Notes under the pieces: model-generated
The model's input: only the letters and a program-made list of their open reading frames with translations
The model's database searches: none
Told to the model about the DNA's origin: nothing
Shown: positions 1 through 64,000 of the stretch, in pieces
Position numbering within the stretch: position 1 is the stretch's first letter
Layout of the letters: every line of letters begins with the position of its first letter
From: Dehalococcoidales bacterium
GTDB lineage: Bacteria; Chloroflexota; Dehalococcoidia; Dehalococcoidales; W693
Length of the DNA: 64,000 nt
Assembly (NCBI GenBank): GCA_034431095.1
Contig: DAOUDM010000035.1
Coordinates: 844-64,843, forward strand
Direction: 5' to 3'
Program-made: the position numbers and the translations under genes

Positions 1-1597
<1,597 letters not shown>

Positions 1598-1894
1598 TTA
1601 TTTGCCTTTCTTGGCTAGAATATCGCTCTCGCGTAGAATCATCAGCTTGTCGTCATCGACCTTAATCTCGGTGCCGCCATATCTGGCATAGACTACGATA
1701 TCGCCCACTTTGACGTCCATAGGTATCCGTTTGCCATCCTCCGATAGCCTGCCCTGGCCCACCGCCAGAACCTCTCCCTCCTGGGGCTTTTCCTTGGCTG
1801 TGTCGGGTAGAACGATTCCCCCCTTGGTCACTTCCTCCCTCTCAATCGGTCTGACTACTACCCGGTCAGCCAGCGGCTGAATGTTAATCGCCAT
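1598..1894 (-). CDS. groES: Co-chaperonin GroES (Cpn10)
   Basis: ORF 1598..1942 trimmed to the ATG at 1894 ([46 protein letters not shown]...), 98 aa. GGAGGAGG lies just upstream. The longer ORF-track start would read through the CIRCE operator. Confidence 0.95.
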
Positions 1895-1935
1895 TCTTGC
1901 CCTCCTCCTTCCTTTTAGTTTATTTAATCGCAAAA

Positions 1936-1962
1936 TTAGCAATCTCGGGCAGAGACTGCTAA
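1936..1962 (-). promoter_or_regulatory. CIRCE (HrcA-type) inverted-repeat operator upstream of groES-groEL
   Basis: TTAGCAATC-N9-GACTGCTAA versus the consensus TTAGCACTC-N9-GAGTGCTAA, with one mismatch per arm. It sits between the candidate promoter and the groES start. Confidence 0.8.
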
Positions 1963-1966
1963 ATTA

Positions 1967-1995
1967 ATGATAGCGTAATTGGCTCTGCGCTGCAA
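1967..1995 (-). promoter_or_regulatory. Candidate sigma-70-type promoter of groESL
   Basis: The reverse strand reads TTGCAG-N17-TATCAT (-35 at 1990-1995, -10 at 1967-1972), immediately followed by CIRCE. Confidence 0.45.
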
Positions 1996-2195
1996 CTTGA
2001 AAATATCTATTGAGAGGTATTGGCAATAAAATACAGTCATTTATCAGCTAAGAGTGGCTATTATCTCTATGGATTGCTCGTTAGCCCTGTATATCAGACT
2101 AATACAATATATTAGCCTCCGTAACTTTAATATTCAAACCAGACGGTTTAGAATGATGTTATGATTGGAAACAATGATAAAAACGGGTTGGAGTA

Positions 2196-2711
2196 GTGAT
2201 TAAGATTGAACTTTTTCAGGGTGATATTACACTACTTGAGCTTGATGCCCTGGTGAATGCGGCCAATAACCGGTTGTGGATGGGTGCTGGGGTAGCCGGT
2301 GCCATCAAGCAGGCCGGCGGCGGCCAGATTGAGGCCGAGGCGGTGAGTAAGGGGCCTGTTTCTGTCGGTGAGGCGGTGGTTACCGGAGCTGGTAAGCTCA
2401 AAGCAGGGTATATCATACATGCTGCGGTAATGGGGCCGGATATGACCACCGACGCCGGGAAAATACGGCAGGCAACCAGAAACGGCCTGCTCAGAGCGGA
2501 AGAGCTAGGCATCGAGAGTATCGCCTTCCCCGCTCTGGGTACTGGCGTCGGTGGCTTCCCGGTTGATGAGTGTGCCCGGATAATGATTGGCGAGGTGCTT
2601 AAATACCCGTCCGGTGAAACGGGGCTTAAGAAGGTGGTCTTCGCCTTATTTGATGAACGGGATTACCGGGTATTCCAGCAGGAGCTTGACAGGCAGGCTA
2701 AACCAGCTTGA
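2196..2711 (+). CDS. Macro domain protein (ADP-ribose binding / O-acetyl-ADP-ribose deacetylase-like)
   Basis: 171 aa with a GTG start. [34 protein letters not shown] and [14 protein letters not shown] are typical macro-domain motifs. Its 3' end overlaps the convergent tsaD by 14 nt. Confidence 0.85.
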
Positions 2712-3675
2712 GCCCGGGAACAACGTCCATATCCAGCCCGTCTGTCATGCCCGCCTGGAGGCGGAAGTAGCCGCAGGCGGCTACCATCGCCGCATTGTCG
2801 GTGCACAGTATCGGCTCGGGTATCAGCACAGGTACCGGCGATTCATCCGATAGGCGCTGTCGCAGGCGCCGGTTGGCGGCAACGCCGCCGGAAAGCAGAA
2901 CCTGCTTTATCCGATGCTGTCTGGCGGCAGCTATCGTTTTAGCGACCAGCACATCTACAATCGCTTCCTGAAAGCTGGCGGCGGCATCAGCTGTATTATC
3001 GACTTTACCCGTCTCCACCAGTCTGAACAGGGCTGTCTTAACGCCACTGAAGCTGAAGTCGCTGGTGCCTTTCAACCAGGCGCGCGGTAGCTCAATTGAG
3101 GCGGTACCTTTCTCGGCCGCCTGGTCAATGGCGGGACCGCCGGGGTATCCCAGCCCCAGTATGCGGGCGGCTTTGTCGAAGGCTTCACCGGCGGCGTCGT
3201 CCCGCGTTCGCCCAAGTACCACATAGTCCCCGTGGTCTCGCATCAGCACCAGGTCGCTGTGCCCGCCGGAGACGATGAGGCAGAGCAGGGGGAACTCGGG
3301 TTTGCGGTCGGCGAGCCAGTTGGCGTAGATGTGGGCTTCGAGGTGGTTGACACCGGTGATGGACAACCCCTGGACAGTGGCAATGGCTTTGGCAACACTG
3401 ACCCCCACCAGAAGTGAGCCAGCAAGACCGGGCCCTTTGGTAACGGCGATGCCATCCAGGTCTTGCCAGCCGACATTACCCCTGTCCATCGCCTGCTGGA
3501 TGATGGGGATAATAGCCAGTATGTGCTGTCTTGAAGCGACCTCGGGGACGATGCCTCCGTAGCGGGCGTGCAACTCCACCTGGGAGGCAATCTCGTTGGA
3601 CAGAACGCTGACCCCGTCCTCGACTACGGCGGCGGCTGTTTCATCGCAGGAGGTCTCGATGCCCAGTATCTTCAC
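2698..3675 (-). CDS. tsaD: tRNA N6-adenosine threonylcarbamoyltransferase TsaD
   Basis: 325 aa. [19 protein letters not shown]-terminus, with HLEAHIYA and [11 protein letters not shown] motifs of the Kae1/TsaD family. Confidence 0.95.
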
Positions 3676-3744
3676 ATTTAGAATTATAGCACAGGGAAAG
3701 CCGGCTATTTATTAATATAACGTTTTAGCTATATTGTAAACAAC

Positions 3745-3863
3745 CTATCCCCCTACCCCTTCCCTTGTTAGGGAAGGGGGGTAAGTTTGGGAGGGGGCTT
3801 TGCCCCTCCCAAAAAACCTTCCCCCTCTCCTATCTAGGAGAGGGGGATACAGGGGGTGAGGTG
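3745..3863. repeat. G/C-rich hairpin-module cluster, locus A
   Basis: Three consecutive hairpins: CCCCTTCCC-TTGTTA-GGGAAGGGG (3756-3779), GGGAGGGGGC-TTT-GCCCCTCCC (3789-3810) and CCCCCTCTCC-TATCTA-GGAGAGGGGG (3821-3846). A tail ATACAGGGGGTGAGG follows. The same modules recur at loci B-F. Confidence 0.9.
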
Positions 3864-4087
3864 TTCCTCTATAAAAGAGAGCAAAGCCATTCTTTTTGAC
3901 ACGACTGTTAGCCAAGGATATTACGATTTTGCGTAGAAAGTATTGCTTAGTTCCGTTTCTATTTGTCTCCTTCTTCATAATAATAGTCTGTCAAAAGCTG
4001 CCAATGCCTGCTAGTGATTTGACAAAATAAGTAACACTATGTTACCTTAAGTACATGGTGTAACACTAAGGAAGGCAATGTAACCAC

Positions 4088-4483
4088 ATGGCACTTAAGG
4101 ATTCATATATTACAATTTCAGAGGCTGCAAAGAAAGCAGGTGTGACTAGGCAGACCGTTTCTCGCTGGATTAAAGATGGCAAACTGCCCGCCGAAAAGAT
4201 TGGAAGGGAAACTCTCATTAAAAAGAAGGATTTGACTAAAATTGGACAAGCTAGACTTGCTGAGACTTTTGATAGTGCTGTTCTGCTTAGTTTTATTAGT
4301 GAAATACGGGAAAGAGGTAAATACAGTGAAAATGATGAAATAACCCATATAGGGAATTTGGTATTTGATATAAAAAAGCAAGATGGCACCCATGATATAG
4401 CTGACGTTCGCTCATTTGTTATAGAGCCCGAAGAAATAAAGATTAAACCAAAAGAAAAATATACAGGAAAGGGAGAAGATTAA
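4088..4483 (+). CDS. Excisionase-family (MerR-like) helix-turn-helix DNA-binding protein with an uncharacterised C-terminal extension
   Basis: 131 aa. The N-terminus YITISEAAKKAGVTRQTVSRWIKDGKLPAEKIGRETLIKKKDL fits the excisionase/HTH_17 pattern. The gene is low-GC (about 28-50% in samples). It is followed by a strong hairpin and then a tRNA. Confidence 0.7.
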   Translation: MALKDSYITISEAAKKAGVTRQTVSRWIKDGKLPAEKIGRETLIKKKDLTKIGQARLAETFDSAVLLSFISEIRERGKYSENDEITHIGNLVFDIKKQDGTHDIADVRSFVIEPEEIKIKPKEKYTGKGED

Positions 4484-4488
4484 TAATT

Positions 4489-4520
4489 AGGAGTGGTATT
4501 AAATACCACTCCTCGTTTGT
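4489..4520 (+). terminator. Intrinsic-terminator-like hairpin after the HTH gene
   Basis: AGGAGTGGTAT-TAA-ATACCACTCCT forms an 11-bp perfect stem (4489-4513), followed by CGTTTGTT. It lies 5 nt after the stop codon. Confidence 0.6.
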
Positions 4521-4524
4521 TATC

Positions 4525-4607
4525 GGCGACGTGCTGGAATTGGCATACAGGCCGAGCTGTCAACTCGGTGGCCTGAAGCCTTGGGAGTTCGAGTCTCCCC
4601 GTCGCCA
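4525..4607 (+). tRNA. Class II tRNA (long variable arm, A73) whose anticodon loop reads CUGUCAA, giving anticodon GUC (Asp); isotype anomalous
   Basis: Manual cloverleaf follows. Acceptor GGCGACG/CGTCGCC, 7 bp and perfect. D arm CTG-GAATTGGCATA-CAG. Anticodon stem CCGAG/CTCGG with loop C-T-GTC-A-A (anticodon 4559-4561). Variable arm of 14 nt, T-GGC-CTGAA-GCC-TT. T arm GGGAG-TTCGAGT-CTCCC. Discriminator A, followed by CCG, so CCA is not fully encoded. Confidence 0.85.
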
Positions 4608-4671
4608 CCGTATTATATGTTATGGCTTCCTTTTAGTTTTGTCAATACTAATCTAGATAATATTTTGCTTT

Positions 4672-4700
4672 TTGACACGCTTATTATCCAATGCTATTAT
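4672..4700 (+). promoter_or_regulatory. Candidate promoter for the CNNM/CorC-family gene
   Basis: TTGACA (4672-4677), a 17-nt spacer, then TATTAT (4695-4700). It lies about 70 nt upstream of the ATG at 4769. Confidence 0.45.
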
Positions 4701-4768
4701 GGTTTATAGGTAGCTTCAAGGCTGCCGGTAAGCTCTATATGGTAAGAGTAAAAGTGAGGTGAGGCGGT

Positions 4769-6052
4769 ATGTCTGTTGAAACACTGTATCTGGTGTTTCT
4801 TTTTATTTGTCTTGTTCTATCAGCCTTCTTCTCCAGTTCGGAGACGGCCTTTATTTCTCTGGAGAGGTTTCGTGTCCAGCATATGGTCGAGACCAAGGTC
4901 AGGGGGGCAAAGCGGGTCGCCAAGATGCTGGAGCGGCCGGACAGGTTTCTGTCCACCATCCTGCTGGGCAATAACCTGGTTAACACTGCCGCCGTTGCCA
5001 TAGCTACTATACTGGCGATAAATATCTGGGGGCAGGATACGGGTGTTATCATCGCCACCTTCGGCATGGCGATGTTACTTTTGATATTTGCCGAGACCGT
5101 GCCCAAGACCTTCGCCAACCGCCACGCTGAAAGGCTGGCTCTGCTATTTGTGCGCCCTATAGAGATAATCTCCTGGATTTTCTCTCCGGTGGTGGTGGTT
5201 TTAAGCTGGCTGGTATCGGGTGTGACCAGGCTGACTGGCGGAACGCCGGTGCCCAAGTCACTGGTCAGCGATGAGGAAATCCGCACCATGATTATGGTGG
5301 GGCACAAGGAGGGCACGGTGGAAAAGGCGGAGGCTGAGATGCTGAATGCCGTTTTTGAGTTTGGCGATAGACCTGTCAGCGAGATGCTGGTGCCCCGACC
5401 CGAGGTCGTCGGCATCGAGAAAGGCGAGACGCTGGCAGGGTTCCTGGCTATCTATTCCGAGTCTCCCATCTCCCGGTTCCCGGTGTACGAGGAGAATATG
5501 GACAACGTGGTCGGTGTCCTGTCTATCAAGGATGTGCTGATGGCTCTGGCGAAGGGGGCGGTAACAAATGACAGCCCCATCGATGAGCTTATCCGCCCGG
5601 CCTATTTCACCCCGGAGACAAAACGTATCAGCGAGCTCTTTGCCGAGATGCGGGACAAGAACTACCGTATGGCTATCGTCGTTGACGAATACGGTGGTAC
5701 CGCCGGCATCGTCAGCCTGAGCCGCCTGATGGAGGAGATAGTCGGCCCGGTGGGGGACGAACTGGTAGCGGCCGAGAAAGAATACGAGTCGATAGATGAG
5801 TATACCTTTCAGGTTGACGGTGGTATGCGCATTGAGGAAGCCAATGAGGAGCTGGGACTGGAATTGCCCGAGGGCGATTATGAGACTATCGCTGGCTTTG
5901 TTCTCCATCTGCTGGGGCGTATCCCCAAACAGGGGAAACAATTGAAGTACCAGGGCTTGAAGATGGTCATCACCAAGATGAAGGGGCATAAGATAGAGGA
6001 AATCCTGCTGACCAAGGAAAAGGGAAAGAAGGATGAATCGGCTGCGGGTTAG
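4769..6052 (+). CDS. CNNM/HlyC-CorC family transporter-associated protein (DUF21 + CBS pair + CorC_HlyC)
   Basis: 427 aa. The N-terminal half has multiple TM segments, followed by the CBS-pair region (ISRFPVYEENMDNVVGVLSIKDV...YRMAIVVDEYGGTAGIVS). The C-terminal transporter-associated domain is YTFQVDGGMRIEEANEELGLELPEGDYETIAGFV. Confidence 0.9.
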   Translation: MSVETLYLVFLFICLVLSAFFSSSETAFISLERFRVQHMVETKVRGAKRVAKMLERPDRFLSTILLGNNLVNTAAVAIATILAINIWGQDTGVIIATFGMAMLLLIFAETVPKTFANRHAERLALLFVRPIEIISWIFSPVVVVLSWLVSGVTRLTGGTPVPKSLVSDEEIRTMIMVGHKEGTVEKAEAEMLNAVFEFGDRPVSEMLVPRPEVVGIEKGETLAGFLAIYSESPISRFPVYEENMDNVVGVLSIKDVLMALAKGAVTNDSPIDELIRPAYFTPETKRISELFAEMRDKNYRMAIVVDEYGGTAGIVSLSRLMEEIVGPVGDELVAAEKEYESIDEYTFQVDGGMRIEEANEELGLELPEGDYETIAGFVLHLLGRIPKQGKQLKYQGLKMVITKMKGHKIEEILLTKEKGKKDESAAG

Positions 6053-6671
6053 ATTCAAGCGGGGGGATAGTGTCAAGTTCATCTCCCACCTGGATATAAT
6101 AAGACTATGGCATAGGGCTTTGCGCCGTGCTGGAATAGACCTCGCCTATTCGGAGGGATTCAATCCCCATCCGCGGATAGCCTTAGCCGCTCCTCTGGCT
6201 CTGGGCATAACCAGCGACGCAGAGCTTATGGATATCTTTATTAACCGGCATATCTCGCCGCATTCTTTTACCGCTCTGGTCGGTCGGCAACTGCCCCCGG
6301 GTATTGAGATACTACAGGTGTGTCTTGTGGCGCCAACTCTGCCGGCGTTGCAATCGCAGGTTCGTTTTGCCGAATATATTGTGGAAGTAGGGGGGGCGGC
6401 TGGTGATGTGGCGGCGGCCATTGCTTCCCTGCTGGATAAAGAGCACCTGCCTTGGCAGCACCAGCGGGATACCGGCACTAGGAGCTACGACCTGAGACCT
6501 CTGATTGATGACCTGTGGCTGGCTAGCTGGCATGACGACGGCGGTGCAATTGGCATGCGGCTGCGCTGTGGCAGCAATGGTTCTGGGAGGCCGGAGCAGG
6601 TGGTAAAAGCCCTGGGTCTGGGCGAGCCCGGCGCCATTCACCGTACCAGGCTGATCCTGGAAACGAGTTGA
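6033..6671 (+). CDS. DUF2344 / TIGR03936-type radical-SAM-associated protein
   Basis: 212 aa. RVRFKRGDSVKFISHLDIIRLWHRALRRAGIDLAYSEGFNPHPRIALAAPLALG matches my recollection of the DUF2344 signature. It overlaps the upstream gene by 20 nt. Confidence 0.75.
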   Translation: MNRLRVRFKRGDSVKFISHLDIIRLWHRALRRAGIDLAYSEGFNPHPRIALAAPLALGITSDAELMDIFINRHISPHSFTALVGRQLPPGIEILQVCLVAPTLPALQSQVRFAEYIVEVGGAAGDVAAAIASLLDKEHLPWQHQRDTGTRSYDLRPLIDDLWLASWHDDGGAIGMRLRCGSNGSGRPEQVVKALGLGEPGAIHRTRLILETS

Positions 6672-7834
6672 ACGAATTGAATAGCTCCATCCTGGATAAA
6701 GATACCAAGGTAGAGCCGGTGCTGGAACCGGAAAGGCAGGAGAAGGCGAGGCAATATGCCCATACCAATCGTTGCCTGACCATCGCCGAGCTGGTACTGG
6801 CTGGCATAGCTCTGGTTTTACTGATATTCGGTGGCTTTTCGGAAAAGATTACCGGTTATTTTAATCTGCCATTGGTTGCTACGGCTGCCATTTATATTAT
6901 CATACTCATAGCGGTTTACGGGCTTATTTCGACACCGATAAGCTGTTATCGCGGCTTCGTTCTGCCCCGGCGTTACGGGCTGAGCAACCAGGGATTCGCC
7001 GGCTGGCTCGGTGATTATATTAAGGCTGGTATTCTAGCTGTGATATTGGGCACTGGTATTGTTGCCGCCAGCTATTGGTTTATAAGTACTTTGCCTCAGG
7101 TCTGGTGGGTGCTTGCCTGGGGATTGCTGGTACTGATTAGCCTGATACTAAGTATCTTAATGCCAGTAGTTCTGGTGCCGCTTTTCTATAAGACGAAACC
7201 CATCGAAGATGAAGCTCTGAAAGGAAGGTTCAGGCGGCTGGCAGAGAAAGCTAACGCCGATATCAAAGATTTTTATACCCTGGAATTCAGTAGTAAGGGT
7301 TCAACAGCTAATGCTGCAATGATGGGAACGGGCAAGACAAAACGTATCGCTTTAAGCGATACGTTACTGGAAGGATATACCCCCGAAGAGATAGAGGTTA
7401 TCATTGCCCATGAATTGGGGCATTATAAAAACAAGGATTTTATACGCTTATTTCTTTTTCAGGTTGTTCTTATGTTTGTATATTTTGGGCTTACGCATAT
7501 CATTACGATAGCTCTGGTAGCGCCGTTGGGGCTTGGCGGTATCAGCGATGTGGCGGCACTGCCTCTGATGATTCTGGTTTTTGCCATTTTAAGCCTGCTG
7601 CTTGTGCCCTTTTCCAATGCTATCGTACGGCGTTTGGAGCATGAGGCTGATGATTTTGCCCTTCATCTGACAGGACGGCCACAGGCATTCATAACCATGA
7701 TGACAAAACTTACCGACCAGAACCTGGCCGAAGCCGAGCCCAACCGCTGGGTCGAGCGTTTGTTTAGTGACCACCCCAGCTACAATAGTCGGCTGGAGCA
7801 CGCCCGTTGCTATTTGGAAAAGCCTGGTGAATAG
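6668..7834 (+). CDS. M48-family (Ste24/HtpX-like) zinc metallopeptidase, membrane-bound
   Basis: 388 aa with several TM helices and the HEXXH motif IAHELGHYKNKD. The TTG start overlaps the upstream stop (TTGA). Confidence 0.85.
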   Translation: MNELNSSILDKDTKVEPVLEPERQEKARQYAHTNRCLTIAELVLAGIALVLLIFGGFSEKITGYFNLPLVATAAIYIIILIAVYGLISTPISCYRGFVLPRRYGLSNQGFAGWLGDYIKAGILAVILGTGIVAASYWFISTLPQVWWVLAWGLLVLISLILSILMPVVLVPLFYKTKPIEDEALKGRFRRLAEKANADIKDFYTLEFSSKGSTANAAMMGTGKTKRIALSDTLLEGYTPEEIEVIIAHELGHYKNKDFIRLFLFQVVLMFVYFGLTHIITIALVAPLGLGGISDVAALPLMILVFAILSLLLVPFSNAIVRRLEHEADDFALHLTGRPQAFITMMTKLTDQNLAEAEPNRWVERLFSDHPSYNSRLEHARCYLEKPGE

Positions 7835-7872
7835 GTAGACAGCCTTTATTGCTCAGCCTTATAGGTGGATAA

Positions 7873-8487
7873 TTGCTAGCGAGAATTATACTAATAAGAC
7901 ACGGTGAGACCGACTGGAATCTGGAAAGGCGTATCCAGGGCGGCTCCAGCAACCCACCCCTGAATGCCAAGGGAAGAGAGCAAGCCGAGAGCCTGGCACA
8001 GAGGCTGGAGGAGGAAGAAATCCAGGCTATCTACTCCAGCCCGCTACAGCGTGGGCTGGATACGGCAAGTGTTATAGCTCGTTACCATAAAATTGAGGTG
8101 GCAATCGAGCCGTCGCTGAGAGAGATAGAGGCCGGTGAGCTGGAGGGCGTCACCCTTGCTGAGCTGGGCAGACACTTCAGTGAGCTTTTAATCCAGAATG
8201 CCGGTGATAATATATTCCCCAGGGTGCCTGGCGGTGAATCGTTGCCGGAGGTGCAACAGCGGGGTTGGGGGGCGGTACAGAGTCTTGCCGAAAAACACCC
8301 TGACGGGGCGTTGGTGCTGGTCAGCCACTACTTTGTTATCCTGAGCATCATCTGTTTGGTACTGGGACTGCCGCTATCGCAGATATCCAGGCTCAGGTTG
8401 GGCACCGGCAGTATAAGCATCATTAACCTCGATGGCCATGAGGCGCGGTTAGAGTTGTTCAATGAGACTGGCTACCTAACAAAGTAG
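7873..8487 (+). CDS. Histidine phosphatase family protein (phosphoglycerate-mutase-like)
   Basis: 204 aa. ILIRHGETDWN catalytic RHG motif at the N-terminus, with LVLVSH later in the protein. Confidence 0.85.
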   Translation: MLARIILIRHGETDWNLERRIQGGSSNPPLNAKGREQAESLAQRLEEEEIQAIYSSPLQRGLDTASVIARYHKIEVAIEPSLREIEAGELEGVTLAELGRHFSELLIQNAGDNIFPRVPGGESLPEVQQRGWGAVQSLAEKHPDGALVLVSHYFVILSIICLVLGLPLSQISRLRLGTGSISIINLDGHEARLELFNETGYLTK

Positions 8488-8533
8488 TTCAAACATTGCC
8501 CCCATTATCCCGGCTGACTATAATAGAATTGAA

Positions 8534-9982
8534 ATGGCCGGAAAGAAGCCGCAGACGTTGGAGCAACGGGTAGCCCGCTTTATTCGAGAACATCAACTGA
8601 CATTGAGCGGGGGCTGCCTGCTGGTGGCGGTATCCGGCGGCGCTGACTCTACCTGCCTGCTCCATCTTCTAGCCGGGCTGAGGGAGGAGCTGGGCATAAG
8701 GTTGCACGTCGCCCACCTCGACCACCAGTTACGGGGGGCTGAGTCCAGGGCGGACGCCGATTACGTCCAGGGATTAGCCAATAGCCTTGACATACCCTTG
8801 ACAATAGGCAAGGCTGACGTCGGGGCTTATCAAAAGAAGCACCGTATCTCGCTGGAGGAGGCGGCCAGAGAAGTGCGCTACCGCTTTCTGGCTGATACTG
8901 CCGATAGTGTCGGCGCCGATAGGGTGGCTACCGGCCATACCCTCGACGACCAGGTGGAGACGATACTGATGCACTTGGTGCGGGGGACGGGGACGCGGGG
9001 GCTTGTCGGCTTGAAGCCGACAAGCCAGTGGCGGATGGATGGCAGGAGGATTATTATAGTCCGCCCTCTGCTTGAAGTCAGCCATCGGGAGACGGCCGAC
9101 TACTGCCAGAGCCACCGGCTGGCACCGCGGCTTGACGCTTCCAACCTGTCGCTGTCACCACTGAGGAACAGAATCCGGCAACAGCTTCTGCCTTTACTGC
9201 GGAGCTATAATCCGGGGGTGGCTGAGGCGTTACTGCGCACTGCCGCCACTGCCGCCGATGAGCTTGCTTTTCTGGATGAAGAAATCGCCCGTTTGTGGGG
9301 TAAGGTCGTCCAGAGGCAGGGGGAAACTATCGTCCTGGATAAGAAAGGTTTTGGCAGGCTGGGCCTGGCTCTGAAGAGGCACCTGCTGAGGACAGCCATC
9401 GAGGAGCTTCTGGGCAGTCTCAAGGATATTGAGGCGCGTCATATTGAAGAGATCATAGCCGTGCTGGATAAGCCGGCGGGGAAGCAGGTAAGCTTGCCCT
9501 GGGGGCTGGTCTTTGTCGTGGAATACGAGCGTTACCTGCTGGGCAGAGAGCCGTCTGCTCTTTGTCCGTTTCCTGCTCTGGCGGGCGAGTATGCTCTGAA
9601 CATCCCCGGGGAGACGAGACTGACGGGGTGGCGGGTTGAGGCTGAAGTTATAGAGCGGAGAAAGATATCTGAAAAGGATGATGACTTTACCGCCTACCTT
9701 GATTTTGATAAGTCTGGCAGAAAGCTGTCGGTGCGGCACCGCAAGGCGGGGGACCGGTTTCAGCCTTTGGGCTTGGGCCGGCCTAAGAAGCTGAACGAGT
9801 TTATGATTGATGCCAGGATCCCCCGCGCCTGGCGGGGGCGGATACCGGTGGTCTGCATCCCTGGACAGGCATTAGACACCCCTGGACAGATTGTCTGGCT
9901 GGTCGGCTGGCGCATAGATGAGCGGGTAAAGGTTACCGAGGCAACTAAGAAGGTTTTACGGCTGGAGTTCAAGACGGAGTGA
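8534..9982 (+). CDS. tilS: tRNA(Ile)-lysidine synthetase
   Basis: 482 aa. PP-loop VAVSGGADSTCLLHLL, then HLDHQLRG and the TilS substrate-binding C-terminal region. Confidence 0.9.
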   Translation: MAGKKPQTLEQRVARFIREHQLTLSGGCLLVAVSGGADSTCLLHLLAGLREELGIRLHVAHLDHQLRGAESRADADYVQGLANSLDIPLTIGKADVGAYQKKHRISLEEAAREVRYRFLADTADSVGADRVATGHTLDDQVETILMHLVRGTGTRGLVGLKPTSQWRMDGRRIIIVRPLLEVSHRETADYCQSHRLAPRLDASNLSLSPLRNRIRQQLLPLLRSYNPGVAEALLRTAATAADELAFLDEEIARLWGKVVQRQGETIVLDKKGFGRLGLALKRHLLRTAIEELLGSLKDIEARHIEEIIAVLDKPAGKQVSLPWGLVFVVEYERYLLGREPSALCPFPALAGEYALNIPGETRLTGWRVEAEVIERRKISEKDDDFTAYLDFDKSGRKLSVRHRKAGDRFQPLGLGRPKKLNEFMIDARIPRAWRGRIPVVCIPGQALDTPGQIVWLVGWRIDERVKVTEATKKVLRLEFKTE

Positions 9983-11110
9983 TTACAGTATTCCACGTAT
10001 TATGTCGCTTACCATCTGGGCGATAGCCGGGGCGCTGGTCAGCCCCGGGGATTCTATGCCGACAAGGTTTATCAGCCCAGGAAGACCTTTATCGCTTTCC
10101 TCGGCGATAATAAAGTCGTGGAAGCCATCACCCGGTTTCTGGAGTGTGGGCCTGATGCCGGCCGTATCCGGCTCCAGGTCATCGGCTTCAATGAATGGCA
10201 AAAACCCTTTCACTGAGCGGGCGAAGGATTCTCTATGCGTTTCGTCGACGGCATAGTTTATGTCATCGACATAGATGGTGTTGGGACCCAGCCGCATCCT
10301 CCCCTCCAGGTTGAGGTTGGTGTGAACGCCCAGCTTGGTGCCGTCTGTTTCTGGCACCGGGTATATTAAACTCCTGGCCAGACTGCTCTTGCCCTGTGCC
10401 ACGGAGAAGTACTCGCCCTTGCAGTAGTGAATCTTATACCCCGCCCCGTCTATGTCGACACCGGCAAGCGCCGCCATCCGGTCGCTGTTGAGCCCGGAGC
10501 AGTTGACCACCACTGCCGTCTCGAAGGAGAAGGTCCCGGAGTCATCGGCTACGGTTACCTGATAGCCGTTGCTCATCCTGTCTATGGCTATAACCTCCGA
10601 CCGGTAAACGACATCGGCACCTTTCTCCCGAGCCCGGGCAAGGAAATAGCTCATCAGGGCTAAGGAGTCGACGATACCCGTCGACGGGGAATAGATGGCG
10701 GCTAGTGCTTCAACGTTGGGCTCGGTTGCCTTAGCTTCCCTTGCCGAGAGCAGTTTGAGCTCCCTGACCCCGTTATCCCTGCCCCGCCGGAGTAATACTT
10801 CCAGCTCGCCGGCTTCACCCTCGTCGGTGGCTACGATTAGTTTCCCTGGCTGCCCGTAGCCTATACCGTGCTTCTGGCACAGCTCGTAAGTCAGGGCGTT
10901 CCCCAGGACGCAGGTAGTTGCCTTGAGCGAGCCCGGTGGATAGTAGATACCACTATGGATGACCTCGCTACTGCGACTGCTGGTTTCCATGCCGAAACGC
11001 TCGTTCCGCTCCAGCACATAGACCTGCCGACGGTTATCGGCAACATGGCTGGCTACCGCCAGCCCTATTATGCCGGCGCCGATTACAGTAACGTCTACCT
11101 TATCTGGCAT
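9983..11110 (-). CDS. FAD-dependent oxidoreductase, L-2-hydroxyglutarate oxidase (LhgO)-like
   Basis: 375 aa. Dinucleotide-binding VTVIGAGIIGLAVA, then SSRSSEVIHSGIYYPPGSLKA, as in LhgO/DAO-family enzymes. Confidence 0.8.
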   Translation of the reverse strand: MPDKVDVTVIGAGIIGLAVASHVADNRRQVYVLERNERFGMETSSRSSEVIHSGIYYPPGSLKATTCVLGNALTYELCQKHGIGYGQPGKLIVATDEGEAGELEVLLRRGRDNGVRELKLLSAREAKATEPNVEALAAIYSPSTGIVDSLALMSYFLARAREKGADVVYRSEVIAIDRMSNGYQVTVADDSGTFSFETAVVVNCSGLNSDRMAALAGVDIDGAGYKIHYCKGEYFSVAQGKSSLARSLIYPVPETDGTKLGVHTNLNLEGRMRLGPNTIYVDDINYAVDETHRESFARSVKGFLPFIEADDLEPDTAGIRPTLQKPGDGFHDFIIAEESDKGLPGLINLVGIESPGLTSAPAIAQMVSDIIRGIL

Positions 11111-11165
11111 GGTGCTACCTGCCCTCTTTATATCGCTCGTTTGGGTTGCAATCAGGGGGTGGGGG

Positions 11166-11978
11166 TTATGCCCGGCTTTGCTCTGGCTTCATCGCCTGCA
11201 CCTTTATGCTGGCAACCGAGTTTTCGATGTCTTCTCTGTTAGCTTTAAGCTTGTTGATGACTGACTCAGTCGTTGAATCATCAGATATGCAATCGATGGG
11301 GTAAAGCGTCTCGTCCAGTACATTGACATCCTGGAAGCCGGCTTCTCTTATCGTCTTCAGGTAGTCGTCTTTCATTAAGGCTCCGGCAACACAGCCGACA
11401 TAGGCGGCAACGGACTGCTTTATGGCATCGGGCAGCTCCTTCAGCAGGACGATATCGGATACCATCAGCCTGCCGCCGGGTTTCAGCACTCGTAGAGCCT
11501 CTTTGAAGACCCTTTGCTTATTCGGCGACAGATTGATGACGCAGTTGGAGATGACGATGTCAACCGAGCTATCGGCGGCGGGGATGTTTTCAATCTCGCC
11601 CAGCCGGAACTCCACGTTTTCATAGCCATCATTAAGGGCATTGGCTCTGGCCTTACCGACCATCTCCGGCGTCATATCGACGCCGATAACCCTGCCGCTG
11701 TTACCGACCTTGTTTGCCGCCAGGAAGACGTCGAAGCCGGCGCCAGCGCCGAGGTCAAGGACGGTCTCACCCTCTTTCAGTGATGCCAGGGCTACCGGAT
11801 TGCCGCAGCCAAGCCCCAGGTTGGCATCTTCCGGGACGGACTCAAGCTCTTCATCGGAATAGCCTATGCTCTTGCTGATGTCTTCGGCTTTGGTTGACCG
11901 GCAACAGCACGATTTATTTTCTCTGGCTATTCGGGCATAGTTCTCTCTGACCGATTTTCTAATTTCTTCTTTTTTCAT
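11166..11978 (-). CDS. arsM: Arsenite S-adenosylmethionine methyltransferase-like (ArsM family) methyltransferase
   Basis: 270 aa. [32 protein letters not shown] motif [12 protein letters not shown] and [11 protein letters not shown], which covers the conserved Cys positions of ArsM-type enzymes. Confidence 0.8.
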
Positions 11979-11997
11979 CGCTTATTCTCCTGTTAGC

Positions 11998-13542
11998 TTA
12001 GTGCAAGAAATGCCTGACGCCGGTAAAGACCATGGCAATATCATGTTTATCGGCGGCTTTGACGGAGTCTTCGTCTCTTATGGAGCCGCCAGGCTGGATG
12101 ATGGCCGTGGCGCCGGCTTCTGCCGCCTGCTCGACGCTGTCCGGGAAGGGGAACATGGCATCGGAAGCCATGACGCTGCCCCGGGACTTGTTACCAGCCT
12201 TAGTTTTGGCTATGTCAACACTTATCACCCGGTTGGGCTGTCCCGCCCCCATGCCGACCAGGGTTTTATCTTTGACCAGCACGATGGCATTGGACTTGAT
12301 ATGCTTTACCGCCCGCCAGGCGAAGAGCAGGTCTTCCATTTCCTTGGCTGTCGGCTCGCGCTTTGTTACCGTTTTGAGCTGGACATCGTCTTCCGCCAGC
12401 GAGTCGGCGGCTTGAACGAGCAGTCCCCCCTTTACCCGGCGATAGTCGAGGTAGCCGACGGGGGTAGTGGCGTAATCTGATGGCAATTCAGCCAGTAAAA
12501 TACGCAGGTTTTTCTTCTTTTTTAGAACCTCCAGCGCATCGGCGTCGTATTCGGGGGCGATGACTATTTCATAAAAAACGCCTGCCATTGCCTCAGCCAT
12601 TGCCAGGCTGACCGCTCGGTTGCTGGCGACAATGCCGCCGAAGGCGGAAACGGTGTCGCCGCTGAAAGCCCGCCGGTAGGCTTCGGCGATATCCGGGTGG
12701 CTGGCCAAGCCACAGGTATTGGTGTGCTTGACGATAGCCACTGTCGGCTCGGCGAAATCGACGGCAGCACCCCAGGCGGCATCGGCGTCCAGGATGTTAT
12801 TAAAAGACATCTCCTTGCCCCATAGCTGCTTTGCCCAGGTTATGCCGGTGTCCTGCCTGGGGGCTACTATTTGCTCGGCGTAGAAGACGGCTGGCTGGTG
12901 TGGGTTTTCGCCGTAGCGCAGGTCCTGGCGTTTTTTAAGTGCTATGGTCATCTCCTCGGGGAAGCTGTCCAGACCCTGTCTAAGGTACTGGGAGATGGCG
13001 GTATCATAGCTGGCGACATGCTGGAAAGCCTTTTGCGCCAGCCTTTTACGCTCTTCCAGTGATAGTTCTCCAGCCTTTAGCTTCTCTAAGGCTACCTCGT
13101 AATCAGCCGGGTCAACCACCACGATGACGGAGGGGAAGTTCTTGGCTGCCGCCCGTAGCATGGTGGGGCCGCCGATGTCTATATTCTCCAACGCCTCATC
13201 CAGGGTAACCCCTTCCTTGGACATGGTCTGGACAAATGGGTACAGGTTGACCACCACCATGTCAATGGGTTGGATGTTGTTATCGGCCAGCTCCTTCATA
13301 TGCTCGGGCAGGTTGCGCTTTGCCAGCAGGCCGCCGTGGACAGCCGGGTGCAGGGTCTTTACCCTGCCGTTTAATATTTCGGGGAAGCCGGTAATTTCGG
13401 AGACGCCTTTTACCGGTACACCGGCGTCTGATAACGCCTTCTTGGTGCCGCCGGTGCTGAAGATTTCAAATCCCAGCTGGCTTAGCTTTTTGGCGAAATC
13501 GGTTACCCCCCTCTTGTCAGAGACGCTGATGATAGCTCGCAT
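11998..13542 (-). CDS. purH: Bifunctional AICAR transformylase / IMP cyclohydrolase
   Basis: 514 aa. MRAIISVSDKRGV...GGTKKAL...KTLHPAVHGG, ending in the C-terminal FTGVRHFLH, all typical of PurH. Confidence 0.96.
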   Translation of the reverse strand: MRAIISVSDKRGVTDFAKKLSQLGFEIFSTGGTKKALSDAGVPVKGVSEITGFPEILNGRVKTLHPAVHGGLLAKRNLPEHMKELADNNIQPIDMVVVNLYPFVQTMSKEGVTLDEALENIDIGGPTMLRAAAKNFPSVIVVVDPADYEVALEKLKAGELSLEERKRLAQKAFQHVASYDTAISQYLRQGLDSFPEEMTIALKKRQDLRYGENPHQPAVFYAEQIVAPRQDTGITWAKQLWGKEMSFNNILDADAAWGAAVDFAEPTVAIVKHTNTCGLASHPDIAEAYRRAFSGDTVSAFGGIVASNRAVSLAMAEAMAGVFYEIVIAPEYDADALEVLKKKKNLRILLAELPSDYATTPVGYLDYRRVKGGLLVQAADSLAEDDVQLKTVTKREPTAKEMEDLLFAWRAVKHIKSNAIVLVKDKTLVGMGAGQPNRVISVDIAKTKAGNKSRGSVMASDAMFPFPDSVEQAAEAGATAIIQPGGSIRDEDSVKAADKHDIAMVFTGVRHFLH

Positions 13543-13583
13543 AAAGACCTCCGTTTATCGATTTCACCCTCTCCCCCTTTATT

Positions 13584-14591
13584 TTACTTAATAACTACCC
13601 TTGCATTACCCGTCTGTTTTACCACTTTACCGATAACCTTGGACTCAGGTAGTCGTCTTGTGATTTGGTCAACGCTGTCAGGTGAGCAGATAAGCACCAT
13701 ACCGATGCCCATATTGAAAACGCGGTACATCTCGTCTCTATCTACGTCGCCCTGACGCTGGATTAGCTGAAAGATAGGCGGTACCGCCCACGATTTACTG
13801 TTAAAGCTTGCCGCCAAGCCTTCAGGTAAAATGCGGGGCACATTGCCAGTCAAGCCGCCGCCGGTGATGTGTGCCATCCCTTTGATGAGGTGCAGCAACG
13901 GCTTGAGCCGGTGGTAGTAGCACCGGTGCGGCTCTAAAAGCGCCTCGCCGATGGTCCTGCCCAGCTCAGGATAATGTTTGTTTAGTTTCTCGGTAGTATC
14001 GCCGAAAACCTTACGGGCCAGGGAATAGCCGTTTGTGTGGAGACCGCTGGAGGTCAAGCCGATGGCAATATCGCCGGCGGTTATCGTCCTGCCGTCTATT
14101 ATTTTATCTTTTTCAACGGCGCCGATGATAAAGCCGGCCAGGTCATAGTCCTCTTCGGCGTATAGCCCGGGCATCTCGGCTGTTTCGCCGCCGATGAGGG
14201 CGCAACCGACCTCCTGACAGGCATTAGCCAACCCCTGGACAATAGCCTCTACCCTGTCCGGGGCTAGCTTGCCCATAGCGATGTAGTCGAGGAAGAAGAG
14301 CGGCTCGGCGCCGCAGGTAAAAATATCGTTGACGCAGTGATTGACCAAGTCGATGCCGATGGTGTCGTGCTTGTTGAGGGCATCGGCAACCTTGAGCTTG
14401 GTGCCGACCCCGTCGACACTGGAGACCAGCACCGGTTGCCCAAACCCCTTTAACTCAAAAAGTCCGCCGAATAGACCAGGACCGGCCAGCACCTCGGGGC
14501 GTTGCGTGGTCCGGGCATGCTTGGCAATCAGCCTCTTGAGCCTGTCGGCGGCATCGATGCTGACGCCGGCGGCTTCATAGGTATGTTTAAT
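13584..14591 (-). CDS. purM: Phosphoribosylformylglycinamidine cyclo-ligase (AIR synthetase), probable ATT start
   Basis: The track ORF (13584..14492) starts at an internal GTG. The frame stays open upstream for another 51 sense codons, to an in-frame TAA. The 33 codons counted from the proposed ATT start encode the conserved PurM N-terminus (I)KHTYEAAGVSIDAADRLKRLIAKHARTTQRPEV. That stretch contains no ATG, GTG or TTG. An ATT codon at 14589-14591 lies 7 nt downstream of GGAGG (14599-14603). Confidence 0.88.
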   Translation of the reverse strand: MKHTYEAAGVSIDAADRLKRLIAKHARTTQRPEVLAGPGLFGGLFELKGFGQPVLVSSVDGVGTKLKVADALNKHDTIGIDLVNHCVNDIFTCGAEPLFFLDYIAMGKLAPDRVEAIVQGLANACQEVGCALIGGETAEMPGLYAEEDYDLAGFIIGAVEKDKIIDGRTITAGDIAIGLTSSGLHTNGYSLARKVFGDTTEKLNKHYPELGRTIGEALLEPHRCYYHRLKPLLHLIKGMAHITGGGLTGNVPRILPEGLAASFNSKSWAVPPIFQLIQRQGDVDRDEMYRVFNMGIGMVLICSPDSVDQITRRLPESKVIGKVVKQTGNARVVIK

Positions 14592-14632
14592 CTGCTTGCC
14601 TCCAGAATAGAGTGTTTGTCTGTTCTTAAATC

Positions 14633-14839
14633 CTACTTACCGAACCATTTGCCCTTGCCGGCGGCGGCCGCCAGAGGTGCCACCACAATCCAGAGGCTGA
14701 TGGTTATCAGCATCGCCATGGCATAGCTTATTGGGCCTCCCTCGAAGTGCGGGGCGATGGCGCCCCATAAAAGCATGGTGAAGAGGGAACTTAAGAAGAA
14801 CCCGGGTATAGCTGCTCCGAGTATTACACCGCATCCCAT
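14633..14839 (-). CDS. Small hydrophobic membrane protein (unknown function)
   Basis: ORF 14633..14917 trimmed to the ATG at 14839, which is preceded by GGAGG with 9-nt spacing. The product is 68 aa (MGCGVILGAAIPGFFLSSLF...) with two predicted TM helices. It sits between purF and purM. Confidence 0.5.
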   Translation of the reverse strand: MGCGVILGAAIPGFFLSSLFTMLLWGAIAPHFEGGPISYAMAMLITISLWIVVAPLAAAAGKGKWFGK

Positions 14840-14955
14840 CGCAGAAAGCCTCCTTCTGTTTTTTATCCAGCGATTCCTAGAGAGATTTATCATAGCACTG
14901 GAGAAGCCCCGTTGCAATCAAAATGGAGGGAGAATTAGCTTTATGACCAGGGAGG

Positions 14956-16374
14956 TTATCGTTGTTTGACCGGAACCTTGATACCGGTAGCCGCCGTCTC
15001 CAGCGCCAGTTTATCCATCTCCAGCTGTACCGGCACCGGGTATTCACTGGTAAAACAGGCGAGACAGAATATATCCCGTGGTAAACCTATCGCTTTAATC
15101 AGCCCGTCGATGCTCAGATAGCCCAGGGAATCGGCATCGATGAAGTCCCTTATCTGGGGTATGGTTTTCTGGGCGGCGATTAGCTCCCAGCGGGTGGCCA
15201 TATCCACCCCGAAGAAGCAGGGGTAGCGGATTGGCGGGGCGCAGACGCGCATATGCACCTCTTTGGCACCGGCCTTTCGCAGTAGCTTTATTACCTTGGG
15301 CGTGGTGGTGCCCCGGACGATGCTGTCATCGACCAGGACTATACGTTTGCCTTCCAGCACCGAGCGCAGTGGATTGAACTTAAGCTTGACGCCGAGGTCC
15401 CTTATCCGCTGGTCGGGCTCGATGAAGGTGCGCCCCATATAGCGGTTCTTTATCAAGCCTTCTCCCGGCGGTATGCCTGACCTGAAAGCATAGCCGAAGC
15501 TGGCGGCGGTGGCTGAATCGGGCACGCCGATGACCAGGTCGGCGTCGACAGGGTGTTCTTCGGCGAGGCCGGCGCCCATGTTCTGCCTTGCCGTGTGGAG
15601 CAACCGCCCGTTTATGATGCTATCCGGGCGGGAAAAGTATATATATTCGAAGATGCAGGAAGCCTGTTTGACTATCTTTTCCCGGTAGCTTTTAATTCCG
15701 TCAGCGTTAATGGCGACTATCTCGCCGGGCTCTATTTCTCGAATAAAGCTGGCGCCGATATGGTCCAGGGCACAGCTTTCCGAGCTTACCACCCTGTTGC
15801 CATTGGCAATAGCGCCGAGGCATAGAGGGCGGACGCCGAGGGGGTCACGGACGGCATAGAGGGTATTTTTGGTCATGATGACCATGGAGTAGGCTCCCTG
15901 GAGGCGTCGCATGGCGTATCTTATTCTGCCTACCCAGTCCTTCTGGGGGGATGACAGGATGAGGTTGGCGATAACCTCGGTATCCGTGGATGTGTGAAAG
16001 GTGTAGCCCTGCTCGCAGAGCTCCTTGTATAGTGGCTCGGCGTTGGTGATATTGCCGTTGTGGGCGATAGCCAGGCTGTTTGAGTTACTGCCGACGACAA
16101 TAGGCTGGACATTGTAACTGCGGCTGGAGCCCCTGGTGGAATAGCGGTTGTGGCCGATGGCAATATTGCCGGTGAGCTTGCTGAGGGCTTCTTCGTTGAA
16201 CACATGGGACACCAGTCCCATCTTGGCATATACCTGAATCTTCCTGCCGTCGGTGGTGGCGATGCCGGCGCTCTCCTGCCCCCGGTGTTGGAGGGCAAAC
16301 AGGGCAAAATAGGTAAGCCGAGCTATGTCTTCTTTGGGGGCGCAGACACCAAAGATACCACAGGCCTCGTGCAA
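14956..16374 (-). CDS. purF: Amidophosphoribosyltransferase
   Basis: 472 aa with a TTG start. MHEACGIFGV places the catalytic Cys after a 4-residue propeptide. It carries a PRTase motif (VLVDDSIVRGTT) and C-terminal Cys residues for an Fe-S cluster. Confidence 0.95.
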   Translation of the reverse strand: MHEACGIFGVCAPKEDIARLTYFALFALQHRGQESAGIATTDGRKIQVYAKMGLVSHVFNEEALSKLTGNIAIGHNRYSTRGSSRSYNVQPIVVGSNSNSLAIAHNGNITNAEPLYKELCEQGYTFHTSTDTEVIANLILSSPQKDWVGRIRYAMRRLQGAYSMVIMTKNTLYAVRDPLGVRPLCLGAIANGNRVVSSESCALDHIGASFIREIEPGEIVAINADGIKSYREKIVKQASCIFEYIYFSRPDSIINGRLLHTARQNMGAGLAEEHPVDADLVIGVPDSATAASFGYAFRSGIPPGEGLIKNRYMGRTFIEPDQRIRDLGVKLKFNPLRSVLEGKRIVLVDDSIVRGTTTPKVIKLLRKAGAKEVHMRVCAPPIRYPCFFGVDMATRWELIAAQKTIPQIRDFIDADSLGYLSIDGLIKAIGLPRDIFCLACFTSEYPVPVQLEMDKLALETAATGIKVPVKQR

Positions 16375-16420
16375 ATTAACCTACCTCTTAATCTCGGGGT
16401 GGAATAGCTCAGGCACAATC

Positions 16421-16450
16421 ATTATAAACTATTTACTGCCCGTCGGTCAA
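16421..16450 (-). promoter_or_regulatory. Candidate promoter of the purF-purM-purH gene string
   Basis: The reverse strand reads TTGACC (16445-16450), an 18-nt spacer, then TATAAT (16421-16426). It overlaps the 3' end of the upstream methyltransferase gene. Confidence 0.4.
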
Positions 16451-17034
16451 TTCTGGACCTCGCCGCCGTTGTCCTGCTGCTGCTCAGGCTGGCTTTCGTA
16501 GAATATAAAAGCGGCGTTGTTCTGGAGGAAGATGCGGGCGCCGGGCAGGTGCTTGGATACCAGCCTCTCCATCTCCTCTTTGCTTGCTGGGTGACCGAGC
16601 TCCAGCCAGCTAACGCCGCCTTCCTTTAGAGGCTCCCTGATGAAGACCATCTTGTAGTGCTGCCTGAGTTTATCAAGGCAGCCTGCCATATCCTGCAGGT
16701 GGTGTAGAGACCCCCACACCACCGCCAGCTCTCCGCTGGGGAAGTCCTGCTCCAGGTTCATGGCCTCGGCACAGAAGCCCTTCTTACTGGCGCGCCTGAC
16801 CAGCCCGGGGTTGATGTCGAAACAGCGAAGGCTTTCCGGCAGGAATATATCTTTTAGCCGTATGGTTATCTTGCCATCGCCACAGCCCAGGTCATCCATC
16901 TTTCTATGCTGGAAGCTGGGCGGGATATGCTCTCTTAAAAACTCCAGCTGTTTTTTTATGTGGAGACCGATAATAAGATTATTGCCGAAGAATAGGTATG
17001 CCAGTCTTTCTACTATCGCTTGGCGCAGTTTCAT
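16447..17034 (-). CDS. Class I SAM-dependent methyltransferase
   Basis: 195 aa. SAM-binding motif I DLGCGDGKITIRL. Substrate unknown. Confidence 0.7.
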   Translation of the reverse strand: MKLRQAIVERLAYLFFGNNLIIGLHIKKQLEFLREHIPPSFQHRKMDDLGCGDGKITIRLKDIFLPESLRCFDINPGLVRRASKKGFCAEAMNLEQDFPSGELAVVWGSLHHLQDMAGCLDKLRQHYKMVFIREPLKEGGVSWLELGHPASKEEMERLVSKHLPGARIFLQNNAAFIFYESQPEQQQDNGGEVQN

Positions 17035-17061
17035 TGTCTACAGCTCCTTTTTGCATCGTAG

Positions 17062-17712
17062 CTAAATATCTATTCCTATCCACCTCAGCAGGGCGCCCAG
17101 GCCGAAGTAGCCCAGATAGGCGATCATCATACTCTTGACCGTGTTGCCCGCCCAGCACATAATAAAGAACTTCCACATTCGATAGCGGCTGGCACCAATG
17201 GCGAAAGCCATCGGGAAAAAGAAGGGGTTGAGCACCGCCGACATTAAAAAGATGACCAGCGAGCCTCTGTGCTGAGCCCAGCCCATAATACGGGACGTCC
17301 AGCGGACGATGATGTTATTGGACTTGGGGGAAGAGAAGCTGTCCTTGTGGAAAATGCGACGTCCGCTGCGGCCGAAGAGGTAGATAAGGGTGCCGCCTAT
17401 GGCGGAACCAAATCCGGCGGTGGCACCAACCACGGCTGGGTTTAACACCGCCCCCATGGTGAACTGTACCGCCAGCGATGGTACAGGAATGAAGACGGTA
17501 GCCCCGCCGACAGTGCTGACTAGGAACAGCCCCAGGTAGCTAAAGCTGGCCTGCTCCTGGAACGACTGCCAGTAAAAGACCACCGCTATCGCCAGGCCGA
17601 GGGTCAGGGAGATGGTCAGGATGCCTAACCAGAAGTCCCACCTTTTAAGGATGCGTTTTACCTTGTCTAGCTTGGTGCCGGTGTCAGGCCTGGCGTTGGT
17701 ATCAGCCTCCAA
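17062..17712 (-). CDS. DedA/YqaA-like (VTT domain) integral membrane protein
   Basis: 216 aa with multiple TM helices. GGATVFIPVPSLAVQFTMGAV...GSAIGGTLIYLFGRSG resembles the YqaA/DedA family. Confidence 0.6.
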   Translation of the reverse strand: MEADTNARPDTGTKLDKVKRILKRWDFWLGILTISLTLGLAIAVVFYWQSFQEQASFSYLGLFLVSTVGGATVFIPVPSLAVQFTMGAVLNPAVVGATAGFGSAIGGTLIYLFGRSGRRIFHKDSFSSPKSNNIIVRWTSRIMGWAQHRGSLVIFLMSAVLNPFFFPMAFAIGASRYRMWKFFIMCWAGNTVKSMMIAYLGYFGLGALLRWIGIDI

Positions 17713-20188
17713 GTTTCTCCTGCCTTGAGCGGTTTTTCCTGCCGGCCGCCCTGTTTTTCTTCGCTTTGAAGGTCAAGCCGTCATTGCTCCGGTTAACCCG
17801 GATGGTATCGCCCTCTTTGAATTCGCCACGCAGTATCTTGCTGGAAAGGGGATTCTCCACATACTGCTCGATGGCTCGTCTTAATGGTCGTGCCCCGTAG
17901 GTCGGGTCATAGCCGATTTGGGCCAGCCATGACTTGGCGTTATCGCTAATCTCGATTGCCAGCTTGCGGTCGGCAAGGCGGTTCTGTAAATCTTTTACCA
18001 TCAGGTCGACGATATTTCTGAGTTGCTCCTCGGTCAGCTCGTGGAAGACTATTATTTCATCTATGCGGTTGAGGAACTCGGGGCGAAAGGTCTTTTTAAC
18101 CTCAGCCATCACCTTGTCCTTCATCCGTTCGTAGCTGCTCTTTTCCGCTTTAGCTCTGTCCTTCTGTGCGGCAAAGCCGAGGGTGGTTTCGCGCTTGATA
18201 AGCTCGACGCCGGCGTTGGAGGTCATTATAACCACGGTGTTCTTGAAGTCCACCGTCCGCCCGTGACCATCGGTCAACCGCCCGTCGTCAAGCACCTGTA
18301 GCAGGCTGTTGAATACATCGGGGTGCGCCTTTTCAATCTCATCCAGCAGGATTACCCGGTAGGGGCGTCGTCTTACCAGCTCGGTAAGCTGGCCGCCCTC
18401 GTCGTAGCCGATGTAACCCGGCGGGGCGCCGATAAGCCGTGATACGGTGTGCCTCTCCTGGTATTCCGACATATCCAGGCGCACCATGGCGTTTTCATCA
18501 CCGAAGAGGAACCAGGCAAGGGTTTTGGCCAGCTCGGTCTTGCCGACGCCGGTAGGTCCCAGGAACATAAAGCTGCCGATGGGTCGCCGCGGGTCCTTGA
18601 GACCGGCACGGCTCCTCCGGATAGCCTCCGAGATAGCCTTGACCGCCTCCTCCTGGTTGACGAGCCGCTCGTGAATGCGCTCTTCCATATGCAGCATCTT
18701 TTCGACTTCGCCCTCCAGCATCTGGGATACCGGGATGCCCGTCCAGATGGCCACCAGCCGGGCTATATCCTCCTCGCCGACCTCCTCTGCAATCTTCTGT
18801 TGCTTGAGCCACCGGCTCTTGGACTGCTTGTATTCCTCTTCCAGGCGTAGTCTTTCCGCCTTGAGTTGAGCGGCATGCTCATATTCCTGCTTTTGCGAGG
18901 AGGCTTCCTCCTCGTTAGCCAGTTGTTTGAGGCGGCTCTCCAGCGACCTGACCTCTGGCGGTGCGCTCTCGGTATCAAGGCGCAGTTTTGAGGCGGCTTC
19001 ATCGATGAGGTCAATGGCTTTATCCGGCAGGTGTCTATCGGAGATGTAGCGCTGGCTCAGGCTGACCGCCGCCTCCAGCGCCTGGTCGCTGATTTTAATC
19101 TTGTGGTGAGCTTCGTACCTGGGCCGAAGACCCCTGAGAATGGCGATGCTAGCCTCGGCATCGGGCTCACTGATGAAGACCGGTTGCAGGCGCCGCTCCA
19201 GGGCTTTGTCCTTCTCGATAAACTTGCGGTACTCGTCCAGCGTGGTGGCGCCGATGCACCTCAGCTCGCCGTGAGCCAGTGCCGGTTTGAGCATGTTGCT
19301 GGCGTCGACGGAGCCCTCGGCGGCGCCAGCGCCGACTACGGTATGGATCTCATCGATGAACAGGATTACCTCGCCCTGTGCCTCCCGCACCTCGTCTATT
19401 ACCGCCTTGAGCCGCTCCTCGAACTCGCCGCGGAACTTACTGCCGGCGACCAGCGCCCCCATATCCAGCGCCATGACTTTTTTGCCTCTGAGGGATTCGG
19501 GAACATCGTCGGCGGCGATTTTTTGAGCTACCCCCTCAGCGATAGCCGTCTTGCCAACGCCGGCTTCGCCGACCACCACAGGGTTGTTCTTGGTGCGGCG
19601 GGTAAGAATCTGCATAACCCGCTTTATTTCCTCGTCGCGGCCGATGACCGGGTCGAGCTTGCCGGCTTGCGCCAGCGCCGTCAGGTCGCGGCTGTATTTA
19701 GCCAGGGAGCGGTATTTGCTCTCGGCTCTGGAGTCGGTGACCCGGTGTCCGCCCCTTATCTTCTGCAAAGCGCGGTACACCTTTTCCTGGTCGATGCCGG
19801 CGCCTTTGAGTATTTTAACCGCCTCGCCCTTTTCCTCGCCGCTCATGGCAATAAGCAGGTGCTCGGTGCCGACGAACTCGTCCTTGAGACGGTCAGCCTC
19901 GCTGGCTGATGTTTCCAGCAGCTTGGCGACGTGGGGCGTGGCGTATATCTGCTGTGTCTCATAGGTAACCTGCGGCGTCTTCTTCAGGGCGGCGGTCACC
20001 TGCTTTTTCAGGGATTCTATATTGACGCCGAGTTCTTTGATTATGTCGCCAACCAGACCCTTCTCCTGCTGGAGCAGGGCTAGTAGTATATGCTCCACAT
20101 CCCACTGGCTGTGCTTGAACTCGCGAACCAGTTCCTGGGAGGCGGCTAATGCCTCCTGTGCCTGCTCGGTAAATCTCTCCTGTCTCAT
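17702..20188 (-). CDS. clpC: AAA+ chaperone/unfoldase, ClpC type (Clp ATPase with short M-domain and LGF ClpP-docking loop)
   Basis: 828 aa with an N-terminal Clp_N repeat and two Walker A motifs ([16 protein letters not shown]). The short middle region has a UVR-like stretch, [43 protein letters not shown] matches the ClpC-type tripeptide loop rather than ClpB. Confidence 0.9.
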
Positions 20189-20511
20189 TCCTTTTCTCTC
20201 CTCAGTCTGGCTAACTCTGCCCCCATCTCTTCGGTAGCCCTCTGTAGCTGGGCGATTTGCTGTGACATCCTCAGGATAACCTCTATTCCAGCAAGATTAA
20301 CGCCGAGGTCTTCCATAAGTGTCCTTACCTTTTGCAGTAACGCCAGGTCCATATCTGAGTAGAGCCGTATATTACCCCGTGACCGTGCCGGCTTTATTAT
20401 GCCCACCTTTTCGTAATAGCGCAAGGTATAGGTCCGGGCGCCCAGCATCTCAGCGGCGATACTTATTACATAGCGCGGTTTTGTCTCTTTTTCCATATAG
20501 CGACTCCTCAC
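20185..20511 (-). CDS. hspR: MerR-family heat-shock repressor, HspR-like
   Basis: 108 aa. YVISIAAEMLGARTYTLRYYEKVGIIKPARSRGNIRLYSDMDL is a MerR HTH. It is positioned between dnaJ and clpC and overlaps clpC by 4 nt. Confidence 0.8.
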   Translation of the reverse strand: MRSRYMEKETKPRYVISIAAEMLGARTYTLRYYEKVGIIKPARSRGNIRLYSDMDLALLQKVRTLMEDLGVNLAGIEVILRMSQQIAQLQRATEEMGAELARLRREKE

Positions 20512-20521
20512 CCGTTAGGAT

Positions 20522-21541
20522 TTATTTCTTACCGGTGCGAAGCTGGTTGAGTTTCTGAAACAGCTCCTTCTCTTCCGGTGACAGGTTGGTCGGTAGCAAA
20601 ATATTTACCCTGGCTTTCAAGTCGCCCCGTGATGTTTTACCCAGATGGGGCATACCCTGACCGGCAAGGCGAAAGGTGCGTCCGTTCTGGGTCTCCGGCG
20701 GGATTTTAAGCTCCAGGTTTCCCTTGAGGGTGGCGACCTTGACCTCGCCGCCGAGCACCGCCGTCGTTAGCGGGACATCGACATTAACATACAGGTCGTT
20801 ACCCTGTCGCTCGAACAGCGGGTGCGGCTTGACCGTGACTATCAGGTAAAGGTCTCCCCTGGCGCCGCCGTAGCCTTCGCCACCCTTGCCGGAGATACGC
20901 ACCCGGGAGCCGGTCTTAACGCCGGCTGGTATCTTGACCTCGAGCCGTTTTACTCGGCTGATGGCACCCGAGCCCTGGCATACCGAACAGAGGGTATTCT
21001 GTATCCGCCTACTGCCGTGGCAGGTGGCGCAGGCTTCCTTGGCCTGAAGGCTGAGGAGGCGGCTGGTGCCGGAGAAGGCCTCTTCCAGCGTTATCTCAAC
21101 CGGCTGCTCTATGTCTCGCCCCCGCCTGGGCTGGGTGCGTCGGCTACGGGTGCCAGCCCGGCCGCCGCGCAGAAGCTCGTCGAGCAGGCTATCGAGGCCG
21201 TCCCCGCCACCGCTATAGCTGTAGCTGTAAGTCCTGCCACCGCCGCCAAAGAGGTCGCCGAAATCGGCGCCCTGGAATGGTCCCCCACGCCCCCCGGCTT
21301 TGGCGAACTGGTCGGCGTGCTGCCACTGGTCGCCGAACCGGTCGTACTTCTTTCGTTTTTCTTTGTCGGAGAGCACCTCGTAGGCTTCGCTTATCTGCTT
21401 GAACTTCTCTTCGGCGGTTGTATCGCCCGGATTGACATCGGGGTGGTGCTTGCGTGCCAGCCGGCGAAAGGCTTGCTTTATCTCTTTTTCGCTGGCGTTG
21501 CGATTGACGCCCAATATGCCGTAATAATCTTTCCCAGCCAT
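20522..21541 (-). CDS. dnaJ: Molecular chaperone DnaJ
   Basis: ORF 20522..21601 trimmed to [12 protein letters not shown] (ATG at 21541). It has a J-domain HPD motif (HHPDVNPG), a G/F-rich region, a Cys-rich zinc-finger region ([15 protein letters not shown]) and the C-terminal domains. Confidence 0.95.
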
Positions 21542-21571
21542 CTTATCCCACGTTTGTTTAAATTGTTCTAT

Positions 21572-21601
21572 ATTATAAACATATATTATGATAGTTGTCA
21601 A
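21572..21601 (-). promoter_or_regulatory. Candidate promoter of dnaJ-hspR-clpC
   Basis: The reverse strand reads TTGACA (21596-21601), an 18-nt spacer, then TATAAT (21572-21577). It lies about 30 nt upstream of the dnaJ ATG. Confidence 0.45.
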
Positions 21602-21691
21602 ACGATATTCAGGAAAGTTAACAATAATTTGTTAGTATACTGTAAAGATTGCGGTAATTACCCGAGCTGGTGTAATTTAGATATAGAGCAC

Positions 21692-21721
21692 TTGACAAAT
21701 AAATACCTGACTGCCTATAAT
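21692..21721 (+). promoter_or_regulatory. Candidate promoter of pyrG
   Basis: TTGACA (21692-21697), an 18-nt spacer, then TATAAT (21716-21721). This leaves a leader of about 108 nt before the ATG at 21830. Confidence 0.5.
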
Positions 21722-21829
21722 AAGAGAAACCCATTCCAACCCCCTCTTCAAAGGTAATTCTGATTCTAAGCTTGGCTGTTTCTGGCTGGGATTTGGAGTT
21801 CTCCGGTTTTTTTAGAACAAAGTTAATCT

Positions 21830-23464
21830 ATGTCAAAGTATATCTTTGTTACTGGTGGTGTTGTTAGTTCGGTGGGCAAGGGTATCACCGTTGCCTCTCT
21901 GGGCAACATCCTTAAGAGCCGCCATATAAGCGTCTCGGTTCAGAAGCTGGACCCCTATCTAAATGTTGACCCGGGGACGATGTCACCCTACCAGCACGGC
22001 GAGGTGTTCGTTACCAGGGACGGTGCCGAGACCGACCTTGACCTGGGTAATTACGAGCGTTTCATTGATATCGAGCTTACCGCCGACTCCAATGTTACTT
22101 CGGGGCAGATTTACAGTGACGTTATCGCCAAGGAGAGGCGGGGTGACTTCCTGGGGGGGACTATTCAGGTAGTTCCTCATGTAACCGCCGAGATTAAGAA
22201 CAGGTTCAAGCAGTTAGCCCAGAAATCCCAAGCGGATGTGGTGATTATAGAGGTAGGTGGCACGGTGGGAGATATCGAGGGTCAGCCATTCCTGGAAGCC
22301 ATCAGGCAGATGAGGAACGATGTCGGCCGTGATAATGTTCTCTATATCCATGTCACCCTTCTTCCTTATATTAATACTACCAAGGAGCTGAAGACCAAGC
22401 CCACCCAGCACAGTGTTAACGAGCTCCGTCGCATTGGTATCCAGCCGGATATAATAATCTGCCGCAGTGATTACCCCATCTCGGATAGCATCAGGGATAA
22501 GATATCCTTGTTCTGCGATGTCGAGCGGAAAGCTGTTATCCCGCTACCGACAGTATCCACCATATATGAAGTACCGCTAATCTTGGAAGACGAAGGGATA
22601 GGAAAGCTGGTGGTAAGCAGGCTTGGTCTTAAACAGAGGAAGACAGACCTCAACAGGTGGCGGCAGATGGTCAGCTGTCTTAAAGAGCCCTGCGAGACGG
22701 TTAACATTGCCCTGGTGGGCAAGTATGTAGAGCTGGAGGATGCCTATTACTCGGTGCGGGAGGCGCTGTGCCACGCCGGGCTTTATCACAACAGGAATAT
22801 CAATCTGCAATGGGTTCACTCCGAGGAGCTGGAGAAAAAGGGCGGCGAGGCTCTGCTGCAGCAGGCCCAGGGTATCGTCGTCCCCGGCGGTTTCGGCATC
22901 AGAGGCATAGAAGGGATGATAAAAACCGCTACCTATGCCCGTGAAAACAAGATTCCCTACCTCGGCTTGTGTCTGGGGATGCATGTTATGGTTATCGAGT
23001 TTGCCCGCCATGTGCTGGGCTCGGATAAGCCCAATTCCACCGAGTTTGACGAAACTACCCCCCATCCGGTTATTGCCCTCCTTCCTGAGCAACAGGCGAT
23101 AAAAGAAATGGGCGGCACCATGCGTCTGGGGATATATCCGTGCCAGTTGATTGACGGCAGCCGTGCCGCTGATGCTTATGGACAGAGCCTGGTTGGCGAG
23201 CGGCACCGCCACCGCTATGAATTTAATAATGACTATCGTGATATACTGGCGAAAGCGGGGATGGTATATAGCGGGTTGTCTCCCGATGAAATACTGGTGG
23301 AAATCTGTGAGCTAGCCGACCACCCATGGATGCTCGGTTGCCAGTTCCATCCCGAGTTCGGCTCTCGCCCCGGTCGTCCTAACCCGCTGTTTCGCGATTT
23401 TATCGGGGTTGCCAAGGATGTATTACGTGAGGGAGCTCAGCCGTCACTGCCCCTTAACTCATAA
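21830..23464 (+). CDS. pyrG: CTP synthase
   Basis: 544 aa. [20 protein letters not shown]-terminus, with a C-terminal glutamine amidotransferase domain ([15 protein letters not shown]). Confidence 0.97.
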
Positions 23465-23478
23465 CCAAGGAGTCTAAA

Positions 23479-24132
23479 ATGCGTATTTTTCTGGATACCG
23501 CCAATGTTGACCATATCAGGCAGGGTGTCAAGCTCGGTGTCGTTACTGGCGTTACCACCAATCCGACCCTGGTATCCAAGGAGGGGCATAAAGATTACCA
23601 GGCGATGGTCAAGGAGATATGCTCCATCGTTCCTGGACCTGTTTCCGCCGAGGTGGTGGTGGAGGGCGTTCCCGCTATGCTGGAACAGGCGCGGGAGATT
23701 GCCACCTGGGCGTTGAATGTGGTGATAAAGATTCCAGCTACCGCCGAGGGATTGGAGGTAACATCGGCATTAGCCAAGGAAAATATAAAGGTGAATATGA
23801 CCCTGTGCTTCTCGGTGAATCAGGCTCTCCTGGCGGCACTGGCCGGCGCCGCCTATATCAGCCCCTTCGTCGGCCGGCTGGATGATGTCGGCCATGACGG
23901 CATGGCGCTGGTTAAGGACATCGTCGAAGTCTTTGGTAAGTATGATAACTTGACAACCGAGGTGCTGGCTGCTAGTATTCGTCATCCACTGCATTGCATA
24001 GCGGCGGCTAGAGCCGGGGCTCATATAGCCACAGTTCCCTATAGCGTACTGCTACAGATGATAAAACACCCGCTTACCGATATCGGTATTGAGCGTTTCC
24101 TCGCCGACTGGAAAAGCGTATCGGGTGATTAA
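23479..24132 (+). CDS. fsa: Fructose-6-phosphate aldolase / short transaldolase family (TalC/Fsa type)
   Basis: 217 aa. [31 protein letters not shown] and the active-site region IKIPAT...SPFVGRLDD. Confidence 0.9.
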
Positions 24133-24245
24133 GCAAACAACAAGTATAATAAATAATGTAAACAATATTATATTACTTAGTGTCACTGCGACCAATCCAT
24201 CTCCTGGTGGAGGATGATGGTAAAGGGTAAAGAGAAAGGTAGAAT

Positions 24246-25508
24246 ATGGATATCAGACAATTAGAAACTAAGACCAGAGAGGAGCTGGTTGGCCTGGCCA
24301 GGGAGAATGGGCTTGCCAGCTGTACTGGCCTTAAGAAGCAGGAGCTGATTATGCGCCTGCTGCAGGCACATGCCGAACAGCAGGGCAACCTCTTTTGTGG
24401 CGGCATTCTGGATATTATGGCTGACGGTTATGGCTTCCTCAGGCAGAGCACCCTTCTGCCCAGCTCGGCTGATATATATGTCTCCCAGTCCCAGATTCGT
24501 CGCTTCGGACTGCGCCCCAGCGATATGGTTATGGGGCAGGGCAGACCGGCCAAGGCGGGCGAGAAGTACTACAGCCTGCTCCGCGTCGAGGCGATTAACG
24601 ATATAAATCCAGAGCTATCTAAAAACAGGCCCCTTTTCGGTGCACTCACCCCCACCTTCCCCGATAAATTGATTGACCTGGAGACCACAGCGGGCAATCT
24701 GTCAACCCGGCTGATAAACCTGATTGCCCCTATCGGCAGGGGACAGCGCGGTCTCATTGTTTCTCCCCCCAAAGCGGGCAAGACGATGCTCCTCAAGGCG
24801 ATAGCCAATGCCGCAACCACTAACTACAATGATATTAAGCTGATGGTCTGTCTCATCGGCGAGCGCCCGGAGGAAGTGACCGATATGAAACGCTCGGTTA
24901 AGGGCGAGGTAATCAGCGCTACCTTTGACGAGCCGGTGGAAAATCACACCCGCGTCGCCGAGATGGCGCTGGATAGAGCCAAGCGATTGGTGGAAGGCGG
25001 CAAGGATGTTTTTATCCTTCTCGACGGTATCACCCGGCTTACCCGGGCGTACAACCTGGCGATGCCATCCAGCGGCCGTACCCTGTCCGGCGGCATTGAC
25101 CCCGCTGCCCTGCACCCGGCCAAGCGCTTCTTCGGCGCTGCCCGCAACGTGGAGGAGGGCGGCAGTCTGACTATCATCGCCACCTGCCTTATCGATACCG
25201 GCAGCCGTATGGACGACATGATTTACGAAGAGATTAAGGGAACGGGCAATATGGAACTCCACCTGGACCGTCGCCTGGCAGAGCGCCGGGTATTCCCGGC
25301 GATAGATATCCAGCGGAGCGGCACCAGGCGGGAGGAACTGCTGCTGAGTGAGGAGACCAACAAACAGGTGCGCTTGCTGAGGCGTATGATGTCCATGGTT
25401 GCCGCTGGCTCGATTAACTCCGTTGAGACTACGGAGCGGGTTCTGGAGCGTATGCGTAAGACCAAGACCAATGACGAGTTTCTGGCCGGTTTGAGTAAAG
25501 ATACGTAG
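24246..25508 (+). CDS. rho: Transcription termination factor Rho
   Basis: 420 aa with an N-terminal Rho_N, then [14 protein letters not shown] in the RNA-binding domain, Walker A PPKAGKT, and [15 protein letters not shown]. Confidence 0.96.
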
Positions 25509-25534
25509 TTCTAATCTGGTTGGGGAAATCTATC

Positions 25535-25630
25535 CCCCTGCCCCCTTCCTTATTATAAAAAGGAAGGGGGAATAATTAAGAGGGCTTTGCCCCCTTATTC
25601 CTATAATTTCTCCCTTTAGTTAAAGGGAGA
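25535..25630. repeat. G/C-rich hairpin-module cluster, locus B
   Basis: Three hairpins: CCCCCTTCCT-N10-AGGAAGGGGG (25541-25570), AAGAGGGC-TTT-GCCCCCTT (25578-25596) and TCTCCCTTT-AGTT-AAAGGGAGA (25609-25630). The cluster is directly downstream of rho. Confidence 0.85.
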
Positions 25631-25898
25631 CTTAAAGGGATTTTAAAAATAGCTTCTTCATACCTACCACTTCTTGACAGGGTGTGGTATTATATAAGCA
25701 GGATAATTATAAAGGAGGTGGTGCTATGGTAATAGCCCGAAAGGGAAAGCTATTATAAAACTGAAGGAAATTTAGATGTACCTTGTCTCTGTAGAGAGAA
25801 AGCAGGCGAGGTAAGTTATGCTTTTATTTATGGGGACGTAAGATACTAATCAAGTATGGAGACATAAAATACTAATCTAAGGAGAAATATTTAGGTCG

Positions 25899-28800
25899 AT
25901 GAAAAGTAAAATATCAAAAATATTAGGAATTGTGCTGAGCTTGGCACTGCTTTCCAGCATGGCGATTGCGGTGGCTCCGGTATCTGCTGCACCGGGCGTG
26001 AACGCCTGGGATGAGATTACCTTACCGGTAACCGGGATTAACGGGGTTGACGAGCTGGAAATAGCCCCCAACGGTGATATGTATGTGTCCTCTTTCACCA
26101 CCAGTGATGACTTACCATACACTGGCAGTAACTATATCTGGTGGGACCTGTACAAATCAACCGATGGTGGTTACACCTGGACAGTTACCGACCTTGACTA
26201 CGAAAAACTTGGCGGTAGCGATAGCAATGACAGTGATGAGATTACCGCCATTGCCGCATCACCCGATTCACAGACCATCTATGTCGGAACTTATCACGAA
26301 TCAGGTAGCGGAGAGGTCTGGAAGATTGAGGATGAAGGTGCGGGAGAGCCATACCTCATACAGCAACCCCTGGGCAACGAAAGCGGAGAATATGCCGATT
26401 ACGTCTATGACCTTGAGGTGTGGAGCGATGGTGTCGATAACTGGCTCCTGGCTGCTTGCGATATTGACGTCCTGGTTCTAAAGGACAGCCTGTTTGAGCT
26501 GTGGCGCGATATGGAAGTAAGCAACAGCTTTGATGACTCGGGTGAAGAAGGAGACTTAAGTTATGCCTTCAAGGCGTCCTTTGACCCGGAATTCGAGACC
26601 TCCTTCCTGCTGTGGGCTCTGATTAGCGTTTATCAAAGTGGCACTGGTGATGACGAGTATATACTCACTACCACCGGCGCTAACTCGCCCGGCCAGTGGG
26701 GCTCGGTGATCGAGGATTCTGATTTCAGTGGTTACACTAGTATGAACGATGATGCTGATTACCGTGCTGATTTCGCCTTTGCCAGCAACCACACCCCTGC
26801 CGCCCCGATTATCTATGCCGCCCTCAATGATGGCAGTGGCTATACGACTGGCGATGGCAACCTCTTCCTGGTAGAGTTCGCCTATGTCGCCACCCCAGCC
26901 ACTACACAATGGACCGCTCTGCTTAGCGACAGGGCAATGAGCAGTGTAGAGGTATCGGGTGGGGTCATCCTCGCCGGTGCGTTGAGGGACAACATCGTGT
27001 TCCGCAGCATCAACGAAGGTGATACCTTTGCCCAGGTTACCAAAGCCCCCACCGGCGGCGGAGAGGTTAACGTCTATATGACGGATGGCTTTGATGCCGA
27101 GAACGGCGTTGGCTTTGCTCTCACCCGCAGATGGGCTTACGATGAAAGCGCCATATCAAAGACTATAGATGGTGGCGATACCTGGAACCAGATTGCCTTC
27201 ATTGATACCACTATTGATGAAATTCTGGATATGACCTGGTCGCCAGACTTCCCCGGTGGCTCTTTCATGCTGCTCTTAACCCGCAGCTACGGTTCTCATG
27301 CTGATACCATCAGCCTGTGGCGCACCGAGAACGCTCTCGATGCTAAACCTACCTGGGAGAGAGTGCTTTGTGCAGACGATAGCTCCTTCTCTTACGCCAA
27401 CTTCTTCATGGATGAGGATGAGGGACACCACACATCAGTTGAGTGGTCTCAGGACGGCAACACGGTTATGCTGCAAGGGGATAACGGTAACGAGGTAATC
27501 TTCAAGTCAGGTAATAACGCGCAGACCTTCACTTTCTGGCGCACACTGCCCAGTGGCATGGATATCCACGACTGGGTTGTCCTTGACGGCGTTACCCTCT
27601 ATGCCGCCACTGATGAAGGCTTCTACGGCAAGAGCGCCTATGGTCCGCCGACACATGTTGATACGTTCTCAGATAAATTAAACTCTATTGCCCTCCAGCC
27701 CGGCTTCGATGCCAGCGACCCCGCTAATTCAACCATCATAGTTGGCACTGAAGACGGCAATATCTATGTCTCGCTTACTGCCGGCGATACCTGGGGTGTT
27801 GCTAACAATGTGGGTTCTGGCGACGTCTATGTTGCCTTTGACTCCTGGACTCCTGGCATGATTTACTATGCTACATCTGGCAGTACAGTGGGAACCGCCA
27901 CCATTAGCGGCAACAAGCTGAAGGCTACCAGCATAGAGGACCTTGAAGATTCACTGGATCCCGCAATGGTCGCTTCGAGTGATACTGGCTTCTCCGGCCT
28001 GGTGGTCTCACCGGAAAGAGATGCTGCCAATCCGGGTAACGTCATCTATGCCATGGCCGACGGAATTGGCGGAGATGCTGAAGTTATCGCGGTACCCGAT
28101 GGTGTGATTGTAACCGTGACCGGTACTATACAGATACAAGGTGACGATAATGGCGGTACCGGTGCCCTCGATCTGGCCGACAACACCGTAACCCCTACCA
28201 TTACCGTTCTGGCTGGCACCTTCCTGACAGACGGCACCGATGATGGGACCTCCGGTTCGGCCACTGAGGCGCTTTTTATTATCGGTGATGACCTGACATT
28301 TAATGGTACTCATATAGTTGGTACCATTATGGTTGAAGGCTCCGAATCTATGGCTATCGGTACAATCGCTATTAGCGTAGCTATAGGGGATGTTACCGTT
28401 ACCGGTCTTGTTGTTTCCGGTGAAACACTTACTCCTACCAGCTCGATACTGATCTATAACTATGCTAGCGATGGTGGAGGCACCATGGGCTCCGACGCTG
28501 TTGATGCTATAGACGGCAAGATGTGGCGCATGCTCCTCCAGGAAGAGGATAACGAGTGGGAGGTCGCTCCTATAGACGGCGCTGAAGGCTTGTGGCGCAC
28601 CAATGGCTCCAACACTCTGTGGACTGTCGTTAGTGGCGATGAGCTCTGGGCGCTCGAGGATACCTGCAACGGCCCGGTTATGGGCTTGACTGTTGATGAC
28701 GTCACAGAGACCACTGCCGATATCAGCTGGAATGCTTTACTCGGTGCTGATAATTATGAGTACAAGTGGTGGAATGACGATGTGGAAAGAGACTTCACCG

Positions 28801-29498
28801 GTGACGACGATACCGAAGCCACTCTGTCAGGCCTTTCTGACAACGAAGACTTCACGGTAATGGTCAGGGTCCCGGCTGGATTCCCGTTCCAGAGCCGCTG
28901 GTCTGCTGAGGTAGACTTCACCACGGTAGAGGCGATTGCAACACCGGTGAATCAGGTTCCGGATAACGGCATGCAGAATGCTCCGATACTGCCTTCGTTT
29001 GGCTGGGAAGCGGTGGATAATGCTGTTAGCTACGAATTTGAGCTGGGCACGGCGCCTGACTTTGCCGGTGCCACCAAGGTGACGACTACTGCCGTCTTCC
29101 TTACCTGGCAGACTGAGCTTGCCTACGACACCAACCACTACTGGCGAGTGAGGGCGGTAAGTGCCACTGGCACCATAAGCGATTGGTGCGCCTCCAACTT
29201 CCACACCATGTTAGAGCCGACAGATCCGATAATAATTGAGCCGGCTCCAACACCGACTATAATCCTGCCGACGCCAACGGTAATCGTTGAGGTTCCAGAA
29301 ATAACTCTGCCAGATATAACTGTGGTTCCACCAGATGTAACCGTGAATCTCCCGACACCGACAATAACCACAGTTACATCGGTTATTGAGATGCCGGAAG
29401 AAGTAACTCCGGTCTATATCTGGGCGATAGTTGCCATTGGTGGAGTACTCACCATAGCGGTGATTGTCCTTATCATCAGGACCAGGAGAGTCGTCTAG
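25899..29498 (+). CDS. Giant secreted BNR/Asp-box repeat surface protein with two C-terminal Fn3-like modules, a Pro/Thr/Ile/Val stalk and a C-terminal TM anchor (cell-surface / S-layer candidate), paralog 1
   Basis: 1199 aa. Signal peptide MKSKISKILGIVLSLALLSSMAIAVAPVSA. Asp-box-like motifs include STDGGYTW, TIDGGDTWNQ, SLTAGDTWG and SINEGDTFAQ. Two Ig/Fn3-like modules follow (ADISWNALLGADNYEYKWW; SFGWEAVDNAVSYEFELG...HYWRVRAV). The stalk is EPAPTPTIILPTPTVIVEVPEITLPDITVVPPDVTVNLPTPTITT. A hydrophobic helix IWAIVAIGGVLTIAVIVLII is then followed by RTRRVV. Confidence 0.85.
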   Translation: MKSKISKILGIVLSLALLSSMAIAVAPVSAAPGVNAWDEITLPVTGINGVDELEIAPNGDMYVSSFTTSDDLPYTGSNYIWWDLYKSTDGGYTWTVTDLDYEKLGGSDSNDSDEITAIAASPDSQTIYVGTYHESGSGEVWKIEDEGAGEPYLIQQPLGNESGEYADYVYDLEVWSDGVDNWLLAACDIDVLVLKDSLFELWRDMEVSNSFDDSGEEGDLSYAFKASFDPEFETSFLLWALISVYQSGTGDDEYILTTTGANSPGQWGSVIEDSDFSGYTSMNDDADYRADFAFASNHTPAAPIIYAALNDGSGYTTGDGNLFLVEFAYVATPATTQWTALLSDRAMSSVEVSGGVILAGALRDNIVFRSINEGDTFAQVTKAPTGGGEVNVYMTDGFDAENGVGFALTRRWAYDESAISKTIDGGDTWNQIAFIDTTIDEILDMTWSPDFPGGSFMLLLTRSYGSHADTISLWRTENALDAKPTWERVLCADDSSFSYANFFMDEDEGHHTSVEWSQDGNTVMLQGDNGNEVIFKSGNNAQTFTFWRTLPSGMDIHDWVVLDGVTLYAATDEGFYGKSAYGPPTHVDTFSDKLNSIALQPGFDASDPANSTIIVGTEDGNIYVSLTAGDTWGVANNVGSGDVYVAFDSWTPGMIYYATSGSTVGTATISGNKLKATSIEDLEDSLDPAMVASSDTGFSGLVVSPERDAANPGNVIYAMADGIGGDAEVIAVPDGVIVTVTGTIQIQGDDNGGTGALDLADNTVTPTITVLAGTFLTDGTDDGTSGSATEALFIIGDDLTFNGTHIVGTIMVEGSESMAIGTIAISVAIGDVTVTGLVVSGETLTPTSSILIYNYASDGGGTMGSDAVDAIDGKMWRMLLQEEDNEWEVAPIDGAEGLWRTNGSNTLWTVVSGDELWALEDTCNGPVMGLTVDDVTETTADISWNALLGADNYEYKWWNDDVERDFTGDDDTEATLSGLSDNEDFTVMVRVPAGFPFQSRWSAEVDFTTVEAIATPVNQVPDNGMQNAPILPSFGWEAVDNAVSYEFELGTAPDFAGATKVTTTAVFLTWQTELAYDTNHYWRVRAVSATGTISDWCASNFHTMLEPTDPIIIEPAPTPTIILPTPTVIVEVPEITLPDITVVPPDVTVNLPTPTITTVTSVIEMPEEVTPVYIWAIVAIGGVLTIAVIVLIIRTRRVV

Positions 29499-29547
29499 TT
29501 AGACAACTGGTTCTGGCGTAGGGGATAACGCCCTACCAAGACTTCAC

Positions 29548-29584
29548 GGGAGCCCCCCGAATTTCGGGGGGCTCCCTCTTTTTT
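29548..29584 (+). terminator. Rho-independent terminator between the two surface-protein genes
   Basis: GGGAGCCCCCC-GAATTTC-GGGGGGCTCCC forms an 11-bp stem (29548-29576), followed by TCTTTTTT. Confidence 0.8.
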
Positions 29585-29641
29585 AGGAAATCCTGTGGTA
29601 GCGTGTTGACTCTCGCTTATAACAGGATTAGAATTTGCCAG

Positions 29642-32600
29642 ATGGCGAAATCAAGGCTCATCATAGCCCTGCTTTTGACCCTTTTCTTGCTTGGCATACC
29701 CTCTGCCACTTCAGTGGTCGGCGCCCCGGATGAAGCCAGGTGGTCTCAGGTGAATATTCCTGCCGGGGGTGAGGTCGGGGGCTGGCTGCTGGCTGAAGGC
29801 TCCGATATCCGACACCTTGCCCTGGCTGCAGACGGCACACTTTACGCCAGTGTTGACGGGCTGGACTATACCCTGTACAAGTCGGAGGATGGCGGCTATA
29901 GCTGGTCACATTGTGGCAGTGTTAGCGATACCATAGTGGATATAGCGGTGGCGGCTGACGATGCCGGCACCATCTACTATGCCACCGAAAGCAATGTCTA
30001 TAAATCCACCGACGCCGGCAGTAGCTTCCAGCCGCTGGCGTCGAACCCGGCTCTAAATGGCAGTGACAACATAGAGATTACGTCTATTGATGTTGCCCGA
30101 TGGGAAGATATCAATATTATCGTTGTTGGCACCAAAGATAATAACGTCAGTGAATACGGCGGCGTCTATATACTGAAAGAGGAGACCTTCCCCCAGTGGT
30201 TCGATACCGATATAGGTGATTTTGACGTCTATGCCGTCGCTTTCTCTCCCGGCTTCAGTGATGACCAGCAGATTGTAGCTGTCGTTACCGATGAGGCTGA
30301 TAGCCTTGTCGTTACCAGAACAGGGAATGCCGGCTGGGGACAGACTGTAGGTGACGCCAGGCTAGATAAAGACAACTCTGGAGCCTCGGTGGCGGTGGGT
30401 ATATCAGCCGATATTGCCTTCCCCGATGGCTATAGCTCGGAACCAGGCAGTGGCTCATATGTCCAGTTTGTAGCGGTCAATGCCGGTGGCGATGGTGGCG
30501 ATGTCTATGCCGTCTATGGCGGGGCGGCGCCGGACGGCTCGGAGGCTATTGACCTCAATATTGGCTCCGGCTACGGCTTGAGCAACATTGATGTTACCAG
30601 CCTGGCTGTCTGTGGCAATGGAGCAAGTGCTGTTCTTCTGGCTGGAGTAGCCGGCGACGGGCAGGTATACCGCAGTCTTGATGGCGGAGATAGCTGGGTA
30701 AGAAGCTCAAAGGAGCCGACGGGTCAATCCGAGACCCGGGTGATTATGGCTCCTGACTTCCCCGGTTGTGGTATCGCTTATGCCGCTACCAGCGGCGCCG
30801 AGAGCGCCCTTTCCATTACCCTGGACGGCGGGGCTACCTGGAATCAGCTCGGTATGATTGATACCAGAATCGATAGCATTATCGACCTGGCATTGTCCCC
30901 CGAATACGGCCAGGATGATACCCTGTTTTTGCTTACCTGGGGTGGCGACTTCAGCCTGTGGCGCAGCCTTGATGGCGGTAGCCTGTGGCAAAGGGTGTTT
31001 TCTAGCGCACTGGATGGCGTTGACAGCGTTGATTTTGTTGAGCTTTCCCCGCAGTACGGCAGTGACGGCCAAGTGGTGTTTCTGGCCGGGAGCGGGGGTG
31101 GTAACCCGGCGATATGGAAATCGGCTGATAACGGGCAGGGCTTTACGCGCCGGGAGGCACCGCTGGCTGTCGACCAGTGGGCGGTGGTTGACAATAACAC
31201 CCTATTTATTGCCGGCCATGACGGCGTTAATGGGCTTATCTGCCAGACGTCTAATAGCGGGTTGAGATACACTTCGGGCACGGTTGCCGGTGACCAGTCC
31301 ATAAGCTCCATAGCCTTATCTCCCGAGTATGACCGGGACGGGACTATCCTGATGGGTAATAGCAATGGCTGGATATACTGCTCCGATGACAACGGCGACT
31401 CGTTTGAGCCACTGCCAGTAGATGCTACCTTACCGCCGCTAACCGGTGGCGTCAGTGTCGCCTTCGACCCCGGGTTTGGCAGTAACAGCACCGTCCATGC
31501 CGCCAGCGATAGCCCGGGTGGAGGCATCTACCGTTTTACTATCGGTGACAGCACTGGCTGGGAGGGTATAGATGATACCTTGCCGCCAGGCGGCATGATT
31601 GGCAGGTTAGCCATATCGGCTGACGGTGTACTATATGCCGCCAACTTCCAGCAGGTAGATACAGGAGATGATGAAGGCGGTATGGAGCGCTGCCTTGAGC
31701 CAAGGTCAGGGGCAGTGTTTGAAACGGTAACCCGTGGGCTTGATGACGGCGCCACCCTGGTCGGTTTGTGGCTCTATGGCAACCAATTGTGGTCGATTGA
31801 TACCACCAACATAAGGCTGATGACCTATTATGATAGCTTAACCCAGCCGGTCAGCCTGGCCTGGCCCAACGACCAGGCACCGGGTATCGGTATGATTACC
31901 AATGGCGTCATCAACGATGCCGGACTTGACTGGGAGACGCTTGATGGCGCTACCAGCTACCAGTGGCAGATTGACGATGACAATAACTTCTCCTCGGTAC
32001 CGGCTGGGTTTGAGGGCAATACTGCGGCAAGCTCGGTTGAGCTGCCGGCGCTTGAGGTGGCTACCACCTACTACTGGCGGGTGCGGGCTATCAAGCCGGT
32101 GTTGAGCCCGTGGTCAGCCAAGTGGTCCTTTACCACCAGCCTTGGTGGGGAGATTGTCGCCCCACGGCTGGAGAGCCCTCTGGCTGGGGCTACCGGGGTG
32201 CCAGTAAGACTAGTATTCCAGTGGAGCGCTGTAGCCGGGGCTGAAAGCTATGAGCTGGTGGTGTCCCTAAGTCTGGATTTCAGTGGGTATGAAATAAGCA
32301 TGGTTGGTGACCATGCCCTGCTCGGTAATGCCTGGCAGTCCGATGTAAGCCTGGGCTACGGCACCGCATACTACTGGAAGGTTAGGGCTGTTAGCCCAAG
32401 TACCAATAGTGCCTGGAGTGCTGTTGGCATTTTCACTACCGAGTTAGAGCCAGCTTCGGAGCCAGAACCAACTGCAGACTCGGAGCCAACTGTGGATTTG
32501 GAGCCGGCTTCGGAATCAGACCCAACCTTGGAGCCAGAACTACCCCTGAATCCGGAACCGAATACGAATATATCTCCTGTGACGCAGGAAATCGTAACAA

Positions 32601-32755
32601 CGATAGTGGTAGAATTACCGCCTTCGCCAACGCCGTTGTCAACCCAACCGACCCCTACCACCCCGGACTGGCTCTACTATACGATAGGCTTTGCCGGCGC
32701 CGTCATTGTGGTGTTGCTGGCCGTCATACTGGTGCTGGTGATAAGACGCCACTAG
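29642..32755 (+). CDS. Giant secreted BNR/Asp-box repeat surface protein, paralog 2 (same architecture as 25899..29498)
   Basis: ORF 29603..32755 trimmed to MAKSRLIIALLLTLFLLGIPSATSVVGAP, which is the signal peptide. Asp-box motifs include SEDGGYSW, STDAGSSF, SLDGGDSW, TLDGGATWNQ, SLDGGSLW, SADNGQGF and SDDNGDSF. Two Fn3-like modules follow (DWETLDGATSYQWQID...YYWRVRAI; FQWSAVAGAESYELVV...YYWKVRAV). The acidic Pro-rich stalk is EPASEPEPTADSEPTVDLEPASESDPTLEPELPLNPEP. The C-terminal TM segment is YYTIGFAGAVIVVLLAVILVLVI, followed by RRH. Confidence 0.85.
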   Translation: MAKSRLIIALLLTLFLLGIPSATSVVGAPDEARWSQVNIPAGGEVGGWLLAEGSDIRHLALAADGTLYASVDGLDYTLYKSEDGGYSWSHCGSVSDTIVDIAVAADDAGTIYYATESNVYKSTDAGSSFQPLASNPALNGSDNIEITSIDVARWEDINIIVVGTKDNNVSEYGGVYILKEETFPQWFDTDIGDFDVYAVAFSPGFSDDQQIVAVVTDEADSLVVTRTGNAGWGQTVGDARLDKDNSGASVAVGISADIAFPDGYSSEPGSGSYVQFVAVNAGGDGGDVYAVYGGAAPDGSEAIDLNIGSGYGLSNIDVTSLAVCGNGASAVLLAGVAGDGQVYRSLDGGDSWVRSSKEPTGQSETRVIMAPDFPGCGIAYAATSGAESALSITLDGGATWNQLGMIDTRIDSIIDLALSPEYGQDDTLFLLTWGGDFSLWRSLDGGSLWQRVFSSALDGVDSVDFVELSPQYGSDGQVVFLAGSGGGNPAIWKSADNGQGFTRREAPLAVDQWAVVDNNTLFIAGHDGVNGLICQTSNSGLRYTSGTVAGDQSISSIALSPEYDRDGTILMGNSNGWIYCSDDNGDSFEPLPVDATLPPLTGGVSVAFDPGFGSNSTVHAASDSPGGGIYRFTIGDSTGWEGIDDTLPPGGMIGRLAISADGVLYAANFQQVDTGDDEGGMERCLEPRSGAVFETVTRGLDDGATLVGLWLYGNQLWSIDTTNIRLMTYYDSLTQPVSLAWPNDQAPGIGMITNGVINDAGLDWETLDGATSYQWQIDDDNNFSSVPAGFEGNTAASSVELPALEVATTYYWRVRAIKPVLSPWSAKWSFTTSLGGEIVAPRLESPLAGATGVPVRLVFQWSAVAGAESYELVVSLSLDFSGYEISMVGDHALLGNAWQSDVSLGYGTAYYWKVRAVSPSTNSAWSAVGIFTTELEPASEPEPTADSEPTVDLEPASESDPTLEPELPLNPEPNTNISPVTQEIVTTIVVELPPSPTPLSTQPTPTTPDWLYYTIGFAGAVIVVLLAVILVLVIRRH

Positions 32756-32796
32756 TCAGAAGGGGGATTGGTTTCTGGTGATGCTTTATAGACTGC

Positions 32797-33429
32797 TTAG
32801 TACTCCAGTAGAGCAACCTGGGTGCTCAGTGGCAGGCTGGACTTGGTCAGGGAGAGCTTGGCCTGGGGGGTTATGTCGTGGGCACCTATCTCTTTGAGAA
32901 AAATCTCCACCGGTTCCAGTTCCCGGTTCAGCGCCTGGGTTTTATAGTGCATAGGCACCACGATATTGGGCTCCAGTTGCCGTACTACCTCGGCGGCTGT
33001 GGTGGCATTGATGGTGGATACCCCACCCACCGGCACCAGCAGAACATCGACCTTGCCCAGCTCTTCTACCTGCTCGTCGGTGAGGGCATGCCCCAGGTCG
33101 CCGAGATGGCAGATAGATATATCGTCTATCTCTATGAGGTAGACAGTGTTTTTGCCCCTCAGATTGCCCTTATCTTTGTCGTGGAAGGTGGCGATGCCGA
33201 TGATAAGGACGTTGCTTATCTCGTACTCGCCGGGCCCGGTGACCTGCCTGGGACTGCCACCGACGCCCTGGATATTCGAGTGTCCCGGGTGCTTATGACT
33301 TACGGTTATAATTTGGGCGGTGGGCTTGCCCGGGGAGTAGCCCAGGTCGGACGAGAATGGGTCGGTGATGACGGTAGCCTGTTTCCCTTTGAGCCGAAAA
33401 CAGGAGTGTCCTAGCCAGCTAATCTCCAT
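32797..33429 (-). CDS. MBL-fold metal-dependent hydrolase (UPF0173-like)
   Basis: 210 aa. MEISWLGHSCFRLKGKQATVITDPF and VSHKHPGHSN match the beta-lactamase-fold hydrolase pattern. Confidence 0.85.
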   Translation of the reverse strand: MEISWLGHSCFRLKGKQATVITDPFSSDLGYSPGKPTAQIITVSHKHPGHSNIQGVGGSPRQVTGPGEYEISNVLIIGIATFHDKDKGNLRGKNTVYLIEIDDISICHLGDLGHALTDEQVEELGKVDVLLVPVGGVSTINATTAAEVVRQLEPNIVVPMHYKTQALNRELEPVEIFLKEIGAHDITPQAKLSLTKSSLPLSTQVALLEY

Positions 33430-33488
33430 AATTATCAGCGTAATTCTATCACGAGCCAGCTTTCAGGGTCAATTCTTTATCAGAACAA

Positions 33489-33825
33489 CCTCACCCCCTT
33501 AATCCCCCTCTCCTTACAAGGAGAGGGGGAGATAGAAGAAAGAGGGGATTTGCCCCTCTTAAACTCCCTTTTACGGGTGATAATCAGGAGATAGAGGGGG
33601 GAGACTATAATGGAGGGACTGCGCCCCTCCAAACCTCCCGCTTTTATAAATGCGAAGCCCCTCTTAGACTCCCATTTAATTATTATGCCAAGTTAAAGAG
33701 TGCCCGAAAAAAGCAAGAGTTATATGATGGATATAAGAACAGGGGAGTATGAGGGGGCGGTAGACCCCTCAAATATAAATTCCCCTTCCCCTTATCAAGG
33801 GGAAGGGGATAAAGGGGATAGGGTT
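33489..33825. repeat. G/C-rich hairpin-module cluster, locus C (largest)
   Basis: It starts with CCTCACCCCCT-TAAT, then CCCCCTCTCC-TTACAA-GGAGAGGGGG (33504-33529). Next are AGAGGGG-ATTTG-CCCCTCT (33541-33559) and GGAGGG-ACTGCGC-CCCTCC plus AAACCTCCCGC (33612-33641). These are followed by GAGGGG-N8-CCCCTC (33751-33770) and TCCCCTTCCCC-N7-GGGGAAGGGGA (33781-33809). The tail is TAAAGGGGATAGGGTT. ORF 33700..33882 is a translation artefact of these repeats. Confidence 0.9.
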
Positions 33826-33946
33826 AATCCGATTAAGAGTAAAGACTGCGATAACAATCGTTATAATTTATCAGCTGGATAATTAGCTTGGTGTGGTGGC
33901 TTATGATAGTGGCAGTTGATTGACATTGTGGTATGATATTCTCGGG

Positions 33947-34681
33947 ATGAGATATGCTTTGATAGCCGATATTCACGCCAACCTGGCCGCTTTTACCGCC
34001 GTGCTTGATGATATCGAGCACCGGGGAGGGGTGGCGGAGTTGTGGTGTCTGGGGGATATCGTCGGCTATGGGCCCGACCCCAGCCAGTGCATTGAGCTTT
34101 TACGTCAGCATAAGCATATCTGTGTCGCCGGCAATCACGACCTGGCCGCTATCGGCAAGCTGGCGCTTGCCGATTTCAATCCCGATGCCGCCGTTGCCTG
34201 CCGCTGGACGGCACAGCAGTTGAGTGCCGAGGACATAGAATATCTCGGCGGTCTGCCCACGGTTATCGAGAGGGATGACTTCACCCTGGTGCACGGTAGC
34301 CCCAGGGAACCGGTGTGGGAATATCTGGTATCCACGGGTAGTGCCCGGGAAAGCTTCGGCTACTTCAAATCGAAGTTCTGCCTGGTGGGGCATTCCCATA
34401 TGCCCCTGATATTCAGACAGGGTGAGGATGGTAGCTGTTCTTTTGTTGCCCTGACGACCGGTATCGGACAGGTGTTGGGCAAGAGCCGGATGATTATCAA
34501 CCCCGGCGGCATCGGACAGCCACGGGACGGCGACCCCAGAGCTAGCTACGCTATATACGATAGCGACTCGAGCGTGGTTCGGCTCTACCGCGTCGCCTAC
34601 GATATTAACGCCACCCAGGTGAGGATGACGAAGCATAACCTGCCGATGCGCCTTGTCGTTCGCCTGGATCACGGAGTGTAA
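33947..34681 (+). CDS. Metallophosphoesterase family protein (YfcE/MJ0936-like)
   Basis: ORF trimmed to MRYALIADIHANLAAF. It has the motifs DIH, GDIVGYG, GNHD and GHSH. Confidence 0.85.
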   Translation: MRYALIADIHANLAAFTAVLDDIEHRGGVAELWCLGDIVGYGPDPSQCIELLRQHKHICVAGNHDLAAIGKLALADFNPDAAVACRWTAQQLSAEDIEYLGGLPTVIERDDFTLVHGSPREPVWEYLVSTGSARESFGYFKSKFCLVGHSHMPLIFRQGEDGSCSFVALTTGIGQVLGKSRMIINPGGIGQPRDGDPRASYAIYDSDSSVVRLYRVAYDINATQVRMTKHNLPMRLVVRLDHGV

Positions 34682-35559
34682 TGGTGCCGGTTAAACATGG
34701 CCGGGGTTATGACAGTGCTCTGCTCAACCAGACGAAGCGACTGCTAAGCCGCCTTGACCTGAAAGCCAAAAAGAGACTGGGGCAGCACTTCCTGGTTGAC
34801 CGGGAGGTGCTGGCAAGGGTGGCTGAAGCCGCCGGGCTTACCTCTAGCGATGTTGTCATAGAAGTAGGCCCCGGGCTTGGTGTGCTGACCGGAGAGCTTG
34901 CCGGGAAGGCAGGTCGGGTGATTGCCGTCGAGCTGGACGACAGGCTGGCTGGCATACTAAAGCAGAGGTTGGCTTCGGCCGGGAATGTAACCATCATCAA
35001 CGGGGATATACTCAGGCTTGAGCCGTCGGCTTTGGTAGGAGATAAGCCTGTGGAATACAAGGTGGTCGCCAACCTGCCTTACTATATCACCTCGGCGGTA
35101 ATCCGCCATTTTCTCGAGGCTTGGCTCAAGCCCCGGCTGATAGTGGTTATGGTGCAGAAGGAGGTGGCTGAGGCTATCGTGGCTGAGCCGGGTCGGATGA
35201 GCCTGCTGAGTGTCAGCGTCCAGTTCTACGGCAAGCCGGAGATAGTGGGCTATGCGCCTGCCTGCTGCTTCTATCCGGCGCCGGAGGTCGATTCGGCCAT
35301 TCTGAGGATTAACGTATATTCCCGGCCGGCGGTGGCGGTTGACGACCGGGATGGCTTTTTCCGGCTGGTGCGGGCTGGCTTTACTTCTTCTCGCAAGCAG
35401 CTGGCTAATTCCCTGGCTCTGGGGCTGGGACTGCCCAAGGCTGAGGTGATGCCTTTACTGGAGACAGCGGGTATAATGTACCAGCGGAGGGCTGAGACCC
35501 TGGCTCTTGAGGAGTGGCAGCGGCTGTGGCAGGTATTGAGGGATAGGCAGAAATGGTAA
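34681..35559 (+). CDS. rsmA: 16S rRNA (adenine1518/1519-N6)-dimethyltransferase
   Basis: 292 aa. KKRLGQHFLVD, VIEVGPGLGVLT and ANLPYYITS are the KsgA/RsmA signatures. Confidence 0.94.
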   Translation: MVPVKHGRGYDSALLNQTKRLLSRLDLKAKKRLGQHFLVDREVLARVAEAAGLTSSDVVIEVGPGLGVLTGELAGKAGRVIAVELDDRLAGILKQRLASAGNVTIINGDILRLEPSALVGDKPVEYKVVANLPYYITSAVIRHFLEAWLKPRLIVVMVQKEVAEAIVAEPGRMSLLSVSVQFYGKPEIVGYAPACCFYPAPEVDSAILRINVYSRPAVAVDDRDGFFRLVRAGFTSSRKQLANSLALGLGLPKAEVMPLLETAGIMYQRRAETLALEEWQRLWQVLRDRQKW

Positions 35560-36419
35560 CGGTTGTGGCGCCGGCCAAGCTGAATCTGACCCTTGAGGTT
35601 CTGGCTAAGCGCAGTGACGGTTTTCACGAAATCCGCAGCGTTATCCAGACGATAAAGCTCTGCGACCGGCTCGACCTCCAGCCGGGTAAGAAGATGGTCT
35701 TCAGGTGCGATGCCCCCGGCTGGCTGTCGGAGGAAAGTCTGGTACCCAGAGCCGCCGCTTTGCTTAAGGAGACCTCAAGCTACGCCGATGGGGCAACTGT
35801 AGAGCTGTCCAAGAAAATCCCACTGTTATCGGGTTTAGCCGGTGATTCAAGCGATGCCGCCGCCGTTCTTATCGGGCTTAACAGGCTCTGGGGGTTGGCG
35901 TATTCGTTGGGGGAGCTGGCACGGTTAGCCTCGCAACTGGGCTCGGATGTCGCCTTTTTCCTCTTCGGTGGTACAGCTCTGACCCAGGGCAGGGGGGAGG
36001 TGGTGAGCCCGCTACCTCCTTTGCCCGGCATGTGGGCTGTCCTGCTGATGCCTGATGTGCCCCGCTCCGCCGGCAAGACGGGGCGTCTGTATGCCAGCCT
36101 GAAGAGAGAACACTATAGCAGTGGACGGGCAACGGAAGAGCTGGTGGCACTGCTGACCAGGGGGGGCGATGTGGCGCCGGATAACCTGTTTAATGCCTTT
36201 GATAGGGTTGCTTATGATATCTTCAAAGGGCTTGATAGCTACCGGGAGCGTTTTTTAGAGGCCGGGGCTGGCAGTGTCCATCTGGCCGGCTCGGGCCCGG
36301 CACTGTTTACCCTGGTCAAGGACAGGGCTCAGGCTGAGAAGGTATATGACAATCTCAAGGGACAGGGGCTGGAAGCCTATCTGGCGGAGACGATGGAGGC
36401 TGTCGACCGCCTGGAATAG
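35553..36419 (+). CDS. ispE: 4-diphosphocytidyl-2-C-methyl-D-erythritol kinase
   Basis: 288 aa. APAKLNLTLEVL N-terminus and the GHMP kinase motif PLLSGLAGDSSDAAA. It overlaps rsmA by 7 nt. Confidence 0.93.
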   Translation: MVTVVAPAKLNLTLEVLAKRSDGFHEIRSVIQTIKLCDRLDLQPGKKMVFRCDAPGWLSEESLVPRAAALLKETSSYADGATVELSKKIPLLSGLAGDSSDAAAVLIGLNRLWGLAYSLGELARLASQLGSDVAFFLFGGTALTQGRGEVVSPLPPLPGMWAVLLMPDVPRSAGKTGRLYASLKREHYSSGRATEELVALLTRGGDVAPDNLFNAFDRVAYDIFKGLDSYRERFLEAGAGSVHLAGSGPALFTLVKDRAQAEKVYDNLKGQGLEAYLAETMEAVDRLE

Positions 36420-36435
36420 ATAACGGAGTTAAGAA

Positions 36436-37065
36436 ATGATAGTAGAGTCGGTGGCGGCAGTTATTTCAGGCTATTTGCTGGGCTCTATCCCCTTTGCCTA
36501 TATAGCCGGTCGCCTGCTGAAGGGGGTGGATATCCGCCAGGTGGGTGGTGGCAATGTCGGCGCCACCAACGTCATGCGGGAGGTGGGCACAGCCGCCGGC
36601 ATCGGTGTCTTTGTTGCCGATGTAGGCAAGGGTACCCTGGCGGTGCTTATTGCCCAGTGGCTCGGCGTTTCTCAGGTAATCGTCTTTGTTACCGGTCTGG
36701 CGGTGGTGGTGGGGCATAACTGGCCTGTATTTCTCAAGTTCAGCGGCGGCAAGGGTGGGGCGACCACCATCGGCGTTTTCTTCGCCCTGGCGCCCGCGCC
36801 GGGTGCCATTAGCTTTGGCATAATGTTGCTGCTTGCCTTCATTACCAGCAACCTCAGGCTGGCGATGGGCATCGGTATCGCCTTTCTGCCCCTTATTATC
36901 TGGGGGTTTGGCGGGGAGGTCAACCTCATAATCTACTCGGTTGCCCTGCCACTATTTACCGGTCTGCGGGCTCTGCCGGCGGTGATACGAAGCCTGAGAA
37001 ACCCGGAAGAGAGGAAGAACTTTATCTTCGATAGGGAGCACAAGCCGTGGCAGAGGAAGAAGTAA
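36436..37065 (+). CDS. plsY: Glycerol-3-phosphate acyltransferase PlsY
   Basis: 209 aa. YLLGSIPFAYIAGRL...GGGNVGATNV...GHNWPVFLKFSGGKGGATT is typical of PlsY. Confidence 0.93.
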   Translation: MIVESVAAVISGYLLGSIPFAYIAGRLLKGVDIRQVGGGNVGATNVMREVGTAAGIGVFVADVGKGTLAVLIAQWLGVSQVIVFVTGLAVVVGHNWPVFLKFSGGKGGATTIGVFFALAPAPGAISFGIMLLLAFITSNLRLAMGIGIAFLPLIIWGFGGEVNLIIYSVALPLFTGLRALPAVIRSLRNPEERKNFIFDREHKPWQRKK

Positions 37066-37083
37066 GTAGAGGGGCAAGGAGAG

Positions 37084-37281
37084 TCATTTTAGTTTTGGTT
37101 TTTTATCCAAGACTTCCTTCAAAGGAATTTCAATTACACAAAAGGCGTTTTTTCTCAGAGTTGTAAATTGACCCTTATCTCTACCAGACCTTTGCATCAC
37201 CCGTACAGGTGCTATCTTAAATGCCTCTACAGCAATTTTATCGCCTTTTAATGCATCCCCTTGATTACGATATGTTGGCAT
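37084..37281 (-). CDS. Hypothetical small protein (65 aa), third gene of the low-GC three-gene operon
   Basis: ATG at 37281 (MPTYRNQGDALKGDKIAVEAF...). It overlaps the upstream gene by 17 nt and has a basic C-terminus, DKKPKLK. I recognise no family. Confidence 0.45.
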   Translation of the reverse strand: MPTYRNQGDALKGDKIAVEAFKIAPVRVMQRSGRDKGQFTTLRKNAFCVIEIPLKEVLDKKPKLK

Positions 37282-37777
37282 CTAAGCCTATTTCCCTACT
37301 TTTCTGTAATTCATTACAAATATCAACAACTATTTCAAGGTCTAATTGTAGTTCTTGAGCAATGTCAGAGTAATAAAGCGTTCGCCCCGTAGAAAAGAGA
37401 TTGCGTATTTCCTCTTTTGCTTCTTCTCTTGAAATCTCTCTAAGTACAATTACCCTTTCTTCTGGTATGTAAGATTCAATGTTTGCTAGGCGTTTTTCAA
37501 TTGCTAATATACTCATTTTTAAGAAATAGTTCTCAGCCAGTAGCTGTGCATTATGTTGTTGAAGCCAATCAGATGACGATATGCTTGTAGTAAACACTGG
37601 GGAATCTACAATGCCAGCAAACAGCCTCTCTTTGAATTCAATCATTTCACTAGGCATTCCAACAGATGACTCAGTAGCAGAGCTACCAATAACTAAAGTA
37701 TTTTCGTCGAACTTTGAATATATGTTTCTCATTAAACCTAGCTCTGATATAGTCCCTGATGCTCCTTGTTCAAGCAT
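37265..37777 (-). CDS. Hypothetical protein with a C-terminal winged-helix-like segment, second gene of the low-GC operon
   Basis: The track ORF starts at a TTG (37798). The ATG at 37777 (MLEQGASG...) lies 10 nt downstream of AAGGAG and overlaps the upstream stop (ATGCTTGA). The C-terminal REISREEAKEEIRNLFSTGRTLYYSDIAQELQLDLEIVVDICNELQKSREI looks like a wHTH; this is inference. Confidence 0.55.
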   Translation of the reverse strand: MLEQGASGTISELGLMRNIYSKFDENTLVIGSSATESSVGMPSEMIEFKERLFAGIVDSPVFTTSISSSDWLQQHNAQLLAENYFLKMSILAIEKRLANIESYIPEERVIVLREISREEAKEEIRNLFSTGRTLYYSDIAQELQLDLEIVVDICNELQKSREIGLDANIS

Positions 37778-38372
37778 TCTTACATAACTCCTTAACAATT
37801 GTTTCGGCTTTTTCTAACGTCACTGATTGCATACTTAATCTTTCCTTAACTTCTTCTAGGCTGGCTATATTAGAATGAAAGTTAAAAGTTGCTCGAATTT
37901 GTTGTTCTTTAACCAATGATGGCGATACTAAAAAGGTAACTATAAATTTCTCGAACTTAAATACTACTGTAGCTCCAAGCTCGTAGGTTGCTGAAAATAA
38001 CTTGCTAAGCTTCTCATTGTCAGGAGAAAAGATAGTGCCTAAATCACAGTTTTCTCTAGAAAAGGTATAATGGTAATTAAGCCCTAGACCTTTATATGGA
38101 GTTTCGGGAAGGATGTCGACAAATTTCGTTGCGATAGTAATTAGTTTATTCAAAGTATCTCGGTTTATTTTTTTAGTTGTTATTTGAAGTTTCCTTTCAT
38201 CGACCACTAGGCTTAAATCCTCACTCTCGATAAGGGCAAAAACGGGGGTATGAATAAAATTACTGACAGTATCAGTAAATATGCCTTTCTGGTAGAGCCA
38301 TTCTTTAGATATAATAGATGGATTATAGTTTGAGGCTAGGACAACAACATTTGCACTATTTGGTGAAATCAT
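37770..38372 (-). CDS. Hypothetical protein (200 aa), first gene of the low-GC operon
   Basis: MISPNSANVVVLASNYNPSIISKEWLYQKGIF... The pattern suggests a soluble, beta-rich protein, with no motif I can assign. GC is about 33% against about 57% in the flanking plsY. No obvious SD lies upstream. Confidence 0.6.
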   Translation of the reverse strand: MISPNSANVVVLASNYNPSIISKEWLYQKGIFTDTVSNFIHTPVFALIESEDLSLVVDERKLQITTKKINRDTLNKLITIATKFVDILPETPYKGLGLNYHYTFSRENCDLGTIFSPDNEKLSKLFSATYELGATVVFKFEKFIVTFLVSPSLVKEQQIRATFNFHSNIASLEEVKERLSMQSVTLEKAETIVKELCKNA

Positions 38373-38408
38373 TTATAAAAGTTTGGGAGTTAAAAGTTAC
38401 CCTTAAGT

Positions 38409-38463
38409 ATTATAACATAATTACTTGATTTACACCTATACACCCTTTATCACTTTTTGTCAA
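38409..38463 (-). promoter_or_regulatory. Candidate promoter(s) of the low-GC three-gene operon
   Basis: The reverse strand has an extended -10, TGTTATAAT (TATAAT at 38409-38414). Further upstream is TTGACA (38458-38463), a 17-nt spacer, then TATAGG (38435-38440). Confidence 0.4.
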
Positions 38464-38487
38464 TACCACCTATATTTATGAAATTTA

Positions 38488-39735
38488 TTAACTATATCCT
38501 CTCACCAGCCCCTCCTCATCTTCCCTCGTCCTGACCTTGCCGTCCAGCCGTGCATCGATTAGCTGGCCAAGAAGTTCTTTAATGCGTGGACCTTGAGGAA
38601 CCCCCATCTTTATCAGGTCGTCGCCGGTGAGTATCGGCTTTACCGTGTGTAGCTTATCCAGATATAGTTGAAGGTGCTGGCGAGCCTGTGGCAAGTCGCT
38701 GGCGATGAGGTTGGCGGTTAACGACTGCGTTGAATAGCCTTCGAGCAGGTGATGGACGGCACTTGGCTTTAGTTTGGAATCAGCCAACTGTGATATCTTG
38801 GCTTTGATGCTGGCGGTATCCTGCAGGGTTTTAGCAAGCGTCTTGGGTAATCTGAGGTATGAGATAAGTTTATCCCTCGGCTTGTTATCCAGTTTGTAGG
38901 TTAACAGTGCCAGATACAGACCTACCGGGGGGCGGCTGGGTGAGCTTGCCTCTCGCGCCTGGCGGAACTTTTCTGCCAGCCAGCCGTTGCCTTTCAGTGC
39001 CGGCTCCAGTTTTGCCAGGACGCCCAGTTCACTAGCGCGGCGGAAGACCTTCTCCGGGAACTCCTCCTTGAGGATACACTCAAGTTCATAGCGGATGCGG
39101 TCGCCGCTTATGGTGTCCAGCATGGGTATATCTCGTTTCAGCAGGCGGAGGGTTTCCGGCTCCAGCTGAAAATCCAGCCTCTGCTCGTAGCGTAGACCGC
39201 GCCAGATACGCGTAGAATCGTCAATGAAGCTCTTTTGGTGCAGGAAGCGTATCATCCTACCCCCCAGGTCTTTTTGCCCGCCGTACGGGTCAATCAGGCG
39301 TCCGTAACCTTTGGGGTTGAGACCGATAGCCATAGCGTTGATGGTAAAGTCGCGGCGGCGGAGGTCGTCGCTCAGGGAGCCGGGCTTTACCATGGGCAGG
39401 GCGCCGGGTTGGGCGTAGCTTTCCTTGCGGGCGGAAGCCAGGTCGATGCTCCACCCGTGCCAGACAATCTTGGCGGTGTTAAAACGCTTATGGACGGTGA
39501 TTTTCCCGGTTTCGTCGTCCGATAGCTCACGGGCGAGGGCTATGGCGTCGCCCTCCACTACCAGGTCGATGTCGAGGTTGGTCTTGTCTAGCAGCAGGTC
39601 ACGCACGATGCCGCCGACAAGATAAAGTCTTTCCCCTTTGCTATCAGCCAGCCTGCCGGCATCTTGGATAAAAGCAAACAGTCCGCCGGGCAATCGCTTC
39701 TCTATTTTCCGGGTGAGGTTATCGCTTTTAGCCAT
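38488..39735 (-). CDS. cca: CCA-adding enzyme / tRNA nucleotidyltransferase (PolyA_pol family)
   Basis: 415 aa. LYLVGGIVRDLLLDKTNLDIDLVVEGD is the GG(x)VRD...DxD nucleotidyltransferase motif, followed by RRRDFTINAMA. This is consistent with both tRNA genes in the window lacking an encoded CCA. Confidence 0.85.
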   Translation of the reverse strand: MAKSDNLTRKIEKRLPGGLFAFIQDAGRLADSKGERLYLVGGIVRDLLLDKTNLDIDLVVEGDAIALARELSDDETGKITVHKRFNTAKIVWHGWSIDLASARKESYAQPGALPMVKPGSLSDDLRRRDFTINAMAIGLNPKGYGRLIDPYGGQKDLGGRMIRFLHQKSFIDDSTRIWRGLRYEQRLDFQLEPETLRLLKRDIPMLDTISGDRIRYELECILKEEFPEKVFRRASELGVLAKLEPALKGNGWLAEKFRQAREASSPSRPPVGLYLALLTYKLDNKPRDKLISYLRLPKTLAKTLQDTASIKAKISQLADSKLKPSAVHHLLEGYSTQSLTANLIASDLPQARQHLQLYLDKLHTVKPILTGDDLIKMGVPQGPRIKELLGQLIDARLDGKVRTREDEEGLVRGYS

Positions 39736-39818
39736 TATTTTATCCAGCCTTAGAAGTAGTCCGCATTATAGCACAGCTTTCGGCGGCAATGTTTTCGTCT
39801 TCTTGCGGTGCGGGACTA

Positions 39819-40115
39819 CCTCACTCCCTTTAATCCCCTCTCCTTGTAAGGAGAGGGGAAGTTTAGTTTGGAGGGACGCAGTCCCTCCAAACCTCCCGCT
39901 ATGTCCTACCCCTAGAAAAATAGGGATAGGCATACCATAAAAACTGGGGTAGACACGCTACAGAAAAGCAGGGGAGTTGGGGGGCTGCCGCCCCTTAAAT
40001 AAAACATTCCCTCTCCCTTTGGCAAAGGGAGAGGGATAAAGGGTGAGGGATTTATAATAATTTAGCCCCCTCTTTAACTTATATTCCCCTTCCCTAACAA
40101 GGAAAGGGGTCAGGG
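39819..40115. repeat. G/C-rich hairpin-module cluster, locus D
   Basis: It starts with CCTCACTCCCTT-TAAT, then CCCCTCTCCTT-GT-AAGGAGAGGGG (39835-39858). Next are GGAGGGAC-GCA-GTCCCTCC plus AAACCTCCCGC (39870-39899) and CCTACCCCTA-N6-TAGGGATAGG (39905-39930). These are followed by GGGGC-TGCC-GCCCC (39981-39994) and TCCCTCTCCCTTTG-G-CAAAGGGAGAGGGA (40008-40036) with the tail TAAAGGGTGAGGGATTT. The last hairpin is CCCCTTCCC-TAACAA-GGAAAGGGG (40086-40109). ORF 39638..39940 is an artefact. Confidence 0.9.
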
Positions 40116-40213
40116 GATATGTTGTTTTTATCAAAAAGGAAAAGTTACCGCTGCATTCATTCTGTTGCCATAGACCTCCTGTTCTCTTATAATGAGACCT
40201 CAGGACTTAAAGT

Positions 40214-40765
40214 ATGAAAGTTGTTGCTATTGTGGGTATGGCTGGAGCCGGTAAGACCGAGGTCGCCAGGCTGTTTGAGAAGGAGGGGTTTGCCCGGATA
40301 AGGTTTGGCGATATAACCGACGAAGAAGTCAAGAAGCAAGGCTTGAAGCTAAACGAGGAGAACGAGCGCCGTGCCCGGGAGTCGCTCAGAAAAAGGTACG
40401 GCATGGCGGCTTACGCCATGCTTAATCTGTCACGGATTGACCTGGCTTTGAAGCAGACGCCGGTGGCGATTGATGGCCTCTATTCCTGGGAAGAGTACAC
40501 CTTTCTGAAAAACTACTACCAGGAGCGGTTCTGCGTCGTCGCTGTCTGGGCATCGCCGAGAACCAGGTATGCACGATTATCAACCAGAGGTGAGCGTCCG
40601 CTGACCGAAGATGAAGCTGCCGGGCGGGACAGGGCAGAGGTCGAGGGGGTTAACAAAAGCGGGCCTATCGCTATGGCTGACTTCACTATCCTGAACGAGT
40701 CCACGCTGAAAGAGCTGAAGAAGGAAGTGAAGAAGACGATTTCCATTTTGAGGAGGCATGATTGA
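40214..40765 (+). CDS. P-loop nucleotide/nucleoside-kinase-like protein (UPF0200 / dephospho-CoA-kinase-like fold)
   Basis: 183 aa with Walker A GMAGAGKT at the N-terminus. The overall pattern, MKVVAIVGMAGAGKTEVARLFEKEGF...IDGLYSWEEY...RLSTRGERPLTEDEAAGRDRAE, resembles archaeal-type UPF0200 kinases. Its stop overlaps the start of the dCMP deaminase gene by 4 nt. Confidence 0.65.
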   Translation: MKVVAIVGMAGAGKTEVARLFEKEGFARIRFGDITDEEVKKQGLKLNEENERRARESLRKRYGMAAYAMLNLSRIDLALKQTPVAIDGLYSWEEYTFLKNYYQERFCVVAVWASPRTRYARLSTRGERPLTEDEAAGRDRAEVEGVNKSGPIAMADFTILNESTLKELKKEVKKTISILRRHD

Positions 40766-41235
40766 AAAGACCGGATACCGATGAATATTTCCTTAAAGTA
40801 GCCGCCGTGGTCGCTGAGCGCTCCACCTGCCGCCGCCACCACATCGGGGCGGTGGCGGTCCGGGACAAGCATATTCTGGCTACCGGTTACAACGGCGCCC
40901 CGGCCGGTTTCAAGGACTGCCTTGAGCTGGGCTGTCTCCGGGATGAGCTTGAGATACCATCCGGGGAAAGGCATGAAATCTGCCGGGCTATTCACGCCGA
41001 GCAGAATGTCATCATTCAGGCCGCCCTCCACGGCGTCAGCCTTGAGAGCAGTACTATATACGCCACTCATACGCCGTGTGTCCTGTGTGCCAAGATGCTG
41101 ACCAATGCCAAGATAAAGCGTTACGTCAGCTTCGGCAGGTACAACGACGATGCTTTTACCCAGCTGTTCCGGGAGGCTGACATAGGGCTTGACATAAAAG
41201 ATAAACCGTCATCACAGATAGAATGCCTGGAATAA
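40762..41235 (+). CDS. Deoxycytidylate (dCMP) deaminase, ComEB-type zinc deaminase
   Basis: 157 aa. The TTG start is preceded by GAGGAGG. DEYFLKVAAVVAERSTCRRHHIGAV, HAEQNVI and PCVLCAKML are the zinc-binding H-A-E / PC-x2-C motifs. Confidence 0.9.
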   Translation: MKRPDTDEYFLKVAAVVAERSTCRRHHIGAVAVRDKHILATGYNGAPAGFKDCLELGCLRDELEIPSGERHEICRAIHAEQNVIIQAALHGVSLESSTIYATHTPCVLCAKMLTNAKIKRYVSFGRYNDDAFTQLFREADIGLDIKDKPSSQIECLE

Positions 41236-41309
41236 TATTTATAATATTATTGCCTTAAACCGTATTATTTGTGGTATAATCGGCACAGTGTTTGCGTTTG
41301 AGACAGGTT

Positions 41310-42224
41310 ATGTCCGTACCACAGGCTAAGGTAATAGTCAATCCGGTGGCTGGTGCCAGCACCACCTATCGCAAGTGGCCCCGTATCAGCGAACTACTGC
41401 ATCATATTGGCTTTGCCTTCGAGTTCCAGTATACCGAGGGTGTCGGCCATGCCATAGAGCTGGCTCGTGAGGCGGCTAGTGGTGGTTGCCAGTTCCTGGT
41501 GGCTGTCGGCGGAGACGGCACGGTAAACGAGGTAGCCAACGGTATACTGTTATCCAAGGGATTAAGAAATGCCACTATTGGCATCATCAGCACCGGTACC
41601 GGCGGCGATTTTGTCCGTTCGGCGGGTATCGACCGGGACTACATCAAGGCATGCTCATCGCTTACCGGAGCGCAGAGGCGGTTGATTGATGTCGGCGTCG
41701 TCGAATACCACAAGGACGGGCAGATTTGCGAGCGTTTCTTTGTCAATTCTGCCGGCGTCGGCTTCGATGCCGCCGTAGCCGAGACCTCCAGTCGCCTGCC
41801 CAAGTTTCTGGGCGGCACTATCCCCTATATTATAGGCTTGCTGAAGTCCCTGGTGGGTTATCGGAATAAACAGGTTGTCATGAAGGTGGACGACAGGGAG
41901 GAGTCGGGGCGCATATTGAGCGTGGTGGTGGCTAACGGCTGCTACTTCGGTGGCGGTATGCGGGTGGCGCCACAGGCTGATATTGCTGACGGCCTGCTGG
42001 ATGTCATAGCCGTCGGCGATATGGGGAAGATTGAATTGTTGCGGGCGTTCCCGACGATATACAAAGGTACCCACATACACCACCCCAAGGTCAGGATGGA
42101 GAAGGCGACCCGGGTTGCCATAGGCTCCACGGAGAAGTTTCTGGTTCACGCCGATGGCGAGTTTCTGGGCGAAGGCCCGGTATCCTTCCGCCTGATGCCG
42201 TCTGCCTTGAGCATCGCCGTCTAG
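41310..42224 (+). CDS. Diacylglycerol/lipid kinase family protein (YegS/BmrU-like)
   Basis: ORF 41292..42224 trimmed to the ATG at 41310 (MSVPQAKVIVNPVAG). VAVGGDGTVNEV is the DAGK catalytic-domain motif. Confidence 0.85.
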   Translation: MSVPQAKVIVNPVAGASTTYRKWPRISELLHHIGFAFEFQYTEGVGHAIELAREAASGGCQFLVAVGGDGTVNEVANGILLSKGLRNATIGIISTGTGGDFVRSAGIDRDYIKACSSLTGAQRRLIDVGVVEYHKDGQICERFFVNSAGVGFDAAVAETSSRLPKFLGGTIPYIIGLLKSLVGYRNKQVVMKVDDREESGRILSVVVANGCYFGGGMRVAPQADIADGLLDVIAVGDMGKIELLRAFPTIYKGTHIHHPKVRMEKATRVAIGSTEKFLVHADGEFLGEGPVSFRLMPSALSIAV

Positions 42225-42241
42225 ACGGGGGAAAGGCGGCT

Positions 42242-42769
42242 CTAGTCTATGTTCTCTTTCTGGTAGATGCCCTGGTAGCCTTGTGTCTGGTCCGTCAGCC
42301 GGAAGAAAACAAGCTGAATGACTCTGGCGTTTCTCTGCAATTGAAACCCCTGGGGATGATAGACGACCAGCAGGGACTGGGAGCGTCCCGAGTAGCCGGC
42401 ATCCCATACCGCAGTGTTTACCGTAACGCCACAGCGGAGCAGGCTCGACCTGGGTGTCGCCAGTGCCATAATGTTTTGGGGCAGGTGGACAACCTCGTTA
42501 TAGGTGATGCTGTAGATGCCGGGTGCCAGCTGGATGAAGCCCAGCCCGTCGAATACCAGCGGCGATAGAGTAGACACCACTCGCTGGCTGTTGCTGGCGG
42601 CTACCTTGCCCGGCGACTGGAGCATAGCCACCTCTCGCAAAGTAAGGTCAACGCCGTTGGGCTGTAGCTGTTCTTCGAGGTTGATACAGCCTTCTATTAA
42701 AGGCGGCTCCTGTTTAAGTAATCCCTGTATATCTTTTTTTGTCAAAACGGTTGTCATATCAAATATCAA
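42242..42769 (-). CDS. dCTP deaminase / dUTPase-superfamily protein (archaeal-type dUTPase-like)
   Basis: 175 aa. LQPNGVDLTLREV, LATPRSSLLRCGV and AVWDAGYSGRS fit the trimeric dUTPase/Dcd fold family. Confidence 0.8.
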   Translation of the reverse strand: MIFDMTTVLTKKDIQGLLKQEPPLIEGCINLEEQLQPNGVDLTLREVAMLQSPGKVAASNSQRVVSTLSPLVFDGLGFIQLAPGIYSITYNEVVHLPQNIMALATPRSSLLRCGVTVNTAVWDAGYSGRSQSLLVVYHPQGFQLQRNARVIQLVFFRLTDQTQGYQGIYQKENID

Positions 42770-42862
42770 TCAATATAAAAGTGGCGGCTTTTGCCGTTAA
42801 TTTTAGCTTCTCCTCCCCTTTTTATCAATTTAGATAGGCGATGATATGCGATACTCAAAGGT

Positions 42863-43399
42863 CTAAAAAGTATGCGAGAGCTCCATTACTAGCATATCAA
42901 CATACTCCCCGCTAGGGAGTAACCATGAATCCTTAAGAAGTTCTGCCCTCCGAAAGCCTATCTTTTCATAAGCTTGAATAGCTCTTTGGTTAGACGGAAA
43001 GACGGTCAGGCCAAGCAAAGTAAGCCCAAGCTCATTGAAAGCGTAGTCTATCGCCTTCTTTAATGCTTCTGTGCCATATCCCTTCCCACGATACTCCCTG
43101 TCCATGATAGCAATTCCAACCTCAGCCCGGCCTTCCGCCTTATTGATACCTTTAATTGATACATAACCAATGGCTTTATTGTTAGTAGCAAGGATTATAC
43201 TGAATACTATTACTTTCCCATCTTTTAAATTTGGCAGACTTAATACCCGAGAGAAATCAATGAACCTGTCCTTCTCGTTAGGGCGGAATGGTTTCCACCC
43301 CATAGTGGCAATCAATTCGGGATCATTAGAGAGTGACATGTAGTGGTGGATATGTTCATCTTCCATGGGGGATAAGTGAATTCTATCCTCAGTTTTCAC
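42863..43399 (-). CDS. GNAT-family N-acetyltransferase (RimJ/RimL-like)
   Basis: 178 aa. The acetyl-CoA binding region is EVGIAIMDREYRGKGYGTEALKKAIDYAF...VFPSNQRAIQAYEKIGF. GC is lower than the core (about 28-50% in samples). Confidence 0.85.
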   Translation of the reverse strand: MKTEDRIHLSPMEDEHIHHYMSLSNDPELIATMGWKPFRPNEKDRFIDFSRVLSLPNLKDGKVIVFSIILATNNKAIGYVSIKGINKAEGRAEVGIAIMDREYRGKGYGTEALKKAIDYAFNELGLTLLGLTVFPSNQRAIQAYEKIGFRRAELLKDSWLLPSGEYVDMLVMELSHTF

Positions 43400-43469
43400 T
43401 CTGGCAGTTTACCACAAGGATGACTGCCTGAGGAAGCTGTCACCAACAAATGGCATAGGCTAATAAAAA

Positions 43470-43544
43470 AAGTGGCAGCGATTGGATTTGAACCAACGAC
43501 CAAGGGCTTATGAGTTCCAGCCTCTGCCTCTTCTACTTGGGGCA
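43470..43544 (-). pseudogene. tRNA remnant: perfect copy of the 3' 43 nt of the CAU tRNA plus a degenerate 5' half (att-site-like direct repeat)
   Basis: 43470-43515 (AAGTGGCAGCGATTGGATTTGAACCAACGACCAAGGGCTTATGAGT) is identical, 46 of 46, to 44438-44483. That covers tRNA positions 31-73 and 3 nt beyond. The following 30 nt (43516-43544) align only loosely with the tRNA 5' half and cannot form an acceptor stem. Confidence 0.85.
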
Positions 43545-43769
43545 TTATGTTCTCTTAGACTTCTTCTTAGTATAGGGTTGCTTTATTGTGTCTTCAAAGA
43601 AATTTGCTAATACCGACCTACCGAAATTCATTAATGCACCAACCAGTATCTGGGAAATTCTAAATAACCAGCCAGTACTGAATAGAAGTAGCGCAAGCAA
43701 AGACAATATTACTATCTCTAATACGCCCATTTGAAAATCCAGAAGAGTTTGGTAGTTATTATTATACAA
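43545..43769 (-). CDS. Hypothetical small membrane protein (74 aa or shorter)
   Basis: Hydrophobic core MGVLEIVILSLLALLLFSTGWLF...ILVGALMNF with a basic tail, KKKSKRT. It lies inside the tRNA-bounded islet. The start is uncertain, since an internal Met at MGVLE is also possible. Confidence 0.45.
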   Translation of the reverse strand: MYNNNYQTLLDFQMGVLEIVILSLLALLLFSTGWLFRISQILVGALMNFGRSVLANFFEDTIKQPYTKKKSKRT

Positions 43770-43803
43770 TACTTTCGATTGAATAGTTATCTTTTACTGA
43801 ATT

Positions 43804-44388
43804 CTAACTAGTGTCACAACCACTTAAAAGTTCTTCAATACGTTGATTGCATTTATTTATTGGCTTTTTTATTTTATTTATGGTATCTATATTTCCCCTG
43901 TTACTACCTTTAAGTGCTATTAAAGACTGGCTTTTTATACACTCTTTTAAACTTGTAATCATACCTCTATTATTTTGTAAACATAAAGCTCCAAATTCTT
44001 TGATTGTATTCGATAGAAGACTATCAGTTACTTTAGCACCTGCAAGAGTTAATTCTCTTGTGGTTTCCCCTAGATTACTATAAATCTTAAGAGCTTTCTT
44101 CAGTTCGTTCTTCCGTTCGGCTGAATCCTTAGATTGTGAAGCTATATTCATTTGGAAGGTTGCTTCAGTTAGTAAAATATCGAATTCGTACAATAAGTGT
44201 CGGAGTGGCTCCAAATAAGTTGCCCGAACCTTAGTAAGCCTCTCACGTATAGCTTCTTCTTTTTCATGTTGCATACGAGCATGCAAACGTTTATCTGCTG
44301 ATTTATTGGTAAAAATTAGTGCACCTAGTGAAGCGATTAAGGTGGCAAAAGCTGTAATAAGCGCAACAGACACTATATCAGACATCAT
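43804..44388 (-). CDS. Hypothetical membrane-anchored helical protein (194 aa)
   Basis: N-terminal TM helix IVSVALITAFATLIASLGALIF, then a long charged, helical-looking region (HEKEEAIRERLTKVRATYLEPLRHLL...). GGAGGTG lies upstream of the ATG. Low GC. Confidence 0.55.
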   Translation of the reverse strand: MMSDIVSVALITAFATLIASLGALIFTNKSADKRLHARMQHEKEEAIRERLTKVRATYLEPLRHLLYEFDILLTEATFQMNIASQSKDSAERKNELKKALKIYSNLGETTRELTLAGAKVTDSLLSNTIKEFGALCLQNNRGMITSLKECIKSQSLIALKGSNRGNIDTINKIKKPINKCNQRIEELLSGCDTS

Positions 44389-44440
44389 TCACCTCCTACG
44401 GATAGGATTATAGCATCCATTTATGCTGAAAATAAACAAG

Positions 44441-44512
44441 TGGCAGCGATTGGATTTGAACCAACGACCAAGGGCTTATGAGTCCCCTGCTCTGCCACTG
44501 AGCTACGCTGCC
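44441..44512 (-). tRNA. tRNA with CAU anticodon (elongator Met, or lysidine-dependent Ile2)
   Basis: The reverse strand reads GGCAGCGTAGCTCAGTGGCAGAGCAGGGGACTCATAAGCCCTTGGTCGTTGGTTCAAATCCAATCGCTGCCA. It folds with a 7-bp acceptor, a GCTC/GAGC D stem, loop CTCATAA (anticodon = rc of 44478-44480), and T arm GTTGG-TTCAAAT-CCAAT. The G1:C72 pair argues against an initiator. No CCA is encoded. The body resembles my recollection of E. coli ileX at least as much as metT. Confidence 0.9.
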
Positions 44513-44549
44513 ATTATGTCCTGATTTTAGCTTTATATCAGCCCCTGGT

Positions 44550-44578
44550 ATTGTATAATCCTGTTGCCGTGTTGTCAA
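44550..44578 (-). promoter_or_regulatory. Candidate promoter of the CAU tRNA
   Basis: The reverse strand reads TTGACA (44573-44578), a 17-nt spacer, then TACAAT (44550-44555). It lies about 35 nt upstream of the tRNA 5' end. Confidence 0.5.
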
Positions 44579-44613
44579 TTTCAGGGAGATGATTTGCTCG
44601 GGCTGGGTAGACT

Positions 44614-44724
44614 TTATCGTCCCCTTTTTTCGTATTCGGGGCACCAGGTAGCGTTGGGGCGTTCCGGGTTATGGCATGCCCCGCGCCAGTTCCACTTGCA
44701 ACTATCGCACAGGAATATGTTCAT
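44614..44724 (-). CDS. Putative Cys-rich micro-protein (36 aa; alternative start gives 54 aa)
   Basis: MNIFLCDSCKWNWRGACHNPERPNATWCPEYEKRGR has four Cys (CxxC...C...C). A GAAGG lies 9 nt upstream of the ATG at 44724, and an alternative ATG is at 44778. The full 92-aa track ORF would overlap the divergent corA start, so it was rejected. Confidence 0.3.
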   Translation of the reverse strand: MNIFLCDSCKWNWRGACHNPERPNATWCPEYEKRGR

Positions 44725-44890
44725 ACCCAGCGCCTTCTTTATCCTGAGAATAATCCTGTGTCTTAGAGGGGGCTTCATTTTTATACCAGGTTGGAGTAAA
44801 ATATACTGTTTATAGTATATCAGGTCAGGTGCTATCGGGCAAAGATGTGATAGAATAGGCCTGTCGGCTTTGGTGAAAGGATAATCTGTC

Positions 44891-45838
44891 ATGGCTGCAC
44901 CCAGTGTAAAGAATGAAAAACAGCTGAATATGGAATCGCTGACCTGGGGCGACCTGACCTGGGTTGATATCGTGCCGCCGACGGAGAGGGAGACTGAATA
45001 TCTGGCGCAGAATTACCCCTTCCACCCCCTTGATTTGGATGACACCATCAGCCGAATCCAGCGACCCAAGATAGATGAATACAAGGACTACCTCTTTTTT
45101 GTCTTCCACTTCCCGATATACCGCAAGCAAGAGCAGGTGCTTACCTCCAGCCAGGTATCCGTGTTTATCGGCCCCGACTACCTGATTACCCTGCATAAAG
45201 GCGAGCTCAAACCGCTGGTAAAGCTGTTCAGGGAGTGCCAGCTTGATGAAGAGTCGCGGCAGGAGTACCTCGGTCAGGGTTCAGTTTTTCTCCTGTACCG
45301 TATACTTGACCGGCTGGTTGACTATTGCCTGCCGATATTGGACAAGGTTGGTGATGGCATCGAAGAGGTTGAAGACCACATATTCTCTGACAGGCAGCGA
45401 GGCACGGTAAGGGAAATCTCGCGGCTGCGGCGCGATGTTATCGCCTTTCGCCGCATCATCTGGCCGATGAGGGCGGTTGTCGGCAGTCTGGAGCCCAAGG
45501 TACGCCGTTTTATCAATACCGACCTGGCTGTCTACTTTGGCGATATGGTCGACCATCTGGACAAGATATGGGACGGCCTGGACGAATACAAGGAAATAAT
45601 CGAGGGCTTGAGCGATACCTACGACTCGCTGGCGACCAATCGCACCAACGAAGTCGTCAGGATACTGACCATCATTGCCACTGTTCTGCTGCCGGTTACC
45701 GTGGTCGCTGCCGTTTTCGGTATGAATATCTCCCTGCCCTTTATGGATTCGGAATATGCCCTGCTTTATGTCTTCCTGATAATGCTGGTTATCATCGTCG
45801 GTATCCTGTATTTTCTCCGTCGTATCCGTGTCATCTAG
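44891..45838 (+). CDS. corA: Magnesium/cobalt transporter CorA
   Basis: 315 aa. The C-terminal section has two TM helices with the GMN motif (AAVFGMNISLPFM). An alternative start at MESLTWGDL (44930) is possible. Confidence 0.9.
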   Translation: MAAPSVKNEKQLNMESLTWGDLTWVDIVPPTERETEYLAQNYPFHPLDLDDTISRIQRPKIDEYKDYLFFVFHFPIYRKQEQVLTSSQVSVFIGPDYLITLHKGELKPLVKLFRECQLDEESRQEYLGQGSVFLLYRILDRLVDYCLPILDKVGDGIEEVEDHIFSDRQRGTVREISRLRRDVIAFRRIIWPMRAVVGSLEPKVRRFINTDLAVYFGDMVDHLDKIWDGLDEYKEIIEGLSDTYDSLATNRTNEVVRILTIIATVLLPVTVVAAVFGMNISLPFMDSEYALLYVFLIMLVIIVGILYFLRRIRVI

Positions 45839-45869
45839 TGGTGGCTTTTTGCTGGCAGGGGCTTTGATA

Positions 45870-46535
45870 ATGAATATCTCTCACCGGTTTGTGGTTATTG
45901 CCGCCATCTTTGTCACCTGCCTTATCACCGCCAATATCATTGCCGTCAAGGTGATAAGCCTGGGCTCCGTCTTTCTGCCGGCGGCTATAATCGTTTTTCC
46001 GATAAGCTATATCTTCGGGGATATCCTCACCGAGGTCTACGGTTATCGCTGGGCGAGGCGGGTCATCTGGCTGGGTTTTTTGTGTAATCTCATCTTCGTT
46101 TTCTTTGCCTGGGTGGGGCTCAAGCTACCATCAGCTTCATTCTGGGAGGGGCAGGTAGCCTATGAGACTATCCTCGGCTATGCACCCAGGTTGCTGGTCG
46201 CCTCCTTTAGCGGCTACCTGGTGGGAGAGTTCGCCAACTCCTTTATCATGGCCAAGATGAAGATAAGGACAAAGGGTCGCTGGCTGTGGGCGAGGACTAT
46301 CGGCTCGACGGTAGTCGGGCAGGGGCTGGATACGACCATATTCATTATCATCGCCTTCATCGGCACCACTTCCTTCACCCCGATAATGATTCTTTACCAC
46401 TGGCTGGCGAAGACGGCCATTGAAGTCTTAGCTACTCCGTTCACCTATGCCACCGTCAACTTCCTCAAGAAAAAAGAGGGCATTGATACCTATGACTACA
46501 AGACGAGCTTTAACCCCTTTGCCATCCAGAATTAG
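45870..46535 (+). CDS. Queuosine-precursor transporter (YhhQ/DUF165, VUT family)
   Basis: ORF trimmed to MNISHRFVVIAAIFVTCLITANIIAVK. It has multiple TM segments, and FPISYIFGDILTEVYGY is the DUF165 signature. Confidence 0.85.
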   Translation: MNISHRFVVIAAIFVTCLITANIIAVKVISLGSVFLPAAIIVFPISYIFGDILTEVYGYRWARRVIWLGFLCNLIFVFFAWVGLKLPSASFWEGQVAYETILGYAPRLLVASFSGYLVGEFANSFIMAKMKIRTKGRWLWARTIGSTVVGQGLDTTIFIIIAFIGTTSFTPIMILYHWLAKTAIEVLATPFTYATVNFLKKKEGIDTYDYKTSFNPFAIQN

Positions 46536-46575
46536 GGGCTGGTGGCGGCTTTAAGAGGGGACAGGGTTTTAGCCG

Positions 46576-47346
46576 ATGAAGATTAGCTTTCTCGGGGCGC
46601 ACAACACCGAATCGCGGGATACCAGGCTGGTCAGCCTGCTGATTGACGACGTTCTGGCTCTGGATGCCGGTGGGCTTACCTCAAGCCTATCCTTTGCAGA
46701 ACAGCTAAGGCTTAGGGCAATCTTAATTACCCATCAGCACTACGACCATATCCGGGATATTCCGCTTATAGCCATGAACCTTTTTCTCCGGCAGGCTAAA
46801 ATTGACGTCTACTCCATATCGTCGGTGGGCGATGCTCTTGCCGGTTATCTGCTGAATGACAGCCTCTACCCGAAGTTTCTGGATAACCCCGAAGGTAAAG
46901 AGACCATCAGCTTCCATACGGTGGAGCCTTACCAGGTGATGCAGATTGAGGGCTACAGCGTGCTACCGGTACCGGTGGCTCACTCCGTGCCTGCCGTCGG
47001 TTATCAGGTTACCTCGCCCGATGGCAAGGCGGTCTTATACACCGGGGACACCGGGCCCGGGCTGTCCCACCTGTGGCAGTATGTAACACCCCAACTGATG
47101 ATTACCGAGGTTACCGCCCCGGACAGGTACCGGCAATTCGGCGAAGAAAAAGGGCATCTTACACCAGGGCTGTTGAAGGAAGAGCTTTTAAGCTTTCAGA
47201 AGGTAAAGGGTTACCTGCCAGACGTGGTTACCGTCCATATGAACCCGGAACTGGAGGCGGAGATTGCGGCTGAGCTGGCTAACGTGGCTGAAGAGCTGGG
47301 GAACTCGATTACGCTGGCTTATGAAGGCAGGCAGGTGTCCCTGTAA
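46576..47346 (+). CDS. MBL-fold hydrolase (class II cyclic-nucleotide phosphodiesterase-like)
   Basis: 256 aa. ILITHQHYDHIRD is the HxHxDH motif, and LVSLLIDDVLALDAGG resembles the cAMP phosphodiesterase class II family. Confidence 0.75.
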   Translation: MKISFLGAHNTESRDTRLVSLLIDDVLALDAGGLTSSLSFAEQLRLRAILITHQHYDHIRDIPLIAMNLFLRQAKIDVYSISSVGDALAGYLLNDSLYPKFLDNPEGKETISFHTVEPYQVMQIEGYSVLPVPVAHSVPAVGYQVTSPDGKAVLYTGDTGPGLSHLWQYVTPQLMITEVTAPDRYRQFGEEKGHLTPGLLKEELLSFQKVKGYLPDVVTVHMNPELEAEIAAELANVAEELGNSITLAYEGRQVSL

Positions 47347-47357
47347 GTTTAGAGGGG

Positions 47358-47858
47358 GTGAGGCAGATAAACGCCGTCCGGTTTATAGTCGACCATAACG
47401 TAGGCAAGCTGGCCAGGTGGCTGAGGATGATGGGCTACGATACCCTGTTCTTCAACGGCGATGACGACTCCAGGATGATTGCTATCGCTCTGGCTGAAGG
47501 CAGGGTGATACTAACCAGAGACACCCGTATTATGGAAAGGCGGCTGGTAACCACCGGTCGGCTTAGGGCTATCCTTATCGGTTATGAAACGCCTGAGTTA
47601 CAGATAAAGCAGGTAATAGAGACCCTGAACTTGGACATTCATTTCCGGCCTTTTTCCATATGTCTGGAGTGCAACCAGCCACTGGCTGAGAGGAGCCGGG
47701 AGCAGGTCAGGGAGCGGGTGCCGCCCTATGTTTTCCAGACGCAGGAGAAGTATATGGAGTGCCCTGCCTGCCATAGAATCTACTGGCGGGGTACCCACTG
47801 GCGGGCGATGACCCGGAAGCTGGAGAGGTTTATGTCATATCAGGGAAGGGAGAAATAG
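47358..47858 (+). CDS. Mut7-C / DUF82 PIN-like RNase domain protein
   Basis: 166 aa. FIVDHNVGKLARWLRMMGYDT...ILTRDTRI, then the zinc ribbon CLECNQPL...CPACHRIYWRGTHW. Confidence 0.85.
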   Translation: MRQINAVRFIVDHNVGKLARWLRMMGYDTLFFNGDDDSRMIAIALAEGRVILTRDTRIMERRLVTTGRLRAILIGYETPELQIKQVIETLNLDIHFRPFSICLECNQPLAERSREQVRERVPPYVFQTQEKYMECPACHRIYWRGTHWRAMTRKLERFMSYQGREK

Positions 47859-47859
47859 A

Positions 47860-48462
47860 ATGGATGTCTATGAAGCGGTAACCAGACGGCGGTCGATAAG
47901 GAGGTTCAAGGATACTCCGGTAGCCTATGACATTCTTGAGAGGTGTGTAAATGCCGCCAGGCTGGCGCCGACGGCTATGAACAGCCAGCTCTGCGAGCAT
48001 GTCATCGTTGATGACGAATGGCTGTTGCCCCGAGTGCTTGATGCTGTATCTATGTGGGCTGGGGTGCCTAGACCAGAGGATGGATGGTCTACGGAGCGAC
48101 GGCCTAAAGCCTATATCGTTACCCTGGTAAATACCGGGCTGGCGGTGGGGTTGGGTGTCGGCAAAAGAAACGCCGATTACGATGCCGCTCTGGCGGTGGA
48201 GAATATGGTGCTAGTGGCTCAGGAGCAGGAGCTGGGTAGCTGTGTAATAACTGGTATTAACCGGAAAAAGCTGAAGCGGGCGCTGAACATACCGGATAGG
48301 TATGAAATCGCTATACTGCTGGCGTTAGGTTTTCCCGATGAAAGCCCGGTCTTGGAGGTAGCCGCCGGCTCAATTGAGCGCTGGGTTGACGATAGGGGGG
48401 TACTTCACGTACCCAAGAGAAGGCTGGAAGATGTTCTGCACCGGAACCGCTTTCCGGAGTAA
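47860..48462 (+). CDS. Nitroreductase family protein
   Basis: 200 aa. VTRRRSIRRFKDTPV, NAARLAPTAMNSQ. Confidence 0.85.
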   Translation: MDVYEAVTRRRSIRRFKDTPVAYDILERCVNAARLAPTAMNSQLCEHVIVDDEWLLPRVLDAVSMWAGVPRPEDGWSTERRPKAYIVTLVNTGLAVGLGVGKRNADYDAALAVENMVLVAQEQELGSCVITGINRKKLKRALNIPDRYEIAILLALGFPDESPVLEVAAGSIERWVDDRGVLHVPKRRLEDVLHRNRFPE

Positions 48463-48525
48463 CAGGTTGACCGCAAACCTTGATGTTTTTACACTTCAGC
48501 GTTACCATATACCTGAGGAACTGAT

Positions 48526-50067
48526 ATGAAAGTTTTAAATGCTGACGAGATGCGGCGGGCGGAGCAGGAGTGTGCCGAAGCCGGCATCTCTACCGATATG
48601 CTCATGGAGAACGCCGGCAAGGCGGTAGCCGACAAGGTCCAGCAAGTCCTGTTTGGTGTTTACCGGAAACACATCCTCCTACTGATAGGCCCGGGCAACA
48701 ACGGCGGTGATGGCCTGGTTGCCGCCCGGCACCTCCACGACTGGGGGGCAAAGGTTCACCTTATACTCTTAGGGCGGGGGGTGGAAGATGACCCGAACCT
48801 GAAGCTGGTCCGGGAGCGTGGTATAGATTGTTATCAAGACCTGACTAATCTTGACAGGCTGCTGCCGTCAACCAGTGCCGTCGTCGATGCCATGTTCGGC
48901 ACCGGCAGGAGCCGCCCGCTTGGAGGGGTTTTCAAACAAGCGCTGGAACGGGTGGCTGAGGCTAAGAAGGGGAGGCAGGGGTTAAAGATAATCGCCCTGG
49001 ACTTACCCTCCGGGCTTGACGCCGATACCGGCGACTGCGACCCGGTGTGTCTCTGCAGCGACTATACCATTACTCTCGGTTTCCCCAAGCCGGGTCTGTA
49101 CAACTCGCCCGGGGCGGGAAGGGCTGGCTTGATAACCGTAGTCGATATCGGCATCCCTGAACACCTGGCAAAAGGTGTAACGACAGAGCTAATCACCGAT
49201 GAGTGGGCTCGGTTGGCATTACCAAAACGCCCCCTCGAAGCCAACAAGGGCAGCTTCGGGCGGGTGCTGGTGGTTGCCGGCTCGATAAACTACGTCGGCG
49301 CCGCCTATCTGGCCTGTAGCGGTGCTTACAGAGTCGGCGCCGGGCTGGTAACACTGGCTACACCTGGCAGTCTGCAACCGATTCTGGCGGCTAAGCTGAC
49401 GGAGGCCACATACCTGCCGCTACCTGAATCCAGCCCGGGTATCGTTGCCGGGGAAGCGGCTGGCATTGTCCTTTCCCAGTTGGGTAACTACGACGTAATG
49501 CTGATGGGTTGCGGTTTGGGACAGAGCGACCAGGCTATAAACCTCGTCAGGTCGGTCCTTCTTCAGAAAGAGAAAGCCCTGCCGCATCTGGTGCTTGACG
49601 CTGATGCTATCAATACCCTGGCCAAGATGCCGGGCTGGTGGCGGAAGCTGAACGGTGATGCCGTGCTCACCCCTCACCCCGGCGAGATGGCACGTCTAAC
49701 CGGGCTATCGGTGGATAAGATACAGTCGGATAGAATAGGTATCGCTAAGAGAGCTGCTTTGGAGTGGGGGCAGACGGTTATTTTAAAAGGGGCTTATACC
49801 GTTGTTTCTGCACCTGACGGAAGGTGTCGGATTAGCCCGATAGCCAATGCCGGGCTGGCGTCGGCGGGCACGGGCGATGTCCTGGCCGGGGTTATCGCCG
49901 GTCTTCTGGCTCAGGGGCTGAATACATTTGACGCCGCTACGCTAGGAGTCTGGCTGCACGCTAAGGCGGGCGAGACGGTTAAAGCCGAGCTGGGCGATGC
50001 CGGTATGGTTGCCAGCGATCTATTACCGGTGTTACCGAAGATAATCAAGGGATTAAAGAGAATATAG
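48526..50067 (+). CDS. nnr: Bifunctional NAD(P)H-hydrate repair enzyme (epimerase + ADP-dependent dehydratase)
   Basis: 513 aa. N-terminal YjeF_N (GPGNNGGDGLVAARHL), C-terminal carbohydrate-kinase domain (KGSFGRVLVVAGS...GTGDVLAGVIAG). Confidence 0.92.
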   Translation: MKVLNADEMRRAEQECAEAGISTDMLMENAGKAVADKVQQVLFGVYRKHILLLIGPGNNGGDGLVAARHLHDWGAKVHLILLGRGVEDDPNLKLVRERGIDCYQDLTNLDRLLPSTSAVVDAMFGTGRSRPLGGVFKQALERVAEAKKGRQGLKIIALDLPSGLDADTGDCDPVCLCSDYTITLGFPKPGLYNSPGAGRAGLITVVDIGIPEHLAKGVTTELITDEWARLALPKRPLEANKGSFGRVLVVAGSINYVGAAYLACSGAYRVGAGLVTLATPGSLQPILAAKLTEATYLPLPESSPGIVAGEAAGIVLSQLGNYDVMLMGCGLGQSDQAINLVRSVLLQKEKALPHLVLDADAINTLAKMPGWWRKLNGDAVLTPHPGEMARLTGLSVDKIQSDRIGIAKRAALEWGQTVILKGAYTVVSAPDGRCRISPIANAGLASAGTGDVLAGVIAGLLAQGLNTFDAATLGVWLHAKAGETVKAELGDAGMVASDLLPVLPKIIKGLKRI

Positions 50068-50085
50068 ATACTACTTATCTATACC

Positions 50086-50117
50086 TGCCGCCCTTTAAGG
50101 AAGGGGGATTAAGGGAG
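50086..50117. repeat. Mini-copy of a hairpin-family module
   Basis: TGCCGCCCTTTAAGGAAGGGGGATTAAGGGAG resembles locus E CGCCGCCCTTTTAAGGAAGAGGGATACAGGGGGAG. An 8-bp hairpin, TATAGATA-CTACT-TATCTATA (50063-50083), precedes it and overlaps the nnr stop. Confidence 0.5.
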
Positions 50118-50122
50118 CGAAA

Positions 50123-50905
50123 GTGATGAAGGGAAACATGTTGTTAGCCATTGATATCGGCAATACCGAGACCACTATGGGTGTCTTTGACGGTGACAAA
50201 TTGAAGGCTACCTGGCATACGGCGACGGTTATCCACCGCACCGCCGATGAGCACGCCATACTGCTGCTTAACCTGCTGGGTCGCCAGGGTCTTCAGGCTT
50301 CTGATGTAAAAGAGGTCTCCCTGTGCAGCGTCGTGCCGCCGATAACCTCCATCTACGAGGATATGTTCCAGCGGCACTTCAACGTCTCACTGCTGGTAGT
50401 TGCCGCCGGTATCAAGACAGGGGTATGTATCTGTATGGACAACCCGAGGGAGGTCGGCGCCGACCGCATTGTCGATGCCGTCGCCGCCCATCACCTTTAC
50501 GGCGGTCCGGTAATCGTTGTCGATTTTGGCACGGCGACTACCTTTGATACGGTATCCGCTAAGGGCGACTACCTGGGTGGAGCCATAGCCCCCGGTATGA
50601 TTACCGCCGCTGAGGCTATGTCCCGGGAGACAGCCATGCTGCCGCGTGTGGAGCTGGCACGTCCCGGTCGTGTTATTGGTACCAATACCATTGATGCTAT
50701 GAAATCGGGTATCGTTTTCGGCCATGTGTCTATGGTTGAAGGTATGGTCGCCCGTATTCAGAGAGAGCTGGGTGCCAGAACCAAGGTGGTAGCCACCGGG
50801 GGTTATGCCGGATTGATAGCCAGGGAAACGAAGGTGATTGACGAGGTGAACCCCAACCTGACGCTAATCGGGCTGAGGCTTGTCTACCGTATGAACCAGG
50901 ACTGA
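50123..50905 (+). CDS. coaX: Type III pantothenate kinase
   Basis: 260 aa. MLLAIDIGNTET..., VVDFGTATTFD. AAGGGAG lies 6 nt upstream of GTG/ATG at 50123/50126. Confidence 0.9.
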   Translation: MMKGNMLLAIDIGNTETTMGVFDGDKLKATWHTATVIHRTADEHAILLLNLLGRQGLQASDVKEVSLCSVVPPITSIYEDMFQRHFNVSLLVVAAGIKTGVCICMDNPREVGADRIVDAVAAHHLYGGPVIVVDFGTATTFDTVSAKGDYLGGAIAPGMITAAEAMSRETAMLPRVELARPGRVIGTNTIDAMKSGIVFGHVSMVEGMVARIQRELGARTKVVATGGYAGLIARETKVIDEVNPNLTLIGLRLVYRMNQD

Positions 50906-50987
50906 CCTTGCAGATGACTACTATTTAAGGATAGACTTAAGAACACTGCACCCTAAGGGAATCTTCACTATTCTTGAGGAGATAACA

Positions 50988-52502
50988 TTGCTAGAAGATA
51001 AAACCGTAGTGCTGGGCGTAACCGGCAGTATCGCCGCCTATAAAGCGGCTGATATCGCCAGTAAGCTAACCCAGGCGGGGGCCAGGGTTGAGGCGGTCAT
51101 GACCGACTCCGCCACCAGGTTCATCACTCCGATGACGCTGCGCAGTATCACCAGGCGGCCAGTGGTAACCAGCATGTGGGAGATGGCTTCCGAGTTCAGT
51201 ATTGAGCATGTGGCGCTGGCGGAGGCGGCCGATGTGGTGGTCATCGCTCCGGCGACGGCCAATATTATCGCCCACCTTGCCGGCGGCATGGCCGACGATA
51301 TGCTTACCTGCACCGTGCTGGCAACAAAGGCTCCGGTTATTATCGCCCCGGCAATGAACGACAACATGTTCAACAACCCGGTTACCCAGGAGAATATAGA
51401 GAAACTAAAGGCGAGGGGCTTTGTTTTTGTTGCACCCGGCTATGGACATCTGGCTTCGGGCAAGACGGGTGTCGGCCGTCTGGCCGATACGGAAGTAATC
51501 ATCGGCACCATCAAACAGGTGCTGGGCAGGAGCGGTGACCTGGTGGGTAAACGCATTGTAGTTACCGCCGGCGGCACCCGCGAGCCGATTGACCCGGTGC
51601 GCTATATCGGCAACCGCTCCTCGGGCAGGATGGGCTATGCTTTGGCTTCAGCCGCCCGGGACAGGGGGGCGGAAGTCAAACTTATCACCACGGTTACCTG
51701 CCTGCCGGAGACGGTCGGTATTGATGTCGTTGCGGTTGATACCGCAAAAGAAATGGAGCGGGCGGTCAAAGGTGCCGCTAAGGACGCCGATGCCCTGGTT
51801 ATGGCGGCGGCGGTGGCGGATTATAAGCCGGAGACTACCGCCAAAACCAAGATTAAGAAAGAGAGTGCCAGTCTGACGCTGGAACTGGTAAAGACGCCAG
51901 ATATACTGGCTGGAGCAAAGGGAAAATTTATCAAGGTCGGCTTTGCCGCCGAGAGCGAAGACATAGTTGCCAATGCCCGAAAAAAGCTCAAGGAGAAAGG
52001 CCTTGGCCTCATCGTGGCCAACGATATTACCGATAAAGACTGCGGCTTCGGCGCCGATACCAATAAAGTTACCATAATAGATAAAGATGGCAAGGTAGAA
52101 GACCTGCCCCTGATGACCAAGCGAGAGGTGGCGGATAAGATTTTGGATAGGGTGGCGGGGATTTTAACTAAAAAGGTATTGCCTTCTATTAAACTTAAAG
52201 TTGTCCCATCGGCACCGGACTACGGATTTATCTTCATACCAAAAAAGTATAGGCATTTATTCCCTGGCTATAAAGAACGATTTAGCTTAAGCACCGATAT
52301 TGGAGAAATTACTACATACATTACAGGAGCTCACAAAGGTACGCCTGTTGGAGACCCGAGCGGAGGAAACCGTATCCATTATGGCTTATCCTCGTGGTAT
52401 CGTGAACATAGTGAGTTACGGGTTGACGCTAGAGCGGTAATCGTGATTAAGGTAATCGAACCTAAAAAGAAGTATCGTCTTCAAATTTGGGAGAAGGAAT
52501 AG
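50988..52502 (+). CDS. coaBC: Phosphopantothenoylcysteine decarboxylase / phosphopantothenate-cysteine ligase (CoaBC) with an in-frame C-terminal extension of about 108 aa
   Basis: 504 aa with a TTG start. CoaC is marked by VVLGVTGSIAAYKAADIASKL and CoaB by VVTAGGTREPIDPVRYIGNRSSGRMG. The normal CoaBC end lies near ...REVADKILDRVAGILTKK (residue 396, nt 52175). The ORF then continues through AT-richer DNA as VLPSIKLKVVPSAPDYGFIFIPKKYRHLFPG...KKKYRLQIWEKE. Confidence 0.88.
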   Translation: MLEDKTVVLGVTGSIAAYKAADIASKLTQAGARVEAVMTDSATRFITPMTLRSITRRPVVTSMWEMASEFSIEHVALAEAADVVVIAPATANIIAHLAGGMADDMLTCTVLATKAPVIIAPAMNDNMFNNPVTQENIEKLKARGFVFVAPGYGHLASGKTGVGRLADTEVIIGTIKQVLGRSGDLVGKRIVVTAGGTREPIDPVRYIGNRSSGRMGYALASAARDRGAEVKLITTVTCLPETVGIDVVAVDTAKEMERAVKGAAKDADALVMAAAVADYKPETTAKTKIKKESASLTLELVKTPDILAGAKGKFIKVGFAAESEDIVANARKKLKEKGLGLIVANDITDKDCGFGADTNKVTIIDKDGKVEDLPLMTKREVADKILDRVAGILTKKVLPSIKLKVVPSAPDYGFIFIPKKYRHLFPGYKERFSLSTDIGEITTYITGAHKGTPVGDPSGGNRIHYGLSSWYREHSELRVDARAVIVIKVIEPKKKYRLQIWEKE

Positions 52503-52528
52503 GCTGAATAGAAATATTGGAAAGAACA

Positions 52529-53476
52529 ATGAAGCGATATGTAATGCCCGTCTTGGCTTTAGTTTTAATCGCAAGCTTATTGCCAGTGTTTGGTTGCGGA
52601 AGCGGAGAGGGTATTTCGGAGAAGCGTGTTATAAAGGCTACCTATGATTATTTGATTGATAGAGCTGAAGAACTGCAGGGAGCTGAAGGTTTTCTGGCGA
52701 AGGGCCAAATAGATTGGGGATTTCATTCGGCAGTGCTTAATGCTTGGAAGGAAGCTACACTCTCTGATGATGGATCTGGAAAGTCAGTTGAAATTTATCT
52801 CGATAAGCGAGATGCAGAAATGGAAGCAAGGAATCAAGCTGCAGGTATACCGAAAGACGCATCTTATAAAATACAAACTTCTTCAAATGCCCTAAAAATG
52901 TTAGCTCAGGATGAAGGAAGCGGACTGTGGGCAGTTTCGATAGGCGAATGGGAACTTGGGTTCAATGAAATAACAAACGAGGTTTTCTCTAAAAATAATG
53001 AAGCTGCGATACTATTAGAAGAAATCACGCTAAAGATATATCACAATACAAAATATGGTTACTCCATAGACTATCCTCCCAAATGGAATATTCTTGATGT
53101 TATAAAAGAGGCGGTCAATATTTCATATGTAAGTTCAGATGCTACTATGGAAAGGGCCATATTTGTTAATATTCTCCCTAAGATTCAGGGGCTCGGACTG
53201 AACGATTACGCAGAATGGAGAGTGAATTCCTTTCGTTACGAAGATTACCAGATATATTTGGCAGAAGGTAATCAGAAGGTCAGTGGAATAGTAGCATACA
53301 TCACCGGACTTAGATTCGAATACCTAGAAATACTAGGAAACTATATAGGCTACGAAGCTCGGTGGTACTTCATTGAGAAAGATGAGAAGATTTGCGAAAT
53401 ACTTACGATTGCAAGGCCAATGCTTTTTAGGACATACTTGTTCGACCCTTATCCAAGTTTTCAATTTTATCCGTAA
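52529..53476 (+). CDS. Putative lipoprotein of unknown function
   Basis: ORF trimmed to MKRYVMPVLALVLIASLLPVFGCGSGEG, a signal peptide with the lipobox L-P-V-F-G-C. 315 aa. The segment is low-GC (about 33-48% in samples). Confidence 0.6.
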   Translation: MKRYVMPVLALVLIASLLPVFGCGSGEGISEKRVIKATYDYLIDRAEELQGAEGFLAKGQIDWGFHSAVLNAWKEATLSDDGSGKSVEIYLDKRDAEMEARNQAAGIPKDASYKIQTSSNALKMLAQDEGSGLWAVSIGEWELGFNEITNEVFSKNNEAAILLEEITLKIYHNTKYGYSIDYPPKWNILDVIKEAVNISYVSSDATMERAIFVNILPKIQGLGLNDYAEWRVNSFRYEDYQIYLAEGNQKVSGIVAYITGLRFEYLEILGNYIGYEARWYFIEKDEKICEILTIARPMLFRTYLFDPYPSFQFYP

Positions 53477-53531
53477 AAGGAAAGCAGACAATTAATGGTG
53501 TGGCTTTTCAACCCTTAAGCGGAGTTCAAAG

Positions 53532-53549
53532 AGAGGCTTAGCCTCTTTT
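53532..53549 (+). terminator. Possible intrinsic terminator after the lipoprotein gene
   Basis: AGAGGC-TTA-GCCTCT forms a 6-bp stem, followed by TTTAAAAA. The stem is short. Confidence 0.4.
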
Positions 53550-53555
53550 AAAAAC

Positions 53556-53760
53556 CCCCTCCCCCTCTCCTGTGAGGAGAGGGGGATTAAGGGGGTGAGG
53601 TTGTTGTGTTAATAAAAGAGGCCAGGAGGGGATAATTACCGCCTCCGCTCTTTATTATCTATTCCCACCCGCCGCCCTTTTAAGGAAGAGGGATACAGGG
53701 GGAGAGCCCCACTGCCCTAAGGAAAAGGGTATTAGGATGAGAATCCCCCACCCTTAAGGA
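53556..53760. repeat. G/C-rich hairpin-module cluster, locus E
   Basis: CCCCCTCTCCT-GTG-AGGAGAGGGGG (53561-53585) carries the tail ATTAAGGGGGTGAGG. A 40-nt module, TCTTTATTATCTATTCCCACCCGCCGCCCTTTTAAGGAAG (53649-53688), follows. Further G-rich units (GGGATACAGGGGGAGAG, CCCTAAGGAAAAGGG, CCCCCACCCTTAAGGAAGG) complete the cluster. Confidence 0.85.
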
Positions 53761-53802
53761 AGGCAAGGAGTGATTTACTAACCAAATCGCAGAGAGGAAG
53801 GA

Positions 53803-56469
53803 ATGGCAGAGACACAAAACGAAATGCCCAAAGCCTATGAGCCAGCCGATGTCGAGACTAAGTGGTATAAGTTCTGGCTGGAGAGGGACTACTTCAAGCC
53901 CAGGATAGACCCGAATAAGAAACCATTTGTCATCATAATGCCACCACCGAATGTCACTGGCGAGCTGCACCTGGGGCATGCCCTGACGGCAACCCTGGAA
54001 GACATAATGATACGCTGGCACCGTATGCTGGGTGAGCCGACCCTGTGGTTGCCCGGCGTCGACCACTCCGGCATCGCTGCCCAGGTGGTGGTGGAGAAAT
54101 TGCTGGCTGATGAGGGTATCGACCGGCATCAACTGGGTCGGGAGAAGTTCCTGGAAAGGATGTGGCAGTGGGCGAACAGCTGCCGGGAGACTATTTCCAG
54201 ACAGCACCAGCGGCTGGGAACATCCTGCGACTGGAGCCGGGAGACCTTTACCCTGGATGCGGGACCGAGCAAGGCGGTACGCACTGTTTTTACTAATCTT
54301 TACCATAAGGGGCTCATCTACCGGGGGGAGCGGATAATAAACTGGTGTCCCCGTTGCGCTACCGCCCTCTCCGATCTTGAGGTCGACCACCAGGAGCTAG
54401 TCGGCAACCTGTACTATGTCCGCTACCCGCTGGTTGAAGACGGCGATAAATACATTACCGTTGCCACCACCCGCCCCGAGACGATACTCGGCGATACGGC
54501 GGTAGCCGTTAACCCGGAAGATAAGCGGTTCCAGGCTATGCTGGGTAAAAAGGTCGTCCTGCCGGCGGTAAAAAGAGAGATTCCCATTGTGGCTGACGAG
54601 GCGGTAGACCCCAGTTTCGGCACCGGAGCCGTCAAAATCACCCCGGCTCATGACCCGGTGGACTTTGATGTTTCTCAACGGCAGGGACTACCGCTGGTAA
54701 ATATACTGAACCCCGATGCCACTATGAATGAAAATGCCGGCCCCTATGTCGGGCTTGACCGTTTTGCCTGCCGCAAGGCGATACTAGCCGACTTAGAAAG
54801 AGATGGGTATCTGGTAAAGACAGAGCCCTATTCACACTCCGTTGGCCACTGCCATCGCTGTCGCACCGTAATTGAGCCGATAGCCAGCAAGCAGTGGTTT
54901 GTGAAGACGGCGCCACTGGCAAAACCGGCTATTGAAGCCGTCACCGGCGGCAGGATAAAGATTATACCGGAGCGCTTCAACAAGGTATACCTCAACTGGA
55001 TGGAGAATATCCGCGACTGGTGCATCTCCCGCCAGCTATGGTGGGGGCACCGGATACCGGTGTGGTACTGCCGTAGCTGTGGTGAGCAGACGGTAAGCGT
55101 TGAGGATGCTACCGCCTGCCTCAGTTGTGGCTCGTCTGATATAGAGCAAGACCCCGATGTCCTGGATACCTGGTTCAGTTCGGCACTCTGGGCTCACTCC
55201 ACCCTGGGCTGGCCCGACGATACCGAGGACTTTCGCTACTTCTACCCGACCACGGTAATGGAGACCGGCTATGACATCCTCTTCTTCTGGGTAGCCCGGA
55301 TGATTATGATGGGGCTTGAGGATACCGGCGATATCCCCTTCAGCGTCGTCTACCTCCACGGGCTGATACGCGATGAAAAGGGAGAGAAGATGAGCAAGCT
55401 CCGGGGCAACGTGCTTAACCCGATTGACACCCTGGAGAAGTACGGCACCGATGCCCTGCGCTTTGCTCTGACCACGGGAACATCGCCGGGCAACGATATC
55501 AAGCTGGCGCCGTCGCGCCTGGAGGCGGGGCGTAACTTTGCCAATAAACTGTGGAACGCAACACGCTTCGTGCTCCGCAGTGCCAGCTCGTACAACGGCG
55601 ATATGAAAGTCAAACTGCCTTTAGAGTTAACTGAAGACCGCTGGATTGTGAGCCGGCTGAATGCCACCATAGCCGACGCTGACCGCCTGATGCGGGACTA
55701 TCAGTTCGGGGAGGCGCAACGACAGATTCACGATTTCCTCTGGGGCGAGTTCTGCGACTGGTATATCGAGATGGCCAAGATTCGCCTTGGTGCTGGTTTG
55801 GAGGCACCGTCACCGGTGCCGGTGCTAGCGCATGTCCTGGAGATATCGTTACGTCTACTCCACCCCTTTATGCCCTTCCTCACCGAGGAACTGTGGCAGA
55901 ATATCAGGGAGCGGGCGCCTGTTGGCGGGCAAAAGGCTGACTCGATAATGGTGGCTGCCTATCCGGAGGCAGATAAAACAGCCAGGGACGCGGAGGCGGA
56001 GCGGGTGATGGTGGCAATCATAGACATAATACACGCCATCCGCAATGCCCGGGCGGAAAACAAGGTAGAAGCAAGCCGTCAGATTGACGCCCGGATATAT
56101 GCCGGTGAGCTGAAAACGGCTATCGCCGCTCACACTCAGGCTATCCAGACCCTGGCTAGGGCAAGGGTTGCCGTCATCGACGCGGAGAAAGAAAGGACGA
56201 CTGAAAATGCCCTGGCACTGGTGTTGCCAGAAGCCGAGGTGGTGATACCGATGGCGAGCATGGTTGACCTCGAGGCGGAGAAGAAGAGGCTGTCGCAGGA
56301 GATAGAGCAAACCCAAGCCGAGGTTGCCCGTCTGGAGGTTATGTTAAACGATAAGGCTTTCCTGGCCAAAGCGCCGGCGGCTGTCGTTGATAAAGAGCGT
56401 GCCCGGCTGGCAGTCAGGAAGGACAACCTGAGAAGGCTTACCGAGCACCTTGACCGGTTGAAGTCTTAG
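53803..56469 (+). CDS. valS: Valine-tRNA ligase
   Basis: 888 aa. HIGH motif PPPNVTGELHLGH, KMSKS motif EKMSKLRGN, an editing-domain insertion and a C-terminal coiled coil. Confidence 0.97.
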   Translation: MAETQNEMPKAYEPADVETKWYKFWLERDYFKPRIDPNKKPFVIIMPPPNVTGELHLGHALTATLEDIMIRWHRMLGEPTLWLPGVDHSGIAAQVVVEKLLADEGIDRHQLGREKFLERMWQWANSCRETISRQHQRLGTSCDWSRETFTLDAGPSKAVRTVFTNLYHKGLIYRGERIINWCPRCATALSDLEVDHQELVGNLYYVRYPLVEDGDKYITVATTRPETILGDTAVAVNPEDKRFQAMLGKKVVLPAVKREIPIVADEAVDPSFGTGAVKITPAHDPVDFDVSQRQGLPLVNILNPDATMNENAGPYVGLDRFACRKAILADLERDGYLVKTEPYSHSVGHCHRCRTVIEPIASKQWFVKTAPLAKPAIEAVTGGRIKIIPERFNKVYLNWMENIRDWCISRQLWWGHRIPVWYCRSCGEQTVSVEDATACLSCGSSDIEQDPDVLDTWFSSALWAHSTLGWPDDTEDFRYFYPTTVMETGYDILFFWVARMIMMGLEDTGDIPFSVVYLHGLIRDEKGEKMSKLRGNVLNPIDTLEKYGTDALRFALTTGTSPGNDIKLAPSRLEAGRNFANKLWNATRFVLRSASSYNGDMKVKLPLELTEDRWIVSRLNATIADADRLMRDYQFGEAQRQIHDFLWGEFCDWYIEMAKIRLGAGLEAPSPVPVLAHVLEISLRLLHPFMPFLTEELWQNIRERAPVGGQKADSIMVAAYPEADKTARDAEAERVMVAIIDIIHAIRNARAENKVEASRQIDARIYAGELKTAIAAHTQAIQTLARARVAVIDAEKERTTENALALVLPEAEVVIPMASMVDLEAEKKRLSQEIEQTQAEVARLEVMLNDKAFLAKAPAAVVDKERARLAVRKDNLRRLTEHLDRLKS

Positions 56470-56861
56470 CTGCCGCCGGTATAGCTACGGCGGGGGTAGA
56501 AGATGAGTAAGGCGGCAACGAAGATGGCGTTCAGGACTAACCCGAACCATATGTGGCCAATTTCAATATAGCCCTGCCAGAGGGCGTATAGCGGTGTTAT
56601 AAACATCAGACTGGCCCACAAAATGGCGAACCTGACACTGTTGATGTTGCGTATCGGGTCAAGGAAGGTCATGGCGAACCAGACTCCGGCGGCAATGAAG
56701 GCACTGCCGGTAATAGCCATAAGATAGGACATTTGGTCATTCACAGCCCCGAAGCCGTACAGGTCGGCTATCCTGTCGGGGGCTACCAGGAGAATAATCC
56801 CTTGTGTTATGTATATAGCTCCATAGATAACCAGGGCTATCTTAAGGTTAAGGCTGCGCAT
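56466..56861 (-). CDS. Hypothetical integral membrane protein (4 predicted TM helices)
   Basis: 131 aa. MRSLNLKIALVIYGAIYITQGIILLVAP... GGAGGTAAATAG lies directly upstream of the ATG. Its 3' end overlaps the valS stop by 4 nt (convergent). Confidence 0.6.
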   Translation of the reverse strand: MRSLNLKIALVIYGAIYITQGIILLVAPDRIADLYGFGAVNDQMSYLMAITGSAFIAAGVWFAMTFLDPIRNINSVRFAILWASLMFITPLYALWQGYIEIGHIWFGLVLNAIFVAALLIFYPRRSYTGGS

Positions 56862-56981
56862 CTATTTACCTCCTAGCTTGGTGAGTGCCCCATGAGCACT
56901 TGCCTGATTAAGTCCAACCATAATCATTATCTGGGGCATTTTGGCATAGTCCCGAGCAATAGTCAATATTTACTGGCGTAA

Positions 56982-57716
56982 CTACCCTGTCCAGCCATAA
57001 ACTGCTGGCTGGTCGTCCCGGGCGATGGTGATGGCGTTGCCTCTTAGCCACTTGAGCGCCTTCTTGGTGTCGCTGGCGACCCTTGCCTTGTCGCAGTGCT
57101 CCAGGCGGTACTTGAACAGCCAGTAGGTGAACTCCTTTAGCTCGGTCAGGCTCGTAGACCTGCTCTTGGGGTAGCCCCTTTCCCGTCGGAACTGCTTCAA
57201 CAGCTCGGATTGGTTGGTGCCGTATATCCGGTAATAAGCCTCATCGGGCGGGCTGTGCTTCTTGCCCAGCCCCAGCGACCGCCTCTCCTTGTGCACCTCC
57301 TCCTCAACCGTCTGGATGAGGGCTTCTTCCACGGTAACGCCGTAGAAGTAGTTAAGGTATTGCTGGTACTTGTGACCGCCGATGGGTTTCTTAAACTCGT
57401 CGGCGGCAAGCTTGAGGGGCGGCTTGCCGTGGAAGAGGAGGGCCGTCTTCTCGTCCTCGGGCAACAAGCCGTCCACCTCCCGGCACAGGCGTTCGGCGAG
57501 CAACAGCCAGTCAAAGGCTTCGCCGCCGATGAGGTAGCGATACAGCCTGCCGTCTATGGTCTCTTCGGTGGTCTGCCACAGCCCGATAGCCTCCAGCAGA
57601 GCGATGTACCAGTGCCTGCCCGAAGCGATAGCCTCTTTGAGATGCCTCACCGCCTCCCCATCCGCCGGGGTGGGGTGAGGGGATTTATTTTGGAGCTGGT
57701 TAACTAGCTCTGTCAT
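56982..57716 (-). CDS. Hypothetical protein (244 aa), host-like GC, directly downstream of the OLD-family gene
   Basis: MTELVNQLQNKSPHPTPADGEAVRHLKEAIASGRHWYIALLEAIGLWQ... I recognise no motif. The protein is basic and aromatic-rich (YQQYLNYFYG, FTYWLFKYRLEHC). There is a 16-nt gap from the upstream stop. Confidence 0.6.
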   Translation of the reverse strand: MTELVNQLQNKSPHPTPADGEAVRHLKEAIASGRHWYIALLEAIGLWQTTEETIDGRLYRYLIGGEAFDWLLLAERLCREVDGLLPEDEKTALLFHGKPPLKLAADEFKKPIGGHKYQQYLNYFYGVTVEEALIQTVEEEVHKERRSLGLGKKHSPPDEAYYRIYGTNQSELLKQFRRERGYPKSRSTSLTELKEFTYWLFKYRLEHCDKARVASDTKKALKWLRGNAITIARDDQPAVYGWTG

Positions 57717-57732
57717 ATTGACAACCTGCGAA

Positions 57733-59586
57733 TCAATCTGCCACTTTCATTATCAAATCCTTTATTTCTTTGGGTATATCATCTTCCGACATTCTCTTTG
57801 CTACCTCTTGACCAATTGGGCGCTTCCAAAATGTTCTTGCCTTAGGAATCTTGAGTTTTTCATTCAGCAGCCGCTGAATCTCTTTAACCATACGCTCTTT
57901 TTTGTTTATATCATTTTCTGTAAGTTCTAGGCCAAAATTTTCATTTAGGACATGAATAAGAATTGGTGTCGGGTAGCAGTCTTCAATTGTGCCCTCTAAG
58001 ATGAGCCTGTGCTCCTCGTCTACTGACTGCTTAACTTTATCGCTTGCATGACTGTCTACTATTAAGAATACTGTAGTTTGAGCCTGTTTTATATAATCAC
58101 TTATGATATTTATTTTGCGCTTGTCATACTCCCCTTCAAGAACTTCAATTCTCACCTTTTTAATATCCACTTCCAGTCTTTCCGCCCAAATTGGCAACAC
58201 TCCTTCCTCCGTCTCGCCCGCTACAAATAAAATTTTGTTAGGATACCCCCTATCACTTGGTTCAGCTCCTAATAAACCGAAAGCCTCTTGCAGTTCCTTT
58301 TCTGTTTTTATCTCTTTAGCCTTTGCTTCTTTAGCCTTCTTTTCTAGGAACCAATTCTTACCAGCCTCTGACATTTTAACGAAGTACTCGGAATGGGTAG
58401 CTACAATAATTTGTTTCTTGGTTGCCCATTCCTTTAACAGTTTAGATACTCCTCTTGAAAGATTATGATGTAAGTGTGTTTCAGGTTCTTCAACAGCGAT
58501 GATAGGCTCATCAGCCGTATGAACTTGGTACACTAGACTGATAGCTTCTTGCTGACCGCCGCCAATGAGTTGGATAGGAAGACGCAAATTCCTTTCACGT
58601 GTGGATAATACGGGAACCGAATCCAGCCTTTGTCCGGTAAGCTTTTCAACGGCAGTTTCAATTTCATACCAAGCTCCGAAATCAGTTGAGTTTAGATTTT
58701 TGAGCGGCTCAATGATTGTGGATGTGTTAAGGAATGATGAGCGCTCTCCTGGTTCTACTCGTTCATCTCGTGTCGCTGGTATCAATTTCAGCTTACCTTT
58801 AATTTTCTCGGTAATCCTATTCTGAACGTATTGAAGCGTTTCACTAGTAACTAATGAAACCTCTCTGCCAAGAAAAGCATCAACATCCTCCTTTGCAGGA
58901 GGATTTTCTACGAGGTCAAATTCTTGATTAGCAGCCCAGACCTTGTAGTCTTCCCCGGGAAGCTGTTTAAAGGGAATCTGACCCTCACGGACTAAACTAT
59001 CGGTGTAATCATCCATGTGGTAAGCAATTTTATTCAAAACAACTAACCGATTGCCTATCAGGTTTGATTGGTTTGCGTTCGGGTCAAATAAGAAAGCTTT
59101 CACTTTGCCAGTTGGACGCTTAGTGGCTACTTTACCTATCGATTTGTTTAGCTCTTCTGGCGATACCACAGAGTTGTTTTTCACCAAAGGAACTTTCGCG
59201 ATATTTATTTGCACAGTCTCCCATGGTGCTTCTGGTTTTGTGATTTGCCTATGGATAGTAAGCTCCTTATAACTATCCCTATATTTTTCAATAACCTTAT
59301 CTAGCATATCCTCTGGAAATATGTCCCTGCACTCCTCCTCGTCTAGTACTATTTTGGCAATGAATTCTAATGGAACCTTCTTATTATGCCACGAAGTGTC
59401 TTCCTGTAGTATTGGGGAAGGTGAACCACCAACAATACTAAAGTCTTTAAAGAACAGGTATAAAGCTTCTAACATGCTCGTTTTTCCAGAACCATTTTCC
59501 CCAATCAAGGTTGTGTAGTTACCAAAGTCCACTTTTACTTCACGCAAACTTTTGTAGTTCTTTACTGTAAATTCGACTAAATTCAT
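57733..59586 (-). CDS. OLD-family ATP-dependent endonuclease (N-terminal ABC-type ATPase + C-terminal TOPRIM), class 1-like stand-alone gene
   Basis: 617 aa. Walker A LIGENGSGKTSMLEAL, Walker B-like IIAVEEPETHLHH, and H-loop VATHSEYF. TOPRIM-type acidic motifs are KILFVAGETEEGVLP, FLIVDSHASD and LILEGTIEDCYP. GC is about 33% in a sampled 60-mer. GGAGGT lies 6 nt upstream of the ATG. Confidence 0.85.
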   Translation of the reverse strand: MNLVEFTVKNYKSLREVKVDFGNYTTLIGENGSGKTSMLEALYLFFKDFSIVGGSPSPILQEDTSWHNKKVPLEFIAKIVLDEEECRDIFPEDMLDKVIEKYRDSYKELTIHRQITKPEAPWETVQINIAKVPLVKNNSVVSPEELNKSIGKVATKRPTGKVKAFLFDPNANQSNLIGNRLVVLNKIAYHMDDYTDSLVREGQIPFKQLPGEDYKVWAANQEFDLVENPPAKEDVDAFLGREVSLVTSETLQYVQNRITEKIKGKLKLIPATRDERVEPGERSSFLNTSTIIEPLKNLNSTDFGAWYEIETAVEKLTGQRLDSVPVLSTRERNLRLPIQLIGGGQQEAISLVYQVHTADEPIIAVEEPETHLHHNLSRGVSKLLKEWATKKQIIVATHSEYFVKMSEAGKNWFLEKKAKEAKAKEIKTEKELQEAFGLLGAEPSDRGYPNKILFVAGETEEGVLPIWAERLEVDIKKVRIEVLEGEYDKRKINIISDYIKQAQTTVFLIVDSHASDKVKQSVDEEHRLILEGTIEDCYPTPILIHVLNENFGLELTENDINKKERMVKEIQRLLNEKLKIPKARTFWKRPIGQEVAKRMSEDDIPKEIKDLIMKVAD

Positions 59587-59624
59587 AGTTTACCTCCATA
59601 AGTTATTTTTTATTATACTCCTCC

Positions 59625-62285
59625 TCACTTCCCACAGCACTTTTTAAACTTCTTGCCACTGCCGCAGGGGCAGGGGTCGTTTCTGCCCACTTTTTTGCCG
59701 GTTGTTCTTGGCGGCTTTTGTCCGTCCACGCCGCTGGCATCGGTGGTAGCTGCAGCTATTGCCGTTGCCGGCTTGGGGGGAGGGGTCCCCTTCTTTATGC
59801 CCAGCCGAAAGATGGCATGCGCCACGGAGTGCTGGATGGCGGCTAGCAGGTCCTGGAACATCTCGTGGCTTCTTTGCTTGTAGGCTACCAGCGGGTCACG
59901 CTGAGCCATAGCCTGTAGCCCGATGCCCTGGCGCATATACTCCATCGCCGTCAGGTGCTCCACCCACAGGCCGTCCATGGTGCGTAGCATCACCAGCCTT
60001 TCCAGCAGCCTCATGTTATCGGCGCCCATCTCCTCCTCCCGCCGCTGGTAGAGGGCGTGGGCTTGCTCCATCAGCTTCTCCTCGACCTGATTGGGTTGCA
60101 TCCGGGAGAGTGCCCGGGCGTTTATTTCCGGGGGCAGGGGGAGGATGGTAGCCACATCGGCGATAAGGCTGTCGAAGGGCTGGTCGTTTTCGTAGTCATT
60201 AAGGCGGGCGGCTGCTATATTCTTGATTTCCTCCCCGACCATCGACAGGATATTGGCTTTGAGGTCGGCGCCGCTCAGTATCTTCTTCCGTTCGCCGTAG
60301 ATAATCTCGCGCTGTTTGTTGATGACGTCGTCGTATTCCACCAGGTGCTTGCGCATATCGAAGTGGTAGCCCTCGACCCGCGTCTGGGCGCTCTCGATGG
60401 AGCGGCTGACCAGCCTGTTCTCGATGGGGGTATTTTCATCCATGCCGGCCCAGTCCATAATTCCCCTGATACGGTCGCCGCCGAAGCGGCGCATGATATC
60501 GTCTTCCAGGGAGACATAGAAGCGAGAGCTGCCCGGGTCTCCCTGGCGGCCGGCCCTGCCGCGGAGCTGGTTATCGATACGGCGCGCCTCGTGGCGCTCA
60601 CTGCCGATAACGTGCAGACCGCCGCGCTCGACTACCTTGTTGTGTGTCTCCTGCCACTTCAGCCACTCCGGTTTATTGTCGTTGTCCGGCTCCCTGCCGC
60701 CGAGGACGATGTCAACGCCGCGCCCGGCCATATTGGTGGCGACGGTGACCGCCCCCGGCTCTCCGGCCTGGGCGATAATATTGGCTTCCTTCTCGTGCAT
60801 TTTGGCATTGAGCACCTGATGGGGGATGCCCCTTCTTTTCAGCATTTCGCTCAGTCGCTCCGATTTCTCGATAGATACCGTGCCGATGAGCACCGGGCGT
60901 CCCTCTTTATGAATCTGCTCAATCTCGTTGACTTCCGCCTTGAACTTGGACTCCTCGTCTTTGTAGATCTGGTCGGGGTGGTCCTGCCTTATCATCGGTC
61001 GGTTGGTGGGGATGACCAATACCTCCAGCTTGTATATCTTGTGGAACTCCTCGGCTTCGGTGACGGCGGTGCCGGTCATGCCAGCTAGCTTGTCGTACAT
61101 ACGGAAGTTGTTCTGGATGGTGATGGTGGCATAGGTGCGGCTCTCCTGCTGTATCTTGACCCGCTCCTTGGCTTCTATTGCCTGGTGCAGTCCCTCGGAG
61201 TAGCGGCGCCCCAGCATCATACGCCCGGTGAACTCGTCGACGATGATAACCTGACCGTCCTTGACAACGTATTGCTGGTCTTTTTTATAGAACTCGCGGG
61301 CATTGAGGGCGTTTCTCAGGTGGCGCATCAGGTCGGCACTCTCCGGGTCGTAGAGGCTGGCCGACTTGAGTATCCCTTCACGCTTGAGTAGTCTCTCGAT
61401 GACGTTAAAGCCTTCATCGGTCGGCTCAGCGCTGCGCTCCTTTTCCTTGACCTCGTAGTCTACGCCCGGCTTCAAGCGCTGGATAAGGCGGGTGAATATC
61501 TGGTATCTCTGCCCTGCTTCTACGTCGGGGGCACTAATGATGAGCGGCGTGCGGGCTTCGTCGATAAGCAGGTTATCGACCTCGTCGACGATGGCGTAGT
61601 TGAGCTGTCGCTGGACACAGCGGGAAAGGTCAACCGCCATATTGTCCCGCAGATAGTCGAAGCCGAACTCGCTTGAGGTGCCATAGATTATATCCGCCTG
61701 GTAGGCCTCTTTGCGGGGAATGGGGCGGAAGTGGCGCCAGGGGTCATTCTCCTTGCCCGAATCGTATTTCGGGTCATATATGCAGGCTGGTGTATGCTCA
61801 TCAGGGCTCTGCATCGGGAAGACACTGGCGACGCTGACCCCCAGGGCGTGGTAGATAGGCCCCATCCAGTAGGGGTCGCGCCGTGCCAGGTAGTCGTTGA
61901 CGGTAACCAGGTGACAGCCGTTGCCGGTAAGGGAATTGAGGTAGAGGGGCAGGGTGGCGACCAGCGTCTTGCCCTCACCGGTCTTCATCTCGGCGATTTT
62001 GCCCTGGTGCAGGACGATGCCGCCGATGAGCTGTACATCGAAGTGGCGCTGGCCTAAAGTCCGCCGTGCCGCCTCGCGAACGGCGGCAAAGGCTTCCGGC
62101 AGAAGCTCGTCAAGCGAAGTACCATCTTTGAGCTGTCCCTTGAACCGGTCGGTCTTGCCCCGCAATTCGGCGTCGGTAAGATTATTAAATTCAGGCTCGA
62201 GCTCGTTTATACAGGCGACCAACGGCTCCAGTCTTTTGAGTTCCCTCTCGTTGGAATCGCGCAGTCCACCCAGCCATTTAAACAT
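59625..62285 (-). CDS. secA: Preprotein translocase ATPase SecA
   Basis: 886 aa. MFKWLGGLRDSNERELKRL..., Walker A MKTGEGKT, DEVDNLLIDEARTPLIIS, and C-terminal zinc-binding CPCGSGKKFKKCCG. Confidence 0.97.
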   Translation of the reverse strand: MFKWLGGLRDSNERELKRLEPLVACINELEPEFNNLTDAELRGKTDRFKGQLKDGTSLDELLPEAFAAVREAARRTLGQRHFDVQLIGGIVLHQGKIAEMKTGEGKTLVATLPLYLNSLTGNGCHLVTVNDYLARRDPYWMGPIYHALGVSVASVFPMQSPDEHTPACIYDPKYDSGKENDPWRHFRPIPRKEAYQADIIYGTSSEFGFDYLRDNMAVDLSRCVQRQLNYAIVDEVDNLLIDEARTPLIISAPDVEAGQRYQIFTRLIQRLKPGVDYEVKEKERSAEPTDEGFNVIERLLKREGILKSASLYDPESADLMRHLRNALNAREFYKKDQQYVVKDGQVIIVDEFTGRMMLGRRYSEGLHQAIEAKERVKIQQESRTYATITIQNNFRMYDKLAGMTGTAVTEAEEFHKIYKLEVLVIPTNRPMIRQDHPDQIYKDEESKFKAEVNEIEQIHKEGRPVLIGTVSIEKSERLSEMLKRRGIPHQVLNAKMHEKEANIIAQAGEPGAVTVATNMAGRGVDIVLGGREPDNDNKPEWLKWQETHNKVVERGGLHVIGSERHEARRIDNQLRGRAGRQGDPGSSRFYVSLEDDIMRRFGGDRIRGIMDWAGMDENTPIENRLVSRSIESAQTRVEGYHFDMRKHLVEYDDVINKQREIIYGERKKILSGADLKANILSMVGEEIKNIAAARLNDYENDQPFDSLIADVATILPLPPEINARALSRMQPNQVEEKLMEQAHALYQRREEEMGADNMRLLERLVMLRTMDGLWVEHLTAMEYMRQGIGLQAMAQRDPLVAYKQRSHEMFQDLLAAIQHSVAHAIFRLGIKKGTPPPKPATAIAAATTDASGVDGQKPPRTTGKKVGRNDPCPCGSGKKFKKCCGK

Positions 62286-62286
62286 G

Positions 62287-62508
62287 TCAATCTGCCTCGA
62301 TCAGCCTCCTGGCTTCATCGGCTGCTTTTTCTGGGACCATAACCCTGACCTCACCCATGCCGTCTACGGTAAAGGCATGCACCGAACTGGCGGCGTGCGA
62401 CTTAAACAGGCAGGGTATCCCGTTGCTTTCCAGCAAGCCTTTGATAACCTGTGCTTCCAGCTCGCCTTTAGCCTTATATACCTCTATCATCTTCTGCTGG
62501 TTACTCAA
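62287..62508 (-). CDS. DUF2007-like small protein (putative signal-transducing / PII-like fold)
   Basis: 73 aa. MIEVYKAKGELEAQVIKGLLESNGIPCLFKS...EARRLIE pattern. It is tightly packed between prs (8-nt overlap) and secA (1-nt gap). Confidence 0.6.
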   Translation of the reverse strand: MSNQQKMIEVYKAKGELEAQVIKGLLESNGIPCLFKSHAASSVHAFTVDGMGEVRVMVPEKAADEARRLIEAD

Positions 62509-63439
62509 AGAGAGCCCCGACCGATTGTCCGGTATGAATGCGGTGTATAGCCTCGCCCAGCAATGGTGCTATGGGCAGGATGGTGATTTTATCCAGCGTT
62601 CTCTCTCCGTTGACGGGGACGGTATCGGTAACCACTACCTCCCTGACCGGGGAAGAGACTATCCTCTGGATAGCCTGCCCGGAAAATATCGGGTGGGTGC
62701 AGCAGGCGTATACTTCCCTGGCGCCACACTCTATCAGTGTGGCGACGGTATTTACCAGCGAGCCGGCGGTATCTATTTCGTCGTCCACGGTAAGGGCGAT
62801 TCTGCCCTTTACGTCGCCGATAACGTTCAGCGTTTCTATCTGGTCTTTATTACCGAAGCGCCTTTTTTCCATGATAGCCAGTGGCGCATCGAGGCTGTGT
62901 GCTAGGTCCCGCGCCCTCTTGGTGATACCGATATCGGTGGCGACCACGACTAGATTGTCCAGTTTTTTCTTCTTGAAGTAGCTGCTCAGGATATTGAGGG
63001 CGGTGAGCTCGTCGACCGGTATATTGAAGAAGCCCTGTATCTGGGCGGCGTGCAAATCGACGGTCAGCAGGCGGTTGGCTCCGGCTACGGTCAGCAGGTC
63101 GGCTATCAGGCGGGCTGTTATCGGCACCCGGGGCTGGTCTTTCTTATCGGTGCGGGAATAGCCATAGTAGGGAACGACGGCGGTAATGCGCCCGGCCGAA
63201 GCCCGTTTCAGGGCGTCCAGCATGATGAGCAACTCCACCAGGTTCTGGTTGACCGGTGAGGAGATGGGCTGAATAACAAAGGTGTCGCGTGAGCGCACGT
63301 TTTCCATAATGCGGACGAAGATATTTTCGTTACTGAACTGGAAGACCTCGCATTTGCCCAGCGGTATTTTAAGGTAATCGGTGACCGCCTTGGCCAGGGT
63401 GGGGTGGGCGTTGCCGGTAAACACCTTTAATTCATCCAT
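62501..63439 (-). CDS. prs: Ribose-phosphate pyrophosphokinase
   Basis: 312 aa. LKVFTGNAHPTLA..., PYYGYSRTDKK, and PRPP-binding loop LTVDDEIDTAGS. Confidence 0.95.
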   Translation of the reverse strand: MDELKVFTGNAHPTLAKAVTDYLKIPLGKCEVFQFSNENIFVRIMENVRSRDTFVIQPISSPVNQNLVELLIMLDALKRASAGRITAVVPYYGYSRTDKKDQPRVPITARLIADLLTVAGANRLLTVDLHAAQIQGFFNIPVDELTALNILSSYFKKKKLDNLVVVATDIGITKRARDLAHSLDAPLAIMEKRRFGNKDQIETLNVIGDVKGRIALTVDDEIDTAGSLVNTVATLIECGAREVYACCTHPIFSGQAIQRIVSSPVREVVVTDTVPVNGERTLDKITILPIAPLLGEAIHRIHTGQSVGALFE

Positions 63440-63511
63440 CGGTTTTACTCCCCTCTAAAATGGCTTTTAGCTTGCTTCAGACATATTTATTATAGCATTA
63501 TTTCCCACCAA

Positions 63512-63770
63512 CCTCACCTCTTTCTTAAAGGGCGGCGGGTGGGTATAGATAATAAAGAAAGAAATTACTATTCATAACAACCTCTCCCTCTTAGTCCCCC
63601 TCTCCTTGTAAGGAGAGGGGGAGATATAGAAAGAGGGGCTTCGCCCCTCTTGGACTCCCGACTTTTCTATTTGGAGTATTGTGATATTAACAATCTTCCC
63701 TCTCCCTTTGTTAAAGGGTGAGGGATAAAGGGTGAGGGATTTCATAATAGGGATAAAGGGGATAGGGTTC
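63512..63770. repeat. G/C-rich hairpin-module cluster, locus F
   Basis: 63520-63558 is the inverted copy (37 of 40) of locus E 53649-53688. 63596-63659 (CCCCCTCTCCTTGTAAGGAGAGGGGGAGATATAGAAAGAGGGGCTTCGCCCCTCTTGGACTCCC) matches locus C 33504-33568. 63696-63749 matches locus D 40007-40060. 63751-63769 matches locus C 33807-33825 at 19 of 19. Confidence 0.9.
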
Positions 63771-63776
63771 TAAACA

Positions 63777-64000
63777 TCAATCGTCTATACCCGGCACCGG
63801 GAAGCGCTGGCACATCTGGGTAACCTCTTCTTTTACCTGCCGCTGGACTTCCAGGTCATCAATATGGCTGATTACCTTTATCACCAGGGAGGCAATGCAC
63901 TTCATTTCTACTTCACCAAAGCCGCGGCTGGTTACCGCCGGCGTCCCCAGCCGGATGCCGTTGGCTATCCGGGGTGGCTGGGTATTGGCGAAGGGTACCT
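63777..64000 (-). CDS. glyA: Serine hydroxymethyltransferase, C-terminal fragment (5' part outside the window)
   Basis: Hand translation of the reverse strand gives ...VPFANTQPPRIANGIRLGTPAVTSRGFGEVEMKCIASLVIKVISHIDD...RFPVPGIDD*. GIRLGTPAVTSRGF is the conserved SHMT C-terminal motif. The stop is at 63777-63779. Confidence 0.85.
   Translation of the reverse strand, partial: VPFANTQPPRIANGIRLGTPAVTSRGFGEVEMKCIASLVIKVISHIDDLEVQRQVKEEVTQMCQRFPVPGIDD

Follow-up and report, generated by a model that had tools for sequence, protein, structure and literature searches.

A class II tRNA with a leucine-type body and a GUC anticodon in a putative mobile cassette of Dehalococcoidia

Natural tRNAs with contradictory anticodons

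Few natural tRNAs have an anticodon at odds with their amino-acid identity. Such molecules bear on genetic-code change and on mistranslation that is tolerated or exploited, and they inform the design of orthogonal and missense-suppressor tRNAs. In bacteria, the allo-tRNAs are class II tRNAs mined from metagenomes, and their anticodons cover 35 codons, GUC and ochre among them (Mukai et al. 2017, NAR; PMC5389517; reviewed in PMC7609411). In E. coli some of them place Ser or Ala at codons that are not cognate, and others seem to be inactive (PMC5389517). The nev-tRNAs of nematodes, also of class II, descend from tRNA-Leu and bear the anticodons Gly CCC or Ile UAU (Hamashima et al. 2012, NAR; PMC3333845). 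Their expression is weak, Leu is the only amino acid with which they are charged, and in vitro they translate GGG as Leu (PMC3333845).

Here we analysed a stretch of 64,000 nucleotides, called the window, from a Dehalococcoidales bacterium (GenBank assembly GCA_034431095.1, contig DAOUDM010000035.1, positions 844 to 64,843 of the forward strand). It holds a class II tRNA with the anticodon GUC, which belongs to a family of at least 18 distinct tRNAs with a fixed cassette layout from Dehalococcoidia metagenomes. Our literature searches returned no description of these cassette tRNAs of Dehalococcoidia and, set against the literature searched, the mobile cassette family is new, being previously undescribed in this class.

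As with the allo-tRNAs, the identity of the Dehalococcoidia tRNAs appears to come from a synthetase that is blind to the anticodon, and the anticodon varies widely. Allo-tRNAs often lie near toxin-antitoxin or transposon-related genes, and the Dehalococcoidia tRNAs adjoin transposase and HTH genes. The window tRNA thus has the long variable arm, the variable non-cognate anticodon and the linkage to mobile genes in common with them. However, allo-tRNAs have an 8/4 or 9/3 acceptor/T arrangement (a 12-bp branch), whereas the Dehalococcoidia family has the canonical 7/5 form, supported by covariation. Allo-tRNAs carry G73 or U73 for Ser identity or G3:U70 for Ala identity; the window tRNA has neither these elements nor the unusual branch, but A73, C3-G70 and the D-loop and core of a tRNA-Leu. 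The hosts differ as well, allo-tRNAs occurring in Acidobacteria, Clostridia and Proteobacteria, and the order regulator, hairpin, tRNA, DDE transposase is particular to the Dehalococcoidia family and has not been described for allo-tRNAs. The likeness is one of functional resemblance and not of membership.

The nev-tRNAs share the mechanism that we propose for the window tRNA, namely a LeuRS that ignores a non-Leu anticodon. They differ in being eukaryotic, nematode-specific and chromosomal, with two anticodon types and without regulator gene, hairpin or transposase. Vargas-Rodriguez et al. (2021, PNAS) and Schuntermann et al. (2023, JBC) are said to have described the Streptomyces tRNA-ProA with its dedicated ProRS-x, along with related bacterial mistranslating tRNAs. 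Like the Dehalococcoidia tRNAs, tRNA-ProA, which reportedly serves regulated mistranslation, is a natural bacterial tRNA with a mismatch between anticodon and accepted amino acid. It is a class I, Pro-type tRNA with a dedicated synthetase paralogue, whereas no dedicated synthetase is linked to the Dehalococcoidia cassettes.

Non-standard decoding on mobile DNA is also a feature of suppressor tRNAs from phages and other mobile elements; phage suppressor tRNAs accompany recoded phage genomes. Unlike these, the Dehalococcoidia cassettes are chromosomal insertions of about 1-3 kb with a transposase, and they are directed mostly at sense codons. Scanning viral contigs with the family pattern gave no member, the sole match being a normal tRNA-Leu(UAA) that follows a terminator of similar appearance (L082), so that the family is not evidently phage-borne.

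Structure of the tRNA and its family

ARAGORN called an 85-nt tRNA-Asp(gtc) in the window (Table 1), and positions 4525-4607 scored 52.3 bits against the Rfam tRNA model (E = 1.3e-10; gathering score 29), the anticodon loop being identical in both. G4559 U4560 C4561 form the anticodon. In the ARAGORN fold, the acceptor GGCGACG/CGUCGCC forms seven perfect base pairs, the D stem has 3 bp, the anticodon stem CCGAG/CUCGG closes the loop CUGUCAA, the variable arm of 14 nt contains a GGC/GCC stem and the T stem has 5 bp. A73 is the A at 4607. The CC that follows is encoded, the terminal A is not; most genuine tRNA-Leu genes of relatives encode it. The first-pass annotation proved correct on the cloverleaf, the GUC anticodon and all its other structural details.

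The same annotation had offered a decaying copy of a tRNA-Tyr or tRNA-Leu, or a base-call error, as explanations of the anticodon. Such an origin, or an assembly error, could be imagined for a metagenome scaffold that at first provided one copy, and for a gene that lacks the encoded terminal A. However, the anticodon arm recurs base for base in four independent JGI assemblies (L155-L158), and two more lineages (L159 and L166/L167) also have GUC, so that a base-call error at C4561 is excluded. Moreover, among 13 distinct class II relatives 97.7% of the cells in the cloverleaf are paired, compared with 41-54% in slid controls. Both sides change in 16 of the 23 pairs, including all five of the anticodon stem, and none of 500 shuffles reached the observed values. 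Perfect stems, this strong covariation and a score well above the Rfam threshold refute decay and error alike, to which we give almost no credence. The window tRNA is real and its fold is under selection.

The 18 cassette tRNAs carry 13 anticodons at positions 34-36: GUC, GUA, UGG, AGG, AGC, UGC, ACC, GCC, GGA, UGU, UUA, UAA and UUG. One of them, UUA in L151, would decode UAA, a stop codon. In the anticodon loop, Y32 and R37 are present in 18/18 and U33 in 16/18; the exceptions, L085 and L151, have C33, a feature that would weaken decoding. A tRNA-Leu-type body was found in 15 members, none of which has a Leu anticodon, and the sole Leu anticodon of the family (UAA) sits on an alanine-type body with G3·U70 and A73. 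In L162, G3·U70 is carried on a 7/5 class I body. A73 is present in 13/13 aligned class II members; in eight pattern-derived members this base and the D-loop were imposed by the search pattern, and the members sampled by synteny or by the HTH gene are unbiased (for A73 the window, L006, L045, L149, L155, L159, L161 and L166).

From these comparisons, the anticodon is probably a freely varying slot on a scaffold whose identity does not depend on it. The family seems to behave as a set of 'identity-swapped' tRNAs, in which a non-cognate anticodon drifts on the scaffold of an anticodon-blind synthetase (Leu, and Ala in one lineage). The first-pass annotation had pointed out that the loop is one substitution away from that of tRNA-Tyr. 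A sibling with the anticodon GUA does exist (L149), but the anticodon varies freely across the family and the proximity to tRNA-Tyr is incidental. A 7/5 bacterial tRNA-Leu scaffold, together with one tRNA-Ala, would then have passed through 13 anticodons or more, one base at a time, with a loop that stayed competent for decoding.

Cassette layout and insertion site

The tRNA lies in a low-GC segment of about 0.8 kb between tsaD and a CNNM gene, bounded by a direct repeat (79% over 38 nt, spacing 776 nt) of the CNNM promoter block (Table 1). The putative promoter in the right copy has 11/12 matches and an extended TG in a promoter scan. The closest cassette-less relative, L002, has a single copy of the block between tsaD and CNNM, and downstream of the right copy the window is continuous with it. 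In L002, L003 and L005 the gap between the two genes measures 80-145 nt and contains no tRNA. A cassette was present at 2 of 80 syntenic loci, or 3 of 81 when the window is counted. These comparisons show the window cassette to be an insertion.

Table 1. Features of the window cassette (positions in the window)
Feature	Position	Strand	Details
Left copy of CNNM promoter block CTTTTTGACACGACTGTTAGCCAAGGATATTACGATTT	3892..3929	+	Left junction of insertion
Promoter and putative operator	4019..4087	+	-35 TTGACA 4019-4024; palindrome GTAACActaTGTTAC 4031-4045 in spacer
Gene for 131-aa excisionase/MerR-type winged-helix HTH_17 protein	4088..4483	+	Pfam HTH_17 5e-12; TIGR01764
Intrinsic-terminator-like hairpin AGGAGTGGTAttaaaTACCACTCCT with T-rich tail	4489..4513	+	Terminator scan: 11 pairs, tail CGTTTGTTAT
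Class II (7/5) tRNA, tRNA-Leu-type body, anticodon GUC	4525..4609	+	ARAGORN; Rfam; covariation
Remnant of tRNA-to-DDE-transposase block	4610..4667	+	TTTGTCAA motif at 4638-4645; alignment of 14 members' downstream regions
Right copy of promoter block	4668..4705	+	Right junction; putative CNNM promoter TTGACA-17-TATTAT 4672-4700

Throughout the family the layout is fixed: a gene for a small DNA-binding protein is followed by a hairpin, by the tRNA 10-13 nt past the hairpin (11 nt in the window) and by a conserved block that leads into an IS1182/IS5-like DDE transposase or its remnants. An intact unit has in addition a small divergent HTH gene at the front, and about 74 nt separate its tRNA from the transposase. 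This arrangement also emerged from sampling that made no use of the tRNA sequence, as the hairpin and an odd tRNA come after 9/9 sampled HTH_17 homologues, and a small gene with the hairpin lies upstream of 3/3 transposase homologues. Of the explanations listed in the first-pass annotation, a tRNA borne by a mobile element was the right one. The hairpin, the regulator with its operator, the link to a transposase and the existence of a family had escaped that annotation.

The low-GC, excisionase-like neighbour noted there was identified as the HTH_17 gene, which ends in the double stop TAATAA and where GC falls to 0.37 over 500 nt. Its protein has 56 homologues, in which the N-terminal 45 aa hardly vary. 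The AlphaFold model (pLDDT 84.7) matches the fold of RacA, Xis, BldC and RdfS, and a fold search with the C-terminal unit gave nothing beyond a MerR/Xis-type winged helix and a long helix. Further half-sites lie by the start codon (GTAACA at 4060-4065, TGTAAC at 4079-4084). TTGACA with GTAACA-N2-4-TGTTAC also stands upstream of the HTH_17 genes in L162, L155, L149, L151 and L159, and in looser form in others. We infer that the GTAACA/TGTTAC elements act as operator, and the HTH_17 protein is presumed to be the autoregulator of the cassette. Searches with the PADLOC defence models returned generic HTH matches (MAD1) and a weak PD-T7-4 match for a DUF4145 gene, which the window does not contain.

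A tblastn search over the whole window detected no transposase homologue, and the window cassette is best read as a derivative that has lost its transposase. The transposases of intact relatives reach none of the curated NCBIfam cut-offs (IS1182: 127 bits compared with 270). In L140, L149 and L151 the homology ends at the transposase stop codon. No terminal inverted repeats of a putative IS were identified, and no repeat matches the block on the tRNA side; L151 has a perfect 17-bp inverted repeat (3164-3180 / 6306-6322) that was not seen elsewhere. The window cassette thus lacks the combination of DDE transposase gene and terminal inverted repeats that marks an IS1182/IS5-family element. We also considered that the anticodon loop might guide insertion, its UGUCAA being complementary to the -35 TTGACA at the site. 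This idea was rejected as a rule for the family, since the anticodons of other members are different and their flanking motifs are not.

A tRNA-shaped RNA in this position might serve the mobile element and not translation: as punctuation for processing by RNase P/Z, as insulation from read-through or, combined with the hairpin, as a recognition or recombination site, with an irrelevant anticodon that drifts. Such a role would fit the constant place of the tRNA between regulator and transposase, with fixed junctions to the hairpin and the downstream block. The family hairpin, GAGGAGTGGTG…CACCACTCCTC, is conserved in sequence in all members whatever the type of upstream gene, more so than the tRNA stems, and in all fetched DNA it occurs only beside these tRNAs. 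A plain terminator would need less conservation, and the excess hints at a further function of the region. Moreover, the 'top half' and 'bottom half' of the tRNA appear to have been exchanged among members, the T-loop of L170 is degenerate and L174 has no tRNA at all; such variants show that the tRNA is dispensable for the rest of the unit. For the allo-tRNA(UAU) group, inactivity in translation has likewise been suggested (PMC5389517).

On the other hand, the acceptor/T minihelix would suffice for processing, yet the whole anticodon stem covaries and Y32, U33 and R37 are kept. Neutral drift from tRNA-Leu should also have left some Leu anticodons, and the Leu-type bodies have none. Finally, tRNA and regulator are intact after loss of the transposase in the window and at several other loci, so that the tRNA is maintained without the gene that it would serve. 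We therefore regard a role confined to the element as possible but rather unlikely. In a more exotic reading, the conserved hairpin and the variable tRNA may together form an RNA cofactor for the DDE transposase.

Charging, decoding and possible roles

The window tRNA aligns with the genuine tRNA-Leu of Dehalococcoidales, and its D-loop differs by one base from that of relatives (GAAUUGGCAGAC). In a metagenome scan, all of the approximately 56 ordinary tRNAs that match the same body pattern were tRNA-Leu. The determinants known for E. coli LeuRS are complete: A73, U8:A14, A15/U48, G18G19, A20a and the TTCGA T-loop. The tRNA reads U8 G9 … G13 A14 A15 U16 U17 G18 G19 C A U A C, it has a U before the T stem, and its T-loop UUCGAGU provides U54, U55, C56 and A58. 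The resemblance to tRNA-Leu seen by the first-pass annotation has thus been strengthened. With A73, the tertiary determinants of the core, the long variable arm and the 3-bp D stem, the window tRNA shows the features of a bacterial tRNA-Leu except for a leucine anticodon (NAG or YAA). It is not an ordinary isoacceptor, because its anticodon is GUC and leucine anticodons are absent from all 15 Leu-type members. LeuRS of E. coli requires neither the anticodon nor the sequence of the variable arm (PMC9976931); for Dehalococcoidia, LeuRS identity is extrapolated from the rules of E. coli and Aquifex.

Charging might instead follow the anticodon, which would make the gene an oddly shaped but faithful tRNA-Asp, or TyrRS might insert Tyr at GAY. 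G34, U35 and C36 are the main anticodon determinants of AspRS, and A73, G34, U35 and the long variable arm are elements recognised by TyrRS (PMC9976931), all four being present in the window tRNA. The AAAYUGG D-loop also occurs in two genuine phage-type tRNA-Tyr genes among the fetched loci, and the GUA sibling L149 could be seen in the same light. However, apart from its anticodon the window tRNA departs from tRNA-Asp, having A73, C10 and A38 instead of G73, G10 and C38, in a class II body. Compared with tRNA-Tyr, it has C and not A at position 36, and D-loop and core are closest to Leu, including A15/U48. The mean identity of the body is 0.68 to tRNA-Leu and about 0.6 to both tRNA-Ser and tRNA-Tyr, a weakly discriminating difference. 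Nor could charging directed by the anticodon explain the family, in which G3:U70 is missing from the members with Ala anticodons, A73 stands in the one with a Ser anticodon, and another would read a stop codon. For the GUC and GUA members some recognition by TyrRS is conceivable, as is some recognition of GUC by AspRS, but Leu identity appears better supported, and we consider charging with Asp or Tyr improbable.

GAY could also have been reassigned from Asp to Leu in this organism, with the window tRNA as the new cognate, a reading favoured by the tRNA itself and by nothing else. When CNNM and TsaD of the window were aligned with those of L002, L003 and L005, relatives without the tRNA, the 89 alignments of a GAY codon had D opposite in 69 cases, E in 10, N in 8, G in 1, S in 1 and L in 0. 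The cassette is sporadic among the syntenic loci, and sibling cassettes aim at many different codons. Reassignment is refuted by these data, and of all explanations we find it the hardest to credit.

The explanation that we favour, and which we hold at about even, is that the tRNA is the payload of a small mobile cassette of Dehalococcoidia, is charged by LeuRS and reads GAY as Leu at low expression. The tRNA appears to have no room for a promoter of its own and would be transcribed solely by read-through of the hairpin from the promoter of the repressor gene. Judged from this layout, its level would be low and tied to the regulator, since read-through would be the only source of transcripts. 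RNase P and 3' trimming would release the tRNA, and the CCA-adding enzyme would complete it, because the gene encodes only ACC. LeuRS would then be expected to attach leucine, given the full bacterial leucine identity set and the indifference of the enzyme to the anticodon; this step relies on E. coli identity rules. With C32, U33, GUC and A37, the loop is competent for decoding, and GAC/GAU would be read with Leu in place of Asp at low frequency.

The cassette's own genes, examined for signs of self-protection, show no avoidance of GAY (4-8% against a background of 6%). Misreading would be either very weak or absent, and the lack of avoidance of targeted codons also suits a role in the element. 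Near L155, a leuS gene adjoins the cassette and was considered as a dedicated synthetase. This candidate was rejected: it is an ordinary leuS in one lineage only, and the adjacency is therefore probably coincidental.

Candidates for the gain to the cell or the element are a regulated toxin or defence, stress-induced diversification of the proteome, or a benefit to the transposon. The tRNA comes in one unit with a regulator, a terminator and a transposase of its own, so that cells or mobile elements appear to treat the cargo as dangerous but useful. As a bolder proposal, which we put forward as speculative and think unlikely, the family would represent a mobile, transposase-linked device: a programmable mis-decoding tRNA on a Leu or Ala scaffold, with many sense and stop anticodons, would be held by repressor and terminator and set free when a phage infects, when stress sets in, when the repressor is lost or on some similar signal. 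It would then disturb translation at particular codons and act as an RNA toxin or defence effector or as a regulated switch for proteome diversity, of a type for which no description exists yet. With less than 1 kb, the cassette offers a cloneable system in which regulated mistranslation as a toxin, a defence or an adaptive device could be studied. Annotation pipelines would label the cassette tRNAs as tRNA-Asp, tRNA-Gly, tRNA-Ala and so on, or as 'Sup', and would thereby miscount the tRNA complements of Dehalococcoidia MAGs.

The tRNA and its place of insertion

ARAGORN detects in the window an 85-nt tRNA with the anticodon GUC. Its fold exactly matches the cloverleaf described in the first-pass annotation, with a perfect 7-bp acceptor, a D arm with a 3-bp stem and the loop GAAUUGGCAUA, an anticodon arm whose stem is CCGAG/CUCGG and whose 7-nt loop reads CUGUCAA, a long variable arm that contains the stem GGC/GCC, a T stem of 5 bp and A73. 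The Rfam tRNA covariance model gives 52.3 bits (E = 1.3e-10; gathering score 29) for 4525-4607 and also places GUC, so the anticodon claimed from the sequence alone did not change on covariance-model folding. Apart from it, ARAGORN and Rfam found one tRNA in the window, an ordinary tRNA-Met. In the whole-window Rfam run at the gathering threshold the tRNA at 4525 was not reported because of the speed filters, yet it reached its score when the region was searched alone. The tRNA of the relative locus L140 was likewise lost, and long-arm tRNAs can be missed in this way.

The window, which its relatives assign to the Dehalococcoidales, belongs to a metagenome scaffold of 121 kb (ENA ERZ23486252), with the gene order groES, macro-domain gene, tsaD, 131-aa HTH gene, tRNA, CNNM/CBS transporter gene, DUF2344, M48 peptidase and tilS. 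At the HTH gene the GC content falls to a trough (0.37 vs about 0.55) and the product belongs to the excisionase family (HTH_17), which bears out the low-GC excisionase-like neighbour noted previously. Using 80 loci syntenic for the CNNM gene, we found that the closest relatives (L002, L003 and L005, 86-92% identity) have a tsaD-CNNM gap of 80-145 nt without a tRNA, compared to about 1.1 kb in the window. The CNNM promoter block, single-copy in L002, occurs in the window as a direct repeat of 38 nt on either side of the HTH gene, the hairpin and the tRNA. The window tRNA sits inside an insertion. Of the alternatives raised earlier, a mobile-element-borne tRNA is supported by the absence of this insertion from the closest relatives and by the link of the family cassette to a DDE transposase.

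Only two other sites among the 80 loci are occupied, L006 (UGG) and L045 (AGC), each with a long tRNA carrying an 'impossible' anticodon between tsaD and CNNM. Window, L006 and L045 share a tRNA-Leu-like body, the hairpin GAGGAGTGGT…ACCACTCCTC ending 10-13 nt 5' of tRNA position 1, and the motif TTTGTCAA downstream of the tRNA; their anticodon arms are unrelated to one another. Cassettes were found at tsaD/CNNM, prfA, leuS, rpsP, endonuclease V, uvrD, cinA and ychF. In L045 the hairpin top, TGGTGTGTTAGCACCA, nearly repeats the variable-arm sequence, TGGTGTGTAAGCACCA, of the tRNA beside it. Just 5' of the window cassette, several short palindromes make up a G/C-rich block. This block is a dispersed REP/MITE-like repeat, and partial copies of it occur at other places in the window and in more than 15 Dehalococcoidales loci.

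Features of the window and of relative cassette loci
Locus	Position	Feature	Anticodon
Window	3739-3875	G/C-rich palindrome block
Window	3820-3847	perfect 13-bp inverted repeat within the block
Window	33488-33514, 40086-40126, 53575-53601	partial copies of the block
Window	3892-3929, 4668-4705	CNNM promoter block repeats, 79% identity
Window	4019-4087	promoter and putative operator elements, conserved 5' of HTH_17 genes
Window	4088-4483 (+)	HTH_17 regulator gene
Window	4525-4609 (+)	tRNA, Leu-type, class II	GUC
Window	44440-44512	tRNA-Met
L006	1149-1233	tRNA	UGG
L045	4936-4951	hairpin top
L045	5015-5030	tRNA variable arm
L149		tRNA, Leu-type, class II	GUA
L151 (= L152-L154)	4471-4545	tRNA, class I, 75 nt	UUA (reads UAA stop)
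L151	5614-6222 (-)	DUF4145 gene
L155 (= L156-L158)	4533-4617	tRNA, Leu-type, class II	GUC
L155	4803-7256	leuS
L159		tRNA, Leu-type, class II	GUC
L161	1034-1121	tRNA, Leu-type, class II	AGG
L162 (= L163-L165)	3366-3439	tRNA, class I, 74 nt, G3·U70 and A73 (alanine identity set)	UAA (Leu)
L166/L167	1556-1638 (L167)	tRNA, Leu-type, class II	GUC
L168/L169	1235-1307 (L168)	tRNA, class I, 73 nt, C1-G72 and A73	UUG
L170	2815-2935	tRNA-like, degenerate T-loop CUCGACA, rejected by ARAGORN and Rfam
L170	3996-4601 (-)	DUF4145 gene
L174	2455-3060	tRNA deleted, hairpin joined directly to transposase leader
L175		tRNA, different hairpin	GUU

Members of the family and selection on the fold

A metagenome scan with a pattern that left the anticodon free (hairpin arm, D-loop, T arm and CACC) matched 66 loci, which split perfectly: all loci with the full hairpin carry non-Leu anticodons (UGC, ACC x2, AGC x2, GCC, GGA, UGU) and all loci without it are ordinary tRNA-Leu. 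Since the pattern imposes the D-loop and A73 on the members derived from it, the sampling was repeated without tRNA sequence. Among 56 homologues of the window HTH protein, 9/9 with fetched contigs have the family hairpin and a tRNA 25-50 nt past the stop codon, and these tRNAs score 55-63 bits with Rfam. Two of the cassettes, L167 and L168, lie on other scaffolds of the window's own sample, ERZ23486252. The L151 tRNA would decode the ochre stop. It shares the acceptor and T arms of the class II tRNA of L086 and differs from it in the D/anticodon/variable half; the regulator gene beside it closes with two stops in a row, TAATAA.

In 13 distinct class II members, 97.7% of the cloverleaf cells are paired, vs 41-54% with partners slid. 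Both sides change in 16 of the 23 pairs (53 compensatory cells), covariation extends to each of the five anticodon-stem pairs, and none of 500 shuffles reached the observed values. Window and L155 are identical in the D, anticodon and variable arms and differ in the acceptor and T stems by compensatory changes. Among 18 tRNAs, positions 34-36 give 13 different anticodons, many of them one base apart (e.g. GUA–GUC–GCC–ACC–AGC–UGC–UGU/UGG), within a loop where Y32 is kept in 18/18, U33 in 16/18 and a purine at position 37 in 18/18 (A in 17). The covariation together with the kept loop positions argues that the anticodon arm is in use, and on these comparisons selection acts on both the cloverleaf fold and the decoding loop. 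A decaying copy or a base-call error, both considered in the first-pass annotation, is excluded by the compensatory stem changes and the conserved decoding loop. We are highly confident that the window tRNA is carried by a mobile cassette, is under selection and combines a leucine-type body with the anticodon for aspartate.

Regulator, hairpin and transposase

The HTH_17 genes are preceded by a conserved TTGACA box and, in the promoter spacer, a palindrome of GAACA-type half-sites written GTAACA-N2-4-TGTTAC, with further half-sites at the start codon. The first 45 residues of the regulator are nearly invariant among homologues. In its AlphaFold model (pLDDT 84.7), a winged helix of the MerR/excisionase type continues into a long helix and then a small β unit, and a fold search of the model matched RacA, Xis, BldC and RdfS. 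The hairpin 5' of the window tRNA scores as an intrinsic terminator and leaves no space for a separate tRNA promoter, so that, judging from the layout, the tRNA would be made solely by read-through from an autoregulated promoter. In seven members an unrelated coiled-coil protein gene, without a Pfam or NCBIfam match, replaces the HTH_17 gene and the same hairpin is kept, with its sequence conserved. Many loci also have a small divergent HTH_17 gene (55-75 aa), which is absent from the window.

In L140, L149 and L151-154 a conserved block of about 74 nt leads from the tRNA to the start of a DDE transposase (336 aa, IS1182/IS5-like, below all curated cut-offs). Truncated transposase remnants occur in L159, L112, L143, L146 and L155, and in the window, L006, L045 and L085 the TTTGTCAA piece is all that remains of the block. 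Sampling from the transposase side gave 474 homologues, nearly all single-contig clusters; the small gene and the hairpin were upstream in 3/3 loci, and the tRNA slot was variable (L170, L174 and L175). The ends of the element were sought among the fetched cassette loci and none could be defined. Here the main rival explanation comes in, namely that the tRNA-shaped RNA is a processing signal or recognition site of the transposon and acts outside translation. We regard it as rather unlikely. A DUF4145 gene, absent from the window, overlaps the transposase 3' end on the opposite strand in L151 and L170 and gives a weak hit (E = 2e-6) to PD-T7-4, an anti-phage model of PADLOC.

Amino-acid identity and decoding

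When the window tRNA body is aligned with genuine Dehalococcoidales tRNA-Leu, a single base differs in the D-loop, in agreement with the Leu-like D loop recognized initially, the T-loop is that of Leu(UAA), and the variable arm shares the CCUU end. In E. coli, LeuRS depends on A73, U8:A14, A15-U48, G18G19, A20a and D/T-loop contacts, while anticodon and variable-arm sequence are dispensable (PMC9976931). All of these determinants, whose rules are those of E. coli, are present in the window tRNA, and we infer that it would be leucylated. A contribution of TyrRS (A73, G34, U35, long arm) is possible; the D-loop signature also occurs in two genuine tRNA-Tyr genes, and a crude identity comparison of tRNA bodies is only mildly in favour of Leu.

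Leu anticodons are found on none of the 15 Leu-type bodies (0/15); the single one in the family is on the alanine-type body of L162. Anticodon-directed charging was rejected for the family, since the Ala-anticodon members lack G3:U70, the Ser-anticodon member has A73, and the Asp-anticodon members lack G73, G10 and C38. The missing Leu anticodons and the determinants contradicting the anticodons make the mismatch between identity and anticodon look systematic. AlaRS, too, is blind to the anticodon (PMC11028032). The L162 tRNA, a mirror image of the window's mismatch, would place Ala at UUA/UUG codons.

We give an even chance to a mechanism in which the regulator would hold tRNA expression low, LeuRS would charge the tRNA and the leucylated tRNA would insert Leu at GAY codons. 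A reassignment of GAY to Leu was rejected: GAY codons of the window CNNM and tsaD genes, aligned with relatives without the cassette, gave D 69, E 10, N 8, G 1, S 1 and L 0.

We state with high confidence that this family is absent from the descriptions in the searched literature. Cassette tRNAs belong with natural identity/anticodon-mismatched tRNAs, already known as a kind. The nearest bacterial parallel are the allo-tRNAs, which share the long arm and an anticodon-blind identity; they have 35 anticodons including GUC and ochre, lie near toxin-antitoxin and transposon genes, and include members active in translation as well as inactive ones (PMC5389517, PMC7609411). The cassette tRNAs lack their defining 8/4 or 9/3 architecture and G73/U73. 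Mechanistically, the nearest parallel are the nematode nev-tRNAs, with a Leu body and Gly or Ile anticodons, which accept Leu alone and in vitro decode GGG as Leu (PMC3333845).

The L155 cassette lies directly 5' of a bona fide leuS (TIGR00396, 1058 bits). This adjacency, limited to a single lineage, is probably a coincidence, but it deserves mention since the tRNA is a predicted LeuRS substrate. The L006 and L161 tRNAs carry proline anticodons with A37 in place of G37. Genuine tRNA-Pro typically has G37, the m1G37 site, and A37 could, in principle, favour frameshifting at CCN codons.

Follow-up and report, generated by a model that had tools for sequence, protein, structure and literature searches.

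The block at positions 37084-38487 of the window (the whole stretch of DNA analysed, 64,000 nucleotides from a Dehalococcoidales bacterium) is a real, conserved operon of three genes, here called A, B and C. By analogy with described three-gene systems, we put at about even the chances that it is a tripartite toxin-antitoxin-like (TA-like) module in which C would be the toxin, the acidic B an antitoxin or adaptor, and A a protein acting on the N-terminal extension of B. A three-part TA-like module is the most likely reading because, in bacteria and archaea alike, genes of the A family precede an adaptor gene that varies and then a gene of toxin type. The block contains the following features.

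37770..38372, reverse strand: gene A, 200 aa, which heads the operon and is the founder of a large unannotated family
37265..37777, reverse strand: gene B, 170 aa from its ATG
37544..37777, reverse strand: residues 1-78 of B, an S/T/G-rich, poorly conserved N-terminal module
37457..37543, reverse strand: residues 79-107 of B, a predicted coiled coil with a heptad-like consensus
37268..37456, reverse strand: residues 108-170 of B, a highly conserved acidic C-terminal domain
37084..37281, reverse strand: gene C, 65 aa, a small basic protein
37770..37777, reverse strand: overlap of the A stop and the B start, 8 nt, ATGCTTGA, translational coupling
37265..37281, reverse strand: overlap of the B stop and the C start, 17 nt, ATGCCAACATATCGTAA, translational coupling
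38373..38487, reverse strand: AT-rich leader of 115 nt, from the cca stop codon to the start of gene A

The first-pass annotation had proposed three reverse-strand ORFs of 200, 170 and 65 aa, and these were reproduced at the coordinates given above, together with both overlaps (A/B at 37770-37777 and the 17 nt of B/C at 37265-37281). An alternative start of B, a TTG upstream at 37798, would give a protein of 177 aa, and C is absent from the ENA annotation of the source contig. These ORFs and overlaps are beyond chance because close homologues exist for A (65) and for B (more than 162) and because the overlaps recur family-wide, and all three genes are under purifying selection (dN/dS of 0.09-0.16 for A, 0.31-0.41 for B and 0.10-0.12 for C). 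The GC contents counted earlier by hand, about 33% and about 57%, were computed as 0.333 (37321-37380) and 0.567 (36601-36660), and the break in composition does coincide with the gene boundaries, with break points at about 37070-37080 and 38490-38500. The block as a whole has a GC content of 0.348 against 0.584 on its left and 0.549 on its right, and the GC3 values of A, B and C, 0.26-0.29, lie far below the 0.65-0.70 of rsmA, ispE, plsY and cca. The search for terminal repeats and att-like sites around the block returned short, chance-level matches only. Comparison of A, B and C with Pfam, NCBIfam, PHROGs, PADLOC and PDB sequences gave no meaningful match, in agreement with the earlier remark that the first and last proteins resemble nothing that could be named, and no profile search led to a metabolic or structural family.

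The leader contains TTGACA (38458-38463), a 17 nt spacer and TATAGG (38435-38440), as well as an extended -10 element, TGTTATAAT, at 38409-38417, and both promoter alternatives previously described can thus be read in the sequence, at 38409-38417 and 38435-38463. A generic promoter scan ranked neither site (6 sites against 4.5 +/- 2.0 expected in shuffled sequence) and the generic scan of the block gave no terminator. The TGTTATAAT-type element and its surroundings are conserved upstream of the A homologues in loci L028, L030, L035, L022 and L040 (L numbers are our own locus handles), and this conservation across cassettes, seen by sequence comparison, is better evidence for the extended -10 than the promoter scan. 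Nucleotide homology to the L030 cassette starts at 38489 and that to the L028 cassette at 38466, positions level with the cca stop or slightly within it. The direct repeat GGTGTA-TA-GGTGTA in the leader is a possible operator.

The trio recurs in other Dehalococcoidia contigs with the same gene lengths and overlaps; the co-occurrence of the three genes elsewhere, on which the earlier proposal depended, was found in all of the distinct C-type cassettes (A, B and C in 18/18). More broadly, a coupled gene 2 and gene 3 lie downstream of A in 50/51 distinct loci, a count restricted to those with 900 nt or more of downstream sequence; since the loci were gathered by peptide patterns taken from A, this sample is biased to A1-like members. 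The commonest junction between A and gene 2 is -8 nt (45/84 loci) and that between gene 2 and gene 3 is -17 nt (21 loci), and distant relatives of A also head three-gene operons (L102, L103, L104, L108 and L109). Gene 3 is swappable and may be of the HEPN, PIN, HicA-like, retropepsin-like or small basic C type. In sister operons, PIN is found as gene 3 at 44 and 30.9 bits (Pfam cut-off 23.6) and HEPN at 25.5 and 26.5 bits (cut-off 22), and HicA_toxin reaches 23 bits, below its cut-off of 27; the recognised toxin families above cut-off, PIN and HEPN, occur in gene 3 of the sister operons only and not in A, B or C of the window. The suggestion of an undescribed accessory TA-like module therefore stands as regards its architecture, with sister operons ending in PIN or HEPN, but the block corresponds to no known defence system in PADLOC.

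The A family comprises at least 1,672 clusters at 50% identity (E<=1e-3) in Bacteria and Archaea, with members in Dehalococcoidia, Syntrophaceae, ANME, Methanosarcinaceae, Thermoplasmata and Halobacteria. Culturable carriers of such a cassette include Picosynechococcus sp. PCC 8807, on plasmid NZ_CP016487, and Methanohalophilus euhalobius WG-1MB. Searching 60 diverse relatives against Pfam and NCBIfam gave scattered chance matches only, and the PDB sequence-profile search with A was blank. The AF2 model of A (pLDDT 90.4) is a compact alpha/beta sandwich of two similar halves, and hhalign detected no internal sequence duplication. The top PDB fold matches of this model by Foldseek were AdoMetDC/prozyme and human AdoMetDC (E 3.8e-5 to 1e-3, probability 1.0), at a TM of 0.35-0.41 (best 0.41) and an rmsd of 12-18 Å. 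Conserved polar motifs are present (NYNPSI, HTP, LPETPY and FNFH), and the positions that keep their residue in 90% or more of the broad family's members are A13, N17, P18, I20, W25, L88, P92, Y93, G97, N99, G133 and N164, a list that contains no Ser, Cys, His, Asp or Glu. As A has neither invariant catalytic-type residues nor an informative structural neighbour, its role is read here by analogy.

In B, the C-terminal half has a column identity of 0.75-0.85, whereas the N-terminal module, in which LMR.I..FDE and G.P.E.IE.K.RL stand out as two short motifs, has one of only 0.39-0.45. The profile of B matched only coiled-coil proteins in PDB, at profile positions ~45-112, and the predicted coiled coil is probably a dimerisation helix. 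The C-terminal domain, with the nearly invariant YYSDIA..L.LDL..VVDIC.EL, has a pI of 4.55 (family mean 4.49), and its profile has no sequence match in PDB. The winged-helix-like DNA binder that the first-pass annotation had suggested at this C-terminus was not confirmed, with no Pfam or PDB match and a domain pI of 4.55; because the domain is strongly acidic, it is a better fit to a protein-binding neutraliser of the basic C than to a DNA binder.

Homologues of C follow B in 30 C-type loci, 24 of which were aligned. The pI of C is 10.1 (family mean 9.9), and the charge complementarity between the basic C and the acidic C-terminal domain of B is family-wide. C occupies the slot taken by PIN, HEPN or HicA-like genes in sister operons. 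Searches of C against Pfam and PDB gave no match to a toxin family, only sub-threshold uS10 noise, and the Pfam HicA_toxin model matched none of the 30 C-type sequences. A minimal HicA, suggested by a 'GS..H' motif, was considered for C and rejected: the hhalign probability against the HicA-like gene 3 is 0.1 and the His column is not invariant, the C of the window having an Asp at the alignment column where most family members have His. The AF2 model of C, built with 10 sequences, has a pLDDT of only 47.5.

Gene 2 is modular, judging from a natural chimera (one case, of identical sequence on two contigs, L048 and L049) that joins a B-type N-terminus to the C-terminus of a HEPN partner. Its N-terminus resembles that of B (blastp 1.9e-9 against L028; C-type N-terminal HMM 7.8e-6), its C-terminus matches the HEPN-type gene-2 HMM (3.8e-5, the next non-HEPN match being at 0.24), and the gene 3 that follows is HEPN-like. 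Beyond this chimera and a weak hint between HicA-type and PIN-type proteins (E 0.013), no N-terminal motif common to all gene-2 types was found. Neither the C-terminal domain of B nor the gene-2 proteins of the other operon types match a known antitoxin family. A likeness of the HicA-type gene 2 to HicB, noticed by eye, was not confirmed, the search of its C-terminus against PDB profiles being blank.

At every locus, the flanks have a higher GC content than the cassette. One clade has it beside cca, and other clades have it at unrelated sites: cca is directly followed by the cassette in the window and in L091, L029, L032, L033, L028, L030 and L037, and directly preceded by it, a different arrangement, in L051. 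The low GC and GC3, the many unrelated insertion sites and the spread over both domains of life give the cassette an accessory and mobile character. Of the two flanking genes that had been singled out, cca is conserved, along with ispE in that clade, whereas plsY is a variable neighbour. Among contigs with a cca-adjacent cassette, Cca is only 42-65% identical; A, with 63-80% identity between them, is at least as conserved. For the horizontal acquisition proposed by the first-pass annotation, 'recently acquired' is too simple because the cca-adjacent site is common to contigs whose Cca proteins have diverged to this extent. None of the outcomes named beforehand as refuting the first-pass proposal was obtained: the trio occurs together elsewhere, profile searches point to no metabolic or structural family, and the cassette, while cca-adjacent in related contigs, has codons that are far from host-like, as the GC3 values given above indicate. 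It is a puzzle that the cassette keeps a very low GC3 despite occupying the same cca-adjacent site across deeply diverged hosts.

Our search of the literature for a system of this composition found only papers and reviews on TAC. In TAC, one conserved chaperone is associated with HigBA, HicAB or MqsRA pairs via a transferable antitoxin extension, as in M. tuberculosis Rv1955-1957 and relatives (Bordes et al. 2016, PMC5105189). Like TAC, the operons described here have three co-operonic genes, with one conserved accessory protein alongside TA pairs of differing toxin families, and the poorly conserved, transferable, accessory-specific segment of the TAC antitoxin appears to be mirrored by the L048/L049 chimera. 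By contrast with TAC, A is not SecB-like (no Pfam or NCBIfam match, and no SecB among the PDB fold matches listed) and is the first gene of its operon, the TAC accessory gene being the last; the extension is N-terminal and of ~80-100 aa, instead of a short C-terminal ChAD; the partners are of the PIN, HEPN, HicA-like, retropepsin-like and C types, instead of HigB, MqsR and HicA; and the A family, whose members are putative chaperones at most, is common in Archaea. A would be a previously unannotated component and probably a new kind of accessory protein.

Other known systems share some of these traits. As in type II TA systems (VapBC, HicAB and HEPN toxins), the sister operons end in PIN, HEPN or HicA-like genes, and an antitoxin-like gene precedes the toxin, with tight overlaps and an acidic and basic pair; the small genes of the window's operon are adjacent and tightly coupled (17 nt for B/C, 8 nt for A/B), as in a generic type II TA system. 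Unlike in VapBC, HicAB and HEPN systems, the B and C of the window match none of these families, the sister gene-2 proteins are not VapB, HicB or MNT by Pfam and PDB profile, and all HEPN-like third genes in our loci have R-N-x-A-D-Y at the site of the canonical Rx4-6H. The hyper-promiscuous antitoxin domain Panacea (PanA), with its combinatorial TA network (Ernits et al. 2023, PMC10440598), shares with our operons a conserved module found with many unrelated toxin domains and antitoxins made of exchangeable domains, but the promiscuous element is here a separate protein, A, instead of an antitoxin domain, and no sequence relationship was found. The predicted three-component COG2856 (Zn protease)-Xre-toxin systems (Makarova et al. 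2009, PMC2701414) likewise include a conserved third component, with a proposed action on the antitoxin or repressor that goes with a variable toxin, but A has no Pfam match, and so none to a metalloprotease, and B has no Xre HTH.

On the TA-like reading, the operon would work as follows. C (65 aa, pI 10) would be a growth-inhibiting effector, and B (170 aa, pI 4.5) a dimeric coiled-coil antitoxin or adaptor whose acidic C-terminal domain would sequester C, as their complementary charges indirectly suggest. The N-terminal extension of B (~80 residues) would be a docking segment for A, through which A, as a chaperone, adaptor or sensor, would control B. A might stabilise B, as the SecB-like chaperone acts on the antitoxin addiction segment in TAC, or might couple the stability of B to a trigger; once A or B is lost or titrated, C would be freed. 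The toxicity of C, the binding of B to C and of A to B, and the action of A are what we infer here. Several points speak against the TA reading: a cassette that stays beside cca in contigs with such diverged Cca proteins is not what one expects of a TA module acting only selfishly; C, the C-terminal domain of B and the other gene-2 proteins match no known toxin or antitoxin family; PADLOC gave no match; and A lacks both invariant catalytic-type residues and an informative structural neighbour.

The gene neighbourhoods of some sister operons would also suit an anti-phage or abortive-infection operon, in which A would sense infection (for example through binding to a phage protein or through its own degradation), the hold of B on C would be released and the infected cell stopped. 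Some of them lie within type I RM operons or TA/Abi islands, with A-headed cassettes directly after hsdR (L009 and L069), between hsdR and hsdS and beside a HepT gene on a Picosynechococcus plasmid (L104), after a ResIII nuclease (L017) or in an island with ParE and AbiEi/AbiEii (L102). A low GC content and a scattered occurrence are in keeping with defence islands, and a viral protein with the A fold and the same length (BFVD A0A515MGR4, TM 0.75, rmsd 3.2) could be a decoy or a phage-borne copy. We nevertheless regard this explanation as rather unlikely: PADLOC (PADLOC-DB v2) matched A, B and C to 0 families at E<=1; the neighbours in the window and in most Dehalococcoidia loci are housekeeping genes (cca, ispE, asd, gyrB and hisS); two scans of IMG/VR contigs found no A relative; and tblastn matched the window's A to no phage or plasmid sequence and the distant member P0321 to no phage sequence. 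Cyanobacterial plasmids were matched only by a distant A-family member. The placement by cca, with seven other loci after that gene and L051 before it, could instead mark a domesticated regulatory module of tRNA or CCA-end metabolism, kept there because its products would act on tRNA or on the CCA-adding enzyme. Copies beside hisS (L022-25), a leucyl-tRNA-synthetase-like gene (L008, judged by eye) and tRNA-Asn, tRNA-His and tRNA-Ser genes, and a conservation of A at least equal to that of Cca, agree with such a role; yet tRNA genes are generic integration sites, many copies have unrelated neighbours (asd/hppA, HAMP, methylmalonyl-CoA mutase, RM genes, a transposase), swappable toxin genes accompany the family across both domains of life and GC3 remains far from that of the host, which leaves this role improbable.

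That A would be an enzyme of AdoMetDC-like fold, with B and C as its regulators or substrates in a small-molecule or modification system, is very improbable in our judgement. The best PDB fold matches of the modelled A are AdoMetDC/prozyme and human AdoMetDC, alpha/beta sandwiches of two similar halves like A itself, and the polar motifs of the family are sharply conserved, but the TM and rmsd values are poor, there is no sequence similarity and no AdoMetDC family match in Pfam, and the positions kept in 90% or more of the broad family include no processing serine and no other Ser, Cys, His, Asp or Glu; an enzyme would moreover leave the PIN, HEPN or HicA-type third gene unexplained. That the block would be the decaying and now functionless relic of a mobile element or prophage is scarcely credible. 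It is indeed AT-rich, none of its genes has a family annotation and the ENA pipeline missed the smallest ORF, but dN/dS and conservation already contradict this view, with purifying selection on all three genes and with lengths and overlaps kept across dozens of loci, and no integrase, no terminal repeats beyond chance and no viral relatives were found.

Extended to the whole family, the TA-like reading becomes more tentative, and we consider it possible, at less than even chances, that A defines a new and widespread tripartite TA/defence class of Archaea and Bacteria. A would then be a non-SecB, non-enzymatic, universal and exchangeable control module that docks on N-terminal addiction or sensor segments of unrelated antitoxins and so governs at least five effector types (PIN, HEPN, HicA-like, retropepsin-like and C). 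To our knowledge, chaperone or adaptor addiction of TA systems has so far been found only for SecB-like proteins; if correct, the operons described here would be a second, independent solution to it and would extend adaptor addiction to Archaea, including ANME and other methanogen-related lineages. This would also give a role to a family of more than 1,600 clusters (50% identity) that is now 'hypothetical' and absent from Pfam, NCBIfam and PADLOC. C would be a new small toxin candidate and, if its toxicity holds true, a new toxin family, and the natural domain swaps would make partner specificity testable. Many unannotated toxin modules would thereby be flagged in sediment Chloroflexota and archaeal MAGs.

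The AT-rich block beside cca consists of three minus-strand genes, here called A, B and C, and the ORFs, overlaps and hand-counted GC values of the first-pass annotation were all reproduced on the window sequence.

Genes and overlaps of the AT-rich block
37770-38372, minus strand: gene A, ORF of 200 aa
37265-37777, minus strand: gene B, ORF of 170 aa
37084-37281, minus strand: gene C, ORF of 65 aa
37770-37777, minus strand: overlap of the A stop and the B start, common sequence ATGCTTGA
37265-37281, minus strand: overlap of B and C, 17 nt

Positions 37321-37380 have a GC content of 0.333 and positions 36601-36660 one of 0.567; over the whole block it is 0.348, with flanks of 0.584 and 0.549, and the composition switches at ~37075 and ~38495, that is, at the gene boundaries, as had been proposed. 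At third codon positions the three genes have a GC of 0.26-0.29, versus 0.65-0.70 in rsmA, ispE, plsY and cca. All three genes evolve under purifying selection (dN/dS against the closest relatives: A 0.09-0.16, B 0.31-0.41, C 0.10-0.12), which excludes a decaying remnant; C thus qualifies as a genuine gene even though ENA's annotation of the source contig misses it. The contig is a metagenome scaffold of 121 kb, and the taxon labels of the nearest relatives point to Dehalococcoidia/Chloroflexota.

Both promoter motifs proposed for the block are present, and the extended -10 with its surroundings is kept 5' of homologous cassettes (A plus the two genes that follow it, gene 2 and gene 3) on other contigs; nucleotide homology between the window and one such locus, L030, extends from the cca stop codon (38489) to a point within the 3' end of C (37101). 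In a generic promoter scan neither motif ranked, and sites were not in excess over shuffled sequence. At 38431-38444, flanked by the two promoter-like elements, stands the direct repeat GGTGTA-TA-GGTGTA, a possible operator that is also conserved in L028 and L030.

Searched against 1.84 billion representatives, an A profile retrieved 1,672 clusters at 50% identity (E<=1e-3), of which almost all are stand-alone proteins of 195-230 aa; the 60 diverse members scanned fell into no family of Pfam or NCBIfam. Species-representative genomes gave 16 loci and metagenomes 73, a sample biased by its recovery with peptide patterns from A; several loci are duplicates, and counts follow collapsing at 95% identity. 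The bacterial sources are Dehalococcoidia and Syntrophaceae, the further ones Methanophagales, ANME-2, Methanosarcinaceae (including the cultured Methanohalophilus euhalobius), Methanovorans, Thermoplasmata and Halobacteria. In M. euhalobius WG-1MB the A homologue (L012 7989-8588) should begin where neither ATG, GTG nor TTG is present and IHDISLIGAN... comes after a stop codon; read from the first canonical start, the protein measures 171 aa and lacks the first strand. Either the start is non-canonical or the copy is decaying. No A relatives were found on IMG/VR viral contigs, nor did tblastn give a match for the window's A in phage and plasmid collections or for a distant member, P0321, in phages.

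A is present in 94 fetched loci, corresponding to 70 distinct A sequences, and two further coupled genes follow it in 50 of the 51 distinct loci with at least 900 nt downstream. Gene 2 (B in the window) encodes 142-275 aa, and gene 3 (C in the window) is of interchangeable types.

Types of gene 3 in A-headed operons
Window's C type: 18 distinct loci; no Pfam support
HEPN-like: 11 distinct loci; HEPN, 25.5 and 26.5 bits (cut-off 22)
HicA-like: 7 distinct loci; HicA_toxin, 23 bits (cut-off 27)
Retropepsin-like: 4 distinct loci; weak, gag-asp_proteas E 0.024 in one of three tested
PIN: 2 distinct loci; 44 and 30.9 bits (cut-off 23.6)
201-aa type: 2 distinct loci; no Pfam support
Singletons: 6 distinct loci; no Pfam support for the two tested (L092, L099)

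At the canonical Rx4-6H position, the HEPN-like proteins of L008, L017, L018, L062, L071, L072, L083, L086, L020 and L048 read R-N/T/G-x-A/V-D-Y, with the His replaced by Tyr in the sequences inspected. Two C-type cassettes are four-gene versions, through a diverged second C-like paralogue of 71 aa directly 3' of C (L026 5729-5944, L027 2332-2547).

The family of gene 2 tracks the type of gene 3, with one exception. Residues 1-78 of B are S/T/G-rich, with a column identity of 0.39-0.45 and two short motifs; next come a coiled coil and a C-terminal domain with a column identity of 0.75-0.85. The exception, L048/L049, combines an A of Dehalococcoidia lineage (52% identical to the window's), a HEPN-like gene 3 and a gene 2 of 243 aa that carries the N-terminal module of B (blastp 1.9e-9 against L028, HMM 7.8e-6) and lacks its C-terminal domain; its C-terminus matches the HMM of HEPN-type gene 2 (3.8e-5; best non-HEPN match 0.24). 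Judged from this single chimera, gene 2 is built of two modules, of which the N-terminal one travels with A and the C-terminal one with the toxin-type gene 3.

The trio does co-occur elsewhere: the A-B-C arrangement (~200, 170 and 61-70 aa, overlapping as in the window) recurs on other Dehalococcoidia contigs in unrelated neighbourhoods, and the GC of the cassette is below that of its flanks in every locus. Distant relatives of A (L102, L103, L108, L109 and a Picosynechococcus plasmid copy) likewise head three-gene operons, and some A-headed operons lie in defence or toxin-antitoxin contexts.

Neighbourhoods of A-headed cassettes
L003-5: between asd and the H+-pyrophosphatase gene
L001: beside HAMP and Usp genes
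L022-25: between gyrB and hisS
L026/27: after methylmalonyl-CoA mutase genes
Other Dehalococcoidia contigs: adjoining relA, DDE transposase or tRNA genes
L102 (Pirellulaceae): beside ParE and AbiEi/AbiEii
Picosynechococcus plasmid copy: between hsdR and hsdS, adjoining a HepT gene
L009, L069: directly after HsdR
L017: after a ResIII nuclease

Of the two flanking genes named in the first-pass annotation, plsY and cca, only cca is a conserved neighbour. As in the window, the cassette directly follows cca in one clade (L091, L029, L032, L033, L028, L030 and L037), the Cca proteins of which are only 42-65% identical to the window's, but ispE or rsmA lies convergently downstream of it without plsY in L029, L028, L030 and also L006 (no cca on its contig). 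These relatives make plsY (36436-37065 in the window) the variable neighbour; it is not the cassette that varies, and cca and ispE are the flanking genes that are conserved. The insertion beside cca is either old or repeatedly renewed, and the cassette keeps persistently foreign codon usage there.

Other low-GC features were observed in the window.

Further low-GC features
4088-4483, plus strand: 131-aa ORF, GC 0.37, N-terminal HTH/excisionase-like sequence, directly 5' of tRNA-Asp (4525-4609)
42863-44512, minus strand: second low-GC island, ending at tRNA-Met (44440-44512)
42863-43399, minus strand: GNAT-like 178-aa ORF of that island
43545-43769, minus strand: 74-aa hydrophobic peptide of that island
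43804-44388, minus strand: 194-aa protein of that island, N-terminal TM segment
52517-53476, plus strand: 319-aa ORF, GC 0.40, lipoprotein-like signal sequence
57733-59586, minus strand: 617-aa ORF, GC 0.40, N-terminal P-loop GENGSGKTS

The stretch 4088-4609 has the look of the margin of a further small, tRNA-associated island, and the 617-aa ORF by eye resembles OLD/AAA_15-type ATPases of defence systems.

A, B and C gave no meaningful match in Pfam, NCBIfam, PHROGs or PADLOC, and PDB sequence profiles yielded nothing for A, coiled coils only for B and noise for C. C as a HicA was ruled out (hhalign probability 0.1). The predicted structure of A is confident (pLDDT 90.4, pTM 0.86), in the order strand, helix, four strands, long helix, long strand, helix, three strands and two helices. 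An unnamed viral protein of 202 aa (BFVD A0A515MGR4) has this fold (TM 0.75, rmsd 3.2 A, 14% identity), while the top PDB match is AdoMetDC/prozyme at a TM of just 0.35-0.41. That weak match is the sole basis on which A might be an enzyme; the residues at least 90% conserved in the broad family (A13, N17, P18, I20, W25, L88, P92, Y93, G97, N99, G133, N164) form no catalytic set, which favours A as a putative binding protein.

The AF2 model of C is without confidence (pLDDT 47.5). C has a basic pI of 10.1 (family mean 9.9) and B an acidic one of 4.5 (family mean of the C-terminal domain 4.49), the usual polarity of toxin and antitoxin. This speaks against the DNA-binding role that the first-pass annotation had suggested for B, the C-terminal domain of which has no match to a wHTH family or PDB sequence. 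Several B homologues (P0094, P0110, P0117 and others) bear the JGI name 'regulator of replication initiation timing', the label of COG4467/YabA; the name most probably stems from the coiled-coil segment alone, because coiled coils are all that the B profile matches in PDB.

Two other readings of the whole module draw on its neighbourhoods. The same architecture could serve anti-phage defence, with A as infection sensor, to which the copies embedded among restriction-modification and Abi genes and the viral structural homologue of A point; that no PADLOC model matches and that the neighbours in the window are housekeeping genes argue against it. A domesticated function linked to tRNA/CCA would agree with the adjacency of cca in two arrangements, upstream of the cassette in eight loci (window's clade) and downstream in L051 (4986-7833), and with copies adjoining hisS (L022 4360-7000), a leuS-like 943-aa gene (L008 1610-5183; by eye) or genes for tRNA-Asn, tRNA-His and two tRNA-Ser (L058 3-77, L040 2266-2341, L050 2815-3042), but the neighbours are unrelated at many loci. 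Such adjacency could reflect an integration-site preference or a functional link.

The accessory module proposed at first survives as a toxin-antitoxin-like architecture and not as a known defence system; that the block is a tripartite toxin-antitoxin-like module we put at even chances. Here C would be the effector and B a coiled-coil dimer whose acidic C-terminal domain neutralises C, while A would bind the N-terminal extension of B and control its folding or stability, or couple B to a trigger. Gene structure, coupling, selection, co-occurrence, the exchange of toxin-type partners, the two modules of gene 2 and the opposite charges of B and C are observations; the toxicity of C, the A-B and B-C contacts and the activity of A are inferred. 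As a working precedent, the toxin-antitoxin-chaperone (TAC) systems come closest; they join a SecB-like chaperone to HigBA, HicAB or MqsRA pairs via a poorly conserved, transferable antitoxin extension (PMC5105189). The likeness would be in the way of working: the window module lacks the SecB-like chaperone that defines TAC, differs in gene order and in the position of the antitoxin extension, and its B and C fall outside the VapBC, HicAB and HEPN/MNT families. By this analogy A might be a chaperone or adaptor specifically, which we regard as rather doubtful. For a system of this composition, our literature search returned only TAC papers and general reviews. The window would then hold a tripartite toxin-antitoxin system with a new accessory family, A, and a new candidate toxin, C.

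Follow-up and report, generated by a model that had tools for sequence, protein, structure and literature searches.

A stand-alone OLD-family gene with an atypical Toprim site at a defence hotspot downstream of secA in Dehalococcoidia

Within the 64,000-nt stretch of a Dehalococcoidales contig analysed here (DAOUDM010000035.1, positions 844 to 64,843; hereafter the window), a co-directional string of housekeeping genes contains, between secA and an ORF of 244 aa (p244), a 617-aa ORF whose base composition differs from that of both neighbours. The locus raises the question of what this protein is, how its gene came to lie there, whether p244 is its partner or merely its neighbour, and what the protein may do for the cell. 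Taken as a whole, the explanation that we consider probable is that the ORF encodes a stand-alone enzyme of the OLD family, that it was acquired horizontally as the cargo of a hotspot, and that p244 is a mere neighbour.

Layout and composition of the locus

The features of the locus are collected in Table 1. The coordinates, the two short gaps that flank the OLD gene and the TATAAT and GGAGGT elements, which the original prediction had read from the letters, were all confirmed on the sequence, and Pfam profiles supported the identities given to prs, DUF2007 and secA and additionally identified valS. The prs-(DUF2007)-secA order is kept in every locus for which that flank was captured, and a cluster look-up returned the same gene arrangement on a second, 121-kb contig.

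Table 1. Features of the secA-OLD-p244 locus (coordinates are those of the window)
Feature	Coordinates	Strand	Remarks
secA	59625..62285	-	Left flank of the hotspot, conserved; Pfam SecA_DEAD, P-loop_SecA, SecA_SW, SEC-C
Spacer secA/OLD, 38 nt	59587..59624	-	TATAAT and GGAGGT Shine-Dalgarno 6 nt before ATG; read from sequence
OLD-family ATPase-Toprim gene, 617 aa	57733..59586	-	GC 40.1%, GC3 37.2%
ABC-type ATPase region, aa 1-440	58267..59586	-	Inserted middle region; Pfam AAA_15
Walker A G29-T36	59479-59502	-	
Signature-like GGGQQE, around aa 341-347	58546-58566	-	
Walker B/D-loop IAVEEPETHLHH	58468-58503	-	
H-loop ATHS	58390-58401	-	
Toprim domain, aa 450-539, four beta-alpha units	57970..58239	-	6P74 profile alignment, AF2 (units aa 451-537)
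C-terminal helical region, aa 540-617, with K588	57736..57969	-	AF2 helices 540-551, 566-578, 588-598, 606-616
Spacer OLD/p244, 16 nt	57717..57732	-	
p244, 244-aa ORF	56982..57716	-	Right flank of the hotspot
p131, small membrane protein	56466..56861	-	Weak Pfam DUF6632 match; context only

The spacer ahead of the OLD ATG reads ggaggagTATAATaaaaaataacttatGGAGGTaaact, and a scan for a -35 partner of its TATAAT returned none; the OLD homologues at the hotspot described below have spacers of 16-18 nt with AGGAGG. On the other side of the gene, the first 11 nt of the OLD/p244 spacer (ttcgcaggttg) are similar to what follows the stop codon of OLD in L085 (ttcccaggtgg). No terminator-like site was found on the minus strand at either OLD junction, in agreement with the earlier reading, and a search for direct or inverted repeats flanking the gene found none. 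Transcription probably reaches the gene through secA and/or starts at the TATAAT of the spacer, with translation from the gene's own Shine-Dalgarno sequence. The gene had also been described as low in G + C, at about 33%; the contrast to its neighbours stands, with 58.7% for secA (GC3 76%) and 59.7% for p244 (GC3 81%), but the actual value for the OLD gene is 40.1%.

An OLD protein with a variant Toprim site

The 617-aa protein belongs to the OLD family, with an ABC ATPase followed by a Toprim domain. The original prediction had proposed this from a set of short motifs (GENGSGKT, EEPETHLHH, ATHSEYF, VAGETEEG, IVDSHASD and LEGTIEDCYP), all of which are present, and the call was borne out by Pfam AAA_15 (3e-29 over aa 1-403), by the PADLOC AriA, GajA and Old profiles (1.9e-31 to 6e-22; GajA profiles up to 3e-25), by profile alignment to the OLD of Thermus scotoductus (TsOLD) and by Foldseek. 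With the clade profile, TsOLD (6P74) was the best match in the PDB (6.9e-26), and the alignment spans the P-loop, the stretch from Walker B to the H-loop and beta1 (VEG) and beta3 (DxD) of the Toprim, extending through that domain. The AF2 model of the protein (pLDDT 87) gave GajA 8sm3 (1.2e-15), the retron-Eco8 OLD and TsOLD 6p74 (1e-13) as top full-length Foldseek matches; the NCBIfam retron-Eco8 effector model matched aa 359-531 at 1.9e-14, with a score of 53 bits where the cutoff is 250. The proposed Pfam search therefore gave a clear answer for the ATPase, whereas the Toprim profile (OLD-like_TOPRIM, PF20469) stayed below threshold on the window protein (E = 0.029); homologues at 26-32% identity carry PF20469.

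The hallmarks of the ATPase are in place, namely K35 of Walker A, the catalytic acidic pair E366/E367 and H398 of the H-loop. In an alignment of 26 sequences G29, N31, S33, G34, K35, G342, G344, Q346, E366, E367, P368, E369, H373, T397 and H398 are invariant. A region of ~250 aa (roughly aa 50-330), confidently modelled by AF2, is inserted between Walker A and the signature.

By context the window OLD is Class-1-like, because a helicase, a retron and a split partner are all absent. In 14 informative contexts of its clade the gene stands alone among differing neighbours with no conserved partner gene, and neither a helicase nor a reverse transcriptase was found in them; the earlier remark that a helicase partner is lacking, unlike in Gabija, was thus upheld for the window and for all 14 homologue contexts. 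The likeness to Class 1 (P2 Old, TsOLD and Vibrio cholerae Vc OLD) comprises the single gene, the variable neighbourhoods without a dedicated partner, the N-terminal ABC ATPase with its Walker B Glu and His in the D- and H-loops, and the C-terminal Toprim. In structure, however, the protein departs from this class, which is defined by six conserved metal ligands, a loop Arg/Lys after S-x-E and the lack of a C-terminal helical domain (PMC7049728). Two ligand positions deviate (A456 and H513), Arg or Lys is absent 7 residues past E535 (sequence EDCYPTPI), and an extra helical C-terminus of ~80 aa carries an invariant Lys, K588; TsOLD lacks a helical domain and has R487 in a loop instead (PMC7049728). 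In addition, the protein is longer than TsOLD (617 against 525 aa), its GGGQQE signature-like motif is intact while the Class 1 version is reported to be degenerate, and its gene lies among other defence genes, whereas Class 1 genes have been described as lying away from these (PMC10568477).

Some of these features point towards Class 2 (Gabija GajA, BpOLD). GajA is the first of the full-length Foldseek matches, a helical region likewise follows the Toprim in Class 2 proteins, and the 53 residues from E535 to K588 compare with 54 from E508 to K562 in BpOLD (numbering of PMC7049728), which, by spacing only, would make K588 the equivalent of K562. Membership of Class 2 was nevertheless ruled out: a GajB/UvrD-like helicase is missing downstream of the gene in the window and in all 14 homologue contexts, neither helicase motifs nor a Pfam match were found in the downstream p244, the AF2 model is devoid of the insert helix between alpha3 and beta4, and the metal-A ligands differ. 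The remaining classes were also rejected. For a Class 3 retron effector, secA and p244 are too close (38 and 16 nt), with no reverse transcriptase and no room for an ncRNA; in Class 4 (PARIS AriA/AriB) the genes are split, whereas here both domains lie in one ORF, and the PADLOC AriA match is confined to the ATPase part. Class 5 (Cran1) is archaeal and essential and shares a conserved operon with the gene of a membrane protein (PMC12796447), whereas the window OLD is a rare accessory gene of a bacterial (Dehalococcoidia) host. The small membrane protein p131 is independent of it; p131 is found in L001, L002, L004, L006, L007, L011, L016, L030, L031 and L039, in the sub-clade nearest the window, where it is conserved irrespective of OLD.

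When the TsOLD ligands, with the roles given in PMC7049728, were mapped onto the window protein through the alignment of the clade profile to 6P74, their positions were occupied by A456 (E377), E460 (D381), D511 (D431), H513 (D433), T533 (S478) and E535 (E480). The canonical two-metal ligand set is thus only partly present, because the metal B set (E460, T533 and E535) is intact while in metal A only D511 is kept, the Toprim Glu being replaced by A456 and the second Asp of the DxD by H513. The acidic set quoted in the original prediction accordingly exists, but it is not fully canonical. The Toprim glutamate has been described as common to every Class 1 OLD (PMC7049728). The change from DxD to DxH is not specific to the clade, since position 513 is D, G, H or N across 113 representatives of the wider sub-family; the loss of the glutamate at position 456 is the sole clade-specific change among them. 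E458, present in 16/17 close members, was considered as a glutamate that compensates for the lost Toprim Glu; more distant members of the A456 type have K, Y or D at this position, and such a role is at most a possibility.

As the Toprim Glu is missing and the OLD-like_TOPRIM match is sub-threshold, the nuclease could be weak, altered or inactive. We therefore weighed the explanation that the Toprim is catalytically dead, the protein acting through its ATPase alone (as a sensor, a clamp or a toxic ATPase), or that the gene is nearing decay. The two substitutions at metal A agree with this, and a TsOLD triple mutant of metal A lost activity 12- to 15-fold (PMC7049728); the Toprim of E. coli YbjD is reported to be dispensable, in contrast to its essential ATPase (PMC13261556), and two OLD homologues, in L091 and L099, are pseudogenised by frameshifts. 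However, all 17 members of the clade, which has diverged to 34% identity, keep [A/S/G]456 and H513; D511, E460, T533, E535, Y538 and K588 stay invariant, and K588 is invariant or nearly so across alignments. Moreover, metal-A mutants of TsOLD still nick DNA (PMC7049728), and two assemblies carry the OLD ORF intact, with 616/617 identity. This is the pattern of a maintained rather than a decaying active site and suggests that purifying selection acts on the variant Toprim. A dead enzyme is thus unlikely. With the remodelled metal-A site, the expected activity would be nicking, or one with a changed use of metal (Mn2+ or His-coordinated), and not processive degradation.

Cargo, boundaries and neighbours of the hotspot

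The OLD gene is accessory cargo. In the closest relative (L001), whose p244 is 86% identical to that of the window at the nucleotide level, 4 nt separate the secA stop from the p244 ATG, where the window has 1908 nt, and the OLD gene occurs in 0/54 Dehalococcoidia species loci with both flanks. The comparison of regions downstream of secA in relatives, proposed as a check, thus showed that the gene is not generally present; the reading of a single inserted gene stands, whereas the notion of a one-off splice does not, as the OLD gene is recurrent cargo of a hotspot. Identity of OLD was not correlated with that of the secA tail (Spearman 0.01), and between L091 and L094 the secA tail is 94% identical, OLD only 69%. 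With regard to the route of transfer, the gene would have been acquired horizontally from lower-GC Dehalococcoidia. A transposon, prophage or plasmid origin was rejected for lack of evidence: no OLD relatives were found in phage records or IMG/VR, a plasmid search returned only three distant archaeal matches (26-31% identity), no mobility gene marks the insertion, and the repeat search was negative.

The secA-to-p244 site is a recurrent defence hotspot with conserved core-gene flanks and variable cargo. Across 54 species the gap between the two flanks ranges from -9 to 5310 bp and exceeds 1 kb in 33/54, and in most loci its G + C content is below that of the flanks. The cargo includes restriction-modification genes (N6_N4 methyltransferases with BsaWI-, MvaI/BcnI-, BanI/DpnII- or HaeII-like endonucleases), toxin-antitoxin pairs, PIN+HTH_17, DUF4258+DUF2283 and EVE-domain proteins; a PolX gene, ancestral there and often decayed, or its remnants are also found, and some relatives carry nothing. 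The same OLD clade recurs at the hotspot in other lineages, with 11/14 informative contexts of homologues 65-75% identical to the window OLD at this site and 3/14 elsewhere.

Similar to the cDHS of P. aeruginosa (PMC10250203) and the defence islands of E. coli (PMC10121019), the site has housekeeping flanks (here secA and PolX/p244/valS) and a highly variable, defence-rich content across species. It differs from them in being very small (0-5.3 kb, usually with one system), in lying inside a co-directional gene string without terminators and in having duplicated boundaries. In L090 66 nt of the secA 3' end are repeated just upstream of OLD, and in L085 and L096 a 73-aa acidic ORF (C4small), which follows OLD in most hotspot copies and is missing from the window, stands on both sides of the gene. 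The duplicated boundary sequences suggest exchange by recombination at short anchors, and neither an integrase nor a transposase was among the frequent hotspot families. No prior description of the hotspot in Dehalococcoidia was found in the literature searched.

The original prediction had left it undecided whether p244 is a functional partner or the original neighbour. A two-gene system could be imagined, as p244 has no known function, and OLD and p244 are co-directional, 16 nt apart and not separated by a terminator. However, p244 is the conserved right-hand neighbour and a lineage-wide Dehalococcoidia core gene that has no part in the OLD system. It keeps the synteny secA...p244...valS in 80/80 fetched Dehalococcoidia loci, of which 0/80 carry OLD, and is therefore the original neighbour; it has >7310 homologues at 60-83% identity, as against about 30 for the OLD clade. 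At other OLD hotspots C4small, PolX or its remnant, or a lactamase_B gene separates p244 from OLD (in L086 all three lie in between, over 3.1 kb), and in the OLD contexts L081, L083 and L088 there is no p244 at all. The host-like G + C content of p244, which had been pointed out before, is not shared by OLD. Likewise in line with the earlier description of a protein without recognisable motifs, p244 found no match in Pfam, NCBIfam, PADLOC, PHROGs, a PDB phmmer or a PDB profile search, and its AF2 model is poor (pLDDT 57). A joint system of OLD and p244 is thus extremely improbable.

C4small deserves the same question, namely whether OLD normally works with it (e.g., as a regulator or antitoxin), in which case the window copy would be an orphan without its partner. 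In L085, L086, L090, L091, L094, L096, L099 and L100 C4small begins 24-33 nt past the OLD stop, and the copies on both sides of OLD in two of these loci would also fit such a link. On the other hand, in six OLD-less loci (L003, L012, L017, L023, L028 and L076) it directly follows unrelated cargo (methyltransferases, EVE proteins and a HATPase protein) and precedes PolX, and therefore behaves as a right-boundary gene of the hotspot. It is not beside OLD in the window, L097, L081, L083 and L088, and the divergence of the two genes is uncorrelated (Spearman 0.14). We thus regard a partnership with C4small as distinctly unlikely and retain the stand-alone enzyme as the preferred reading.

Possible function and significance

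By analogy with known solo OLDs (PMC12392090, PMC12445682, PMC7049728), the window OLD is most likely an anti-phage gene. Drawing on characterised Class 1 OLDs, we propose that an ATPase dimer would bind and hydrolyse ATP and so gate the Toprim nuclease, which upon phage infection might nick DNA, as Vc OLD does, or cut tRNA anticodon stems, as P2 OLD does; with either cut, phage replication would be blocked or the infection aborted. In the window protein this chemistry would operate with a remodelled metal-A site (A456, H513) and with the metal-B ligands and the catalytic Lys retained.

Membership of the OLD family is no proof of defence, because the archaeal OLD Cran1 has an essential, non-defence role (PMC12796447). 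A housekeeping or genome-maintenance role, like that of Cran1 or of RecF/SbcC, would agree with the likeness of the ATPase to SMC, Rad50 and RecF heads (Pfam, NCBIfam and Foldseek) and with the position of the gene among housekeeping genes and, in relatives, beside the PolX repair polymerase. It is nevertheless very improbable for a gene that is missing from 54/54 related species and from the closest relative, is foreign in composition, has a phylogeny decoupled from that of its flanks and exists elsewhere as pseudogenised copies, at a site shared with restriction-modification and toxin-antitoxin cargo. An accessory enzyme of defence thus remains the explanation that we favour.

The system is of an ordinary kind, with an atypical active site in this OLD; systems and loci of these kinds were already known, and general principles are unchanged. 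The barely described immune repertoire of the Dehalococcoidia, an uncultured or slow-growing group, is extended by a solo OLD nuclease and by a compact defence hotspot, whose recognisable anchors could help to find new defence genes in Dehalococcoidia metagenomes. In addition, the clade offers a natural experiment on the Toprim, in which the supposedly universal OLD glutamate has been replaced and the site is still conserved, and its biochemistry could reveal the flexibility of two-metal Toprim catalysis.

A further-reaching joint reading, which we hold to be doubtful, is that the clade represents a functionally distinct OLD class and that the site after secA is an integrase-free cassette-exchange locus. 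The class may be characterised by a solo enzyme whose helical C-terminus and catalytic Lys resemble those of Class 2 and whose metal-A site uses [A/S/G]456, D511 and H513 after loss of the universal Toprim glutamate; if so, a different metal chemistry or substrate would follow, e.g., a His-coordinated Mn/Zn single-site nickase or RNase. With respect to the locus, defence cargo may be swapped by recombination at the secA 3' end, which encodes the SEC-C zinc motif, and at the start of C4small/PolX, and the duplicated anchors in L090, L085 and L096 may be footprints of such exchange.

Gene order around the OLD gene

The ORF map and Pfam bore out the predicted string of prs, a DUF2007 gene, secA, the OLD gene (a 617-aa ORF) and p244 (the 244-aa ORF on its right flank); the last three are co-directional, and a convergent valS lies downstream of p244. 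The gaps on either side of the OLD gene are 38 nt and 16 nt, as first described, and the 38-nt spacer behind secA reads ggaggagTATAATaaaaaataacttatGGAGGTaaact, followed by the OLD ATG. The absence of terminators was likewise seen on the minus strand at both OLD junctions, and no repeats were found around the gene. The G + C content of the OLD gene, originally put at about 33%, was measured at 40.1% (GC3 37%); the contrast with both neighbours is still strong, with 58.7% (GC3 76%) in secA and a host-like 59.7% (GC3 81%) in p244. Downstream, the 3' ends of p131, a small membrane protein gene, and valS overlap by 4 nt.

A scan of the p244 protein against GTDB species genomes yielded 80 Dehalococcoidia loci, and the OLD gene was present in none of them. 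Where the flanks were captured, the order was prs-(DUF2007)-secA-gap-p244-(p131)-valS. In the closest relative, L001 (amino-acid identities of 89% for valS, 87% for p131 and 83% for p244; p244 nucleotide identity 86%), only 4 nt separate the secA stop from the p244 ATG, compared with 1908 nt in the window. These comparisons support the proposed insertion of a single gene after secA. A second assembly of the window's population shows the identical arrangement, with OLD differing by one amino acid.

The original prediction had left open whether p244 is a partner of OLD. More than 7310 homologues of p244 (60-83% identity) carry no annotation; in keeping with its reported lack of motifs, no family or structure match was found, and its structure model was of low confidence. 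As p244 is kept with or without OLD, and as C4small (a 73-aa acidic ORF), a family-X DNA polymerase (PolX) or other genes lie between the two in other OLD-bearing loci, it is a conserved right-hand neighbour rather than a partner. The sole functional hint for p244 is its recurrent place directly downstream of PolX.

Coordinates of the features in the window and in relatives' loci (L handles)
Feature	Locus	Coordinates	Strand	Basis
secA	window	59625-62285	minus	ORF map, Pfam
OLD gene, 617-aa ORF	window	57733-59586	minus	ORF map
IGGGQQE (aa 341-347)	window	58546-58566		
p244, 244-aa ORF	window	56982-57716	minus	ORF map
Overlap of p131 (ends 56466) and valS (ends 56469)	window	56466-56469	minus/plus	
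coaBC ORF and following ORF	window	50988-53476		
319-aa ORF	window	52517-53476		
Low-GC islands	window	37001-38750; 42751-44750		
tRNA-Met	window	44440-44512		
OLD homologues at hotspot	L091; L092; L099	904-2757; 684-2537; 287-2136		
secA 3' duplicate	L090	1798-1866		
C4small flanking OLD	L085	2664-2885; 4784-5014		
C4small flanking OLD	L096	208-270; 2186-2398		
C4small, further loci (among others)	L003; L012	8053-8274; 8046-8288		
PolX or remnant	L043; L008; L070	8244-9986; 9705-9992; 9465-9950		
OLD leader	L081; L083; L088	5520-5626; 510-613; 1920-2029		

Fold, active site and likely function of the OLD protein

Sequence and structural matches agree, and the predicted OLD-family assignment is therefore solid. 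Of the expected Pfam profiles, the ATPase one was recovered (AAA_15, aa 1-403, 3e-29), while the TOPRIM one was not, OLD-like_TOPRIM staying below its model threshold (aa 450-511, E = 0.029). The top PADLOC models were AriA (ATPase part only), GajA (the Gabija nuclease) and Old; the top NCBIfam model was the retron-Eco8 OLD effector, far under its cutoff. A profile of a 26-sequence alignment matched Thermus scotoductus OLD (TsOLD) at 6.9e-26, aligning through the Toprim beta1 (VEG) and beta3 (DxD) motifs. The AF2 model built from this alignment (pLDDT 87, confident) has four beta-alpha units at aa 451-537 followed by a helical region at aa 540-617, and its best full-length Foldseek matches were all OLD proteins: GajA (8sm3, 1.2e-15), retron-Eco8 OLD and TsOLD (6P74, 1e-13), with SMC and Rad50 heads ranking after them. 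The protein's ATPase motifs are intact; among them is a GGGQQE resembling the ABC signature. This signature-like motif (IGGGQQE) is intact across the OLD clade, with G342, G344 and Q346 invariant; in Class 1 OLD proteins the signature is reported to be degenerate (PMC7049728).

Residue roles were assigned from those of TsOLD, in which E377, D431 and D433 bind metal A, D381, S478 and E480 bind metal B, and R487 is the catalytic arginine (PMC7049728). The metal A ligands correspond to A456, D511 and H513 of the window protein, and the metal B ligands to E460, T533 and E535. Every one of the 17 close-clade sequences (34-100% identity) carries A, S or G at position 456 and His at position 513; the outgroup (26-32% identity) shows the canonical Glu and Asp there. 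Across the wider sub-family (113 representatives), residue 513 is D, G, H or N, the loss of Glu456 is confined to the window's clade, and D511, E535 and K588 are near-invariant. Since the 53 residues from E535 to K588 approach the 54 between E508 and K562 of the Class 2 protein BpOLD, K588 may, from sequence spacing, be a Class-2-type catalytic lysine supplied by the helical domain.

By context the gene resembles Class 1 OLD in standing alone, but differs in its incomplete ligand set and its helical C-terminus; the partners defining Classes 2-5 are absent, in line with the predicted lack of a helicase. Of the characterised solo OLDs, TsOLD combines ATPase with two-metal nuclease activity (PMC7049728), Vc OLD nicks DNA and blocks phage replication (PMC12392090), and P2 OLD is activated by ATP and cuts tRNA anticodon stems (PMC12445682). 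By analogy, the most likely function is single-gene defence against phages or mobile elements, in which an ATPase dimer would gate the Toprim nuclease and the remodelled metal-A site is predicted to result in nicking or altered metal use. A function of the ATPase alone is conceivable, with YbjD as a comparison (PMC13261556).

The secA-to-p244 hotspot

In the 54 loci that have both flanks, secA and p244 lie between -9 and 5310 bp apart (median 1.5 kb), and the G + C content of the gap is mostly 5-20 points under that of the flanks. Clustering and Pfam scanning of the 120 gap ORFs revealed two kinds of content: PolX (HHH_8, pol-beta thumb and PHP domain; about 573 aa), directly upstream of p244, and variable cargo between secA and PolX. 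PolX is ancestral at the hotspot: 15 loci have it at full length, ~16 more keep only an HHH_8 remnant of ~95 aa, and the window and its sub-clade lack it. PolX or remnants occur in about 30 loci besides the tabulated examples. The HHH_8-only ORFs look intact, reaching 161-185 aa in some loci; the pattern suggests either that PolX has decayed repeatedly or that its N-terminal 8-kDa domain has been kept as a small protein in its own right.

The cargo comprises type II restriction-modification pairs (N6_N4 methyltransferase with BsaWI-, MvaI/BcnI-, BanI/DpnII- or HaeII-like endonucleases), PIN+HTH_17 and DUF4258+DUF2283 pairs, EVE-domain and HNH proteins and a HATPase_c_3 protein; no integrase or transposase was among the 25 most frequent gap families. 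The locus matches the known concept of defence hotspots flanked by core genes (PMC10250203, PMC10121019), and a literature search found no published description of it in Dehalococcoidia; the hotspot is thus previously undescribed yet conceptually ordinary, and the OLD gene is a known kind of system with an atypical active site within it.

Distribution and exchange of the OLD clade

Close OLD homologues number only about 30 in 5.8 billion clustered proteins, and none was found in phage, plasmid and IMG/VR collections. Fourteen distinct, informative contexts were recovered through context look-ups and a scan of metagenomes: 11 lie at the hotspot, immediately behind secA and/or immediately ahead of C4small/PolX (the window, L085, L086, L090, L091, L094 and L096-L100), and three lie elsewhere (L081, L083, L088). 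At the hotspot, OLD is disrupted in two lineages, in L091 (split into 216 + 373 aa) and in L099 (frameshift at codon 343/344). L092 comes from the window's own source metagenome (ERZ23486252).

The G + C content of OLD is 39-42% in every host but L083 (47%), across host values from roughly 42% up to roughly 60%; in L097, a second high-GC host, the OLD copy is at 40%. OLD divergence does not correlate with that of the adjacent secA tail (Spearman 0.01, p = 0.94): L091 and L094 share 94% identity in the secA tail and only 69% in OLD, while L097 and L098 share 81% in OLD and only 59% in the tail. In L090, a second copy of the last part of secA (66 nt, coding for 21 aa) lies between a PIN/HTH_17 toxin-antitoxin module and OLD, about 1 kb downstream of the end of the intact secA; it resembles a trace left when cargo was inserted through recombination at the secA tail. 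C4small copies flank OLD on both sides in L085 and L096. Taken together, the distribution, G + C content, secA-decoupled divergence and duplicated boundaries indicate that cargo is exchanged horizontally at the hotspot, plausibly, we infer, by recombination at conserved boundary sequences.

C4small always closes the cargo on its right side, where it adjoins or overlaps the start of PolX; it matched nothing in Pfam or PHROG and may serve as an anchor for recombination or as a small regulator. The three non-hotspot OLD copies share a conserved leader of ~40-60 nt 5' of the start codon (AAGGAAG..CAGCTTTCTTC), which in L081 and L088 contains the stretch TAYACTGAATAGTA; the gene may carry its own promoter/leader when not behind secA.

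Elsewhere in the window, the coaBC ORF (504 aa) continues for ~140 aa beyond its DFP domain, which ends at aa 364, with falling G + C content, and is followed by a 319-aa ORF (39.7% G + C) that has a signal/lipobox-like N-terminus but matched nothing in Pfam; a second foreign insert may lie here, between coaBC and valS. Two more islands of low GC (down to 0.33 in 500-nt windows) contain Pfam-less ORFs (177 and 200 aa; 194 aa) as well as a GNAT acetyltransferase, and the second adjoins a tRNA-Met gene.
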